From: Mobula hypostoma
Taxonomy: Eukaryota
Assembly: GCF_963921235.1 (NCBI RefSeq)
Contig: NC_086108.1
Coordinates: 48,672,001 to 48,736,000, forward strand
Direction: 5' to 3'
Length of the DNA stretch: 64,000 nucleotides
Positions 1 through 64,000 of this stretch are shown one piece after another. The translations under genes were made by a program, and so were the position numbers. Position 1 is the stretch's first letter. The number at the start of each line of letters is the position of its first letter. The notes beneath the pieces are model-generated. The model was not told where the DNA came from and made no database searches. It saw only the letters and a program-made list of their open reading frames with translations.

Positions 1-559
1 AAAACCATGGGAGTCGTTGGAAAAATAGATATTAGATATCAACTTACACCCCCAGCACAAAAAAGAAAAAGAAACAAACCTTGCAAACCCCGAAACCCCC
101 AGAGAGAAAAATAAGCAACAATAACATCAAATTCCCAACTCCCTCCCCTGCTGAAAAACATCAGCAATAACATCAAGTCCACAACCCCCTCCTCCTCAGA
201 AAAGAAGAGCAACAATACCATCAAAACTTCTGACCCCTCACTCATACATAAAAACTAACAGATCGCCCACACAGAAAACACCATGAATATCAGACCCTAA
301 ATCCCCAAACCCTCCCTCTCACAAAAACAAACATATTGACCACCTGCAGATCGGCCACAAGAAAGAAAACACCAAAAAACTGAAGACCAATATAAATTAC
401 AGTCCAATAATCACATAAATCTCAGAATATCGCAAACCTTGTCCCGTCAGCATTCCAGGAAAGCAGTCGGATGAACTCAGTCCTTCAAAAATGAGCAGGC
501 GATGAAGTTAAGTGAGGCAAATTGTGGGGATGTCATGCTTACTATCACCGTGTTCTGTG

Positions 560-770
560 GTAAATCGCATTCAGTACTCTTGAGTCAAAGGTTTGAGTTC
601 ACGCCTGTTCCAAGAACTTGAAGACTAAAATGTTGTAACACTTGAATATAATGGCAAGAGTGTGGTCTACTATCAGGGATACCATCTGTCATCTTGTGGG
701 TGGATATAGAAGACCCCTGAACCTATTAGAAAAAGGAGAGTTCTCCCAATGACCTCCACCGCAAGCAGAA
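560..770 (+). mobile_element. Old Deu-domain SINE fragment (SacSINE1/AmnSINE1-like)
   Basis: gagtc..ggtttgagttc head, ggtggatatagaagacccc and ggagagttctccc motifs; highly decayed. Confidence 0.45.
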
Positions 771-1084
771 ATTAGATTTGTGCGAACTTGAACCATAGAT
801 CATTCACAGATTAACTAAGCATGACACCAAGGATCAGAGTTGATACACCGATTTTAAAAAAGAATTTCTGAGCTAACACACACAATATCGCTAGCTTCTG
901 TTTCAATGATCAGTAATAGGGAAATCAATTCACTGAAGGTTCCCTTATTGATTAACTATTTTTGTTCAAATCACTCGACCCTTTAACAGTCTTCTCCTCG
1001 CAGTGGCTCCAGTGGTCAAAGCTAAAATAAAATAGCAACTAAGTATCACATGCAGCTCCTTATAGGAAGAACACATCCTATTTG

Positions 1085-1700
1085 ACACTTGCTTGTAGAC
1101 AAAATGCAGCAACGCTGCTTTTAATATATGAAATGACCCAATTATTGCTGTTGGAAATAAATATTACGCAATAAAACCCTGAGTACGGTAGACAGAGGGA
1201 TCTGGGAATACAGGTACATAATTTGTTGAAAGTGACATCACAGGTAGATAGGGTCATAAAGAAAGCTTTTGGCACATTGGTCTTCATGAATCAAAGTACT
1301 GAGTACAGGAGATGGGATGTTATATTGAAGTTGTTTGAAGTATTGTGTGTAGTTTTGGTCATCTACCTACAGGAAAGATGTAACCAAGGCTGAAAGAGTA
1401 CAGAAAATTTACAAGGCTGTTGCTGGGTCTGGAAGACCTGAGTTATAAGGAAAGATTGAATAGGTTTTGACTGTATTCTTAAGAATGTAGAAAATTGAGA
1501 GATTTGATAGAGGTATACAAAATTATGAGGGTATAGATAGGGCAAGCAGGCTTTTTCCACTGAGGTTGGATGGTTCTACAACCAGAGGTCATTGATTAAG
1601 GGGGAAAGGTGAGAAGTTTAAGGGGAACATGAAAGGAAACTACTTCACTCAGAAGGTCGTGAGAGTGTGGAATGAGCTGCCAGTACAAGTGGTAGTTGAT
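1085..1700 (+). mobile_element. CR1-type LINE 3' fragment
   Basis: gagtacaggag..., gatttgatagaggtatacaaaattatgaggg and ttcactcagaaggtcgtgagagtgtggaatgagctgcca, typical of CR1 ORF2 C-terminus. Confidence 0.8.
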
Positions 1701-1838
1701 CCTTGCTCTCAAGGTTCATCCTTACTCTATGCTAATTGAACTAAATTTAATCAAAATAACAATTGGCCTTTATTACCTTGGATTACACCTCCTTTACCAT
1801 AAACCTTTTCTTCTTTTGTGCAGTTAGAAGTAAATAAG

Positions 1839-1926
1839 ATGGCTAATCCTCAAAATCTCATCACATGGCGAACAATCCTTTTAACAGTATCATCGCTTAG
1901 CTTGCTAAAAGTGATCGAAACTCAAG
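1839..1926 (+). CDS. PRG4: PRG4 first coding exon, signal peptide [29 protein letters not shown](D)
   Basis: Polypyrimidine tract and cag acceptor at 1821-1823, ATG at 1839, phase-1 donor G|gtaagt; resembles human MAWKTL...SSQD. Confidence 0.85.
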
Positions 1927-4900
1927 GTAAGTGATGGATATGAAATAACGTTAACAACAAAATGATTTCATTAAGTTTTTAAGATTGCAGAGATAAAGAC
2001 ATTGGGGCACTTTTGCTACAACAGAGTTGTATTGCTCCACTTAGGCAAGATAAAAAAACAATTATTATTATTACATACAACTATAATATGTCAGAAACAG
2101 CCCCAAATTATAATGCCCCAGAACTCAAATCACCTATTACAGTGCTCCGAACACCCAAAACTGGACAACACATTGATGTTCCAAATTACAAATTAATATT
2201 CAATTTTTGACTCCCGTGCTTTCTGACATATCAGTCAACCAGAAGATAACTATTTGCAAAGTGAATAAGTATTAAATTGAGGCCACAAAAGTTTTCCCAA
2301 TGAGTTCAAGAGAAAGCATATATGGTACCTTTTCATTTATGACCCAGCAATTGCTTTGCGGGCAAGTTTTTCATCCATCTTGACAAAGATTCCTCATGTG
2401 CTAATCATACTTGTGAGATGAAAGTGAGCTTAAACATCAGCCATCATTCATCATTTATCAGAACACATTGAACTTGAATAAATGCGACAACTTGTAAATA
2501 CTACTGAAAACAAAAAATATACTGAATTGCAAGTCAGATAATGCCTACAATATAATCAGAAATAGATTTTCCATATTCAGAACCACACGCAGATTCAGTT
2601 CATGCCTTTGTACTATTCTTGTTATAGTCGTGCAAAATATCTCAGGGCAGGTGTGGCATCAGAAGCAGTTCACCTGAAATCTCAGACATCAAGGTATCAT
2701 CATGAGACAAAGATAATTGATTGCTGGAAGTGAGAATTTACATTTATTGCCAGATATCAATCGCTCTCCATAGTTCTCTGTGGAGGTCTCTGTAAAAAAC
2801 CTAACCCTCGATTCCCTTTAATTGATCAAGCAATTCCCAAACAAAACCAGTTTACAAAACAGTTCACAAAATGAAGGCTGCAGAACAGTCTCACAAAATG
2901 GCAGCTCCATTCCTTCAACCACATGGCAAGAATAGAGACATTTGATTTGTCTACTTCCACACTCCCCAACTTGTTCCAGTTAGATCTTTTTCCCCACATT
3001 TTAATTCCTTCATGGCCACCATCCCTCAACCTAAATCAGGAGTGGTGAAAGAGTAGTAGAATGGGGCATCCTGTATGTCCAATAGATGATCGACATCCCT
3101 AATGGACAAGGATACCACAGTTGCGGTGACACCTTACAACTCCAGCCACCCTGGTTCAATGCCCACCTCCAGTGCCCTGTGTATGGAGTTTATCTGCTCT
3201 TCCAATGACACATAGGTTTCATCCACGTACTCCATTTCCTTTCCAAAGGCACTGTAAATGAAGCCCATGGGGATGTGGCAAGAACAAGATACAAGGAAGT
3301 ATTAGATTCATACAGAACAGAGTCTTCGGCCCACTACATCCATGGCAATCTTTTTTTCCCATTGCACTAATCCCAATTTCCTGCATTAGGTTCATACCAT
3401 TGCATTACTTACCCATGTGTGTCTATATGCTTCTTGAATGCAATTGTTGCATCTGATTCTACCACATTCTCAAGTAGCACTTTCCAGATATCAACCACTC
3501 TTTATAAAATACTCAGCCCTCAGATTACCTTCTAAGCTCCTTCTGCTCACCTTAACCCTCTGCCCTCAGTTTTGATACACCACCATGGAAAATGATTTTA
3601 ACTACACTATCCATGTCTCCCATAACCTCTTATCTATAATAATCAGGCCACCCCTCAGTGTCCTCCAGTCCAGGAAAACAAGCCCAGTCTCTCCCCATAA
3701 CTAAAATCCTCCAACGTCCTGGTGAATCTCCTCTGCACTCTCCCTTCACAATTCACATCCTGTCTTATAGCGAGGCAACCAGAGCTATATATTACAATAC
3801 ACCAAGAAAGGCCTAACCAGTGTTTGGTAAGGTTGCAACATCCCAGGTTTCACATTACATGCCCTGACCTATGAATGCAAGCAAGTCATCTACCTTTTCA
3901 TCACCCAGCAACCTAAACTGATATTTACAGGGAACTGCTTGGGATCTCCATTCAACACTCCATAATATCCAACTGTGTAGGATTGGATATTTCCTATCCC
4001 ATTTGACTTCCCCAAAATACCTGTACATAGTGTGTGTGTGAGAGAGAGAGAGGGGGGAAAGGGGGGAGTGAGGGGGGAGAGAGTGAGGGGGGAAGAGTGA
4101 AGGGGGAGAGTGAAGGGGGAGAGGGAGAAGGAGACACACAGACGGGGGAATGAAACAATTGCAAAAATAGAGGAATATGGGGAATGAGATTGCTCTGTAC
4201 ACTGACCTAGACACAAAAGGCTGAAATATCCTCCTCATGTATCATAAGTTTATTATAATAAAAAGGATAAACAAATTGGAGTATCATAATGGCGGGAATG
4301 TTTGATACACTATAGAGAAAGAAGTCTGACAAGTCTGCGCACAGAGATATCTGACCTACTGGAGATTTCCTGACCAACTTCAGTAGTTGATTCCCAAACA
4401 AGACAGAGTCCCTTTGCCTCATGCTAAATCAAGCCTTCACCCTCCTCGGGCTGGTGAAGGGTCTCAACCTGAAACATTGAGTGCTTATTCCCTTCCACAG
4501 ATGCTGCCTGACTTGCTGAGTTCCTCCAGCACTTTGTGTGTATTAACCAACTAAATAATCTTCATGTTAGGGCTTCTGCATTTCCCTTTTTATTCCTTCT
4601 ATTGTCTTCTCAGTTTTCAATTTCTCTTTCTTTCCTTTTACCTAGTACACAACATGGGACAAAATGTCAGAGAGTCATAATCATAAAGCACTACAACACA
4701 GAAACAAGCCCTCCAACCCTTCTACTCCAAACTGAACTTTTCTTCCACCTAATCCCATTGATTTACACCAGGACCATTGCCCTCCATACCGCTCCCATCC
4801 ATGTACTAATCAAAACTTCTCTTACATGGTACAATCAAACCCACATCCACTGCCAGCCCATTCAAGTCAAGTTTATTGTCATTAACTACATATATGTATA

Positions 4901-7900
4901 TAATGTATATAACTATAAAATGTATTTAGAAACGAGACGTTTCTTCGAACCAGTGCGTTAAGTACAGTAGTATACATAACACAATGTCTTATGAAGGTGG
5001 CATAAAATCTACAGATGAATCGCACATAAATAACAAACAGAAATGCATTAATTTTTTTTAATGGAAGGTACGGAACAGATTAACCAGTGACATTTTGATA
5101 CAATGCGGCTGGGAGCTCAGAAGCCTAATGGCCTGGGGAAAGAAACTGTTTCTCATCCTGACCGTTCTTGTTTTTATGCATCGTAGTCTCCTGCCTGATG
5201 GTAGAAAGTCAAAGAGGATGTTGGATGGATGGGTGGGATCCTACAGAGGAGCCATGTATTTGCAGAGGGCAGAAGGGGATGGTTTGTCTGTACCTTCCTA
5301 AAGTCCACAATGATTTCCTTTGTCTTCTCCCCATTTTTCTGACTGAAGAAGTTCCCCTACATGCTCCCCTTAAACATTCCACCTTTCACCCTTAACCCAT
5401 GACCTCTAGTTCCAGTCTTAACCAACCTCAGTGGAAAAAATAACCTACTTGCATTTACCTCATAATTCAGTACAATTCTATCAAATTTCCCCTCATTCTC
5501 CAATGCTCCAAGGAATGAAGTCCTAACCCTATTCAACCTTTACCAAAAACTCAGATCCTCAAGACCCAGCAACATCTTTGTAAATTTTCCCTGCACACTT
5601 TCAATCTTTCCTGTGGGTAAGTGACCAGAACTGCACGCCATACTCCAAATTAGCTGTCACTGGTGTCATATGGAACTTCAACGTAACATCCCAACTTTTG
5701 CACTCAAGACTTTTATTTATGAATACCGATGTACAAAAATCTCTCATTATGACCCTACCTGTGAGGCAAGGAATTATGATCTGTAGTCACAGATCCTTAT
5801 GTTCCACCACACTCCTCAGTACCCTACCATTCACTGTGCAAGTCCTACCCTGATTTATTCTCCCAAAATGCAACACCTCACACTTATCTTCATAAAATTC
5901 CATCTGCCATTTTCAGCACGTTTTTCCAACTGGCCCAGATACCACCACAAGCTTTAATTGCCTTCCTCTCTGTCCACTATGCCTCCAAACTTGATATCAT
6001 CTGCAAATTTGCTGATCCAATTTACCACACTATCATGCAGATCGTTGATATAGATGACAAACAACAATGGACCCAGCACTGATCCCTGTGGCTCACCATT
6101 AATCACAGGCCCCCAGGCGGTGAGGCAAACATCTACTACCACTCTCTGACTTCTCCCCAAAGCCAATGTTGAATCCAATTGACTACCGCATCCTAAATGC
6201 CAAGCAATTGAACCTTCTTGACCAGCCACTCATGCGGGACTTCGTCAAAGTCCTTGCTAAAGTCCATGTAAACAATGTCCACTGTTTTTCCTTCATCAAA
6301 TTTCCTGGTAACCCCCTCAAAAAAAACTCTATAAGATTGATCAGACACCACCAACCACACACAAACCTATCCTAATACTTACATATCCAGTCCCTTCGAA
6401 TACCTTCTAATAACTTACCCACTACCGATAACAGGCTCACCAGCCTATCGTTCCCCATCTTATTCTTAGAGTCTTTTTTGAACAACAGGACAACAGTTGC
6501 TATCCTCCAGTCCTCCTTCTTCTCACTCGTAGTTAAAGACATTTTAAGTAGCTTTGTCAGGGCCCCTGCTATTCCTACACTGGCCTCCCACAAAGTCCAA
6601 GGAGACACCTCGTCAGTCTCTGGGGACTTTTTTTTTACCCTAATTTGCTTCAATACAGCAAGCATTTCCTCTTCTCTAATCGGGATTCAGTCCATGAATT
6701 TACGACTGTTTTGTTTCAGTTTTACAGACTCTGTGTCTGTCTCCCAAGTAAATCCAGACACAAAAAAATCCATTCAAAATCTGCCTCATCTTTTTTAGCT
6801 CCATGAGCAGATGACCGCACTGATCTTCAAGAGAACCAATTTTGTCCTTTGCTATCCTTTTGCTCTTAATATATCTGTAGAAATCCTTGAGAGTCTCCTT
6901 CACTTTATCTTCCAAAGCAACCTCATGCCTTCTTTCAGCCCTCCTGATTTCCCTCTCTTGTGTTTCTTGTATTTCTAATACTGAAGTGCCTCATTTGTTC
7001 CTGTCTCCCTATACCTGCTTTGCACCTCCTCCTTCTTCTTAACCAGGACCTCAACATCCCTTGAAAATCAAAGTTCACTAAACCTCATAGTCTTGCCTTT
7101 TATTCTAACAGGAACATACAAAATCTGTACTCCCACTTACAAAGAATCCCTTTGCCAGAAAACAACCTGTCCAAATGCCCACTTGCCAGATCCTTTCTCC
7201 AATTTTGAATCTCAAACTGAGGACTAGTCCTATCCTTCTCCATTATTATCATGAAGCTATTGGAATTATGATCACCAGATACAAAGCGTTCCCCTACACA
7301 CACTTCTGTCATCTGTCCTGTCTCATTCCCTAAAAGGAGGTCCAGTATTGTGCTCTCTTTAGTTGGGACCCCTATATATTGATTGAGAAAACTTCCATGA
7401 ACACATTTGACAAACTCCAAACAATTCTTCTATAGTATGGGAGTTCAAATCAATATGTGGAAAGTAAAAATCACACCAACTATCACAAACTTATTTTCCT
7501 GCAACTGTCTGCGATCTCTCCAGAAATTTGCTCCACTACATACCACTGACTATTGGGTGGTCCATAATATAATCCCATTAACATGGCCATCCCTTTCACA
7601 TTCCTCATTTCCACCTACATAGCCTCAGTAGAAAAGCCCCCAAGTCTGTCCTATCTGATCACTGCCATGACATTTTCCCTGATGAGTAATGCCACCCCTC
7701 TCCCTTTAACAGTTTCCGCTCTATCAGGTCTAAAACCCTGTTAAATCCATGTCTGATTCTAAAAACTTTAAGAGGAAGATGGGTTCGGGGTGACGCTAAG
7801 CAGCCAAATATATTGGACTTTGTCCTTGACCATTAGAAATAGGAGCAGGAGTAGGCCATCTAGTCTTTCATGGATGCTCTGCCATTCAATAAGATCATAG

Positions 7901-10900
7901 CAGTGGACTCAGCTCCATCTACTTGCTTTTTCCCCATAACACTTAATTCTCCTGCTATGCAAAAATCTATCTAACAGTGTTCTAAGTATACCTAGTGAGG
8001 TCCCCTCTAATACCACATTGAGCAAAGAATTCCACAGATTCACTACTCTGGGAAAAGCAATTTCTCCTCAACTCAATCCTAAATTCATTGTCCAGAATTT
8101 TGAGGCTATAGCCCCTGGTTCTTGTCTCACTCACCAGTGGAAACAACTTTCCTGCCTCTACTTTATCTATCCATTTCATAATTTAATGTTTCTATAAGAT
8201 CCCCTCTCTCTCTCTTCTGAATTCGAGTGAGTATAGTCCCAGGCAACTCAATCTCTCCTCACAGGCTAACCTCCTCATCTTGGAAATCAGCCTGGTGAAC
8301 CTCCTCTGCACTGCCTCCACAGCCAGGATATCTTTCAAATAAAGAAATCAGAAGTGCACACAGCACTCCAGCTACAACCTCACCAGTACCCTACAGAGTT
8401 GCAGCATAATCTCCCTGTTCTCAATTTCAACCTCTCTAGCAATGAAGGCCGACATTCCATTTGCCTTCTTGATAACTTGTTATATCTGCAAACCAACCGT
8501 TTGCCATTCGTGCACAAGCACTCAAAATTTCCTCTGTACATGAGCATACTGCAATCTTTCACCATTTAAATAATAATCTGATCTCCTAAAATGACCAAAA
8601 CTCATTCTCGCACTACGTATTCCGTGAGTTTACTTCATATCCCATGACATCTTAGTCCCCCACCCTATCCACCCGCCCCAGCTTCGCCGTCACTCATCCC
8701 CCACCCACCTCCACTTCCCTTGAGACAGATGCAAAACACACCCTCTTTCAATCGTTTCTCTCCTCCCATTCCCCGCAATCTTTTTTCTTACATTTCACTT
8801 GAAGCATTTTACTTCTAAAAAACCGAATATTCGAAATGCATTACACGAGAAATGATGCCATTTTGCTGAATGTTCTGTCCCACCATTCGCGACTAAAGTG
8901 TCTAAAGTGCAGCCCCTCACCACCACACCCCCCATGTGAAAAGTACTTTTTTCTGGTTTCCAACGAGACGCAGGTGCCGCAGTCAGCTTCCTCCAAAAAC
9001 TCAGCCTCAGCACGAAGAAGCCCTGATGTTCTTAGTTTACACCGTGATCCTCGTAATCAGAGCGCCACTCTCCACCGGCAACACCCTTCTCGGAGCCTCA
9101 GTAATGCCCCCTGCCTGCCCCACCACCCGCTGGAAGCCCCGCTTTCTCTCCGTTCTTTCACTTGGGCAGTTGAGATGATACCTTAAGCCCCGCTGTTGTG
9201 AAACATAAAACATTTCGTCACCTCAAGAACTACCAACACAAAGCACAGAAAATGGGAAAAGCCGATTTTCAGTAGCCGCACATTCTCGAGCGAAATTCTC
9301 GAGCTCTTTATCAAAATAGCTATATCCAGAAAATGACTTAAAATCGGTGTAGAAATAGGTATAGGCAATTTCCGATTGATCTCGTAGAGTGCGTCTCGGT
9401 AAATTGGATCAATATTTGAAAGTCTTATTCATATCTGTTCAATTTGTTTTTATTTTTGTAAAATGAAGACAGTTGTAGCGGCAGATGTGCTTCCGGGTAC
9501 GACCGAAGCAGCAAGTGTAACTGTGACGGTGAATGTATTCGTTATGGTGAATGCTGCGAAGATTACAGGATCCTCTGCACGTCAGGTAACCAGCAGCCAC
9601 CGCGATCTCTTGGCAGTGTCATATAAACCAAGGGTGTAAGAGTGGCCTCATTTGTTCCTCTTTAATAGCTATGGATTTTTGTTAAGTACAGTCTTAATCA
9701 TATCGTTATTTCATGATCCTGATGAATAAAATGAATTGCTCAACCCTAAATTTTCTGGAGAATGCGGTAACCCATGTTGATGATCAACCAACCCCCAAGA
9801 GGCTTGGGCACATTTGTGTATCTCAACCATTTGGTTATTCATTATGCATATTGTTAGCAAGGTAGGAAAGTTTCACTAGTAAGTTTAATTGTGTCCATGC
9901 CCGAGGTAAAAGTTCAATAGTTGTGTTCATCCTAAACTTCCAGTACTATTCCAGCAGAGATGTAACGAAGATGTCTGACTCAGAACTATATCACTCTCAC
10001 CAGTCTACTGAAAGTAACCTTGTATTTCTACGCTCCTTTTACATTGCATTGTGTACCAAATCTGTTCTGACTCTGGACAGAAACCTCCTGTTCTGGACGC
10101 TGCTTTGAGCAACATGAGCGTGGACGGAAATGTCAGTGTGATCCTTCCTGCATGAACTACGGGGACTGCTGCTCTGATTTTGTTGCAAATTGTGGAAAAG
10201 GTAGGTTAAGGTCTCCTGGTGTGAAAATGAAGCTACAGATCTTTTGCTTTTCCCATTTTTCTGTGCTTTGTTTGTGTTGGTAGTTCTGGTAGTGCAGGAA
10301 CCTCAGTGTTGGATGAGCAAATGTTCCATGAGGAGCTTTATTCAGTAAGCAGCACAGAATAGTTTCAAAAATGTTGCTTAAACATGTTCAGATAAGTTAT
10401 TTGTCTTCAATTACTGGCAAATCTTTAAAAATTCAGTAAATTTCATTCACTCTACTGTAATTTTGAAGACAGATTAAGAAATCATTTCCCATTACAGCAA
10501 TATTTCTGAATTCCTGAATATGAATTCAAAAATATTGCTCCTGGTTGAATGGATTTATAGACTTGCTTTCAAAATAAAATTTTTAAAGATCAATTTCACC
10601 ATTTCTCTGTTCCTCATCTCTGACTAATGTTGCAACTTGCAATGAATGAACAGCATACGAAATAGGATGTGTATCATTGTTTTGGTTGAAGTTGCTTTTG
10701 CCCATGTGGAATATGATCATGACTATCTCTCTTGAACCTCTTCAAATACGCTGGCACTGATCTCTATCTAGACTCCTCACCAAGTTCCTGTATCTATTCT
10801 TCCCACCTTCATGCTTCGACAGAAAGCCATTCCTTTCCTCGGCTCCAATCAGTTTCCCTGCTAACAGCGATTCCTGTCCTTGATCCAACCTTGGTCTGGG

Positions 10901-13900
10901 TCACAGGTGCCACTAAATTCTGCTGGAGAAAACCCATGAACAAATTATTTCTTGGCATGCCTTCCAAGAACCTCTTAGCACAATTTAAAAGCCGAAGATC
11001 AATTTCTCGGCCACACTGTTTCCCTTTATTGTATTGCTGGCATAAGCTCTACCTTGATTATGAAAAGATGAAATTAAAACAATAAAATTTGTCATGGATC
11101 ATGACCTGTTATTACATATAATCACAGATATCTGGAAAAATCCTGCATTCGTGGCAACAACAAGAGCAAGTTTAGTGTTCACCAGCTCCACAAGACAGCC
11201 AACAGCAGAGAAACCAGAGTTTATCAATGATACATTGCTCCAACAAGATGCTGCCAACTTTTTGAATGATAACACAAAAATCAAAGAAGAATCCATGAAG
11301 CTAAGTATGGGGAAGCATTTATAACAAAATGAATGATTTTGTTTGCAGATTCTGGACTTTAACATATAATTGATTTATTTGATGGAGGTGCTTCATAATT
11401 AAAATGCATAATATTTTACAGTGTGCACAGGTTGCTTAACTTATAGGACAGGATGATCATTTTACAGAGGGCTAAGGATTGAGCAAAATTTCTCAAGATA
11501 CTTATCAAAACAAATCAGAGCTAATTCTAGGAAGGAGAGCGGATAGAGAAATAATTGGTAATGGTATCTTAACTAAAGGTCTGGAAATGGGTAAGGGGAC
11601 ACAGAAATAATAAGACCATAAGACAGTGGAACAGATTAGGCAATTCGGCCTTACAAGTATGCTCCGTAATTCCATCATGGCCGATTTTTCATCCCTCTCA
11701 ACCCCATTTCCCTGCCTTCTCCCTGTAACTTCTGATGCTCTGATTAATCAAGAACCAATCAACTTCTGCTTTAAATATGCCCAGTGACGTGGCCTCCACT
11801 GACATCTATAGCACTGGATTCCACAAATTCACTACCATCTGGCTAAATAAATTTCTTCTCATCTCTGTTCTAAATAGCATCCCTCTGGTCCTAGACGATC
11901 TCATTATAGGGAATATCCTCTCCACATGCACTCTATCTACGTCTTTCAATATCCAATAGATTTCATTGAGATTCCACTCTTTCTTCTAAACTCCAGCAAG
12001 TATAGACAGACCCAGACCCATCAAACACTCCTCATATGATAACCCTTCAAATCTTGGAATCATTCTTAAGAACTCTAGATCCTCTCCAATGTCAACACAT
12101 TTTTTCTAAAATAAGGGGCTCAAAACTGCTCATAATACTCTATGTACAGTCTGCCAAATGCCTTATAAAGTCTCACCATTATATCCTTGACTTTATATTC
12201 TAGTCCTATCAAAATGAATGTTTACATTGCAGTTGCCTTCCTTACCACTGAATCAGCCTGCAGATTGACTTTTAGGGAATTCTGCACTAGGAGGTGCACT
12301 GCTTATTTTTGAATTTTCTTCCCATTTAGAAAATAGTCCTTATTTCTTCAACCAAAGTGTATGACCACACTTCCCTACACAATATTCCATCTGCCACTTC
12401 TTTGACAATTCTTGCAATCTTTCCAAGTCCTTCTGTGGATTCCCAGCTTCCTCAACACTAGCTGCCCCTCCACCCATCTTTGTATTATCCGCAAACTTGG
12501 CCACAAAGCCATCAATTCCATTGTCCAAATCATGTGAAAAGAAGCAGTTCCACACACCAGCCTCTGAGGATCACCAGTTCTCACCAGCAGCCAACCAGAA
12601 AAGGCCTACTTTATTTCCACTCTTTGCCTCCTGCCTGTCATCCAATCGTCAATCCATGCTAGTATCTTCCTGTAATACTATGGGTTCTTAACTTATTAAG
12701 CAGCTTCATATGTGGCACCTTGGCAAAGGCTTTCTGAAAATCCAAGCAAACAACATCCATTGACTCTTCTTTGTCTATCCTGCCTGTTATTTCCTCAAAG
12801 AATTCCAACAGATTTGTCAGGCAAGATTTCCCTTGAAGGAAACCATCCTCACTTTGGCCCATTTTATCATGTGCTTCTGAGTACCCTGAAACCTCATCCT
12901 TAATAATGGACTCCAACATCTTCCCAACCACTGACGTCAGGCTAACTGGCCTATAATTTCCATTCTTTTCTGCCTCTTCCCTTTCTTAGAGTGAAATAAC
13001 ACTTGTAATTTTCCAGTTGTCTGGGATCATTCCAGAATCTAGTTTTCATTGAAAAATCATTACTAATGCCTCCACAATCTCTTCAGCTACTTCTTTCAGA
13101 ACCCAGGGGTGCAGACATCTGAACCAGGTGACTTATCTACTTTCAGACCTTTTAACTTCCCAAGCACCTTCTCCTCAGTAATAACAGCTACACTCACTTC
13201 TGCCCCCTGACACTCTTGAATTTCTAGAACATTGCTACAGTAAACTAGAACAGTGAAGACTGATGCAAAATACTTAAGTTTGTCCACCATTTCTTTGTCT
13301 ATCTTTACTACCTCTCCAGCATCATTTTCCAGCACTCCAATATCCACTCATGCTTCTTTTTTCACTTTTTATATGATCTGCAAAAAACTTTTGCTATCCT
13401 CTTTTATATTATTGGCTATATTGCCTTCATATTTCATCCTTTCTCTCCTTGCAGGTTTTAGTTGTCTTCTGTTGGTTTTTAAAAGCTTCCTAATCCTCAG
13501 AATTCCCATTTTTTTTTTTGCTATACTTTATGCCCTCTCATTTGCTTTTATTGTGTCTTTCTTATCCCTTGTTCGCCACAATTGTGTTATCCCTCCCTTT
13601 CAAATACTTCTTCATCTTTAGGATGTATCTATCCTGTGCCTTTTGAACTTCTCACAGAAATTCCGGCCACTGCTGCTCTGCCTTCATTCCTGCTAGTGTC
13701 CCTTTCTAAGCAACCGTAGCCAGATCCTCTCTCATGCCTCTGTAATACCCTTTACTCCACTGTAATAATGATACATCTGATTTCAGTTTCTGCTTCTCAA
13801 GCTGCAGGGTGAAATCTATCATATTATGATCACTGTCTCCTGAGGATTTTTTTATCTTATGCTCCCTAATCAAATCTGCTTCATCACAAAACACCAGATC

Positions 13901-16900
13901 CAGAATTGCCTTTCCCCTAGTGGGCTCAACCACAAGCTTCTCTTTTGGTTCCAGCACCAGCCTGATTTTGCCAGTCTACCTGCGTATTGAAAGCCCCCCT
14001 GACTATCATAACATTGCCCCTTTTTAAATGCCTTTTCTATCTCCCATTGTAATCTGTGTTCCACATCCTGACTACTGATTGGAGGCCTGTATATAACTCC
14101 TATCAGGTTTTCTACCCTTGCAATTTCTTAACTGCACCCACAAGGATTCTACATCTTCCAATCTAATGTCACCTCTTTCTAACGATTTGATTTTATTTTT
14201 TTACCAGCCTCTCTGCCCAACTACCTGTCCTTTCAATACATTGTGTATCCTGGGTTGTTAAGCCCCAAACTATGATCTTCTTTCAGCCATGACTCAGTGA
14301 TGCCCACAACATCATACCTGTCAATATCTAACTGCGCTACAAGATCATCTACCTCATTTCATATACTACTGGCATTCAATTATAACACCTTCAGTCCTAC
14401 ATTCATCACCCTTTTCAATTTTGCTCCCACATTACACTGCACCTCATTCCATCACTGCAGTTTTGCCCGAACATCAGCCAGTCCTTCCTCACAGTTTCAC
14501 TACACACTGCATCTACTTGTATACCAACTGCCCCATCCTCAGCCCCATCACTCCTGTTCCCATTCCTCTGCCAAATTAATTTAAACCCTCCCCAACAGCT
14601 CTAGTAAACCTGCCTGCAAAGCTATTCGTTCCTCTCAGGTTCAGGTGTAATCTAGCCTTTTTAAACAGATCATTTCTTCCCCAGAAGAAATCCCAATAAT
14701 CTAAAAAAAACCTGAAACCCTGCCCCCTGCACCAATTCTTCAGCCACACATTCATCTGCCAAATCAACCTATTCTTATTTTTATTTATTTTTATTTTATT
14801 GAGGTGCAGTTCAGAGTAGGCCTTCTGAACCTTTGAGCTACTCGATTCAGCAATCCCCCAATTTAATCCTGGCCTACTCACGGGACAATTTACAATGACC
14901 AATTAACCAATCAACCGGAACCTCTTTGCACTGTGGGAGGAAGGCGGAGCACCAGAAGGAAACCCATGCAGTTATGGGGAGAACATACAAACTCCTTACA
15001 GGCCCTGGCGCGAATTGAACTTGGGTCACCTGTACTGTACAGCACTGTGCTAGCCACTGCACTACCATGCCACCCCACTGCCGTGTGGCACAGGCAGCAA
15101 TCCGGAGATTACTACCCTGAAGATCCTGCTTTTCACCTTTCTACCCAACTCCCTATATTCTTTCTTCATGACCTCCTCCCATTTCCTACCTATATCGTTG
15201 GTACCAATATGTACCATGACTTCGGGCTGCTCACACACCCCCTTCAGCATGCTGAGACATCCCTGACGTTGGCACCTGGGATGCAATATCTTATCTGGTG
15301 TCTCTTTCATGTCTACAGAATCTCTTGTCCATTCTTCTAACTACGGAATCATCACTACTGTACCCCTATTTTCCCCCTTCCCTTCCCTTCCGAGCCACAG
15401 AACCAGATTCAGTGCCAGAGACCTTGTCCCTGTGAATTCCCCAACAGTGGATATATGTAGTATTAAGGGAAAAACCCACAGGGCTACTTTGCCTATTCCC
15501 TTTCCCTCTCCTGACAGCAACCCAGGTACCTGCCTCCTGCAACGTAGGTATGACTTTTATCATAGTTGAAAGAAACTTGTATGAGGAAGGACAACTTTGG
15601 TAGACAGATTAGAAGTGGAACCCCTTGATCCGGAAATCTTAATGGAGAGGACAAACAAATCTCTGACCTGGTCCGCTGGTAATATTAGGGACATAAAACA
15701 CATGGATCTCACTTAATGAAGAAATCCATTTGTGGTAGAGGCATAGGAAATCCAGCCACAAAGGTAGGCACTCCTGAGGCACCGCAATGCATCCGTGGAG
15801 AATAAGATCCGCTGAAATATCAAATGAATATTTTGAATAGCCAGAAGACAGTATGTCACAACAATCTTCTAGGAACATTAGCAAAAGACAATCTTAGCTA
15901 AACATGGGATTACAGATCCCCTTAGTGGTTTGTCCTTTAAGGTAATGGGTGAATAATTAGGGACAGAAGGAAATATTAAGATAGGTTGTACAAGCTTGGA
16001 ATTTTCTTTTTGGAGCAAAGGAGGATGAGAGGTAACTTGACAGAGCCATAGATAGAGTGGAAAGCCAGAGGCTTTTTCTCCCCCCCCATCCCAAGACAGA
16101 AACGGCTAATACGAGAAGGCATAATGTTAAGGTGATTGGAGGAAAGTACAGGGGGATGTCAGAGTTAAGTTCTTTACACAGAGTAGAGGGTGTGTGAAAT
16201 GGCCTGCCAAGGATGGAGGAAGAAGCAAATACATTAGGGGCAATTAAGAAACTCTTAGGTAGGAACATGGATGACAAGAAAAATGGAGGTTTATTTAGGA
16301 GGGAAGGGTTAGATTGATCTTAGAGTAGGTTAAAAGATCAGCCCAACATTATGGGCGGAAGCTCCTGTACTGTTCTATGTTCTAACCATCGGAAGAAGAC
16401 AGGACAAAATCATTTCTAAGATTTTTGTCCACAAGCAACGTAAAACAATGTTTCCATTGTAAAGTAATTTATTGATAGCCGAGTAGGAGTATGCCCCAAG
16501 CAAATAAAGATGACTTGTTAGTGAATCATCATTTTTTTCTGATTTATCATGATTTATTTTTACAGAAAATGGAAGTGCTAAAGTAAGTGAAGGATCGACC
16601 ATCATCAATCCCAACAGACTTGAACTTGGAAAACAAGATTCTAAAATCTCGGATCAAGAAATGACAACAACTAGTTCTTCTACAGATACATCTAGAGAAT
16701 CTGAAACCTTGGATAATGGAATGACAACTCCATCTGTTTCAAAAGATGGAACCTTCAATTCTAAAATTTTGGCGAAAGTCATGACAACATCTGTTACTCC
16801 TGAAGATGGGACCATGGATTCTAAAACCTTTGAAAATAGAATGACAACGCATTATGTTCCTGAAGATAGGTCTACAACCCCCAAAACCCTGAATGAAGGA

Positions 16901-19900
16901 AAAAAAACAACCACTGCCGTTACCACAAATTCAAAAATTCTGTATAAAGAAATGACAACAGTTATTCCTAAAGATGCTAGCTCAGATTCTATGCCTTTGC
17001 ATAAAGCAATGACCACACCCTCTATGGAAGTTACCACCACAGAATCTACAATCTCAGATGCACACGCAACAATTCATTCTGCCTCAGAACAGACTTCCTC
17101 AGTTCCTGATAAACTGGATAGAGGAACAATAACATTTCCCATTCCTGAAGACAATTCTAACACCCTAGATGAAGAATTAGTGACTGTTCCTGAAAGCGAT
17201 GCCCTCAATTCAAAAATTCCAAACAATGGGATAAAAGCGCCCTTGGTTAGTGAAAATATTTCCAAGAGTTCTGAAGCTCAAGATAATAAAACGATAACAC
17301 CTACTCTTTCTGCAGATTATTCTACAAATTCTAAAATCCTGCATAAAGGAATGACAACATCCCCTATCCCAGAAGATGTGCCCACAGATTCGAAAATTTT
17401 AGAGAAGGGATTGACAACGAACACTGACCCTGAAGAGGTCACTGGTCCTGGAGTTCTGGAGAATGTAAAAACAACTTCTGTTCTTCCTGAAGCTGCTTCT
17501 ACAAATGCTGGAATCTCAGGCAAGGTAATGACATCGCTCTCTGTTCCGGTAGGTGCCACTATAGCATCTAAAATGTTACACAAAATAATAACATCTTCCC
17601 CATTTCCTCAGGCTAGTACCAGTGATTCTAAAATCTTGGATGATATAGTGATGACACCCTCAGTTCCTGAAGATAGGACCGTAGATGTGAAAGGTTTAGA
17701 TGAAGGTCTGTCAACACACTTTGCTAATAAAGGTAGTTTCACAGATTCTAAAATATTGGATAGAAGGCTGACCACACCTTCTGTTCTTGAAGGTGGGAAT
17801 AAGTATTCTAAAACCTTGGCTAGCAAAGTGACAACCTATAGTGCTTCTGAAGGTGAGTTCAGGAATTATAACTTTCTGGACACTGCAATGCCAAAGAACA
17901 CTTCCCCAGTAGAGACTTCCATGGGTTCTAATATATTGGATAATAGAATGTCAACCTCCCATGTTCCTGTGGATGCCTCTACAAATGCAAGAATGTTGTA
18001 TGATGGAGTGACTTCATTCCCTACTAAGATAGGTGAGGCCACTTATTCTGAAATCCCACATCAAATATTTACAACTTCCCCTTTCCCCAAAGATGGAGTC
18101 ACATATTCCAAAATCTTGGATCACAAATTGTCAACACAATTTTATGAAGACACCTCATTCAATTTAAAACAATTGGATACTGAAATGACAACTAGTTCTG
18201 AAAATGGGATCATGGGGTCTGAAGTATCTTATAAAGGGATGCCAACTTCTCCTATCCCAGGAAAGGTGACAACAGATTCTAGAATGCTGCATAAAGTAAT
18301 GCCATGGTCCAAGGTTCCTGATTATGAGAGATCAAATTCTATAACAGTTCCTCAAGATGGGATTGTTGACTTTAAAAACATGGATACAGGAATGACATTG
18401 CACACTGTCCCAGAAATATCTTCTTCAGATCCTAGTAAACCAAGCAAGGGAATGATAACAAGCTCCATTCCCAAAGTTGTGACCAGTGAATCTATAACCC
18501 TAGATAAGGGAATAACACCCACTGTTCCTGCGAGAGATTCCATGGATTCAAAAATCCTGAACAATGAAATAACAATGCTTTCAATTACTGAAGATGCTTC
18601 CATGAGTTATAAAACCTTGGATAACAAAATGAAGACTCCCTCCATTCCCACTGATGCTTCAACGATGTCTAAAATTCTAGGTAAAGAAGGGACAACAGCT
18701 TTTATCCCACAGGATAATTCCACAAAATATAAAATCTTAGAAAAAGGCATGAAAACAGACACTGTTCCTGAAGAGATGTCCATAGATCCTAATATACCCA
18801 AGAGTGGAATTACAACTCTCTCTGTCCCTTTATCCAACACTGGATTCTTGGAAAATGGAACAACAATGCTCCCAACTCCAACAGATGAGACCATAAATTC
18901 AAAGCCACCGTTAAAAGTAATGACACCATCCCCTTTTCCTGAAGATGGTTCCACAAAATCTAATATCTCATTTGAAGGGATGACAACACCACCTATTCCT
19001 AAAGATGGGGTCATGGAAAAAGGAATAACAACTCCCCTTTTTCCTGTAGATGGGATAACAGATTCTAAAGTTTTGGTTAAAAAATTGGAAATACTCAATA
19101 TTTCGGCAGATACATCCACAGTTTCAAAAATATTGGATGTGCCCTCTCTTCCTGAAGAAGGCACCAAGGATTCTACAATTTTAGATAACGTATTGACAAC
19201 ATCAGCTTTTCTTGAAGGTGGGACCAGGGATTCTATGAACTCAAATAAAAGCACATCAACATATAGCGTTCCTGAAGACAGCTTCACATATCCTAAAACC
19301 ACGAATAAGGGAATAAAAGCCTCTCGTCCTGGAATGGCTTCCACAGATTCAAAAGTCTTGAACAAAGGGATAACAACCTCACATGCTCCAGAAGATGATA
19401 TCCCAGAATCTATATCTTTGGATAAAGTGATAACAACTGTCTCTACTGCAGAAGTTGATTCCCGAGAAACAAGACCATCAAATACACAAATAACATATAC
19501 TGCACTAAAAGAGACTACAGCAGCTCCTAGTATATTGGATAAAGAAATGACAATGTTTCCTGCTCCTGAAGACATGGCCAATGATAATAAAATCTTGGAA
19601 AAAACAACAACCATTATTTCTCAAAATAATTCCATGGATTTAAAAATCCTGAAAAATAGAACAAATATACAGTCAGTTACTGACAGTCTTTCCATTAGTT
19701 TGAACAAAATTACAACTCCCTCTCTTCCAGCAGATTATTCCAAAGATTCTAAAATTGTCAATAACAGAATGACAACTCCTTTTGTTCTTCCGGTGACAAC
19801 CATGGATTCAAAAATGTTGATGAAAATACTTGCAATATCTGCTGTTACTGATGATAGAATGGCAGACTCTAAAACCACCAACATCATGGTCAGCACATCA

Positions 19901-22900
19901 GCTATTCCTGAAAATGGAACCAATGATTCTAAAACAGTATTGACAACATTATCTGTTCCTGAGAATGGGACAATGGTTACTAAAGTATTCAGTGAAGGAT
20001 TAACAACACCCTTTGCTAATGAAGGTAGTTCCACAGATTCTAAACTCTTGGAAACAGGATTGACTAAAACTTCCGTTCTTCAAGATGGGAAGATGCATTC
20101 TAAAATCTTGGATAACATAATTAAAAAATCCAATATTTTTGAAAGTGGGTTCACAGATCCTAAAATCTTGGCTGAAGGAATGAAAACGACCATAGTTCCT
20201 GAAAATTATTCCATGGATTCAGAAATCACAAGCAATGGGGCGAAAATGTCCTTGATTACTAGAAGTATTTCCACAAGTTCCAACATAACATCAACAGGCA
20301 CTACTCTTGAAGATGGCACCACTGATTCTATGTTTTCGGATAAAGGATTGCCAACAGTTTCAAACACTGATGTTGTTCCTACAGAACCTAAAACTTCAAA
20401 CACAGGAATAGCAACATATATTGACCCAGATGAAGCATCCTCAGTTCCAAGTATATTTAACAAAGACATGACAACATCCACTGTTCCTGAAGAAAGGATC
20501 AATAATTCTAAAATCCTGGAGAACAAGACAGCAGCCAATATTCCTGAAAATGAATCTATTTATTCAAATACCCAAAACCATAGGCTGACAACGCCCCCAG
20601 TTGCTGAGGACATCTACACAAGTTCTAAAATTTTGTATGATAAAATGGTAAATTCCTCTATTCCAGTTGATGTGACTACAGAATCTAATATTTTGGATGA
20701 AGTAATGACAACAACCTTTATCCCTCAAGTTACTTCCAGGGAAGCAAATCTCTTGGAGGCAGAAATGACAACACAGACTATCCTTAAACAGGCTTCTAGC
20801 ACATTAGTTATTGGAAGAATAACTCCTTCTGTTCCTGTACTTGCTTCTACAAATTCAAAAACCTTGGATAACAGAACCATCACATCCTCAGTTCCAGAAA
20901 GTAAAAAGACAAATTTGAAAGCATTTCATCAAATAGTGACACAGTCCTTGTTTCCCAAAAACACAAATATGCAAAATAGTACAACATTACCTACTAATAT
21001 GACAGATGCTTCCACAAAAGCAGAAACCTTGGCTAATGCGAAGACTGCTCTGCCAGTTGCTGATGGTGAGACCATGCTTTCTAAAACGTTAGATAAAGGA
21101 CTAACAACCACAGCATCACTTATTTCTCAAGGTAAGATAACACATTCTAAAATATTGAATAAAATAACATCAACTGACACAATTCCTGAAATGGACACCA
21201 CGGATTATTCATCCTTGGATAAAAGAATGACTGCAGCCTTTACCACAGAGGTTGCCTCGATAGAACCCACACTCTCAGACAGGCAAGTTACAACACCCAC
21301 TGTCCCAGAGGAAGCTTCCCCAGTTCCTACTACATTGGATAAACGAATGACAGCATTCCCTGTTCCTGAACATCAGAACAATCTTTCCAAATTACCAGAT
21401 AAAGTGGTAACAACAGTTGCTCCTGCAGACAGTTCTGTAGATACAAAGCTCCGGAAGAACTGGCATACAGTGCCCTCTATTACTGAGGGCATTTCCACAG
21501 GTTTTAAAATCTTGGACAAAGAGATGACAGATTCCTCTCTCCCTGTAGATGTGACCACAGATTCTACAACCTTGGGTAAAACAATGACAATGGCCTTTTT
21601 CAGAGAAGATGCTAAAATGGAATCTAAAATCTCTGTGACAAGATTGACAACACACAACATCTTTGATAAGGCTTCAGAAAGTTCTATTACACTGATTAGT
21701 GGAATGACAGATCCTTCTATTTTGACAAAATCTTCTACAGATTCTCAAATCTTGGATAATAGAAACATCACATCCTCTGTTCCAGAAGGTGAAGCCACAG
21801 GTGCTAAAACCTCTCATCCAATAATGACATCATATCCCAAAGATGCAAATACAGCATCCACATTCTCGACTAAGAAAATAACAGCTCCCACTGATCCTGA
21901 AGATGAGTTCCTGAAATCTAAAATCTTGGATAAAGAAATAACAACTTCTCTTCCCAATAATGGGACCATGAATAAAGGAGTAACCAAAATTTCTTTTACT
22001 GACGATATCACAGGTTATAATACCTTGAGTAAAATATTGTCAACCGCTATTAATGCTAGAAATGCTTCTAATGATTCCAAAATCTTGGATAGTGTATTGA
22101 CAACTCCTTCTGTTTTGGATAATGGGACCATGGATTCTAGAATCTTGGACAGAAAATTAATAACCACTGTTCCTGAAAATGATTCAGAAGTAATGGCTAA
22201 AACAATAGCAGTGTCACCTGTTCTTCAAGACACAATAACGTCTTCTAAAATCCCATATAAAATAATATCAGAAGTAACTGTTCCTGAAAATGGTACCATG
22301 GATTCTGTATTCGTGGGTAATGAAATAACTAAAGCTTTTATGACTGAAGGTGCTTTCATTCAACTTAAAATGTTGGACAGAGAAAATGCAACACAGATCC
22401 TCCCGGAAGAAATCTCGTTAAAACTTAGTAAATTAAAAAAAGGAATTGACAATCTGTCCAGCCCTGAAGATAGCACTAGTAGTTCTAAAATTAAATATAA
22501 ATTAGCAACAACGGAAGATGATTCCATTGATTCAGAAATCCAGAACAAAGGCATGACAGTGCCTTCGGTTAGTGAAGGTGTTTCTATGAGTTCTCAAATC
22601 TCAGGTAGCAAAATGTCAATTTCCTCTGTTCCTGCAGATGGGAACACTGATTTTAAAATCTTGGATACAACAGTGGCCACAGTCTTCATCACAGAGGATA
22701 TTTCTACAGAACCAAAAATCTTGGTTCATGCAATGACAGATTCTTCTGTTGCGGAAGATGGAACCATGGATTCTAAAATCTTGGATAAAGGAATAACAAC
22801 AACTGTTCCCACCAATAATTCCACTGATCGGAAAACCTTGGATGAAGGAGTTACCACACTACCTGTATCTCTAGGTAGCATAACAGATTCTAAAATCCAA

Positions 22901-25900
22901 AATGAAATAACATCAACAAACTCTGATGTCTTGGCTAATAAACTGGCAACTTCCACTGTTGATGGGGATGTTTCCACAGATTCTGAGGTCTTGGATAATG
23001 AAAAGACAGTTCCATCTGTTCCTGATGATGCAACCATGGATTCTAAAACCACAGATGAAAGAATAACAACCATAGTTCTTCAAGAAAATTCCACTCATAC
23101 AAAAATCCTGAACAACCAACCAACAGTTCCCTCGGTTCATAAAGATGCTTCTGCAGATTCTATGGTCTTGGATAAAGGAAAAGCACCAACCATTGCTCCT
23201 GTGCATGAATCCACAGATCCTAAAATCATGCATGCTGGATTAACAGACTTTGCAGTTCCTGACAAGCTGAGAATAGATTCAATGTCTGGTATGCCCCAAG
23301 ATGGGACTATAGATTCTCAAATCATGGATAAAAGAAAAGTAGCATCCTTAACTAAAATATATAGTTCCATGAGTTATGAAATCCTGGCTAAAGAAATGAC
23401 AACAACTGCTGGAACTTCCACAGATTCCAGACCTTTGAATAAAGGAACATCAATGCATCCTGAATTAGAATATAGGAACACAGAATCTAAAATCTTGGGC
23501 AAAGGAATGACAGCATCTTCCATTAACAAACGTAGTTCCACAGATCCTAAAGCCTCAAATAAAGGAGCTACAGCACCCTCTATTCCTATTGCTTTTTCAA
23601 AGACTAAATTCTTAGACAAAGGAAGTGCAGAGCATTCCGTCACTGGGTATAGAACCATGGAGTCTAAAGTGGTAAACAAAGGAGGAGGCATAATTCCAGA
23701 AGATGACCCTAAAATCTCCAAGCTCTTGCATAATGAAAGAGTAACAAGCCCCACTTCAGAAAAAAGTATTCTTCATCTTAACAGCTTCCATACTGCAGAA
23801 CAAATACAGCCTACAATTCCTCAGGAAACTAGTTCCATCGGTTCAAACTTAAACAAAGGGAGAGTATCACAATCCATTGTACCTTCACATCCTGTAACAT
23901 CAGATCCAGTATTGAAAACCGTGGAGATGGCATGGGTCAATGTCTTACAGAATCCTGTAACAATGGAACCTGTTAACTTAAATATAGAAATAAAGATCAG
24001 TAAAGAAGAATTAGTTGCTACAAATTCAAAGTTAAAAAGAGAAAATATAAAGCCCAAAGTTCCTGTTGAACACAAGGTAACAGATTTTAACATAAATTAA
24101 AACAAAACCATGCAGATTATCAATTCCCAGAATTCACAGTAAATAGTTTTTCTATTTTAAATATCAAAAAATTCGATAATGCAGAACCATTGCTTCAGCA
24201 ATTATATGCTTGCTAATAGAAATAGTTATTTAAAAAGAAACTTAATTGTCCACCTTGAAGGTTGAATTCAGCTCTATCTCCAACTGCAATTCCACAAGAA
24301 AATAATTTTAAAATTGAAGTCTCCTGCTTCCAGCACAAATCTGCAAAGGAAAGAGTTTTGTGCTGGTTATTTCTCAAGTACTCAAGAGAGAAGCTGTTAC
24401 TCGAATCAGAAATAATTTGGTCAGTGCTTTAGGCTCTCAGTAGAAGCCAACACTCCCTTCCCCTCCATCTCCAGGGAGAACCCCTTAACAATTAATGACA
24501 CTGCAAGTTCTGGATGCAGAAAAACAGCAGTGAGAGGACTGTGTCAGCTTGGTGCTTTTGACAGGAGAAATTTACAGTATTTCTTCCACCCCAGTTATTT
24601 CTGACAAAGATTTTTTTTGGTGGAAGCACAATGCCTTTCTTTGAAAGTGTGCACTACATTCATCAGCAGCTCTTTTAGAAGTAGGTTCATCTGATTTGCA
24701 TAATACAGATTTTAAAAGGTTCAAGTAGGTTTGAGATATTACAGTGTCATAATTATGCCTAATTGAAAAGCATCATAATGGTCTAATCAATTGTCAGTGG
24801 CATAATTGTAGCATTGTCCTGCAAAAGATTTCAGCCCAGGTAAAGGTCATCCATTTCAGAAAATAAAAGTCAAATAAGCTATTCATTGGAGAAAAAAAAA
24901 CACTTAACTGTTATTTTTCATAGGTCCCTAATCCTACTAGGGGTGATAACATGGTAACTGAACCAACTCATGAAGGGACAAATCGGATAATTGGAAAACC
25001 CCAATCATATGAAGGTAGGACATTCAATTTATTTGCTGTTGATTATAATTCATGTTGAGGGTATCCATGTAGGAACTCAGAACAGAAGAAAACATTAAGC
25101 AAAGGGCTCCAAATATGCATAAGTAAATGAGCAGTAAAAAAGTGTTTGAAGGAAAGAGGTGCAGTGGCAGTTAATGATTGTTGCACATTCAGAAAGGAAG
25201 CTCCTGTAACCTATTGTCTACAGATATGTAACCCCTATATCTTGGTTTCAAATTGATCCATGACAAGTTATGAAACTGAATTCAGTAATGAAAATCAGAT
25301 TTATTATCATTTCCATAAGGCATGAAATTTGTTGTTTTGTGATAGCAGTACAGTGCAAGGATGTAAAGATGTATAACTTACAAATAAAATAAATACTACA
25401 AAAAATAATGTAGGATAACACCAGAGAAGAAGCAAATATGTTGGAATACTTCTGTAGGGACATAGTCACTTCAGTAATGTGGTATAACAGAACATGGAGG
25501 CCCTGGTGAAGAAGAAGAAAGTGGCACATATCAGGTACAAGCAGTTAGGGTCAAGTGAGTGACTCGATGAGTATAAGATGTGCAAGGGAACACTTCAGAG
25601 AGAAATCAGGTGTGCTAAAAGAAGGCATGAGGTTTCTCTGCAGACAAGGTAAGCAAGAATATTAAAAGATTCTAGCACTATATTAAGAGCAAAAGGATAG
25701 CAAGGGACAAAAATGATCCTCGAAGATCATCATTGTCGTCATCTATGCATGGAGCCAAAGAAGATGAGGGAAGATCTGTATTTACTCTGTGGACAGCCAC
25801 AGAGACTGTAGAATTGAGGCAAATGTGTAGTAAGGTCATGAACCAGATCTGGATTACAGGAGAGGTGGTGCTGGCTTTCTTGCGGCAAATTAGGGTGAAT

Positions 25901-28900
25901 AAACCCCTAGGGTCTGACAAGGTGTCTACTTGGGCCTTGTAGGTGGCTAGTGCAGAAATTGCAGCGGTCCTGGCAGAAACATTTAAAACATTCTTTACCA
26001 TGGGTGAAGTGCTGGAGGACTGGAGGATAACTAATGCTGTTCTGTTGTTTTAAAAAGGCTTTAAGAATAAGCCAACAAATTATAGGCAGTGTGAGTCTTA
26101 CATTAGTCATGGAAAAATTATTAGAAGGTGGTCTAAGGGACAGGCATCTGTTAGTCTTGCGAGACCATGGATCTGCACCTGGAAAGTCTTCACTCTCCAG
26201 TGCACAGGCCTGGGCAAGGTTGTATGGAAGTCCAGCAGTTGCCCATGCTGCAAGTCTCCCCTCTCCACACCATCGATGTTGTCCAAGAGAAGGGCATTAG
26301 GACCCATACAGCTTGGCACCAGTGTCGTCGCAGAGCAATGTGTGATTAAGTGCCTTGCTCAAGGACACAACACGTTCCATCAACTGGGGCTCGAACTCAC
26401 GACCTTCAGGTCGCTAGTCCATTGCCTTAACCACTTGGACATGTGCCCACACAAGGGACAGGGTATGTAAATATTTGGATAGATAGGGCCTGATCAGGGA
26501 TAGCCAACATGGCTTTATGCTTGGTAGGTTGTGTCTAACCAAACATATGCCGTATTTATTTGAGGAAGTTACCAAGAAAAGGCAGTGAATGTTATTTATA
26601 CAGGTTTTAGCAAGGTCTTTGACAAAGGCAGACTGGTTAAAACATTAACTTGCTTGATATTCAGGATGAAGTCCTCAGTTAGATTCAACATTTGTTTCAT
26701 GGGCAAAGACGGAGTGGTAGTAGGTAGCTGTCTCTCTGACTCTAGGCCTGTGACTAGTGGTGTGCCTTAGGTTCATTATAGTTTATCATCTATATTAATG
26801 ATTTAGATGATAATGGGGTAAGATCAGTAAATTTGCAGATGACACCATGGTGGGGGATATTGTGGATATTGAGGAAAGCTATCAAATTTTGCAGCATGAT
26901 CTTGGACCTTCTGGGAAAATGGACTGAAAAATGGCCATTGAAATTTAATGCAGACAAGTGTAAGGTGTTGCACTTTGGGAGGACAAGCCTGGAAAGACTA
27001 ACACAGTGAATGGTAAGGTTTTGAGGTATGCAGTAGAATGAATGGAAACACATAATTCCTTGAAAATGGCATCATAGGTAGATGAGGTTGTAAAGAGAGC
27101 TTTTGGCATATTGGCTTTCATAAATCAGGGCACTGAGTACAGGATATGGGATGTTCTGTTAGTTATATAAGATATTACTGAGGCCAAATTTGGAATACTG
27201 TGTGCATTTCTAGTCATATATCCACAGGAAGTATATCAATAAGCTTGAAACAGTGCAGAGAAAATTTACAAGGATGCTGTTGGGACTTGAGGACCTGAGT
27301 TATATGGAAAGGTTAGGATTTTATTCTCTGGGGTACAGGAGAATGAGATCTTAAAAATGTATACAAAATTATGTGGGGTATCGTTAAGGTGAATGTATGT
27401 AGACTTTTTCCTCTGAGGTTGGGTGAGATCTAGAGGTCGTAGTTTTAGGGTGAAAGTTGACATACTTAAGTGGAATCTAGAGAGGAACTCCGCTCAGAAG
27501 ATGGTCTGCGTGTAGAACGAGCTGTCCGCGGAAATGGTAGATGGGAGTACAATTGCAACATTTAAGAGAATTGTGGATAGATGCATGGATGGGAGGGATA
27601 TGGTCCAGTGGCAGGTAGATGGGACTAGGCAGAAGATTAGGTTGGTATGGTCTAGATGGCTGAAGAACTGTAGTACTCTGACTTGAATAATGCTTTAACA
27701 CTGCATCTCTATGGCACATGATGTTGAATATCACAAGTGGTAAGTTGTCAATGAATCATATAACTAAGCATGAAATGAAAGTTTCAACAAATGTTAACAA
27801 TTATGAGATGTGGATGATTTCTTGATTTTAAAATCAAATTATTATTAAAATTATCATTTAGACATCCTTAATGATCCCAATTTGTGTAATAAGAAGCCTT
27901 CAGATGCTATGACAACTCTACAAAATGGAACCACATATATTTTTAGAGGTAAGATGTTAAAGAAACTTTGTAAATATATTTTAAAAAATCTAAATGCGAA
28001 TCTGAATACTTTTTTCTGATGTTTGGCTCCACCTCTGGGAGAGTGTCAGTGCCTCAACTCTGGACAAATCTCAGAAGTTACACATGATTAAAAATGGATG
28101 GACTGATCACAAGCTGATTTAACAGAGAGGAATGTTTTATGTCTTAGGTTTGGCTCATTTTTTTTAATCCAAAGGGAGTGAATGCCAATCAGAATGGGCG
28201 GGTCTGCTGAAGTGGAAATGTTACAGCTCACAAGCTGCCCAAATGAAGCTAATACATTGACCAGGAAGATTGGGAGAGGATGTTGAATGTTTTCCAGTAG
28301 AATATAGGATTAAGTAAATTGGAATTTAAATCCATCTGTCTTTGCCAATAATATAATGGCATTAAATGCTCAGTGCTGATCATATCATTGATTATTTGCC
28401 TAGCAATCATTAAGAAGTAGCAGAATCAGGTTTATTATCACTGGCATATGTCCAGTAATGTGTTGCTTTATGACAGAACAGTCAATACATTACAAATTAC
28501 AATATGTTACAACAGGAAATATAAAAAATAAGTAGCGCAAAAAGAAAGCAAAAAGTGAGATAGTGATCATGGTCTGTTCAGAATCTGATGGTGAGAGGGA
28601 AGAAGCTGTTCCTAAAATGGAGAGTGTGGGTCTTCAGGTTCGTCCCTGATGGTAGCAATGAGAAGTGGGCATGACCTGGATGGCAAGGGTTCTTAATTTA
28701 AGATATTCGTAAACACCAGTTATCCTTTCCATTTGACAAAGCTGAATTGTGGCTTAATTTTATGTTTTCAGGCCATTTATTTTGGACAATAAACCAGAAA
28801 GGACAATTATTAGACCATCCACATAGGATCAGTGATGTGTGGGGCATTCCATCCCCAATAGACACCGTCTTCACAAGGTGCAACTGCCTTGGAAATACAT

Positions 28901-31900
28901 ACTTTTTTAAGGTAAGTTTCTTTGTCCTATTCCTTGTCCAATGAGGAGATCAAAATAACAATGGTGTTTGTAATTGCTGTAAAGCAGAATGGCTGCTGAT
29001 TTAACATTTTCCCATGTCTTTTCTCAAGAAACCAACCTAACATTCCCTCTCACAGCTTTCATTCTAAAGATGCAGAACACAAAAAGTAACATAGGATCTT
29101 TGAAATACAAGATCAATTTGTCCCACACATCGTCATATCCCTCTGGCCCGGCAATTTATTTATCTAGGTTGATTCTGAAGTTTGTGTAGATTCTGCTGCA
29201 CCACACTTCCAGGCTGTTCAGTCCAGATAATATTACGAAAGGTTTCTGGCCTACTGCTTTCATTTCATCTATGCAATCAATTACAAGGTTGTTGCTTACA
29301 AGAACTGCAAAAATCTGAATTGCAAAGCAACCATACTGATGCAAAAAGCATCACAAGATCATGCAAACATGGGTCTCCAATTGCACCTCTAAATTAAGAC
29401 TACATCAGAAAGGTGCTGGAAATTACACACCTACATTTGCAATCTATTATCCATAATCTCTGCACTCACCATTGAGGCTAGACAAAAAAAACCAAGATAG
29501 TATGTATGAATGATTGGCATCCTGTCACACTCACCTCAATCATAAGCAAATGCTTGGAGAGGCTGGTCAAGGACTACGTCTACAGCATGCTACCACCCAC
29601 ACTGGACCCCCTACAATTCACCTACCGACATAACCGATGAACAAATGATAACATAATTACAGCACTACACACCATCCTCACTCACCTGGAAAAGTGGGAT
29701 GCTTATGTTAGAATGCTATTCTTGGACTACAGTTCAGCATTTGACAAGAAGCTCAGACACCTGGGCCTGCACCCTGCCTTGTACAGCTAGCTGGATCTTG
29801 GGCTTCCTGTCGAATCGCCGGCTGGTGGTAAGGATGAGCACCCTCACCTCTGCCCCTCTGACCCTCAACACAGGAAACCCCCAGAGCTATGTCCTGAGCC
29901 CCCTCCTCTACTCCCTCTACACCCATGACTGTGTTGTTGTGCACAGCTCCAATCCGCTGATCAAATTTGCACTTGACACGACATTGATAGGCCTAATTTC
30001 CAACGATGAATTGAATTGAATTAACTTTATTTCTTACATCCTTTACATACACGAGTAAAAATCCTTACGTTATGTCTCTATCTAAATGTGCAATGTGCAA
30101 TCATAGTAATTTATAATAAATAAAACAGTCAATGTAATATAGAGTACACTCAAATCAGCGCGAGTCCATCAGTCTGATGGCCTGGTGGAAGCTGTCCCGG
30201 AGCCTGTTGGTCCTGGTGTTTATGCTGCGGTACCACTTCCTGGATGGTAGCAGCTGGAATAGATTGTGATTGGGATGGCTTGGGTCCCCAGTGATCTCAT
30301 GGGCCCTTTTTACACACCTGTCCTTGTAAATGTTCTGAATAATGGTAAGTTTACAACTACAGATGCGCTGGACTGTCCGCACCACTCTCTGCAGAGTCCT
30401 GCGACAAAGGGAGTCACAGTTCCTCTGCCAGGCAGTGATGCGGCCAGTCAGGATGCTCTCAATTGTGCCCCTGTAGAAAGTTCTTAGGACGTGGGGAGAG
30501 TTCTTAAGATTTGGCCTACAGAGAAGTCAATGCCAACACAGTGGAAAACAACCTCTCTCTCAATGTCGAAAAAGCAAAGGAGCTAATTGTGAATTACAGG
30601 AGGAATGGAGACAGGCTAGGCCCTATTGACATCAATGGGACTGTATTTGAGAGGGTGAGTATTTTCAAATTTCTTGGTATACACATCACTGGGGATCTCA
30701 CCTGAACCGTACGTACCAGCTGTGTGGTGAAAAAAGCACAACAGCACCTCTTTCACCTCAAGGTGGCTGAAGAAGTTTCACATGAATCCCCAAACCCTCA
30801 GGACTTTCTTCAGGGGCACCATCACCAAGAGCATCCTGACTGTGTCACTGCCTGGTCTGGGAATTGTACTACCCTCAATCACAAGGCACTCCAGAGAGTG
30901 GTGTGGACAGCCCAGCACATCTGTAGATGTGAACTTTCTTCTATTCAGGACATTTACAGCAGCAGATGTGTAAAAAGGGCCCAGAGGATCAACAGGGACT
31001 ACAGCCACCCCAACCACAATCTGTTTCAGCTGCTTCCCTCTGGTAAATGGTACCATAGCATTAAGGCCAGGACCAACAGGCTCCAGGACAGCTTCTTTCA
31101 CCAGGCCAGATTGATCAGTACACATTGATCTGATTGCATATCTGACTGTACATACATGTATACAGAACACAATCAGTTTTTGGGCAATATCCTACATTTT
31201 CCTTCCTTACTGCTTGTACATAGCAATGGAGACGTAAAATAAAAGATTTTTACTCCCTTGTTGCAAGAAAAAAATGAAAAAAATTTTAAATCTAATTCTA
31301 ATACACAAGCTACCATTAAGAGAGGTGGTGAAAGAGTACAGGTAAAATGCAGAGAGCCTATTCTCCAAGAATGCTAACACAAAACAATGAACACAACAGC
31401 TGATAATGACAATAAATTTGTATTGGACATGCCCACAATTAAAGTCAAAAAGGCAACTGCCATAACCAGAGGTACTTTGAGTTCAATTCGCTATGTGTTT
31501 AATTGGCCATTGGCTCAGCTTTCAGCTGGTGGTGGGGGGATCTTGTAGCACCTCTAGCAAAGAGTTGTGCATTGCAAAAACTATTAGGAAATTGAGAGCA
31601 GAATTGTACTTGGAAATACTACTTGGTAAGTGACTCCTTGTACTCAAATTCAGGTACTGTAAAAACTGAGCAGTGTGGATAACAATGAATTCCATTTATT
31701 GAACTTCCTGCAAATTTATCCAATCTGCAGCAGAATGAGTTTAAAAAGAACCAAATGGAATGTGTTATCAATGCGACGGCTGTTTAATTTGAATTCCCAC
31801 CTACTTAAGTGTGTCAGTTTATTAATTGCGTTTCAATAGAAACTTCTCTTAAAGCATCGATTCTTGTTGAATTTATAGGGAGACCAGTACTGGCGATTTC

Positions 31901-34900
31901 AGAATGGGCACATGGACAGTGGCTATCCTCGAAGAATTGCAGCCGGCTTTTCAGGATTGAGTGGGGAAATAACGGCTACACTTTCAGTGGCTGCATACCG
32001 TAACAGACCTGAAATGGTGTATTTCTTCAAAAAAGGTTATTTCGGTTCCCTTGTAAAAATATTTTCCCTATTTATTTTTTCTGATTAATGAATGTTTACA
32101 CATGCAATGCATCGTATCGTATTTTAATGTTTGTCTTCAAAAGTACACTATTTCATTACTAAACATCAGACATTATTAACAAGAGCAAACTTACAGCTCA
32201 GGCAACCTGGGTTTGATCAAAGGTGTTCTGTGTAGAGTTTTCACGTTCTCCTTATAACTGTGGCTTTCCCATGTACTCTGGTTTACTTCCATATCCCAAA
32301 GATGTTGGTACATGAATTGGCCATTGAAAATAGCACTAGTGTAGGCAAATAGAACGAGAAATGAAGGGGAGTTGAAAGGAATGAGGGGGAAATAAGACAT
32401 GGATTGGGACTGAGTAGATTGCTTTGCCGTGAGTTAGCATGGACTTGAAGGGCTAATTAGCAGTCTTTCATTGTAAGTAATTCCCTTTAAGTTTGTGCAA
32501 CTGCACTGTAAATGCACAAAATTTGGGAATTAATTTTCATAATTAAATGCATTCTGTATTCCAGGTGGATTATACCAGAAATATGTATATCAAAGACCCA
32601 TCACATCTTGCCCACAAGAACGCACTCACCCCTATACTTATCAGGTGGCAAGACGTTACAGGCGGCAAACAATGGTTGCCATACAGAAAAGCAGGAAACT
32701 TCAAACTACAGGTACAGAATTCTTCTGTGCTCAGATTCAGTAACTAAAGCACATGGTTTTGAAGCCATCTTATGGAGTTCAAAGTTAGTCAACTTCCAAA
32801 ACAATTAAAATTTAGTATTTGACTGTCAGAGTTATTTTCCGTTCATTGGCTAGGCTAAGATTCATAAGCCTTGAGTATTAAGGAAAATGGAGATGCCAAT
32901 AAACAATTTTACTGAATTAAAATAAATTTTATTTGGCTCAATTACTAAATTTGTTGTGCAAATATAAAGTTTAAACTTTGTTCTGAACACATTCTGAAGT
33001 ATGACATGCACAACTATTCAAGAATGATAGTTTTGGAACAGCAAATCATATCTTGTACTTTTTCCCAAAAAATACAATGGATAATTTTGCAGAAAGCACA
33101 AAACTAAGCACATTGCTACTATTTATGTGGTTATTGAGAGAGAGTTTCATAAATGTTGATCTAATTTTTATAATTGCTTAGAAATTGGGCAATTATTTCT
33201 TTTTAATATCTTATTTTTTCAGGTGCAAGTTATATAATGGTACAATCTGGAATGATGCTAGTGATTCAACCCATTGAATTGACCTGTCTGGACTTTTTAA
33301 TTTTGTTTTTAAGTTTTTAAATCAAAAAAAGATTTGCACTGGAACAGATCAGAAATATGTTAATTCTTCATCTGCAGCTTTTTGGTGATTTTTTCCCCCC
33401 CAAAACAGATACTATAAACCTTTTGAATAGAATACGCAAGTAGAGCAAATGTCGAGAGAGAAAAATGAGGGCAATTGTGTTTTTTTTAAATAAGCATCTG
33501 GCTCTTACAGTATAGTTAAAATTAATGCAAATTGTCATAAATCTTGAATTTATCATTAAAACTGAATAATGTTGAATGATCCTTCTCACCCTAGGTAGCT
33601 GTATTTGAACATATGGGAACATTGGTTGAAAGCCTTAATTTACATGAAGTTGTTGGAAGATTAATTTCCTAGTTGCAAACCAAGGCAGATTAACTGAGAT
33701 TTGCCTGGTAGCATCTACATCTCAGTCGGAAGACAGTGAGTTTATCCCATTCCAAAGAACAAAACTCTAAAGCTGACTATCCTGTGCAGTACTGAGAGAT
33801 TGTGGCATGAAAGGGCAACAATTTTATCCTACAGCAGAAAGTCAAGTCCTGTTGCTCTGTCAGGAATCTGTGAATTCCTTTGGCACTATTTCAAAGAGTG
33901 GAGAAATTAAAGTTACATTCAGGCCAATATTTTTAGTTTCTCCCCACATCACTGAAAAAAAATTCATCAGCAGGCTCAAGCTAATAAGAACCGGAAGTAT
34001 GCAAATTAGCCACTGTGCTCCTATGCTTCAAAGAACTTATCTGATATCAAGGCATCATGTGAAGTTCTGGAGCAGAACGAGTTTTCCAAAATGAGTGACT
34101 GAACTGGGTAGAGTTGAACCAGCTCAAAAGAAAGGAAAATACATTAACTACTTCTCTTGTGTTACGCAATAAAATAATTTACTTTCCACTACTAATTAAC
34201 TTTCTTTCAGCTGAACTTTCTGTTGAAATGTCAATAAGGAAAAACTGGCATGGCTTTCCTATAACAGTCACATCAGCCATTTCACTTCCAAATCCTGGAC
34301 TTCCAGAAAAATACGAATATTATGTGCTCTCACGGGGTAAGTTCAGCCTGATTTCTTTTTGTGCACTTGGCTATCAACAGGGTATTTAAGAAGGATGAGT
34401 AAAACTTTTACTCTATTTAAACAAGTTTAACAGCAGCTGTCGAAAGCATTAGTTCATTTCAGTGAAGGGGAGTATTTAGACATGCATTACTTAGCAGGCA
34501 TTTGTGAACAGCAGATGTTTGTTAAATCATCAGGTCAATAAACTGGAAGTATGAAAGATCATAAGTAGGCAGAGGCATTTACTGTTTATTAGTTTTTAAA
34601 AAATGTTCATTTAGAGGCTGGGATAAAGGTAATTTTCTAATTGTAAGATGTGGAAAGTACTGTATCTGAGAACATAGACCATAGACATCAGTTTTTCCAT
34701 TATTTTAATAAAGATTTAAATTCCAAATTTGCAGAAAACATTAAGAAGCCCAACTAGTTGCAAAAAATAAGAACAAGAAATTCACTAAAAATATTGCGGG
34801 AAGTAAACTTACTGAAATACATCTCTTGGTGGAGGCATGACATCATCATCCTCCTGGGAAAAGTGGAAGAGTGTTCAAAACATTTGCTTAAAGGCGAAAT

Positions 34901-36605
34901 GTAGAGTTGAAGGCATAAAAGGAAGTGGGCATCTTAATGCACAAGATACTAAAAGGCATCAGATAGATACAGAAAGAATAAAATGAAAACTGGAGATTTC
35001 AAGTAGTTGCTGTAACACTGAAAAAGAGCAGTTAATTCTTTTACTTCAGTACTTGCCTGCACTAAGCCCATACCCCTCAATCTCTTAACATCCAAGAACC
35101 TGTTCTAAAAATACTCAGTTTCCTGAATAGGTAATACCAAAGATTCACATCAATTTGGTGGAACTTTTACTCCTCTGCCCTACATGGCTAACACTTGAGA
35201 GATACTGGTATTGCAATCTCCAACCAGAGAACATCATTGCAACTATCCTGTCTTCTAGGCATGAGAGAAAAGGCCCAGACTTTCCTCAGATAACAAAATT
35301 CTCAGTACAGGAATTAATCTGATAAATTTTGTTGCAACCATTCCACTACATACATTTCCTCTTTTAGGTAAGAGACCAGGCCTGTTCATACTTCTCCTAA
35401 GCAATTTCACTTGGGTCCCACAATATGTGATCATAAAGCACCAATTTTGTAACTCATATAAGAATGTGTGCTTTAATGACACAAAGCCTGGTCAAAACTC
35501 AGCAGCAGTACTTGGCACCTTATCTCAAAGATCTAGTGCCCTCGAAACTTAATACAACTAATTTACTGGGACAGCAGAATTTGCAGCACTATATAGTTGT
35601 ACAAACCTGACTATGTACTTGTGTTTAGAATTTTCAAGGTGACAAGTTTGAAATGGTACGGAATGCAAATGAGAAAGCAGAATCAAATTAGATTTCATAT
35701 TCCTGTCCTTAAGACCAAAGGCAATTTTTTTTTGTTGAGGATAGCAATATGCAGAGATAAAAGCATAAGGTCAGTAGAGCTTATGTGCAAAAGATTAGTC
35801 TTATTCCAACATCAAATTGTTCATAAAGAATTGTAATAATACTGTTAGGTGTTGCATCATCCAGTCTTTCAAAGAAAACAGCTCACAGCACCTCTTGTAT
35901 ACCCAAGTCAGACAGCATCCAGAGAAATGAAGTTTGATAATCTTTCACCAGAACTGGAAATGTTAGCTCCATTTCTCTCTCCACAGATGCTGACTGACCT
36001 GCAGAGTACTTATAGCATTTTTGTTTTCATTTCAGGTTTCCAGAATCTAGAAAATATTGCCTGTTGATTTCAGATACAAATTGTTTATTTGAGATTAAAA
36101 TAATGGAATTGCCAAAGGTTCCGTAATCCCATCAGTAGTGATAGTGGGTGAAAAATAACCCCGTTCTTACATTAGAATCACAAACCACGAATAATAGAAA
36201 AAAAACCCTCCTTTGTAGTAATTTTGCTTATTAAAAGTTAATTCACTAGCATTAGAACTCTGACAAGAGCTTCCTTCCTATCCTCTCCACCCTGAATGGT
36301 TAGCCATTGAAAATAATTTAACTGTATAAAGATCTGATGTATAGTATAATCAAAATAACTTTGCTAACTACAAGCAAGCAATGTAAGCATTTCAAATTTC
36401 AACTTTACATTGTTTTAAGTTCCTTTCCAATCCACACAGTAAAAGGAAGCAACTTCTAGTTTGAAAACTAAATATTTCATGTGTCTGATCATTCCTTCGT
36501 TTACTTCTCTCCATTTTAGCTAAATCCTACAAGGTTGATCCGGTGAACCAGAAAGCTACTTATATGAAAAGAAGTGTAACAAAGGACTTGTACAAATGCC
36601 TTTAA
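1839..36605 (+). CDS. PRG4: Proteoglycan 4 (lubricin), whole multi-exon CDS: signal peptide - 2x somatomedin B - mucin - hemopexin domain
   Basis: Phase-consistent GT-AG exon chain 1839-1926, 9469-9585, 10081-10200, (10772-10906), (11128-11304), 16566-24076, 24924-25014, 27862-27948, 28772-28911, 31879-32035, 32565-32711, 34211-34336, 36520-36605. Motif [16 protein letters not shown]; convergent with TPR as in other vertebrates. Confidence 0.95.
3310..4010 (-). mobile_element. CR1 LINE 3' fragment
   Basis: Reverse-complement CR1 motifs (ggtgaatctcctctgcactct); decayed. Confidence 0.7.
4030..4148. repeat. (GT)n(GA)n microsatellite and G-rich polypurine tract
   Basis: gtgtgtgtgtgagagagagagag followed by several G4-G6 runs. 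Confidence 0.9.
4445..4545 (+). mobile_element. Penelope-like element terminal (pLTR) remnant
   Basis: ctggtgaagggtctcaacctgaaac...agatgctgcctgacttgctgagttcctccagca, with a decayed hammerhead core. Confidence 0.6.
4670..7740 (-). mobile_element. Decayed CR1 LINE (endonuclease + RT), interrupted by a Rex1/Babar-like 3' fragment at about 4860-5340
   Basis: Minus-strand ORF pieces [43 protein letters not shown]; many stops and frameshifts. Confidence 0.88.
7832..8585 (-). mobile_element. CR1 LINE 3' fragment (second subfamily)
   Basis: Minus-strand [11 protein letters not shown] motif; CR1-type 3' end. Confidence 0.8.
9469..9585 (+). CDS. PRG4: PRG4 somatomedin-B domain 1 exon
   Basis: [39 protein letters not shown], 8 Cys in SMB spacing, phase 1-1, ag/gt boundaries. 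Confidence 0.93.
10081..10200 (+). CDS. PRG4: PRG4 somatomedin-B domain 2 exon
   Basis: [40 protein letters not shown], 8 Cys, phase 1-1, cag|...|gtagg. Confidence 0.95.
10772..10906 (+). CDS. PRG4: Candidate PRG4 linker exon A ([16 protein letters not shown]...LVWVT)
   Basis: Open 135-nt phase 1-1 segment with tag acceptor and weak g|gtgcc donor; no recognisable homology. Confidence 0.3.
11128..11304 (+). CDS. PRG4: Candidate PRG4 linker exon B ([15 protein letters not shown]...EESMKL)
   Basis: Open 177-nt phase 1-1 segment, acag acceptor, a|gtatgg donor, S/T-rich protein-like composition. Confidence 0.55.
11610..15560 (-). mobile_element. Near-full-length decayed CR1 LINE with ORF1 SGNH-esterase, endonuclease and RT remnants
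   Basis: ORF1 [13 protein letters not shown] and ...LHLNxRG; ORF2 [41 protein letters not shown]. Confidence 0.88.
14772..15070 (-). mobile_element. HE1-like V-SINE inserted into CR1 ORF1
   Basis: Minus strand: tRNA-like head, ggagtttgtatgttctcccc...gggtttcc..ggtgctcc..ttcctcccaca V-domain, A-rich tail; CR1 resumes on both sides. Confidence 0.8.
15970..16385 (+). mobile_element. CR1 LINE 3' end
   Basis: ggagcaaaggaggatgagaggt... and tail tgtactgttctatgttcta. Confidence 0.75.
16566..24076 (+). CDS. PRG4: PRG4 giant mucin-like exon (about 2,503 codons of degenerate 20-aa repeats)
   Basis: ttttacag acceptor in phase 1 with the 2479-aa ORF 16661-24100; phase-0 donor AAG|gtaaca matches the next exon; T/S/P/D/E/K-rich, no Cys seen. 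Confidence 0.92.
16600..23750 (+). repeat. Coding degenerate tandem array, 60-bp unit, approximate consensus [20 protein letters not shown]
   Basis: atgacaac recurs exactly 60 nt apart (16661, 16721, 16781, 16841); gattctaaaatcttggat-like and gttcctgaa motifs recur throughout. Confidence 0.92.
24924..25014 (+). CDS. PRG4: PRG4 linker exon [30 protein letters not shown]
   Basis: tttttcatag acceptor and G|gtagga donor; phase 0 to 1 bridges the mucin exon and the first hemopexin exon exactly. Confidence 0.8.
25450..27690 (+). mobile_element. Decayed CR1 LINE ORF2 (RT to 3' end)
   Basis: FSKVFDK and VTSGVP motifs, aaatttgcagatgacacc, CR1 3' motifs. Confidence 0.85.
26145..26452 (-). mobile_element. 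tRNA-derived CORE-type SINE with 10-bp target-site duplication, nested in CR1
   Basis: TSD aagggacagg at 26135-26144 and 26453-26462; A/B boxes (tccaagtgg, gagttcgagcc); gtgtccttgagcaaggcacttaa CORE-like motif. Confidence 0.85.
27862..27948 (+). CDS. PRG4: PRG4 hemopexin exon 1 ([29 protein letters not shown])
   Basis: Resembles human NICNGKPVDGLTTLRNGTLVAFRG; phase 1-1. Confidence 0.93.
28772..28911 (+). CDS. PRG4: PRG4 hemopexin exon 2 (GHLFWT...[25 protein letters not shown])
   Basis: Diagnostic PRG4 motif; canonical splice sites; phase 1-0. Confidence 0.97.
29500..31290 (+). mobile_element. Rex1/Babar-like LINE (RT to 3' end) with an inverted same-family fragment nested at about 30008-30510
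   Basis: [57 protein letters not shown]; the last region is repeated on the minus strand at 30155-30385. Confidence 0.85.
31879..32035 (+). CDS. PRG4: PRG4 hemopexin exon 3 ([18 protein letters not shown]...PEMVYFFKK)
   Basis: Hemopexin QYWRF...GYP motif; phase 0-1. Confidence 0.95.
32190..32470 (+). mobile_element. HE1-like V-SINE, decayed (similar copies at about 3115-3300 +, 37060-37250 +, 58430-58650 -)
   Basis: tgtgtagagttttcacgttctccc...ggtttacttccatatcccaaagatg V-domain pattern. Confidence 0.65.
32565..32711 (+). CDS. PRG4: PRG4 hemopexin exon 4 with polybasic RRYRR site
   Basis: [35 protein letters not shown]...; phase 1-1; resembles human GSIQQYIYKQ..CP..RRRRFER. Confidence 0.88.
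33700..34090 (+). mobile_element. Deu-domain SINE (SacSINE1-like)
   Basis: gctgac..gtgcagtactgag, tggcactatttcaaagag, ggccaatattt, acatcact motifs. Confidence 0.6.
34211..34336 (+). CDS. PRG4: PRG4 hemopexin exon 5 ([42 protein letters not shown])
   Basis: VTSAISLPN motif as in human PRG4; phase 1-1. Confidence 0.94.
36520..36605 (+). CDS. PRG4: PRG4 last coding exon ([28 protein letters not shown])
   Basis: Strong polypyrimidine tract and tag acceptor; terminal YxCx* like human WYNCP*. Confidence 0.87.
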
Positions 36606-36794
36606 CAAACCAAAAAGGAAAGAATAACAAGTTTCAACATAAATTAAAAAGGAAAGCATTTTATTTTTCCATGGAAAAAGACTAACAGGACAGGAACCCA
36701 CAAATGTTGGAAGCTCAAAAAATTGTTTTATTTAGCAAGGAGCCAAACCAATGACTAAAGATCAATATGCTTCATTCACATAGTAGTATGTTCT

Positions 36795-36850
36795 TCAACT
36801 ATGATTTCCTCTGTTTATGCCTCTTCTTCCTCCCATTGAAAGGTTCATAC
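36795..36850 (-). CDS. TPR: TPR last coding exon ([18 protein letters not shown])
   Basis: Resembles human ...MGGRGGINRGNIN*; ccag acceptor; TGA at 36797-36795. Confidence 0.92.
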
Positions 36851-39800
36851 CTGGAAATGGGAAACATAATAACCTGGAATTATGACAGAGAACAACTGCT
36901 TTATAAAATGAATTATCTCCTTGCTGTGTTACAATATAACCCTGTACAATTAAAAACTGAAGCATAAATATGTAGCCTTATACATTATTGTAGATTGCAC
37001 ACTCCAAAATGTTCATTTACTGGTAAATTTACAACTCTTGAAACCCTGATCTGTTTAGCATGGTTAGCTAGCATCTGTATGGTGTTTGCACCTTCTCCCA
37101 TGACCCAAAGGGTTTCCTTTGGATTCTTCCCTCATCTTAAGGAGGTGCTGATAGGTTAACTGGCTACTGTAAGGCAAAAGAATCAAAGGGCAGTTGATAG
37201 CCATCTGAGTGAAAATGAGTTGTAGGAATACACAAAAATGGGACTCCATTGGTGCAATGCATTTCTATATAATAATACGTCGACTCAGGCCTAGGGGACC
37301 GGCGTCTGGCACGATTATGATTATGATAATTTCTATATTTTCTATATCATAAAAGAAAAATACTGTTATCTCAAGCACAACTTTCTCAAATGCCATTCCT
37401 TGGAATTATATCTGCAAAGATCAATATACTTAACCTAGAACTGAGGCCATATTCTACCTAACAAAGATATTAGCTGGGTCAGTTGGCACCGTCACAGATT
37501 GACTCCAATCTTAGATTTCCACCCCACCACATGCCTAAGAAAAACATTCTCTGGTCTGAACAAACATATACAGCCCCCTGAAGAACCTGGCTTTTCCATC
37601 AGGAAGGAGTTCCTTTTCACCACTTTGTATGTACACTTAAATATCATAAAATCCCATCTCAAAACTGTTGTCGAAAGACTCCAGTCAAAATCCTTCCTTT
37701 TCCTGCTTGGTGTTCATTTCTCCCCTGTAAAGCAGGGTCTCGATATAAAATGAAATTGTTCTTGCCTCTTCGACTAATGAATTGTCGTCCTCGAGCTGCA
37801 ATTCTCCCCATCTGTGGATACAGCCTTACTCTTCTTAAAGGTTTAGGTTGTGTGATGGCAGCATCTATCAAAAAAAATAAACAAATCGATATTCACAGAA
37901 GGGGATAAGTAAGGACATCAAACCTAAATTAAAAACACTTATGATACTGGTAGCTTCATGACAAACAATAGGTTTCTTGTGTTCTTTTTAACAAATAGCC
38001 TTCCAAGGTGATCTTAAGTCATCTGTACAGTAATGCATCAACCACTGAGGTAAACTAATACCTCTGAAGCAGAAGGCTACAGGTTTAAACCCCACTGAAG
38101 AGCCTAATACAAAATTAATCTGATATTCCAATATGGTATGGAAAGAGTTCAGAATTGTTAGAGGTGTGGTGTTAAGAGGTGTTAAATCAGGGCACTTTTC
38201 CTCAATTGATTCAAGAAAGAAGACACAGTATGATACGAGTTCCTAAAAAGAACTGGTGTCTTGGATAATTTACCCTTCAATGAGCACCATGCAGAAAATG
38301 TTGATCATGACACTGCCATTTGTGGGACCCTGCTGCCAGCTTTCCAGCTTTACATTTTCATCAGATGCAAAGCACAATGATAAATCTCAAAGACTTAAGA
38401 GGTGTGATACTGTGAAAAGGCCTTACAAAATTGCATACATCTTTCTGCAAAAAGAAATTTACACGAATTTTAAATATACTTCCCATTACATTTTGTGGAA
38501 CTAACAACATTGCTCCCCCCCTGAATTTGTTCTCATTGACTGGCAATGCCTTTTGGTACAAGGGCACCATGTGGAATCTACAGGCCGTGTAAAAAAAAAA
38601 TACATAAATCCACCATAGCCCTTTCAAATTACATACCAGCTGAACTAGAAGGAGGGTCCTGACTAGTGGATGGAATATCAGCTTCGTCTGAAGGCTGGGC
38701 AGATTCTTCCTCCTGATGTCCTTCAATCTCCAACATGACATCTGAACTAAGCCTAGGGAAAGAAAGGTACCTTTAGTTTATCTGCTAACCATTGCAGAGG
38801 ATGAAACTTTCCTCATAAGATTCATTATGAATAATTGCAAATGAAACGTATATTAAAGTCACACTAAAACAAAAAAATAAATAAACTATACTAGAGCATA
38901 AACATGTCAATGAACTTCTAGAAATAAATATATACAGTTTCCAATCTACCATCTGGACAGACAGTTGATTTGAGTTATGTTGATGCCTTTAAAGAAAACG
39001 GAATAGGAAATGAAAAAAGATGTTAAACCAAACTATCAAATGCACAATAGCAGAGATCATTGATCTGATGAATACAATTCACTTCCCTCAACCAGAATTA
39101 AGAAAGTGCTTGGAAAATGTTAACTAAATGTACTTAAACTAAAACCATAACAAGCACAACTGCGGTGTAACAGTTAACAAATGCATGAGCAGATTTTCAT
39201 CTCAGGATCCCGCAATGAACATCCAGAACAGCTCTGCACCCTTGGACCTGTAATTCTTAAATGGACTTTAAACGTTGTTCAGCAAAAATGCTGTATGCCA
39301 CACTTCACTTACATTATTTAAAATGGAAAATGCTGCATTGCTCCAGTGAGCATGATTTTCCACCACATAGGGACATGTAATAAGGGACTTGGACTCTAAC
39401 AGCATAGAATACACTGTTTCTTTTATTTGAAATGTATAGGTGTTGGGTGGGAGGGGTGAGGTTTTTGGAGATGAAAGTAACAGAAACAAGATTCTGCACT
39501 GGTTAGACAGTTTATCGTATGATTTGGTGAAAATAAGAGGATAAGTCATTGTTACATTCATTACACTATTCAACAGGCAGATTGGTATGGAAAATCGTTA
39601 GCATAGCAAAAACATCTCAACAAACCAATTCCTATATAATGGCAAGTTGGAAGAATTTTTATCTTGTCCCAAGACCTACATTCCCCTCACATAAGTCTTT
39701 GTAATTAAGAGTCAAAGAACATGAAAGTAAGCCCTTTAGCGCAACTCATTCATGTTAACCATAATGCATATCCAAGCTAATCCAATGTATCTGTATTCCA

Positions 39801-42800
39801 TCCAGATCCTTCTAAATCTTTGATATCCATCTACCTGTCCAACTGTCTTTTAAAAGCTGTCATTTTACCTGCCTCAACCACTTATTCTGGCAGCTCACTG
39901 CATATACATATCATCTTTTCGTGTAAAAAGAAAGCTGACATCAGTTTCTATTAAATCTTTCCCTTCTCATCTAAAGCTGTATGCTCTAGTTCTTGATTCC
40001 TCAACCCTGGGAAAAAGACAAGTGCATTCATCTTAGCTATGCATCACATGATTACATTCAATCTCTATAACATAGTGCCACTCAGTCTCCGATGCTGTAA
40101 TGAACAAACTCCTAGCCTATTCAACCTCACCCTATGAGTCATGACACTGTTGAGCCCTGGCAATTTCCTTGTAAAACTTGCTGCATTCTTTCCAGTTTAA
40201 TAGCATCTTTAACAAGATGATAGACAGGATGACCAACACTGCAAATGCTGCCTCACCAACGTCAAGCATACCCAGCATTACATCAATTTCTACACTCTGT
40301 ACCTGGAAAGATGAAGGTCACCATACAAAAAAGCTTTCACCATCATAGTGTCTACCTGTCACTGCAAACATTCATGGAAGTGTAACTCCAAGGTCCCCTT
40401 GTTCTACAAGATTCTGCAAGAACCTACTACTCACTATGAACGTTCCACCTTGATTCAATTTTCCAATATGCCACACTTTACATTCAAGTAAATTAAACTT
40501 TATTCCCAAGCCCCTTATACAACTAAGATCACGCTGTAATTCCTGATGACCTTCACTGTTGATGATACCACCTATTTTAGTGTCATCTACAAACTTATTA
40601 ACTAGGGCTTGTATATTCTTGAATATTTTGCAGTCCAAGATATCAACATGAATAGAGGGGTCAACAGCACATCTCAATAAAGGGCATATCTTGTGCCTAT
40701 GGCATTGATTTCTATATATTCCATACCTGTGTCTTCTGAAAACTTACTGATCAAGCCCTCAACATTATTCACTTTTGTTACAAACAGCAAGGGTGCCAGC
40801 AATGAGACCTGTGAAACGCCACTAGTTACCAACATCTAAATCATAAAAACAACACTCCACCATCATGCGCTGTGCCCCTTGGCCAATTTACCACATTTTG
40901 CTTTCAACTAAATTTCCCCTTTCCCTTGGATCCCATGATCCCTAGGCCTTTTGGATTAGTCCCCAAATGTGAAGCACTGAACTGAAAGTCTATGTAAATC
41001 ACATCTTCTGCACTGGCATCACTCATACAAACTCCTGAAAATATTCAAACAGATTGCTGAGACAGGATCTGTCTTGCTCACCATCTCTGACCAGTCCATG
41101 TCTTTCCAAATGCTCATGAATCCAGCTCGTTTTTCTAATTAATTTCCCTATGACTGCCATTAGGCTCATTTATCTGTAATTAACAGGCTCTATTCTCGCT
41201 GTCCTTCTTGAAAAGGGAAACTATGTTTACCATCCTCCAACCATTTACTATCTCACTTGTGGCTAGCAAACATTTCAAAGCCCCAGCAATCTCTTCCCTT
41301 GCCCCCCCGACCTTAAAAGCCCAGATTACATCTCATCCTGCTCTGATTTATCTACCTTTAAGTTCACCAAGGCATTAATTATTACTTTCTTATTAATGCC
41401 TTCTTTTACGAAGTCAATTTCCTTTGTAAATACCAATTAAAAGTATTACTTAGGATCTTATCTATGCCGTCTTGCTCCACATAACAGTTGGTCAATTCAC
41501 CTTTGATGTACAGTCCACTGAAAATTTAGTCAACATTTCTGGTCAAATTAAACCACTAAAGGCCATTTCAAAGTAAGTTAATTTTTGGAAAACCGTAACA
41601 AATTGATCAATTGTAAAAGTCAATGATTAAAAATAAGTGCTGATAGTGAACAGCACTAGTCCTTCTTCTTACCCTTCTTGGTCTGCTCCTTCAATAAACA
41701 CCTCATCCGCATCATCACCAGCTCCAGATTCAACTGTGCTGGACAGATTGCTTGTGGATGTTGCAACCATAGGAACAGACTGTGAGGCATGCTCAGTTAT
41801 ATCTGTCTGTGGCCCCTCACTGAAAACAGTCACTGAAAGGAAAAAAAAAGTTGTTATGTATCTATATGGGATTACAACATTTTTTTAAAAAATCAAATGA
41901 TGAGGCAACAAATATGTAATATTAATATACTTATTTAAGAATGCAAATACATTGAAAGTAGTTCAAAAGAAAAGTTTACCTGCAAAAAGGAAAGGTTACC
42001 TCACAAGGGACTGTTTAGACAGGCTATGCTTGCATCGCAGGAGTTTGAGAGAACTTGACTAAAACATTTAAGGTCCTTGGGGGTCTTGAAAAAGTTATAT
42101 GCTTGTTTTGTTGAGGGAGAATCTAAAAGTGGGGGGGGGGCTATTTAAAAAGCAGATGCCATTTTGAGAGAAGTAAACATTTTTCTGGTCATGTGTCCTT
42201 GGAATTTTTTTACATGCAAAAACTCAACCTGCCTTCAGAATCAATAACCAAAAGAATCCTGACATTGAATATGTAATCACTGAGTTCACCAACACAAAAC
42301 CTCAACTATCATTGCAATCCACAAATAGATCCATTTTACAAAAGGGTGAGGTAAAACAAAAAGCTATTCAATTAAAAAAACTCGCAACACAACAAAGGGT
42401 TGAATAATCTCACAAGCCTACTCGTCATTCAATGTCACAGCAGATAGATAGCTTTTTTAAAAATTTATAAATGCATCAATCCATCTTTCCCTTTCAACTT
42501 TGACATCTCCACTGGAATTGGCAGTTACTCTAATATCCAAACTTAACTTCATTAAAAATTCTTCATTCCTATTATAGAAGCTCCTGTGCAAAAATCAGAG
42601 ACATTTGTGACAGTGACAGTGCCAGGGTTATGAAATGGAATAGTTACTTGCTAGATGTAAAGCTCAGGCTACTGCGTTTTCAGATGCTGCCTTCTGAAGG
42701 TTGTTCGGGAAGGAGGGATAGCAGAGAAATATCCAAATTATTAACAGACCAACTTCATTAAGAGTTGCTACATACAGCAACCTCAATAGCAAAGTTATTT

Positions 42801-45800
42801 TTATTGTGTAGTTCTGCCTTCTGAAGGTTAAAAAGACTATGCTAGACGAGGTAATTCAAAACTAGCAATTTGTATGTCTTAGTTGTTTTACAACAAAAAA
42901 AAAAGCCCAAATTTGTACTGTATTGTCAAAAGCAACAAAGAAAAATTCATATATTTTTCAGCAGAAAAGTACCGGCAAATTAAAGTCACTATCCCTGGTG
43001 CAATTGCTTTTCCTCCCACTAGGGCAGTTTCAACAAATACATACCTGGTGCATGAACCTGCAGCGGTGTGGTCGGTACACTGCGGCCTCCAGATTCATCT
43101 TCATGAACAGCAGCAAGGTAAATTGGTGTCTCATACATACCCAATCCTGTAGGAGCATGGTGAGGATACTTTTAACACAAAACCAACTCAGTGAAATCAT
43201 GAGAATAAGCAAATAACCTGCCATTGATCTGATTAAACAATTAACAGTAGATGATCTCACATTTCATGTTGATACTGCAGATAGTGATGAAGGTTGTCTG
43301 AGACTACTGAAAACAGAAATGTCAGATGGGAAGCTGCATGGAACATTGGCAGATGGAATTTAATTTTAATAAGTACAAGGTGATACATCTTGGGAAGTCA
43401 ATTATGGGTAAGAAATTACACTAAAAGCTAGGGAGCACAGGAATACGGATACAGAGCCCAAATTTGAGGACCTGAGATATCGAACAGGTTGGACAAGATT
43501 ACGCTTGTTTTGAGTGGAGATGGCTGAGGGATGACCAAACAGAAAATATAAAATTATAGAGGTATAGATTGTTTTTGCTGTGGTAGGAGAATAAAAAAAA
43601 AACACAAGAAAGCACAGATTTAAGATGAATGGAAAGAATTTGAAAAGAGTTATAGATATATGGAACTCACTGCCAGAGAACTTGACCAAATCCAGGACCT
43701 ACTTGACTGATCAGCGGAATGTCAGTTCTCTTCAGGATTACAATTTAGTTTCAAGGACCTCCATTGAGCATAATATGCAGTATTTATGTTGATAAGATTT
43801 AGAATCTTTTGTAAAAATATTACCTCCTTGTGACGCCAACTGCCCAAGATCAGACTGACTTGAACTAGTCTGATTCATATCCTCAGGTGGTCCAAACCTA
43901 AACCGCGGGACTCCTGCAACCTGGGGAGAACTAACCAGAGTTTCTGAAATGAGCTTTTAAATTCAGAATTGCACAGAAGTACATCAACCAAACAAGTTTA
44001 AAACATCTGGCAGGGCATCAATTTCCGAATTTTGAAAGCAACACATAAACATATCAATGTCATGGAAGACGCACATTTCTTATTTAAAGCTCACAAGCAT
44101 TAAAAAGGACTCCACAAATTCCCCCAACTACACTAATCAGAACAAACGACTGCCACAAATCTACACCACTCAGAATTTTACTTGTATCACTGTCCAAAAA
44201 AATTCCCCCCATTTACTCATGACATTTTGAAAAAAGATGTCTTATTTTGAACATAGATGGCAATAAAAGAGAAACATCCTTACTGAATGGCCTCGGCAAA
44301 CCCGTCTGATCGGTGGGGCACAACAAGTGTTGGTGTACTGGGCACCATTCTATCGTCTTCATCAAAAAAATGCTGCTGCTGAAAAACAATGGTAAAGGTG
44401 AGTCAATGTAAAAGGTAGTGTTTGGAAAACAAAAGACCAGTAGTAACAACAGTGTATATGCTGCTCATAAACATCGCAACAGCATTTCCAAACTCAAAAT
44501 TAATACCTCCCACACACACAACTGAGGGCATGCTGCATCAGTAATAAGATGGACAGGAGACTAATATAGGGTCTTATTAATTGATGTTAATGCAGACAAA
44601 AGATCTAATGCCACAAATCATAGTTGTGCTCAGGACAAAACCATCAGAAAATAGACCAAAAAATGGTTCACATTTTGGTTCACCAAATGGTCAGACCATA
44701 AAATACAATACAAAGCAGCTTGAAGAAAAATAACCTCAAAGTGGCAGTTCACAATTCTAACATATACACTCAGAATTCCGTTACTTACCACACCTCCAAT
44801 GCCTGGAGTAAGCTGTATTCCCCCACGACTTGATGAAGGTCGCCTCGCTGGTGGAAATCTCTGAGTAATACAAAAGATAACAGAAAACAAAAGTTATGTA
44901 AAAATCCCATTCTTCAAATGATAATCAACTACTAAAACAGTGTCATATACATCATTCAAAGCTTATGAAACGGACACATTTTGGAAAAGGTCTAGTTGAT
45001 CGGGGCCTTGCAAAGTGGTTTTGCTTACAAAATAAACATTAGCCTCGATATTTATTGTGTCTTGGAATTTAACATTTGTCCCAATTTAAAAATGGCACCT
45101 CCAAGGAGGTATGCAATGGAGTTTCAAACTGCATTTTTGTTCTGGTATCCAGAGTGTAACTCAAAGCCACTATTCTCCAACTCAGTGCTAAATCTGAGAA
45201 CATGCATGATGAAAGCTGGATATAGCTAAGCCCACTCAAAGATTCAAAGTACATTTACTATCAAAGTATGCATACAAAATACAACTTGTCCTCCCGCAGG
45301 CAGCCACAAAACAAAGAAACACCATGGAACCCACTCAGGAAATCAAAAACCCAATGCGCAAGAACAAATTGCCCAAGCAAGCGGACAACTAGAATATCAA
45401 ACATCAAGCCAATAACATTCAAATTTAGTTCAGTTCTGTGTCGCCCCTCTAACCCACTTGTACGCTGAAACACCCCAGACCACATTGTTTGCCCCAATCC
45501 AACCACTCAAAAACAGCAAAAAAAAGAGTAACTAGAATCCAGGAACATATACATGAACCCCAAAGTCCCCAAAAACAAGTCCACAGCCTCTCTGGTCAAT
45601 CCTTGCAACGTGGATCCCAAGATTCCGGCACTTTCCTCCAAAAGCAGCAAGCAAAAAGGAGAGGAAAACCAGTTAAACACAGACACGGAACACCCACCCA
45701 TACTTCACCCTCATTGGCTTCTTCAACCTTGCTCAACGCCTTAATCGGAGAAAAGCAGTGGAGTTGATTATGGGATCATGCCCTCAACACCATAACCAGC

Positions 45801-48800
45801 AACCAACTTTACTGGCCTTAGCAATGGCTTCCAAAGAGGACTGGGCTCCTGGACAATCAGTAAGAAAAGGCAGCAACACCTCTGCCATGATTATTCTAAA
45901 CACTGGTGCTCAACAAGGTTGCATCCTCAGCCCCGCACTCTATGCCTTATCCATCCATGACTGCATGGTCAGATTCTGCAATAACTCCATTTACAAGTCT
46001 TCCGATGATACCGCTGTAGCAGGCCACATCTCAAATAATAACATCTTGGAATATCAGAAAGGGACAGAAAGCTTAGTGACATGGTGTCACGACAACAATG
46101 CCGACAATAAAGCATCAGAAGGGGTGGGAGGTGCTCACCTGCTCCTGTCTACAACACTAAGTGGTTAAGAGGGTTGAAAACTGCAGGTTCCTAGGTGTGA
46201 ACATTACTACATAGCCTGTTTTGATCCAAACATGTTGATGTCACAGCCAAGGAAGCTCACCAACACCTCTACTTCTTAAGGCTAAAGATTTAGAAAATAA
46301 TTTAAGAACAGGGAAATAAACTACTTTCAGGGAAATGAAAGTAGATGAATAGCATATTAATACATGCAAATTTGATGACAGTGCACATGACAAAAACTTT
46401 ACAGATTGGATGAATGAACAACATAGCTGGAACAGATGCCACTAAGTTGAGAGGCATCTTGAAATTTACACACAGATTGGCCAGTAAACAAAATATATAA
46501 ACAAACTACGTTTGCTTGCTGCTAATTTCTTGATCCAAAAACTATTGGCTTTTGTTTACAGCTGCAGGTCAACATACAATAAAATGGGCAACTTTAAAAA
46601 TGCCATGATTTCATTTTCTGAACAACTGTAAGAAACGAGTGGATATCAAATATACAACTTGGGTTTAAGCACCTGTGCAGGTGGTCCCAGTTCTGGGGCT
46701 GGAGGTTGAATTGTAAGTCTTGGTGGAAGAGGATGTGGTGGTCTCCTTGGTGAACGCCGAGCTCGTGAAGCTGGTCTCTCAACAACTGTCTGTTGCTCTC
46801 TTGGAGTTTCTGGTGTGTAGGATTCCGTGGTGGTGACACAACCTTCACCTCCAGCTACAGACAAAATGGGAACATTATACTTGTTACTGGGAAATTTTAG
46901 CACATTTTACCATACAGAATTTCTAAATTACACATTTTTGCAAAATGAAAATTATTTCATGGTTGAAATTTCTATGCTAATCCAATTACATTTAAGTTAA
47001 ATTTTTAAAATCTTACTTGATACAGGACAGGAAACTACACAAAACTAACCACATTTTTAATTCTTTGAAAGCATATGACACAAAGTAATGACATAATATT
47101 GCTAAATCTGCATATTCAAACATGAGTGACCAATCTTAAAAGATTGCAAAGGATACAATTCTCCTCTAAATTATACAAGGACATAGGATTGAAATAGTTT
47201 AAATGTTGGCATTCCTTGACATAAGTCATGGGAAATTCTTGAAAGGTGATTGTTGGGAGTTCCAGCTTGCTATTTGTTTTCACTGGGGAATCTGTCTGCT
47301 GAACCAGCACCAGAGGGAGGTTGGACTTGGTAGAGATTCAGTAACTATTCATTTCAAAGGAATGGAATAGCTGCAAATGACAACGTTTTACGTCATTTCC
47401 AGCTGTGTTTTTAAATGAATTGTATTAATATGTATGTTACCAATTAAAGAATTTTAACTTTTCTGAATTATCGATTGCTTAATTAACTTACAATAGATTT
47501 GAATGTTGAAAATTGTTGAATTTTATTCAAACTAGTTAACAGCTGTTAAAGCTGGGAGCATGGCCTAGCCAGCTACTGAAGACATTTTTCAGCATTTACA
47601 TTGGCAGGACTCCATAAGACCTCTCATTACAATTTCACTTACATCTGCAAGGCCCACCAGGGTGGAGTTAGTTCATCTTATGTGTGAACTCAGTGAGTAA
47701 TGAGCAGTGCATTGCATCACTGCAATGGAACTCTGGCCTTTTGAAGCAAAAGTTAATGTTTAATTACAAACAGAACAAAATCTGCAGATGCTGGAAATCA
47801 AAGTAATACACACAAAATGAATGATGAAGGGTCTCGGCCCAAAACATAGCTGCTGCCTCGCCTGCCGAGTTCTTCCAGCATTTAATTATTAATTGCCACT
47901 TTTGTGTATTTTAATGAAACCAAGAAACTGATAAATGATTCAGTATTCAAGAGGCAAGAAAAAAAAATTTCACAAGCCATGTCACTATGATCATTCAGTA
48001 AAATATTTAAATTCCAATGCATTTTATGTATACTTTACATTTTACCAGTCAAATTCCATTTTAAATGCCAGTTATTTACTAAGACTTACAATTATCCTCT
48101 GAAATCTGACTATTTTCCTTTGTAGCTTGTTCATCTGTACTAGGATCTGTCCCATCAGCAGCCTGTGTGAAAAGCAACCTTGATTAAGAGCTCAGAGGTT
48201 TGAACAAATACTACCCAGTGTACAAGCTGTGAAAACTTAATTTCAGCAGTAAGAAAACTTTATGATGACTGAAAAAGGGCAAATCCCAGATCATACCAAT
48301 TTAGAGTGCTTCAAATATGTGAGCCAATATATTCAAATATATTCTGAGGATATATTTCTTAGTGTTCCCATAGTGTGGTTTAATTTCAAGACCCTTAACT
48401 CAAGTTGCCAAATCCTTACCATTATACCTCTTATCATCTCTACTATTACTCTTTCAATAGAATCATTTTAGCCACTTAAATACTAGCAAACCAAAACCTT
48501 AATAAAATGTTATTAGCAGGTCATCATGCAACAACACCAAGCTACTGGCTCCCATACCAAGCCTTCTCACCTGGAGTAGTTAAAATATTCCAATTTCATC
48601 CTAATTGTAAACAGTTCTCCCAACAAAGAGAATAGTTGTATGTTCGTGACATGCTTACGTTTCTAATTCCAAAATCAATATGCATCTTGGCTCCTTTTTA
48701 AAGATTATTTGAGTGAACAGTAATTGGTCAATTGATCGAAGAGGTAGCAATTGTGAAAAGATAAAAATAACAGTTCAGTTTTTCAAACAAATAGGCTATA

Positions 48801-51800
48801 ACAAAGTAGTTACAAGATACAAGTTACAAGTAGTTAGAAGAGGGAAAAAGGTTAATGGAAGGTTGACTGTTACTTCAAAAAAATTTGTAATTAGAAAAAG
48901 TGACATTTCAATTATATGGAGCTATGGGTGCATCATACACTCAGTTATAATCACCAAACTGCAGTAAAAGGCTTTGCTTTTGGTGAAGAAAACAGCTCGT
49001 TCACAAACAGGAATCATGGTGGTAAGCTGCACAAACATGCCTAGTTTTCTCTCGAAATGAGATGCTTGAGGGTGAGCAAAAATAAGCACTTCAAATAATC
49101 AGTAAATTCAACAAAGGTAGGACAGACAAGAGTGGAAAGACATTTAGGAAATTAAATATCTTGAGCCAAATCTTCCATGAAAAGTTTTTATCATTAGCCA
49201 GCTTCAATCTAAGATGCACAGGTCTCAAAGCATTGCATACCTCAACATTGCCATCATCATAATTATCTTCTCCCTCAGGACTACCCTCATTACTATCCTC
49301 TCCATCACCATCCTCAATACCAGTATCATCATCATCCTCTTCCTCATCGTCCTCTTCATATCCCTAAAAATGATTGAGAATATGGGTCAACGTTTCAGCT
49401 CTCATCATTAAAATCTCCAAGCAAAAATCTTTTGATTAGTTGACTTCCTACATTTAGAACTCAAAAGTAAGCTGTTTTGCAAGAAAAATCTACAAATGTT
49501 CTTCATGGAAATATTTGAAGGCTTGACACTGGTTTGGATTCTAATTCTGATATTACAGAAAGATTATCCAATTGTGTAGAAAGTTTATTCGTGCAAATGA
49601 GTATTCTTGACCATTTTTGCTCAAATTATTTTACGGAAATAAAAGTTACACTTATGAGAATTCTAATGAATATCAGTTTTTATAGTTTGCTGCTATTTAA
49701 AATTTTACTTCTCACCCTTCTGTTGTGCAGAATTTAGACATTGCACACAGCTTTAACTAGGGCGTTACACTGACCATGCTGCCCAACACTTAACTCTGGG
49801 GAAACTGTGTAAAAAGATTATTTAACGGTCGGTTGGATCTTTATGCAAATAGAAGAAGAGCAAAGTGAATAAGTTCCGCATTGACAGAAGACCAACTGAA
49901 TATTAGTAGGTATAAAATGTGTCCTTTCCAGGTTGGAAGAAATATAGTGAAGCTCTGATAATCTAAAACAATAAAATGCTGCTCAAAATGTGAATCAGAT
50001 TAATAAATCTGCCAAGCACTATTTGAATTCAATCACATCCAGCTTCATAACATTTACCTGCTCTTGGTCCTCTTCATTGTCTGGATCTTCATCACTCTCA
50101 ATAATAATGTATTCACTTGGTGTTTGAGAACTCTGTGAATAGTGAGTACTTAGCTGTTCTAATGGTTGAGGGTCTAAATCCAAAGGGTGAGATGCCTCTT
50201 CATTATCTTCCATTAGTTGAGAAGGTGGGTATTCCTCAATAACCACCTGCAAAAAAAAATGTCAGAAAAGAAATTATTTTCATTGGGGAAATTGCTAAGA
50301 TAGCAATAAGAAATTTAAGACACTGCAAATTGAGTGATAATGTTTCTTTAGTAAAGGAAAGTAGCCCTATTTCATATCAACTTCTGAACATGGGACTAAT
50401 ATTGGCGACAATTAATGTGCTAATTTCGTTCCACAAGGAATTAAGCAGCAATTTGGATTTTTCCCTTAGTTGATGGCAAGAGTTTCATGTAAAGGAAAAT
50501 CAATGTTAATTAAAAAAATATGGCAATGACTCTGAATGAAATCTAAACTTGTGCTTGGTTCCTAGACTGTCCGTGGGATACCTAATCAGGATTTAATATT
50601 ACCCATATCTTTACAGCTCAAGACTGACTGGTGATAATTAACTGACCTGGGTGATAGAGTCTTGTGAATCCAGGTTCTCAGACTGGATCTGCATTTCATT
50701 TTCTGCTTCTGTGTTTGCTTCTATTTCTTGCACATGCTCCTCCTGAAGATGAAAAACATTCTGGTGTTCAATACTTTGAGCATTTAACATTAATTCTACA
50801 AAAAAAAAATGAAAGCTTCCCATGGAGCAGGGACTTCAGTGTATATATTTTTTGAGAAAATTATCACCCCTCTCCCCCACCCCCCACACACCTGAACTGT
50901 CCTTTTCCAACTTCAGTAAAACTCTGATAATCCACTACCAGCAATCTCAACGGTTTGGCATTTAGCTGGTTGAGTAACGTTTGCCAAGCATCCCTCCCGC
51001 TCACCAAAGATTCCATTTCTGGTGCTCCCTTGAAATGCATCTGATTTATACTATTGTGTAACATAAAATGTGCAATATTCAATAGTCCGAAGAATGTTTC
51101 AGTCCCGCACCACAGGAGTCCCCAGTTTTACAACATTCTCCATGAAATTCATTAACATTTCTAATCTATTTGCCATTCACAAATGCCTTCAAGCCGAACA
51201 TAAACTTGATTTGTTGCTATTCAATAGTGCAACCTTTTATTTTGATACTCTGCTCTCTAATAATTGATATGTTTCAGAAAATAGTACCTGTTTCACCAAT
51301 CACATACCTTTAATGGGAAAAGGCTCCAGATTACAGTAACTCTTTGTAGCAACAGGTACTTTCAAATTGTGTTCCTTTTCTATTATTTTATCTTACTCCT
51401 TTTCCCCCATTTATGTAATTGAGTTATTTTTCATTTTAAGCAGTCTCAAATCAGAGAAGCTTCCCTTCCCTACATCCTGGCTATGTTCTAAATACACCAG
51501 CAATACATTAACCACCTTACGTACCGCTCGTTGGGTGAGTTTCAATTTCTTTGACTGATGTTCTGAAGACTCATCCTGACCATGAGCTGTATTATCAGCA
51601 CTGGTCTCTTCGTCATCTTCACGTTGACGTTTAGGCATAGGAGTGGAGCCTGAAACTGAAAAGTGACACTTTTTCATACTTTTATTTCAAATTTTAAAAA
51701 ATTTTGAGAACCTAATAGTCCCAAAGCCTACAAGTTCAATCACTGCATGGAAACAGCTTAATAAGTGCTACTGTGGATTACAGTAACATTATTTAGTAAG

Positions 51801-54800
51801 AGTGTATCATTGTTCAGGAACCCAGTATCAACTTTCAAAAATGTTTGAAGTAGCATTGTAGATTTGCAGAAGTACAGGTCTTCAACTTAAATTTCCTATA
51901 CAATACTTGTTTCAACTTTTTTCGATCAAGGGAGATCAGGCAGTCAGCTCCCCACAAAAAGAAAAAAGTGCATTCTATTTGCAATTAACTTTCCACAACG
52001 TTTGCTTCTTGGAAATAGCTTGCCTAGCTTTCGTTTCCTACAATAACTAAGTAGAGGCAAATACAAGTGATTTAAGTGTGGTCAGAAATTAATTGGTCAT
52101 GTCACATCATAATATTACTTAAAATCTGCAAAATCCATTTGAGTGCATACAAAAGTTCATTGGCTATAAAGCAAAAGGGCAAGAAATTACCAAGATTCAA
52201 GTTTGATTAATAGGGAGAAAACAATACAAATAACGGCAATTTCAGGTTGGCACCATCTTGGAGGATAATGAAAGAATATTTAGACCTTAGCAATTTGAAC
52301 TTGATACTCATTCATACCAGAAATTGAATCCAAATATTCAGAATATGAAAGGCAACTACAGGGAAGGTAACAAGATTGAAGTCATTTGTGGATAGGCCAT
52401 GAGATGAAGCAGGACCATGCCAAATGGAAGAGGTTTTTATTAAAAATTATATATTGTGAGTTGAGGAAATATTATTAAGTGGACTAGGGCATCTTTGCAC
52501 ACAAAAAGGTTACACTAAGAATTCAGAGACCCTACACTGGTCTTTCTTACAAAGGAGACCCAAGAGTAACAAGCAAGTCTCATTACATTCAGGTAGAACT
52601 TCAAGTGAAGCCACATCATGTATTAGTTTCCAACTACTAATCTGAACAGAACAGATTCCATAGAGAAATCAAAGGTCCACTGCATTTGATACGGAGATTA
52701 AATGTGTCTCATTCTGGGATTAAACACATTCAACTGGAGAATTTTACCTTGTCCAGGGAAGCCAAAATTAGGTTCTTGAGTTTCAGAGCAAAGAATTTGG
52801 TTATGCAATTTTAAATCTGGAGGCAGTCAAAATAAAATTCTTCCTCAACTAACACCACCTTCCTCCCACAACACACCCTGTCAAGTTTTTCAATGTTTCG
52901 AATGGCACTTCCAAGAATGATGCCAATAGGATTTTAGCATTTCAAGGTCATATATGTTACCAGAGATGAAGAAGGGTATCAGCTACTGTCTTACAGAATT
53001 GGCAGATCAGACAAGAGCTCTCACTCCTACATGTCAACATACTCACAACTGAAGTGGAAAATACTCAGCAGGCCAGGCTGCAGGATAAGAAGTGAATCAA
53101 TACTTCATATTGGATATAAAGCATCGAAACTCCAACCTGAAGGACTGTTTATGTTCCCACAGATGTGGACTGACTTGTTATTTCCAGCATTTTGGTTTTT
53201 CTTTTAGACTATTAGCATATGCACTTTTTTTGATTTTCAGGAATAAATTGAAGCAATTTTCAGATCATAGCATAAACTAACCTGTTCCAAATACAGCAGT
53301 GGAAGTGGATGGTCGTTCCATTGGGGAGCTTTGCACAACATCTGCTAGGTTTGTTGAAATCTCCTGATTTGCTGGCTCTACCTGCTGAAGAGTTTGTTGA
53401 GTGGGCTGTACAAATGCTGTTGCCTGTGTCTGTTGCTGCTGAACTGTTAGAATAGGCTGTGACAAGTTTGGGATATTTGGACTTGTTGAACGCACAGTTC
53501 CACTTGTGCTACCAAAAACAGTTACATGTTCCACTGGTCCTTCTGACTGTATGGCTGCTGCATAAAGGTGAATGTGAAATTAATACAAAGACATAGTTAA
53601 CAACCAACATTGTTATCCATTAAACAAAATATTAATTGGATTTAAAAATCAAATTTTTCTACTGTGATAAACCACTGTAAATATTACAGAGCAGCGAGTT
53701 TCAGATAGTGGTTGCTTGCTCTTTGGTTCAATATTTAAACTACATACCTTCTTGAGATTCAACCTGTGTTGTTGGCATCACTGTTGCAGTTGGCGTTGTG
53801 GCTGGTCCAGTGACCGTTGCTGGTGTAACCATTGGACGAATACTGGCTCTCGGTGTGGACTTACTGCCAGGCACTGGCCCAGCAGCAACTTTACTTGGTG
53901 TTGCCACGAGGGGGGTGGGCTTGATATTGGCTGTTGGTGGATCTGATGAGCTTGAACTACATGGAAGTTTGAAGAAAATTTAGTTAATGTATCCCATTCA
54001 GAAGTAAATCAGCTGTAAATTAAACATCACCTTTCATAATGAAAACAATAAATTTAAGTTGCAAGGTTACTACTAAAGCTGCAAGGTTAAGAGGAGGATT
54101 TTGTTTTTCTTTAAAAAGTAAAACAAGATTCTAAACACTAAATCTAGCTAAATCCAATGGCCAATTCATGTTTAAAGAGACAGGATCTTCACTAAATTAC
54201 ATTAAAACTTCTGACAGTCATATGCAATATACTCAATTAGTTTAAAAAGGGGAATGATGGCTATCCTCACCCTCCCCTGTCTGTTGATACTGGAGTTTGC
54301 TTCAAGGTAATTTGTCTCTGTGGATCCAGCTGTCTCTGTGGCTCAGAAGTCTACGGCAAAACAGAAATACATCTCATTAAGCTCGATTTGTGTTATGCTT
54401 TTATTTAACAGTTCAAAAAAGATGCACAGTATATTAACAAAGTTACAACTCATTAATAATTTCTTCATTATATACCATTAGGACTCAAATCGTTAGATTT
54501 TTTATGACACAATTAGAACACGGAACTCAATAAGCGCTACTAAGATGATCAGAACCAATTATCTGCATGCTGCAAAGATGAAAATAAGTAACACAAAATG
54601 AATTAAACGTCCTGGTTGTGTTAAATTCAGAATTGCTCTGAATTAGCTGATGAAAAGAATTCAAAAAAAAACACTAGGTGCATTTTTATGGATGTCACAG
54701 CACAAAAATCAATGTGACATACTAAATTTAAGTTTTGATTGCAATACAATTCTCCAAGTATTTGGTCATATTGAGTATCCCAAAATAAAGCATAGTCTAT

Positions 54801-57800
54801 TATAAAGGAACCAAATATCAAATTCTCTTTCTAATTTTGACAATTACTTCTAAGAATTTCCAGTTCCCCAGTTCTATCATAGAATCTTTAGCCACATACC
54901 TTAATAGTCAGTTCCTGAGGTTCCTCACGTTGCTCATGCTGTCGCTCCTGGTGTTCTTTCAGCTCTCGTTTAAGTCGAGTAATGTGACCATCATACTGGG
55001 ATTTGAGTGCACTCATGCGTACCTCCAGCTCCTCTCTTTGCTGATCTAAACTACTAACACGCTGCTTAAACTCTTCATTGTGTTGCTTTAACTCTTCATT
55101 CTCTTTTGCCAGCTGCTCCTTCAGACCTAAAACAATCCAATCAGATTAATTACAAATCCCACTAAATATTTGAGCCATAAGTAAACTATCATTACTCTGA
55201 AAAAAGGATCTAGTGCTTTCCCGGTGTACATGAATAAACTCTTCTCAGGCCTCCAGCCAGGTACAGGTATCGATTTTAACGGATGTTTCGATGTTAAATT
55301 CTGCCATCTTCATCAGGGAAGCCATTGAAATAAAACTAGAGGAAGAGTTTTAACAAAGATGAAGGCCTCACTCGAAGAAAGAACAGGAATTCGAATGTAA
55401 AGAAGGTGAGACAGCAGAAACCTGATTGGATGAGGACTAACCAATCAGGAGGGACGGACAACGGGGGTATATATGCCACTGGTCTAGACATACCTAGGCA
55501 TCATCCCTGATGAAGATGGCAAAGTTTGTTATCGAAACATCGATTAAAGTAGATACCTGTACCTGGCTAGAAGCCTGAGAGAGTTTATTTATCATTACTC
55601 TGCACTTATTTCAATCTTAAGAAATGAACTCAAACAGTAAGTTAAAATACAAGCAAATGCTTCAACACTACCCAAGTTCTTGAAGTAGTTCTGCACCACT
55701 GAGTTGTGCAGAAACATGCATTAAGCAATCAAAGGTACAAGCTCAAATTCTAGTAATCTTTTCTACAATTAATTCCTCCATTCGTTATGTAATGCACATT
55801 AAAAAATGCAAGTGGCTGACCAGCTAACTGTGTTATCTTCTGTTTGGCAACTAATATTGCTTTTTTGGTCTTTTCCTCTTTCTCCAATATCTGCTGCCGA
55901 AGCTGTTCTTCAAGGCTTGCTTTCTCCTGTAGTTCCTGGCGTAAGCGGGAAAGTTCACCTTGCAACTGGATTACTTCTTCCTGTAATTTTTTAACTTCGG
56001 ATTCCTTCTCAGTAACAGACTGGGGGAAGAAATTACAGAAAGCAGAAGTTGTGATTATTCAGTAGGTTGTGCGCACAAGACAAATGGTTATGCATACAAG
56101 ATTACCCCAATGATATGTTAGGCAGTACCAATTAAGGATAAACAAACTTATGAACTACTGAATCAATGACAACGGAGTTCTATACCCAACACAGCAAACG
56201 ATTTTCATCAGTCCAAGTTTTTAAAAAGACTTGAGATAAACACAGTAGCATCAATGTTGATCCAATCATTCATTTCAGTACTGATCTCTTAATCATTCTA
56301 TCATCTGATGTTTTTAAACTGCCACCTAACACAATTGTGTCACTTTGAAATAGCGTCAACCAGAATGATGATAATTCTTAAGAGAAAAAGATACCTCCCG
56401 GTATTAGCTTCCTTTTCCATAAGGCTTTGGATGCTTTCATTTAAACTTTCCAATAACTGTAGTATGTTTGTACATGGGTGTCACATACAGTAGTCATTTC
56501 TATATCTCTTGCTTCCATGCACAATATTTTCCCTTATTTAAGTAACAGTTTTCTTTGGGGATTATCATCTGCATGCAGAGCATTTGAATTTCTTGGCTTC
56601 TTCACAAGTGTTTTAAAAAAATCTTACTGTAGTTTATCAATTTTCTTGAGTAAGCTTTGAATTGTCTCTCCGAACCAGCAAGGAAAGGAATCTACTGTAA
56701 ATTTTGTGACAAAATCTGAGAAGGGAATACCCGTCTTGCTACATGGTAGGGATTTTTACCAACACATTGCGTCCATTTAGGATAACTTGATAAGCATGAG
56801 ATCGGCATTAAGGAGCAGCTGCCTTTTAGATGTTATCTCCAGACTGAGGCAAGATGGAACTTGGTTTTCCAAAGGTCAAAATTTGACTTTGATATTGATA
56901 TTTCAATGCAATTGGAAGTTGCAAGAAGTTCACAAAGCATATGACACCTTCCCAGTATTTACAGGTTAGTGAAGATTTAGAAAAGATACAAGATAAGCTC
57001 ACAGTTAATGCTGCAGGTGATCTATTAAATTACTTGTTTCCCCCCCACTAACATAATTGCATCACATCTTTCTCTGCCACTCAGTGACTCCTCAGACCTG
57101 CTGAAGTATTGTTTACACTGAATATTGTTGGCTCATGGATCCCTCACTCTATGGTGCCAGCCACACTAAGAGCTTGAATCAAAATTCAATGAGGCAAGGA
57201 AAATAAAGATAACTCAAAGCTTACTCAAGAAAATTGACAAGGTGGCAGGTGGTAGTGGGCACCTCAGACTATTACAGAAATCTGACTCCATTCTTATTAT
57301 GTTCAATATGGACAACTAACATGCTTGCACTGCAAACTATGCATCCTGACAAAACTTTGATCTCATGGTCAGATGAAGCCTATATCAGGATGGTTAGTAA
57401 TTACACTGTGATTTTACCTTCTGCAGGGCTTCAGCCTGAGACTCTAGTGCCTTAGCTCTAGATTCAGACTGTGCAAAGGCTTCTTGCAAGTCCTGTGTGG
57501 CTTGAGCAGAGGATTGTTCTGCTTGTTGATCTGCAGAACGCTGAGAAGAAGTCTCAGCAACCATCTGGAAGACAGGACAATTTTTTTAGCAAACAATTAT
57601 ATAATAAAATGATGTGCGTAGTCCTCTTAAAGTTTCCACTTGTCCTTTTAACATAATAACATTCACTAATTTAATAATGAAAACTGATGCCAAACAGAGG
57701 GAAGTTAGGAATGGTGATCAGGTTTAAGTTTGAGACTTAGAGAACTGGTAAACAGACCAACATCTGATCTTTTTCTTTGACGAAAGGAGGTATGAAGGAA

Positions 57801-60800
57801 CAATAATGTTAAGACTGAATTTACAAGCATTCAAGGGCAAGGCTGGAAAGATTTAGGCAACCATGGTTGACAAGGGATTATGTGGAAACAGTCATGAAAA
57901 AGGAGGAGATATAGACAACAGGGAACATGGGATTACCTCAGAATACAGGGATGTAGGAATATACTTGAAGAAATTAGAAGGAAACAAAAACAAACCAAGA
58001 CATTTCCTTAAGACACAAGAGCCTGTAGATGCTGGAACCTGGAACAACAGAGGTGCTGGAGGTTATCAGAGAGTTAGACCATATCTATCGAAGGAATTGT
58101 CAACATTTTAAGTCAAGATCCTTCATCTGGACTGAAAAAAAGATGGGAGATAGTATAAAAAGGTGGAGGGTAGGGGTGGAGAAAGTGCTGGCAGGCAATG
58201 GGATTTGGGGATGAGTGACATGGTAAATGGTCCTTGGGCCCACCAAGTCCACATCAAATACAAAACACCACTTTTTTTTAACCCCCCCCCCCCAAAAACA
58301 AATTTACCCTAACCCCATTTTATTCTCCTGTATTCTAAAAAAGCCAGCATGGACATGGTAGGCTTAAGGATCTGCTTCTCTGCTATGTGACTAATTCTCT
58401 GACATTCCCATCAACTATCTCCAGATTTTATCACTTACTTACACTATGGAGAACTTAGAGGAACCAATTACCATTGTACCAGTCCTTGAGAATTTGGGGA
58501 ATAGGTGGAAATTAGAGCAAATGGATGAAACACATCTTGACACAGAGAAAAGTCTGAAACTCCACACATACAGCACCAGAGATTAGGAGTATGCGTGGAG
58601 TGAATGAACGAATCCAGATGGCTAGAGCTGTGAGGCAGAAAATCCACTAACTGCACGTTTTTTTTTGGGGGGGGGGAATGCAAGATAAAAGAAATTAGTT
58701 ACTTTAGGATGTGGGCTTCAAATACCTCCTGAAAAAACTGATATAGAAGATTGCACAGGCATTGGGTTTGGTGTTTGAAAATTCTGATGCAAAAAAAAAA
58801 CTTTAACCTTACCCGTTTGGATTACATTGAAGTTTTGAATCATCCACATTTAACGCTGGACAAACATTAGCAAAAGATATGGATCCATTTGTTAAAAATA
58901 TTTATATACATTATGAACAGTTACCACTACAGTTTGCAATTAGTTTTTCCAACTTTAACTGTAGCCCAAGATATAGTCTTTGATAACAAAGGTTAAAGAC
59001 TGAACCAGGACAAAAGTCTGATGTTTGAAGTTTAAATGTCCTTGTTGGAATATTTGCTTTCAACTTAATATATCAGTAGAAAAATACCAAAAATTATAAT
59101 ACTAATTTGGAAATAAAAAGGGGGCGCTCAAGTACAATTGACAATCCTAGTTTTCTGTCATTATTGAACAAAACAATCTTTCCTGTACCACTTAGAAGAT
59201 ATTTTTTCCCACATGATCTTTAAGAGCAAGATTTGTTAAGTCAAGGAAATCAACTTTTACTGTGGAGAGGGAAAATCCATAATGAACAGAGTTATGGTAG
59301 TCACAATAGATAACTAACCTATAAAAAGACATTGAACTGAAATGACTTAAAAGATTAAAAATTAGTATTTGATCCCAGGTTGGACAAACATATCTGTATA
59401 ATAATTATTCACAAGTTACCTTATCATACTGTGCTTTCAGCTCCTCATACTGAGTCTTGTATCTACGACCAATCTTTTTAACCTGGGTGATAGTTTTGTT
59501 CTTTTCTTGAATATCTGCCACCCTTGCCATCATTTCCTGTTTTAGTTTATCCCGATCAACAGACACCCTACTGAGTTCAGTCTTCAATGTCTGCACATCA
59601 CGTTGTGATACAGAGGATGATGCATTCAGTCTGTAAACAAAGCAGCATTACAATATTGCATCAGTTCTTGTAACATAATTAATTACTGGTCTTGCATTAT
59701 AATTTTAATTACTTTTATTTAATATGAAAGTCTGATTAAAATTGAGAAGGGAAAAAGAGTGCACTAATTGTTTACTTAAGTTCTGTTAAGGAATATCAAC
59801 ACTCAGCAAGTGTGGATTCCTGCAAAGATATATTTGTCATCTGCCTTATCTTCAACACAAAAAGAAAATGTCTTCAATGCAATTTTTGTAACACAATTGC
59901 TAATTGTACAGTGAGCATTTTGGATTAATAGGTGTGAACATTCATCACAAAATTAGACACAATTGCAATAATTAGCACCTACCTCATGGTTATGCTCATG
60001 CTGGCCCTGAGGCTATATTATATTTTTGCAACCAGGCAAACATGTCTCAAACAGCGCAACAGTTGAAAAATGTGAAACTCAAAAAAAAACATGAGAGAGT
60101 AAAAATCAAAAAGGTTATCTTAAGAGCTATGTCCAGCAAACGCCTTCAAATAAGTATCCACCAACAATGGCTGGCATTAAGTTAAGGGGCAAGATAGGAA
60201 TTGTGCTTGGCTCTTTGGATCACCAACTTATAGAGATGGTTCCTAGACAAAAATGGGAGCCCAGAAGTATAATGAGGGATAAAATGCACAACCATTTGAT
60301 AATACTACTAGTGTGCATGTACAGAAGTCTGAAATAAAGGCACTGTAGCTAGCCCACAAGTTACAACCACGTACTCGTGCCAGAATTTTTATTATACGTC
60401 CAACAGGGTGGGACTGTGAGAAAACACTTAAGCCAATATGGAAGAATGGAACAGCTAGAGAAAACAATCAAACTGGAAGGACTGTGCTGGAGCACGACTA
60501 GAAGGCAGAAAACAGTGAATAATGGAGTACTGGCTGGTTGATGCACAAGGAATACTGAGTTATTCAACTTCCCCTTTCTGTTTACAAACTTAAACAATCC
60601 ATTTCATATTCTGGCTGCATCACTAAACTTTCTCAGCCTCTGGGTCTTCATTCATTTACCTCTGCACAAAAATTTGCACCACCATAATTCATCAAAATCC
60701 CTCTCCCAAGGTACTTTAAAGAATTTCAACTGGTCTTGTTTCAACATCATATGTATGAGACACTTGCTTACCTAGCAACTTCAGTTTTCAGTCTGCCAGT

Positions 60801-63800
60801 TTCTTCAGTTAGTTGTTGAATGCGTTTGATATTTGTATCTTTCTCTGAAATCAGTTTCTTGTACTCGTCAGGGTCAGTCTCCTTCTGCTGACTGATTAAT
60901 TGCTAAAATACGACAGTATTTTAGTAAAAACTTAATATCCAAATTTCAAATGTGAGCAATCATTATTATTTCGTTAAATCTTAAAGCAAAAAAATTATGA
61001 ATTAGATTGTATTAACAGGAAGAAAACAATCCAAACTATGTTGTCCTGCAGGGATTGCAGCTGGGTTCCCTGTTGTTTGTCATATATATCAATAATTTGG
61101 ATAAGAATGCAGATGACACCGAAGTTGATGGTGTAGTACACAGTGAGTGATAGGACTCTGGTGAATGTTACTGTATAGTCAAACCCTAGGGTACAAATAC
61201 ATAGCTCTGTAAAGCAGGATACAAAGACAGTGGTGAATATGGCATATGGTGTGCTTGCCTTCACAGGTCAAAGAATTAGGTATGGGAGTTGGGATGTCTT
61301 GTTACAGTCATGTAACTCATTGGTTAAGCCAAATTTGGGAATATTAATATATTTTTAATTTGTTATCGAAGTATGTATATGTCACCATACACCTTGAGAT
61401 TCATTTTCTTGTAGGCATATACAGGAAAATAAAGAAATAGAATTTATGAAAAACTATAGATAACAAAAACTGACAATGTGCAAAAGACAAATCGTGCAAA
61501 TAAATAAAATACTGAAAACATGATTTGTAGAGTCTTTGAAAATGAGTCTGTAGGTTGTGAAACAGTTCAGAGTTGAGGTAAGCGAAGTTATGCACACTGG
61601 TTCAGGAGCATGATGGTTGTAGGGTTACAACTGTTCTTGAACGTGGTGACTTGGGAACTAAACTTCTCTACCTCCTGCCTGATGGTTGTAGTAAGAAGAG
61701 GGTATGGCCTGGATGGAGTCACTCCACTCCTTGCAAATGTGCTCAGTGGTGGGGAGGCCTTTCCCTTTACGGACTGGGCTGAACAGACCACCTTCTGTAG
61801 AATTTTCTACTTCTGGGCACTGGTTTTCCACACCAGGCCATGATGCAACCAGTTAGATACCCCACACCATGCATCTAATGAAGTCTGTCAAAGTTTTATG
61901 TGATATACCAAATTTACGTAAACTTCTAAGAAAGTAGAAGCACTGCTGTGCCTTCTTTTGCGATGGCACTTACACGCTGGCCCCAGGACAGATCCTCTGA
62001 TAAGCTAATCTGAAGGAATTTAAATTCATTGCTCTCTCCACCTCTGATCCCCTTATGTATTATGTGCAGTCTTGATCACCACACTGATCACAAGATGTGA
62101 GTAAGCTAGGAAGGGTGCAGAGAAGATTCACTGAAGTCTGGATAGGTTGGGATTCTATTCCCCAGAGCAAAGGAGGCTGAGGTTTATAAAATAATGAAAA
62201 GCATAGATAGGGTAAAGTCATCTAAAACTAGAGGGCATAGGTTGAAGGTGAGAGGGAAAAGATTTGAAGAGAATCTGAAGGGCAAGCTGTTCCATCAGAG
62301 GCAAGCGGACATGTGGAAAGAGCTGGAAGAAATGGTGGTGGGGACAGACACAATTACAATGTTGGAAAGAAATCTGGACAAATTAATGGATAGTTTAAAG
62401 GGATGCAGGCCAAATGCAGGTGAGTGAGATTAGCATAGACAGGCATGCTGGCTGGTGTTGACAAGTTGGGCTGATGGCATTGTTTCTGTGCTGTATAATT
62501 ATGAATCTAAACTAGGAAAACAATCAATTAAACATGGCTGTGACCTAATGGAAGTTATTAAGCACTTGGAAAAACAATAATTATAGATGACGTGATATAT
62601 AGGATGGATCAGTCCTATATTTTTACTTCAATGGCATAAATGTGAAGCTTGTTTCATTATTCCCAGTTTAGCTCCCGACAAAGACATCAAATTTAGCTGC
62701 ACGTTACTAATATGGGCTCTTCTACCAAAAGCAATACAAATAGCAATGAGCGACTAAACCTTGAAATACAAGTCAAGCAAACTTTTAAGGAAATTAGGCA
62801 TACCTGGGCACGGGCCTTCCAGCGTTTGAGATCTTCATCCAGTAATTTCTTCTCTGCTTGCAACATACCACTTTTCTCACTGAGCTCCATATTGGATTCT
62901 TGAAGAGGTAGGATATCAGATTCTAGCTTACGAATCTAAGAATTGTATAACAAACATCATTCTACTTCTGTCTTAAATCAGTGCTCCCTAAAAATATTCT
63001 TTTTCTTGTGTAACAATTCACTTAAAGATTACAGATAGGAACAGAAGTTAAAGCCTGCATCTGATTGATGCCCTGTCTGATACTGCACTCTGCCGAATGT
63101 GCTGGATCAAGGCCCCTCTGCTCTCAGTAACCCATTCACTCAAAAGATCTCAGTACAATTTCAAAAAGTAAGCCAAATTAATTACCCCAATGCACTGCCC
63201 AGTATTCTAAAACCACTACCTGCTTCACCTTTGCTATTTCAGAGCAAATCAGCTCTCATAATTTGCAAATCCTTTCTGCATGGCAGATTGAACTGATTTG
63301 TCCATTATACTCAAATACCATACTAACAATCATCCCATCTAATAATCCTACTAATTCCCTCACATCACAAACCACTGTTCTGGGAAGGTATACTGACCTT
63401 TGCCCTTGATTGTTGGAGTTCTTGCTCTAACCTTTCCTTCTCATCCCTCAGCATCTTATTGGTCTCAATCAGAACATTCATAGTCTCTGTCTTCTTCATT
63501 AACTCATCATGTTGTGCCAGTGTTTTGGCAGTTACCTGCACACAAAAAAGAACTGTGAAGCAAACTGTTCAATTCAAAATTGTTAAAACATTTAAACAAG
63601 GGGAGCTAAAGGAGGCAACATTTGGAAGGTGTACTTTCCAGTAATAACTATAACCTCCATTGTTCAAAGGCACCTAATTTGCTTAATATTATAGCTCATC
63701 CTTAATTTCTGAAAGAATTTTATAATTAAAGCTAGTACGTTTACCTGGACCTTTTCCCTTTCAGAGTTAAGACTGTCTTGCACCTCCTTTAGTTCTCTCT

Positions 63801-63892
63801 CCAAATTCTCCACACGCTGACGATAACGCAGAGCCTCAACTTGGGCCACTTCAAATCTTGTTTCTGCAATTTCCCTTTCTCTTCGCACAAAC
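36795..63892 (-). CDS. TPR: Nucleoprotein TPR (nuclear basket coiled-coil protein), 3' 25 coding exons, 5'-partial
   Basis: Phase-consistent exon chain totalling 3,499 nt; motifs [60 protein letters not shown]. Confidence 0.97.
37271..37328 (+). mobile_element. 58-bp 5'-truncated retroposon tail with 10-bp TSD
   Basis: TSD atttctatat at 37261-37270 and 37329-37338; CpG-rich body; (gattat)n tail. Confidence 0.7.
37766..37864 (-). CDS. TPR: TPR penultimate exon ([15 protein letters not shown]...RGRQFISRR), GC donor
   Basis: QPKPxRRVRL motif; ends AG|gcaag in phase 1. Confidence 0.88.
38045..38430 (+). mobile_element. Old Deu-domain SINE, decayed
   Basis: cctctgaagcagaagg..ggtttaaaccccact head, ggtgtcttggataatttacccttcaa, tttgtgggaccctgctg. 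Confidence 0.5.
38637..38752 (-). CDS. TPR: TPR exon ([10 protein letters not shown]...[12 protein letters not shown])
   Basis: [11 protein letters not shown] motif; phase 2-1. Confidence 0.94.
39700..41480 (-). mobile_element. Decayed CR1 LINE RT fragment(s)
   Basis: Minus [14 protein letters not shown]...LQRDL...CKVWHIG...DLGV. Confidence 0.78.
41673..41832 (-). CDS. TPR: TPR exon (VTVFSE...[10 protein letters not shown]...DEVFIE)
   Basis: Conserved motif; phase 1-2. Confidence 0.95.
43045..43146 (-). CDS. TPR: TPR exon (GLGMYETP...[12 protein letters not shown])
   Basis: Conserved motif; phase 1-1. Confidence 0.96.
43824..43930 (-). CDS. TPR: TPR exon ([17 protein letters not shown]...LASQG)
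   Basis: Conserved motif; phase 2-1. Confidence 0.96.
44284..44378 (-). CDS. TPR: TPR exon ([31 protein letters not shown])
   Basis: Conserved motif; triple CAG acceptor; phase 0-2. Confidence 0.95.
44789..44860 (-). CDS. TPR: TPR exon (RFPPARR...QLTPGIGGV)
   Basis: QLTPGIGG motif; phase 0-0. Confidence 0.93.
45840..46290 (+). mobile_element. Rex1/Babar-like RT fragment
   Basis: [23 protein letters not shown]...YKSSDDT...LVTWCHDNN. Confidence 0.8.
46673..46854 (-). CDS. TPR: TPR exon (...[27 protein letters not shown])
   Basis: Conserved motif; phase 1-0. Confidence 0.95.
48090..48162 (-). CDS. TPR: TPR exon ([12 protein letters not shown]...)
   Basis: DGTDP motif; phase 0-1. Confidence 0.87.
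49241..49363 (-). CDS. TPR: TPR acidic exon ([15 protein letters not shown]...NVE)
   Basis: D/E tract typical of the TPR tail; phase 0-0. Confidence 0.92.
50058..50246 (-). CDS. TPR: TPR exon (VVIEEYPP...[17 protein letters not shown])
   Basis: Acidic open frame and splice sites, phase 0-0. Confidence 0.9.
50647..50742 (-). CDS. TPR: TPR exon (EEHVQEIEA...DSITQ)
   Basis: Acidic open frame and splice sites, phase 0-0. Confidence 0.87.
51525..51655 (-). CDS. TPR: TPR exon with basic clusters PKRQRE...SKKLK (NLS region)
   Basis: Matches the human PKRTREE...PKKLK layout; donor position slightly uncertain. Confidence 0.85.
53282..53557 (-). CDS. TPR: TPR exon ([11 protein letters not shown]...[12 protein letters not shown])
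   Basis: Translation; NAGNAG acceptor (53557 or 53554); phase 1-1. Confidence 0.94.
53748..53956 (-). CDS. TPR: TPR exon ([12 protein letters not shown]...[11 protein letters not shown]...VESQE)
   Basis: Translation and splice sites, phase 2-1. Confidence 0.95.
54271..54350 (-). CDS. TPR: TPR exon ([26 protein letters not shown])
   Basis: QRQITLK motif; phase 0-2. Confidence 0.9.
54900..55126 (-). CDS. TPR: TPR exon ([15 protein letters not shown]...ALKSQYDG...ELTIK)
   Basis: Translation and splice sites, phase 1-0. Confidence 0.94.
55200..55589 (+). mobile_element. Penelope-like element remnant with inverted pLTR, hammerhead cores and 13-bp TSD
   Basis: TSD tatcattactctg at 55187-55199 and 55590-55602; inverted repeat about 55233-55319 vs 55504-55589; internal EAIEIKLE / FNKDEG, like the end of a GIY-YIG domain. 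Confidence 0.8.
55495..55560 (+). ncRNA. Putative minimal type I hammerhead ribozyme
   Basis: CTGATGA at 55507-55513, stem II GATGGCA/TGTTATC, GAAAC at 55534-55538, imperfect stem I AGGCATC/GATACCT. Confidence 0.55.
55821..56019 (-). CDS. TPR: TPR exon (SVTEKESE...KQKITQLA)
   Basis: Translation and splice sites, phase 0-1. Confidence 0.94.
57418..57564 (-). CDS. TPR: TPR exon (MVAETSSQ...AEALQK)
   Basis: Open frame and splice sites, phase 0-0. Confidence 0.9.
59420..59630 (-). CDS. TPR: TPR exon (LNASSS...[20 protein letters not shown])
   Basis: Translation and splice sites, phase 2-0. Confidence 0.95.
60772..60902 (-). CDS. TPR: TPR exon ([17 protein letters not shown]...EVA)
   Basis: Translation and splice sites, phase 0-2. 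Confidence 0.95.
60990..62510 (+). mobile_element. CR1 3' fragment with an antisense Rex1/Babar-like insert at about 61370-62060
   Basis: tgcagatgacacc and [11 protein letters not shown] on +; Rex-like ttgtacaggagcatgatgg-type 3' region on -. Confidence 0.7.
62804..62935 (-). CDS. TPR: TPR exon ([13 protein letters not shown]...KRWKARAQ)
   Basis: Translation and splice sites, phase 0-0. Confidence 0.95.
63398..63535 (-). CDS. TPR: TPR exon ([15 protein letters not shown]...QSRAK)
   Basis: Translation and splice sites, phase 0-0. Confidence 0.95.
63745..63892 (-). CDS. TPR: TPR exon ([19 protein letters not shown]...EREKVQ)
   Basis: Translation matches the TPR coiled coil; ag/gt boundaries. 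Confidence 0.95.
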
Positions 63893-64000
63893 CTATGGTA
63901 TGCAGATTTGGTTAAAATGTTAAGCATTGATTTTTTTTTGGAAACCAGGTGTTTTTTCCTTCTCTTTTGCATCTACTTTCTCTCTTAAGTATAAAGGCTG

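What the first reader, a model, noticed from the sequence alone, without database searches (positions are those of the whole stretch)
16566..24076. Giant lubricin mucin exon built from a 20-aa repeat unrelated to mammalian KEPAPTT
Seen: one uninterrupted 7,511-nt exon made almost entirely of degenerate 60-bp units (about [20 protein letters not shown], on the order of 120 units by length). Established: mammalian PRG4 is about 1,400 aa with KEPAPTT-type repeats. Inference: this lineage independently built a much longer lubricating domain with different chemistry (alternating T/S/P, acidic and K-I-L segments, Met-rich). The ORF stays open despite very divergent units, which implies selection. 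It may be relevant to joint or skin-mucus lubrication in cartilaginous fish.
Basis: partly seen in the sequence, partly recalled or inferred. Interest (0 to 1): 0.75.

Follow-up and report, generated by a model that had tools for sequence, protein, structure and literature searches.

The report
Ray lubricin with splice-switched length
This devil ray's joint-lubricant gene (lubricin, PRG4) holds an unbroken 7.5-kb coding stretch of over 100 degenerate 20-residue repeats shared with other sharks and rays; spliced contigs cut it at an internal site (short protein) and, in a close relative, also at its far end (predicted four times longer), so one splice choice likely sets the length of the lubricating domain.

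Summary
16566-24076 is a stop-free 2,503-codon exon of PRG4 with 101 detectable 20-aa units (consensus [20 protein letters not shown], 25% pairwise identity) and no KEPAPTT. The interpretation needs three corrections. (1) The exon is not constitutive. In 4 of 4 RNA-like runs it is spliced at an internal in-frame donor (17524), giving 764 aa with 12 units, identical to a Mobula hypostoma RefSeq isoform. The 2,948-aa join (24076 to 24924) appears only in two runs of a close relative, at much lower contig depth and with 28 letters on its short side. (2) The repeat is shared with sharks, a skate and other rays, and the exon's last 128 aa match the shark exon end, so the long form is probably ancestral. 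Annotated skate, electric-ray and stingray proteins stop at the equivalent internal donor. (3) The size is not unique: bamboo shark 3,222 aa, tree frog 3,670 aa. Residues drift almost neutrally (dN/dS about 0.9) while the frame is kept. Best reading: an old batoid splice switch between a short and a giant lubricin. This scan noted long ray PRG4 exons before on other genomes, without RNA. Tissue, protein and lubrication are untested.

The parts
1839..1926 (+). PRG4 signal-peptide exon (RefSeq models start 6 codons further upstream)
   Evidence: loose end at 9466 in X1 reads this exon
9469..9585 (+). Somatomedin B domain 1 exon
   Evidence: Pfam PF01033 E 2.6e-11; joint to 10081 in 4 of 4 runs
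10081..10200 (+). Somatomedin B domain 2 exon
   Evidence: PF01033 E 1.6e-12; joints in 4 of 4 runs
11128..11304 (+). linker exon, spliced to 16566
   Evidence: joint 11304 to 16566 GT..AG in 4 of 4 runs
16566..17524 (+). short form of the mucin-like exon: 959 nt, 319 codons, 12 units; donor AAG|GTAATG
   Evidence: joint to 24924 in X1-X4; joined isoform identical to RefSeq XP_062920100.1 after its 6 extra N-terminal residues
17525..17548 (+). 8-codon extension to a second internal donor CCG|GTAGGT; the equivalent position ends the exon in annotated skate, electric-ray and stingray PRG4
   Evidence: joined isoform identical to XP_062920099.1; junction context; this joint was not among those listed or 25
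17525..24076 (+). optional distal part: 6,552 nt, 2,184 codons, 89 units, 577 Ser/Thr; exon in the long isoform, intron in the short one
23693..24076 (+). non-repeat tail of the long exon, homologous to the end of the shark mucin exon
   Evidence: 44% identity over 117 aa to Heptranchias PRG4, E 5e-23 pairwise; also Carcharodon, Scyliorhinus, Chiloscyllium at the matching place
24077..24923 (+). 847-nt intron of the long isoform
   Evidence: joint skipping 847, GT..AG, in X2 and X3; read through unspliced in X1
24924..25014 (+). common acceptor exon for all three donors (phase 0)
27862..36605 (+). six exons of the hemopexin-like C-terminus (27862-27948, 28772-28911, 31879-32035, 32565-32711, 34211-34336, 36520-36605)
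   Evidence: joints 25014 to 27862 (3 of 4 runs) and 27948 to 28772 (4 of 4 runs); identity to RefSeq

Best explanation
This is the ray PRG4/lubricin gene, whose central repeat exon has an internal and a distal in-frame 5' splice site, so it likely makes both a common short protein (764-772 aa, 12 repeats) and a rarer giant one (2,948 aa, 101+ repeats) that would differ only in the length of a predicted disordered, O-glycosylated Ser/Thr-rich spacer between the SMB and hemopexin ends. Shown: gene structure, three in-frame donors, short joint in four runs, long joint in two runs of a close relative, repeat shared with sharks, tail homology to shark exon ends. Inferred: the long exon is the ancestral elasmobranch state; the internal donor arose in or before the common ancestor of skates and rays; exon definition favours the nearer donor; selection keeps frame, composition and length rather than individual residues; the long form gives a thicker hydrated surface layer, probably in a tissue poorly represented in these runs, such as joint lining. 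Untested: translation, glycosylation, tissue, lubrication.
For: Short joint 17524 to 24924 in X1-X4 (contig depth 2392, 305, 295, 17) and RefSeq isoforms identical to the joined short forms. Long joint 24076 to 24924 GT..AG in X2 (30.5) and X3 (11.1); in X2 the distal exon has depth 19-30 and the following intron 0-6. No joint of either kind in the DNA-like run X8. Frame kept: 0 stops in 2,184 distal codons where 3.6 are expected on the window's branch since organism C (P about 0.03). X8 indels in the ORF are +9, +9, +3, +12, -3, plus one +3 inferred from a gap count, against -4, -2, -4, +2, +6 in the intron. Tail homology to four sharks. Rhinoraja, Narcine, Hypanus and Hemitrygon models end at the 17548-equivalent position, and Narcine carries about 100 aa homologous to the stretch just past it. 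No fold predicted for six units (pLDDT 48).
Against: The long joint has only 28 letters on its short side, under the tool's 31-letter guide, and comes from one study of another species. In X1, which matches the window, the distal contig runs unspliced through the intron, and X4 shows no long joint. No contig carries the long exon from end to end: X2 lacks cover at about 17523-17823. Contig depth is a poor measure of expression, and the RNA label of these runs is a guess (X3 flagged probably DNA). Distal dN/dS is about 0.9 (19 non-synonymous, 8 synonymous) and divergence from X8 (4.6%) is close to the intron-rich piece (4.9%). Pro is 6% and Thr 14%, against 34% and 27% in a seal repeat stretch, so the brush may be sparse. 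No long Mobula protein came back.
Confidence: 0.7

Rival explanations
1. The distal 6.5 kb is a relic that has become intron; the long joint is leaky use of an old donor and makes no useful protein.
For: dN/dS about 0.9 and intron-like divergence; no long joint in X1 or X4; other batoid RefSeq models returned are all short.
Against: The internal donor position is shared by a skate, an electric ray and stingrays, so the distal part has probably been optional for a very long time, yet it has no stop in 2,184 codons; all distal indels seen in X8 are in frame; the short exon, which is certainly used, has the same dN/dS (0.87; 9 and 4).
Confidence: 0.12
2. Both isoforms are made, but the long domain is not mainly a boundary lubricant; it works as a hydrated spacer or matrix filler, and the short form does the signalling or plasma job.
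For: Low Pro, 25% ILVMF, net charge -72, unlike KEPAPTTP; mouse Prg4-S without the mucin domain has a non-lubricating role (10.1101/2025.09.15.676417); zebrafish prg4b is also expressed in liver (PMC4951194).
Against: 672 Ser/Thr between the usual lubricin end domains; skates have cavitated synovial-type joints (PMC11856278, abstract start); zebrafish prg4 mutants develop joint erosion.
Confidence: 0.13
3. One reading: the 7.5-kb exon is the constitutive exon and the giant protein is this lineage's lubricin.
For: Continuous ORF with valid splice sites and phases; long joint exists.
Against: Internal donor used in 4 of 4 runs with far higher contig depth; RefSeq short isoforms; repeat shared with sharks.
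Confidence: 0.05

Closest known systems
Mammalian PRG4 / lubricin
   Same: Signal peptide, two SMB domains, one large Ser/Thr-rich exon, hemopexin-like end with an R-x-R-R site.
   Different: 20-aa acidic, Pro-poor, partly hydrophobic unit instead of KEPAPTTP (about 31% Pro, PMC13067954 passages); repeat exon 319 or 2,503 aa against a human mucin domain of aa 232-1085 (PMC11925169 passages); human isoforms are described as all retaining the mucin domain (10.1101/2025.09.15.676417 passages).
Mouse Prg4-S / Prg4-L (10.1101/2025.09.15.676417)
   Same: Splicing decides how much mucin domain PRG4 carries.
   Different: Mouse skips whole exons and loses nearly all of it; the ray uses donors inside one exon and keeps 12 units.
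Ankyrin-G 270/480 kDa giant exon (PMC5422562 passages)
   Same: A 7.8-kb exon with in-frame internal splicing gives a medium and a giant isoform: the closest splicing analogue.
   Different: Unrelated intracellular neuronal protein.
Annotated elasmobranch 'proteoglycan 4b' models (RefSeq/GenBank)
   Same: Same repeat family (20 aa in batoids, 21 aa in sharks); Mobula hypostoma X2 and X3 equal the two short forms.
   Different: Batoid models returned (523-855 aa) stop at the internal donor; shark models (1,054-3,222 aa) mostly run to the tail. No long ray model was returned; Mobula isoform X1 was not seen.
Frog PRG4 isoform series (Leptodactylus, Rana, Hyla, Xenopus)
   Same: Very long PRG4 (to 3,670 aa) and many annotated length variants.
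   Different: Different repeats (periods 26-133); no match to the ray or shark profiles.

Membership tests
PRG4 / lubricin | Two N-terminal somatomedin B domains after a signal peptide | tested here: met
   PF01033 twice; signal peptide judged by eye from the hydrophobic first exon
PRG4 / lubricin | C-terminal hemopexin-like domain | tested here: met
   PF00045; best relatives are named proteoglycan 4
PRG4 / lubricin | Central Ser/Thr-rich repeat region encoded by one large exon and spliced to both ends | tested here: met
   S+T 27%, no Cys; joints on both sides, firmly for the short form, weakly for the long
PRG4 / lubricin | Tail-to-tail neighbour TPR | tested here: inconclusive
   Minus-strand coiled-coil and acidic exons downstream recognised as TPR from memory; searches did not name it
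PRG4 / lubricin | Dense O-glycosylation and boundary lubrication | not testable with these tools
   Only composition was measured
Mammalian KEPAPTT-type mucin domain | KEPAPTT(P) repeats, about 30% Pro | tested here: not met
   0 matches, Pro 6%
Elasmobranch 20/21-aa PRG4 repeat | Cross-match of ray and shark unit profiles | tested here: met
   Ray HMM 93-240 bits on five sharks, shark HMM 144 bits on the distal part; best other PRG4-like protein 4.8 and 6.6 bits
Folded solenoid repeat | Confident regular fold of consecutive units | tested here: inconclusive
   pLDDT 48, pTM 0.14 with an 11-row alignment of the window's own units; shallow, so weak

The most novel reading that the evidence does not exclude
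Skates and rays evolved a regulated donor switch inside the lubricin repeat exon that makes an eight-fold longer, non-KEPAPTT brush in loaded joints (or skin mucus) and a short form elsewhere, and have kept both since their common ancestor: a natural test of how brush length and chemistry set boundary lubrication.
Probability: 0.35. Interest if true: 0.68.

Novelty: new variant of a known kind. Interest (0 to 1): 0.5.

Why it matters
Cartilaginous fishes were recently shown to have synovial-type joints (PMC11856278), but the passages of that paper that mention lubricin give no shark or ray PRG4 data. This locus supplies the candidate lubricant, with a repeat chemistry unlike the KEPAPTTP motif on which current explanations and engineered lubricins rest (PMC11092771 passages). 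Two natural forms with the same end domains and 12 versus 101+ units would let length and chemistry be tested separately. It also means that annotation of ray PRG4 from the common short mRNA can hide about three quarters of the coding capacity.

Tried and rejected
TRF found no array in the exon: units are too divergent. A Pfam Peptidase_S7 hit in the exon (E 0.032, below cut-off) is taken as chance. N-glycosylation sequons are not enriched (36 against 33.6 +/- 4.9 in 1,000 shuffles). Ser-Gly sites are under expectation (6 against 13.5), so a GAG-rich domain is unlikely. No higher-order block duplication at E 1e-20 by self-BLAST. A 10-aa sub-unit is weak (10.7% half-to-half identity). No run was on record as RNA; the RNA reading rests on GT..AG joints. 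No cover at about 17523-17823 in X2 and patchy distal cover in X3 and X4 are not used as evidence. A perfect-consensus out-of-frame donor at 17852 was not among the joints listed. A processed retrocopy as source of the joints was considered; X8 shows none. The downstream gene could not be named by tools. Chimaera: the ray profile fails (2.8 bits); the shark profile gives domains of 12.4 and 11.6 bits against 5.6 in shuffles, with period 21, so a chondrichthyan-wide origin is only a lead. Paper searches listed no paper describing shark or ray PRG4 repeats or this splice choice; two searches listed only 25 of 1,205 and 15 of 585 matches, most subscription journals are not held, and no supplements were read.
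Full report
Observation. The window holds one ORF of 2,515 codons at 16553-24100. Within it, 16566-24076 is bounded by a good acceptor and the donor AAG|GTAACA; it has 2,503 whole codons, no stop and no Cys. Periodicity is 20 aa and 60 nt. An iterated weight matrix finds 101 units (20 shuffles per threshold: mean 0.05-0.55, max 2), consensus [20 protein letters not shown], 43% mean identity to consensus and 25% pairwise. Composition: Thr 14%, Ser 13%, Pro 6%, Met 3.8%, net charge -72; no KEPAPTT-like word.

Gene. Twelve exons with compatible phases join to 2,948 aa without an internal stop: signal peptide, two SMB domains, linker, repeat exon, and hemopexin block. The nearest named proteins are 'proteoglycan 4b' of rays and sharks. 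Joining with donors 17524 and 17548 reproduces Mobula hypostoma isoforms X3 and X2 exactly, apart from six extra N-terminal residues. Isoform X1 was not returned by any search, so I do not know whether the long form is annotated.

Splicing. Eight runs hold the stretch, none on record as RNA; five were laid. X1-X4 carry GT..AG joints between the SMB exons, the linker and 16566. All four join 17524 to 24924 in frame (contig depth 2392, 305, 295, 17; short side 26-28 letters in X1-X3, 93 in X4). That removes 6,552 nt of the ORF and leaves 319 codons and 12 units. The join 24076 to 24924 appears in X2 (30.5) and X3 (11.1), both organism B of one study, about 1.4% diverged; its short side is 28 letters, below the tool's 31-letter guide, though that is the length expected where two paths meet in a 31-mer graph (my inference). 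In X2 the distal exon has depth 19-30 and the next intron 0-6, but no contig covers about 17523-17823. In X1, identical to the window over this stretch, a 7,456-letter contig at depth 30.8 runs unspliced through the 847-nt intron. The ratios (1.3%, 9.1%, 3.6%) are contig figures and only a rough hint. The DNA-like run X8 shows no joints.

Selection. Organism C (X8) differs by 4.6% in the distal part and 4.9% in an intron-rich piece. Its ORF indels are +9, +9, +3 (short part) and +12, -3 (distal), plus one +3 inferred from a gap count; intron indels are -4, -2, -4 (clustered, perhaps one event), +2 and +6. About 3.6 stops would be expected in the distal part on the window's branch alone; there are none (P about 0.03). 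I could not check X8 for stops: 364 of 404 difference rows were not shown. The 40 rows shown, all differences between the window and organism B, give 19 non-synonymous and 8 synonymous changes distally and 9 and 4 in the short part, none a stop; dN/dS about 0.9 in both (the distal set is all 24 differences of one X2 contig and 3 of 65 of the next). So residues drift almost freely while the frame is held, as expected for a disordered spacer selected for length and composition. AlphaFold gave no fold for six units (pLDDT 48; shallow alignment).

Relatives. Of 109 PRG4-like proteins picked by a hemopexin motif, 14 have three or more units and all are sharks or batoids; the other 95 have at most two. 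Profiles built from ray and from shark units cross-match (93-240 and 144 bits) and give at most 4.8 and 6.6 bits on the rest, which include gar, bowfin, bichir, teleosts, coelacanth, amphibians, reptiles and a seal. Sharks have period 21, batoids 20. A partial chimaera protein matches the shark profile weakly. The last 128 aa of the long exon align with the end of the repeat exon of Heptranchias (44% over 117 aa, E 5e-23) and at the matching place in Carcharodon, Scyliorhinus and Chiloscyllium; for the last two the score does not exceed that of repeat-window controls. Rhinoraja (719 aa), Narcine (855), Hypanus (779) and Hemitrygon (785) models end the exon at the position of donor 17548. The simplest history is a long ancestral exon plus an internal donor gained early in batoids (inference from gene models; no genome other than the window was read). 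Length is not unique: Chiloscyllium 3,222 aa, Xenopus 2,500-3,500, Hyla 3,578-3,670.

Mechanism. All three donors match 7 of 9 consensus positions and are in frame with exon 24924. The nearer ones likely win by exon definition (recalled principle); read-through to 24076 would give 672 instead of 95 Ser/Thr in this exon. By analogy with lubricin, whose O-glycosylated mucin domain forms a hydrated brush (PMC11092771, PMC11925169, passages), the long form would make a thicker layer. Pro 6% and Thr 14% against 34% and 27% in a seal repeat stretch warn that it may be a sparser brush.

What is known. Human repeats are KEPAPTTP (PMC13067954, passages). Mouse Prg4-S drops the mucin domain by exon skipping, and human isoforms keep it (10.1101/2025.09.15.676417, first quarter of the text and passages). 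Ankyrin-G uses an internal in-frame splice in a 7.8-kb exon (PMC5422562, passages). Zebrafish prg4b marks and protects joints and is also in liver; the word 'repeat' does not occur in that paper (PMC4951194, passages). The skate joint paper mentions lubricin only as background (PMC11856278, passages); PMC7217701 has Prg4 only in a reference. Eight searches listed no description of the elasmobranch repeat or this splice choice, within the limits given under Tried and rejected. Earlier notes of this scan report long open exons with short annotations in other rays, without RNA; they are unchecked and are not counted as support.

Verdict. A real feature of a true PRG4 orthologue. The giant exon is optional, the repeat is elasmobranch-wide, and the notable point is a probably old batoid splice choice between a 764-aa and a 2,948-aa lubricin. 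New variant of a known kind; interest 0.5.

Noticed in passing
window 17316: An internal acceptor (pyrimidine tract + CAG, phase 1). The Hypanus X2 model (523 aa) appears to start the repeat exon at the equivalent place, so acceptor choice may shorten it further.
   Followed up: partly
window 24077-24100: The frame runs seven codons past the distal donor, and these align with the last residues of the shark exon; the ray's distal donor may have moved upstream.
   Followed up: partly
window 17852: A 9-of-9 consensus donor (AAG|GTGAGT), out of frame, lies inside the distal part and was not among the joints listed; many E-G codon pairs create such phase-1 donors.
   Followed up: partly
P0012 (Rhincodon) against P0013 (Chiloscyllium): The whale shark model (1,382 aa) lacks the conserved exon tail and ends mid-repeat, which may be an independent internal donor in a shark.
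   Followed up: no
P0007 (Narcine): Contains a duplicated donor-bearing segment, so it includes about 100 aa homologous to the window's distal part; it also lacks the linker exon.
   Followed up: partly
P0047, P0183-P0190 (Leptodactylus fuscus): Nine annotated PRG4 isoforms, several differing by 29 aa steps (1124, 1153, 1182, 1211): mucin-length splicing may be common in frogs.
   Followed up: no
window 38655-59638, minus strand: Multi-exon coiled-coil and acidic gene tail to tail with PRG4, recognised from memory as TPR; tools did not name it.
   Followed up: partly
window about 5250-8500, 11600-15550, 25400-27700, 29400-31250: Decayed LINE-like retrotransposon pieces in the introns (reverse-transcriptase-like fragments; very high contig depth).
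   Followed up: no
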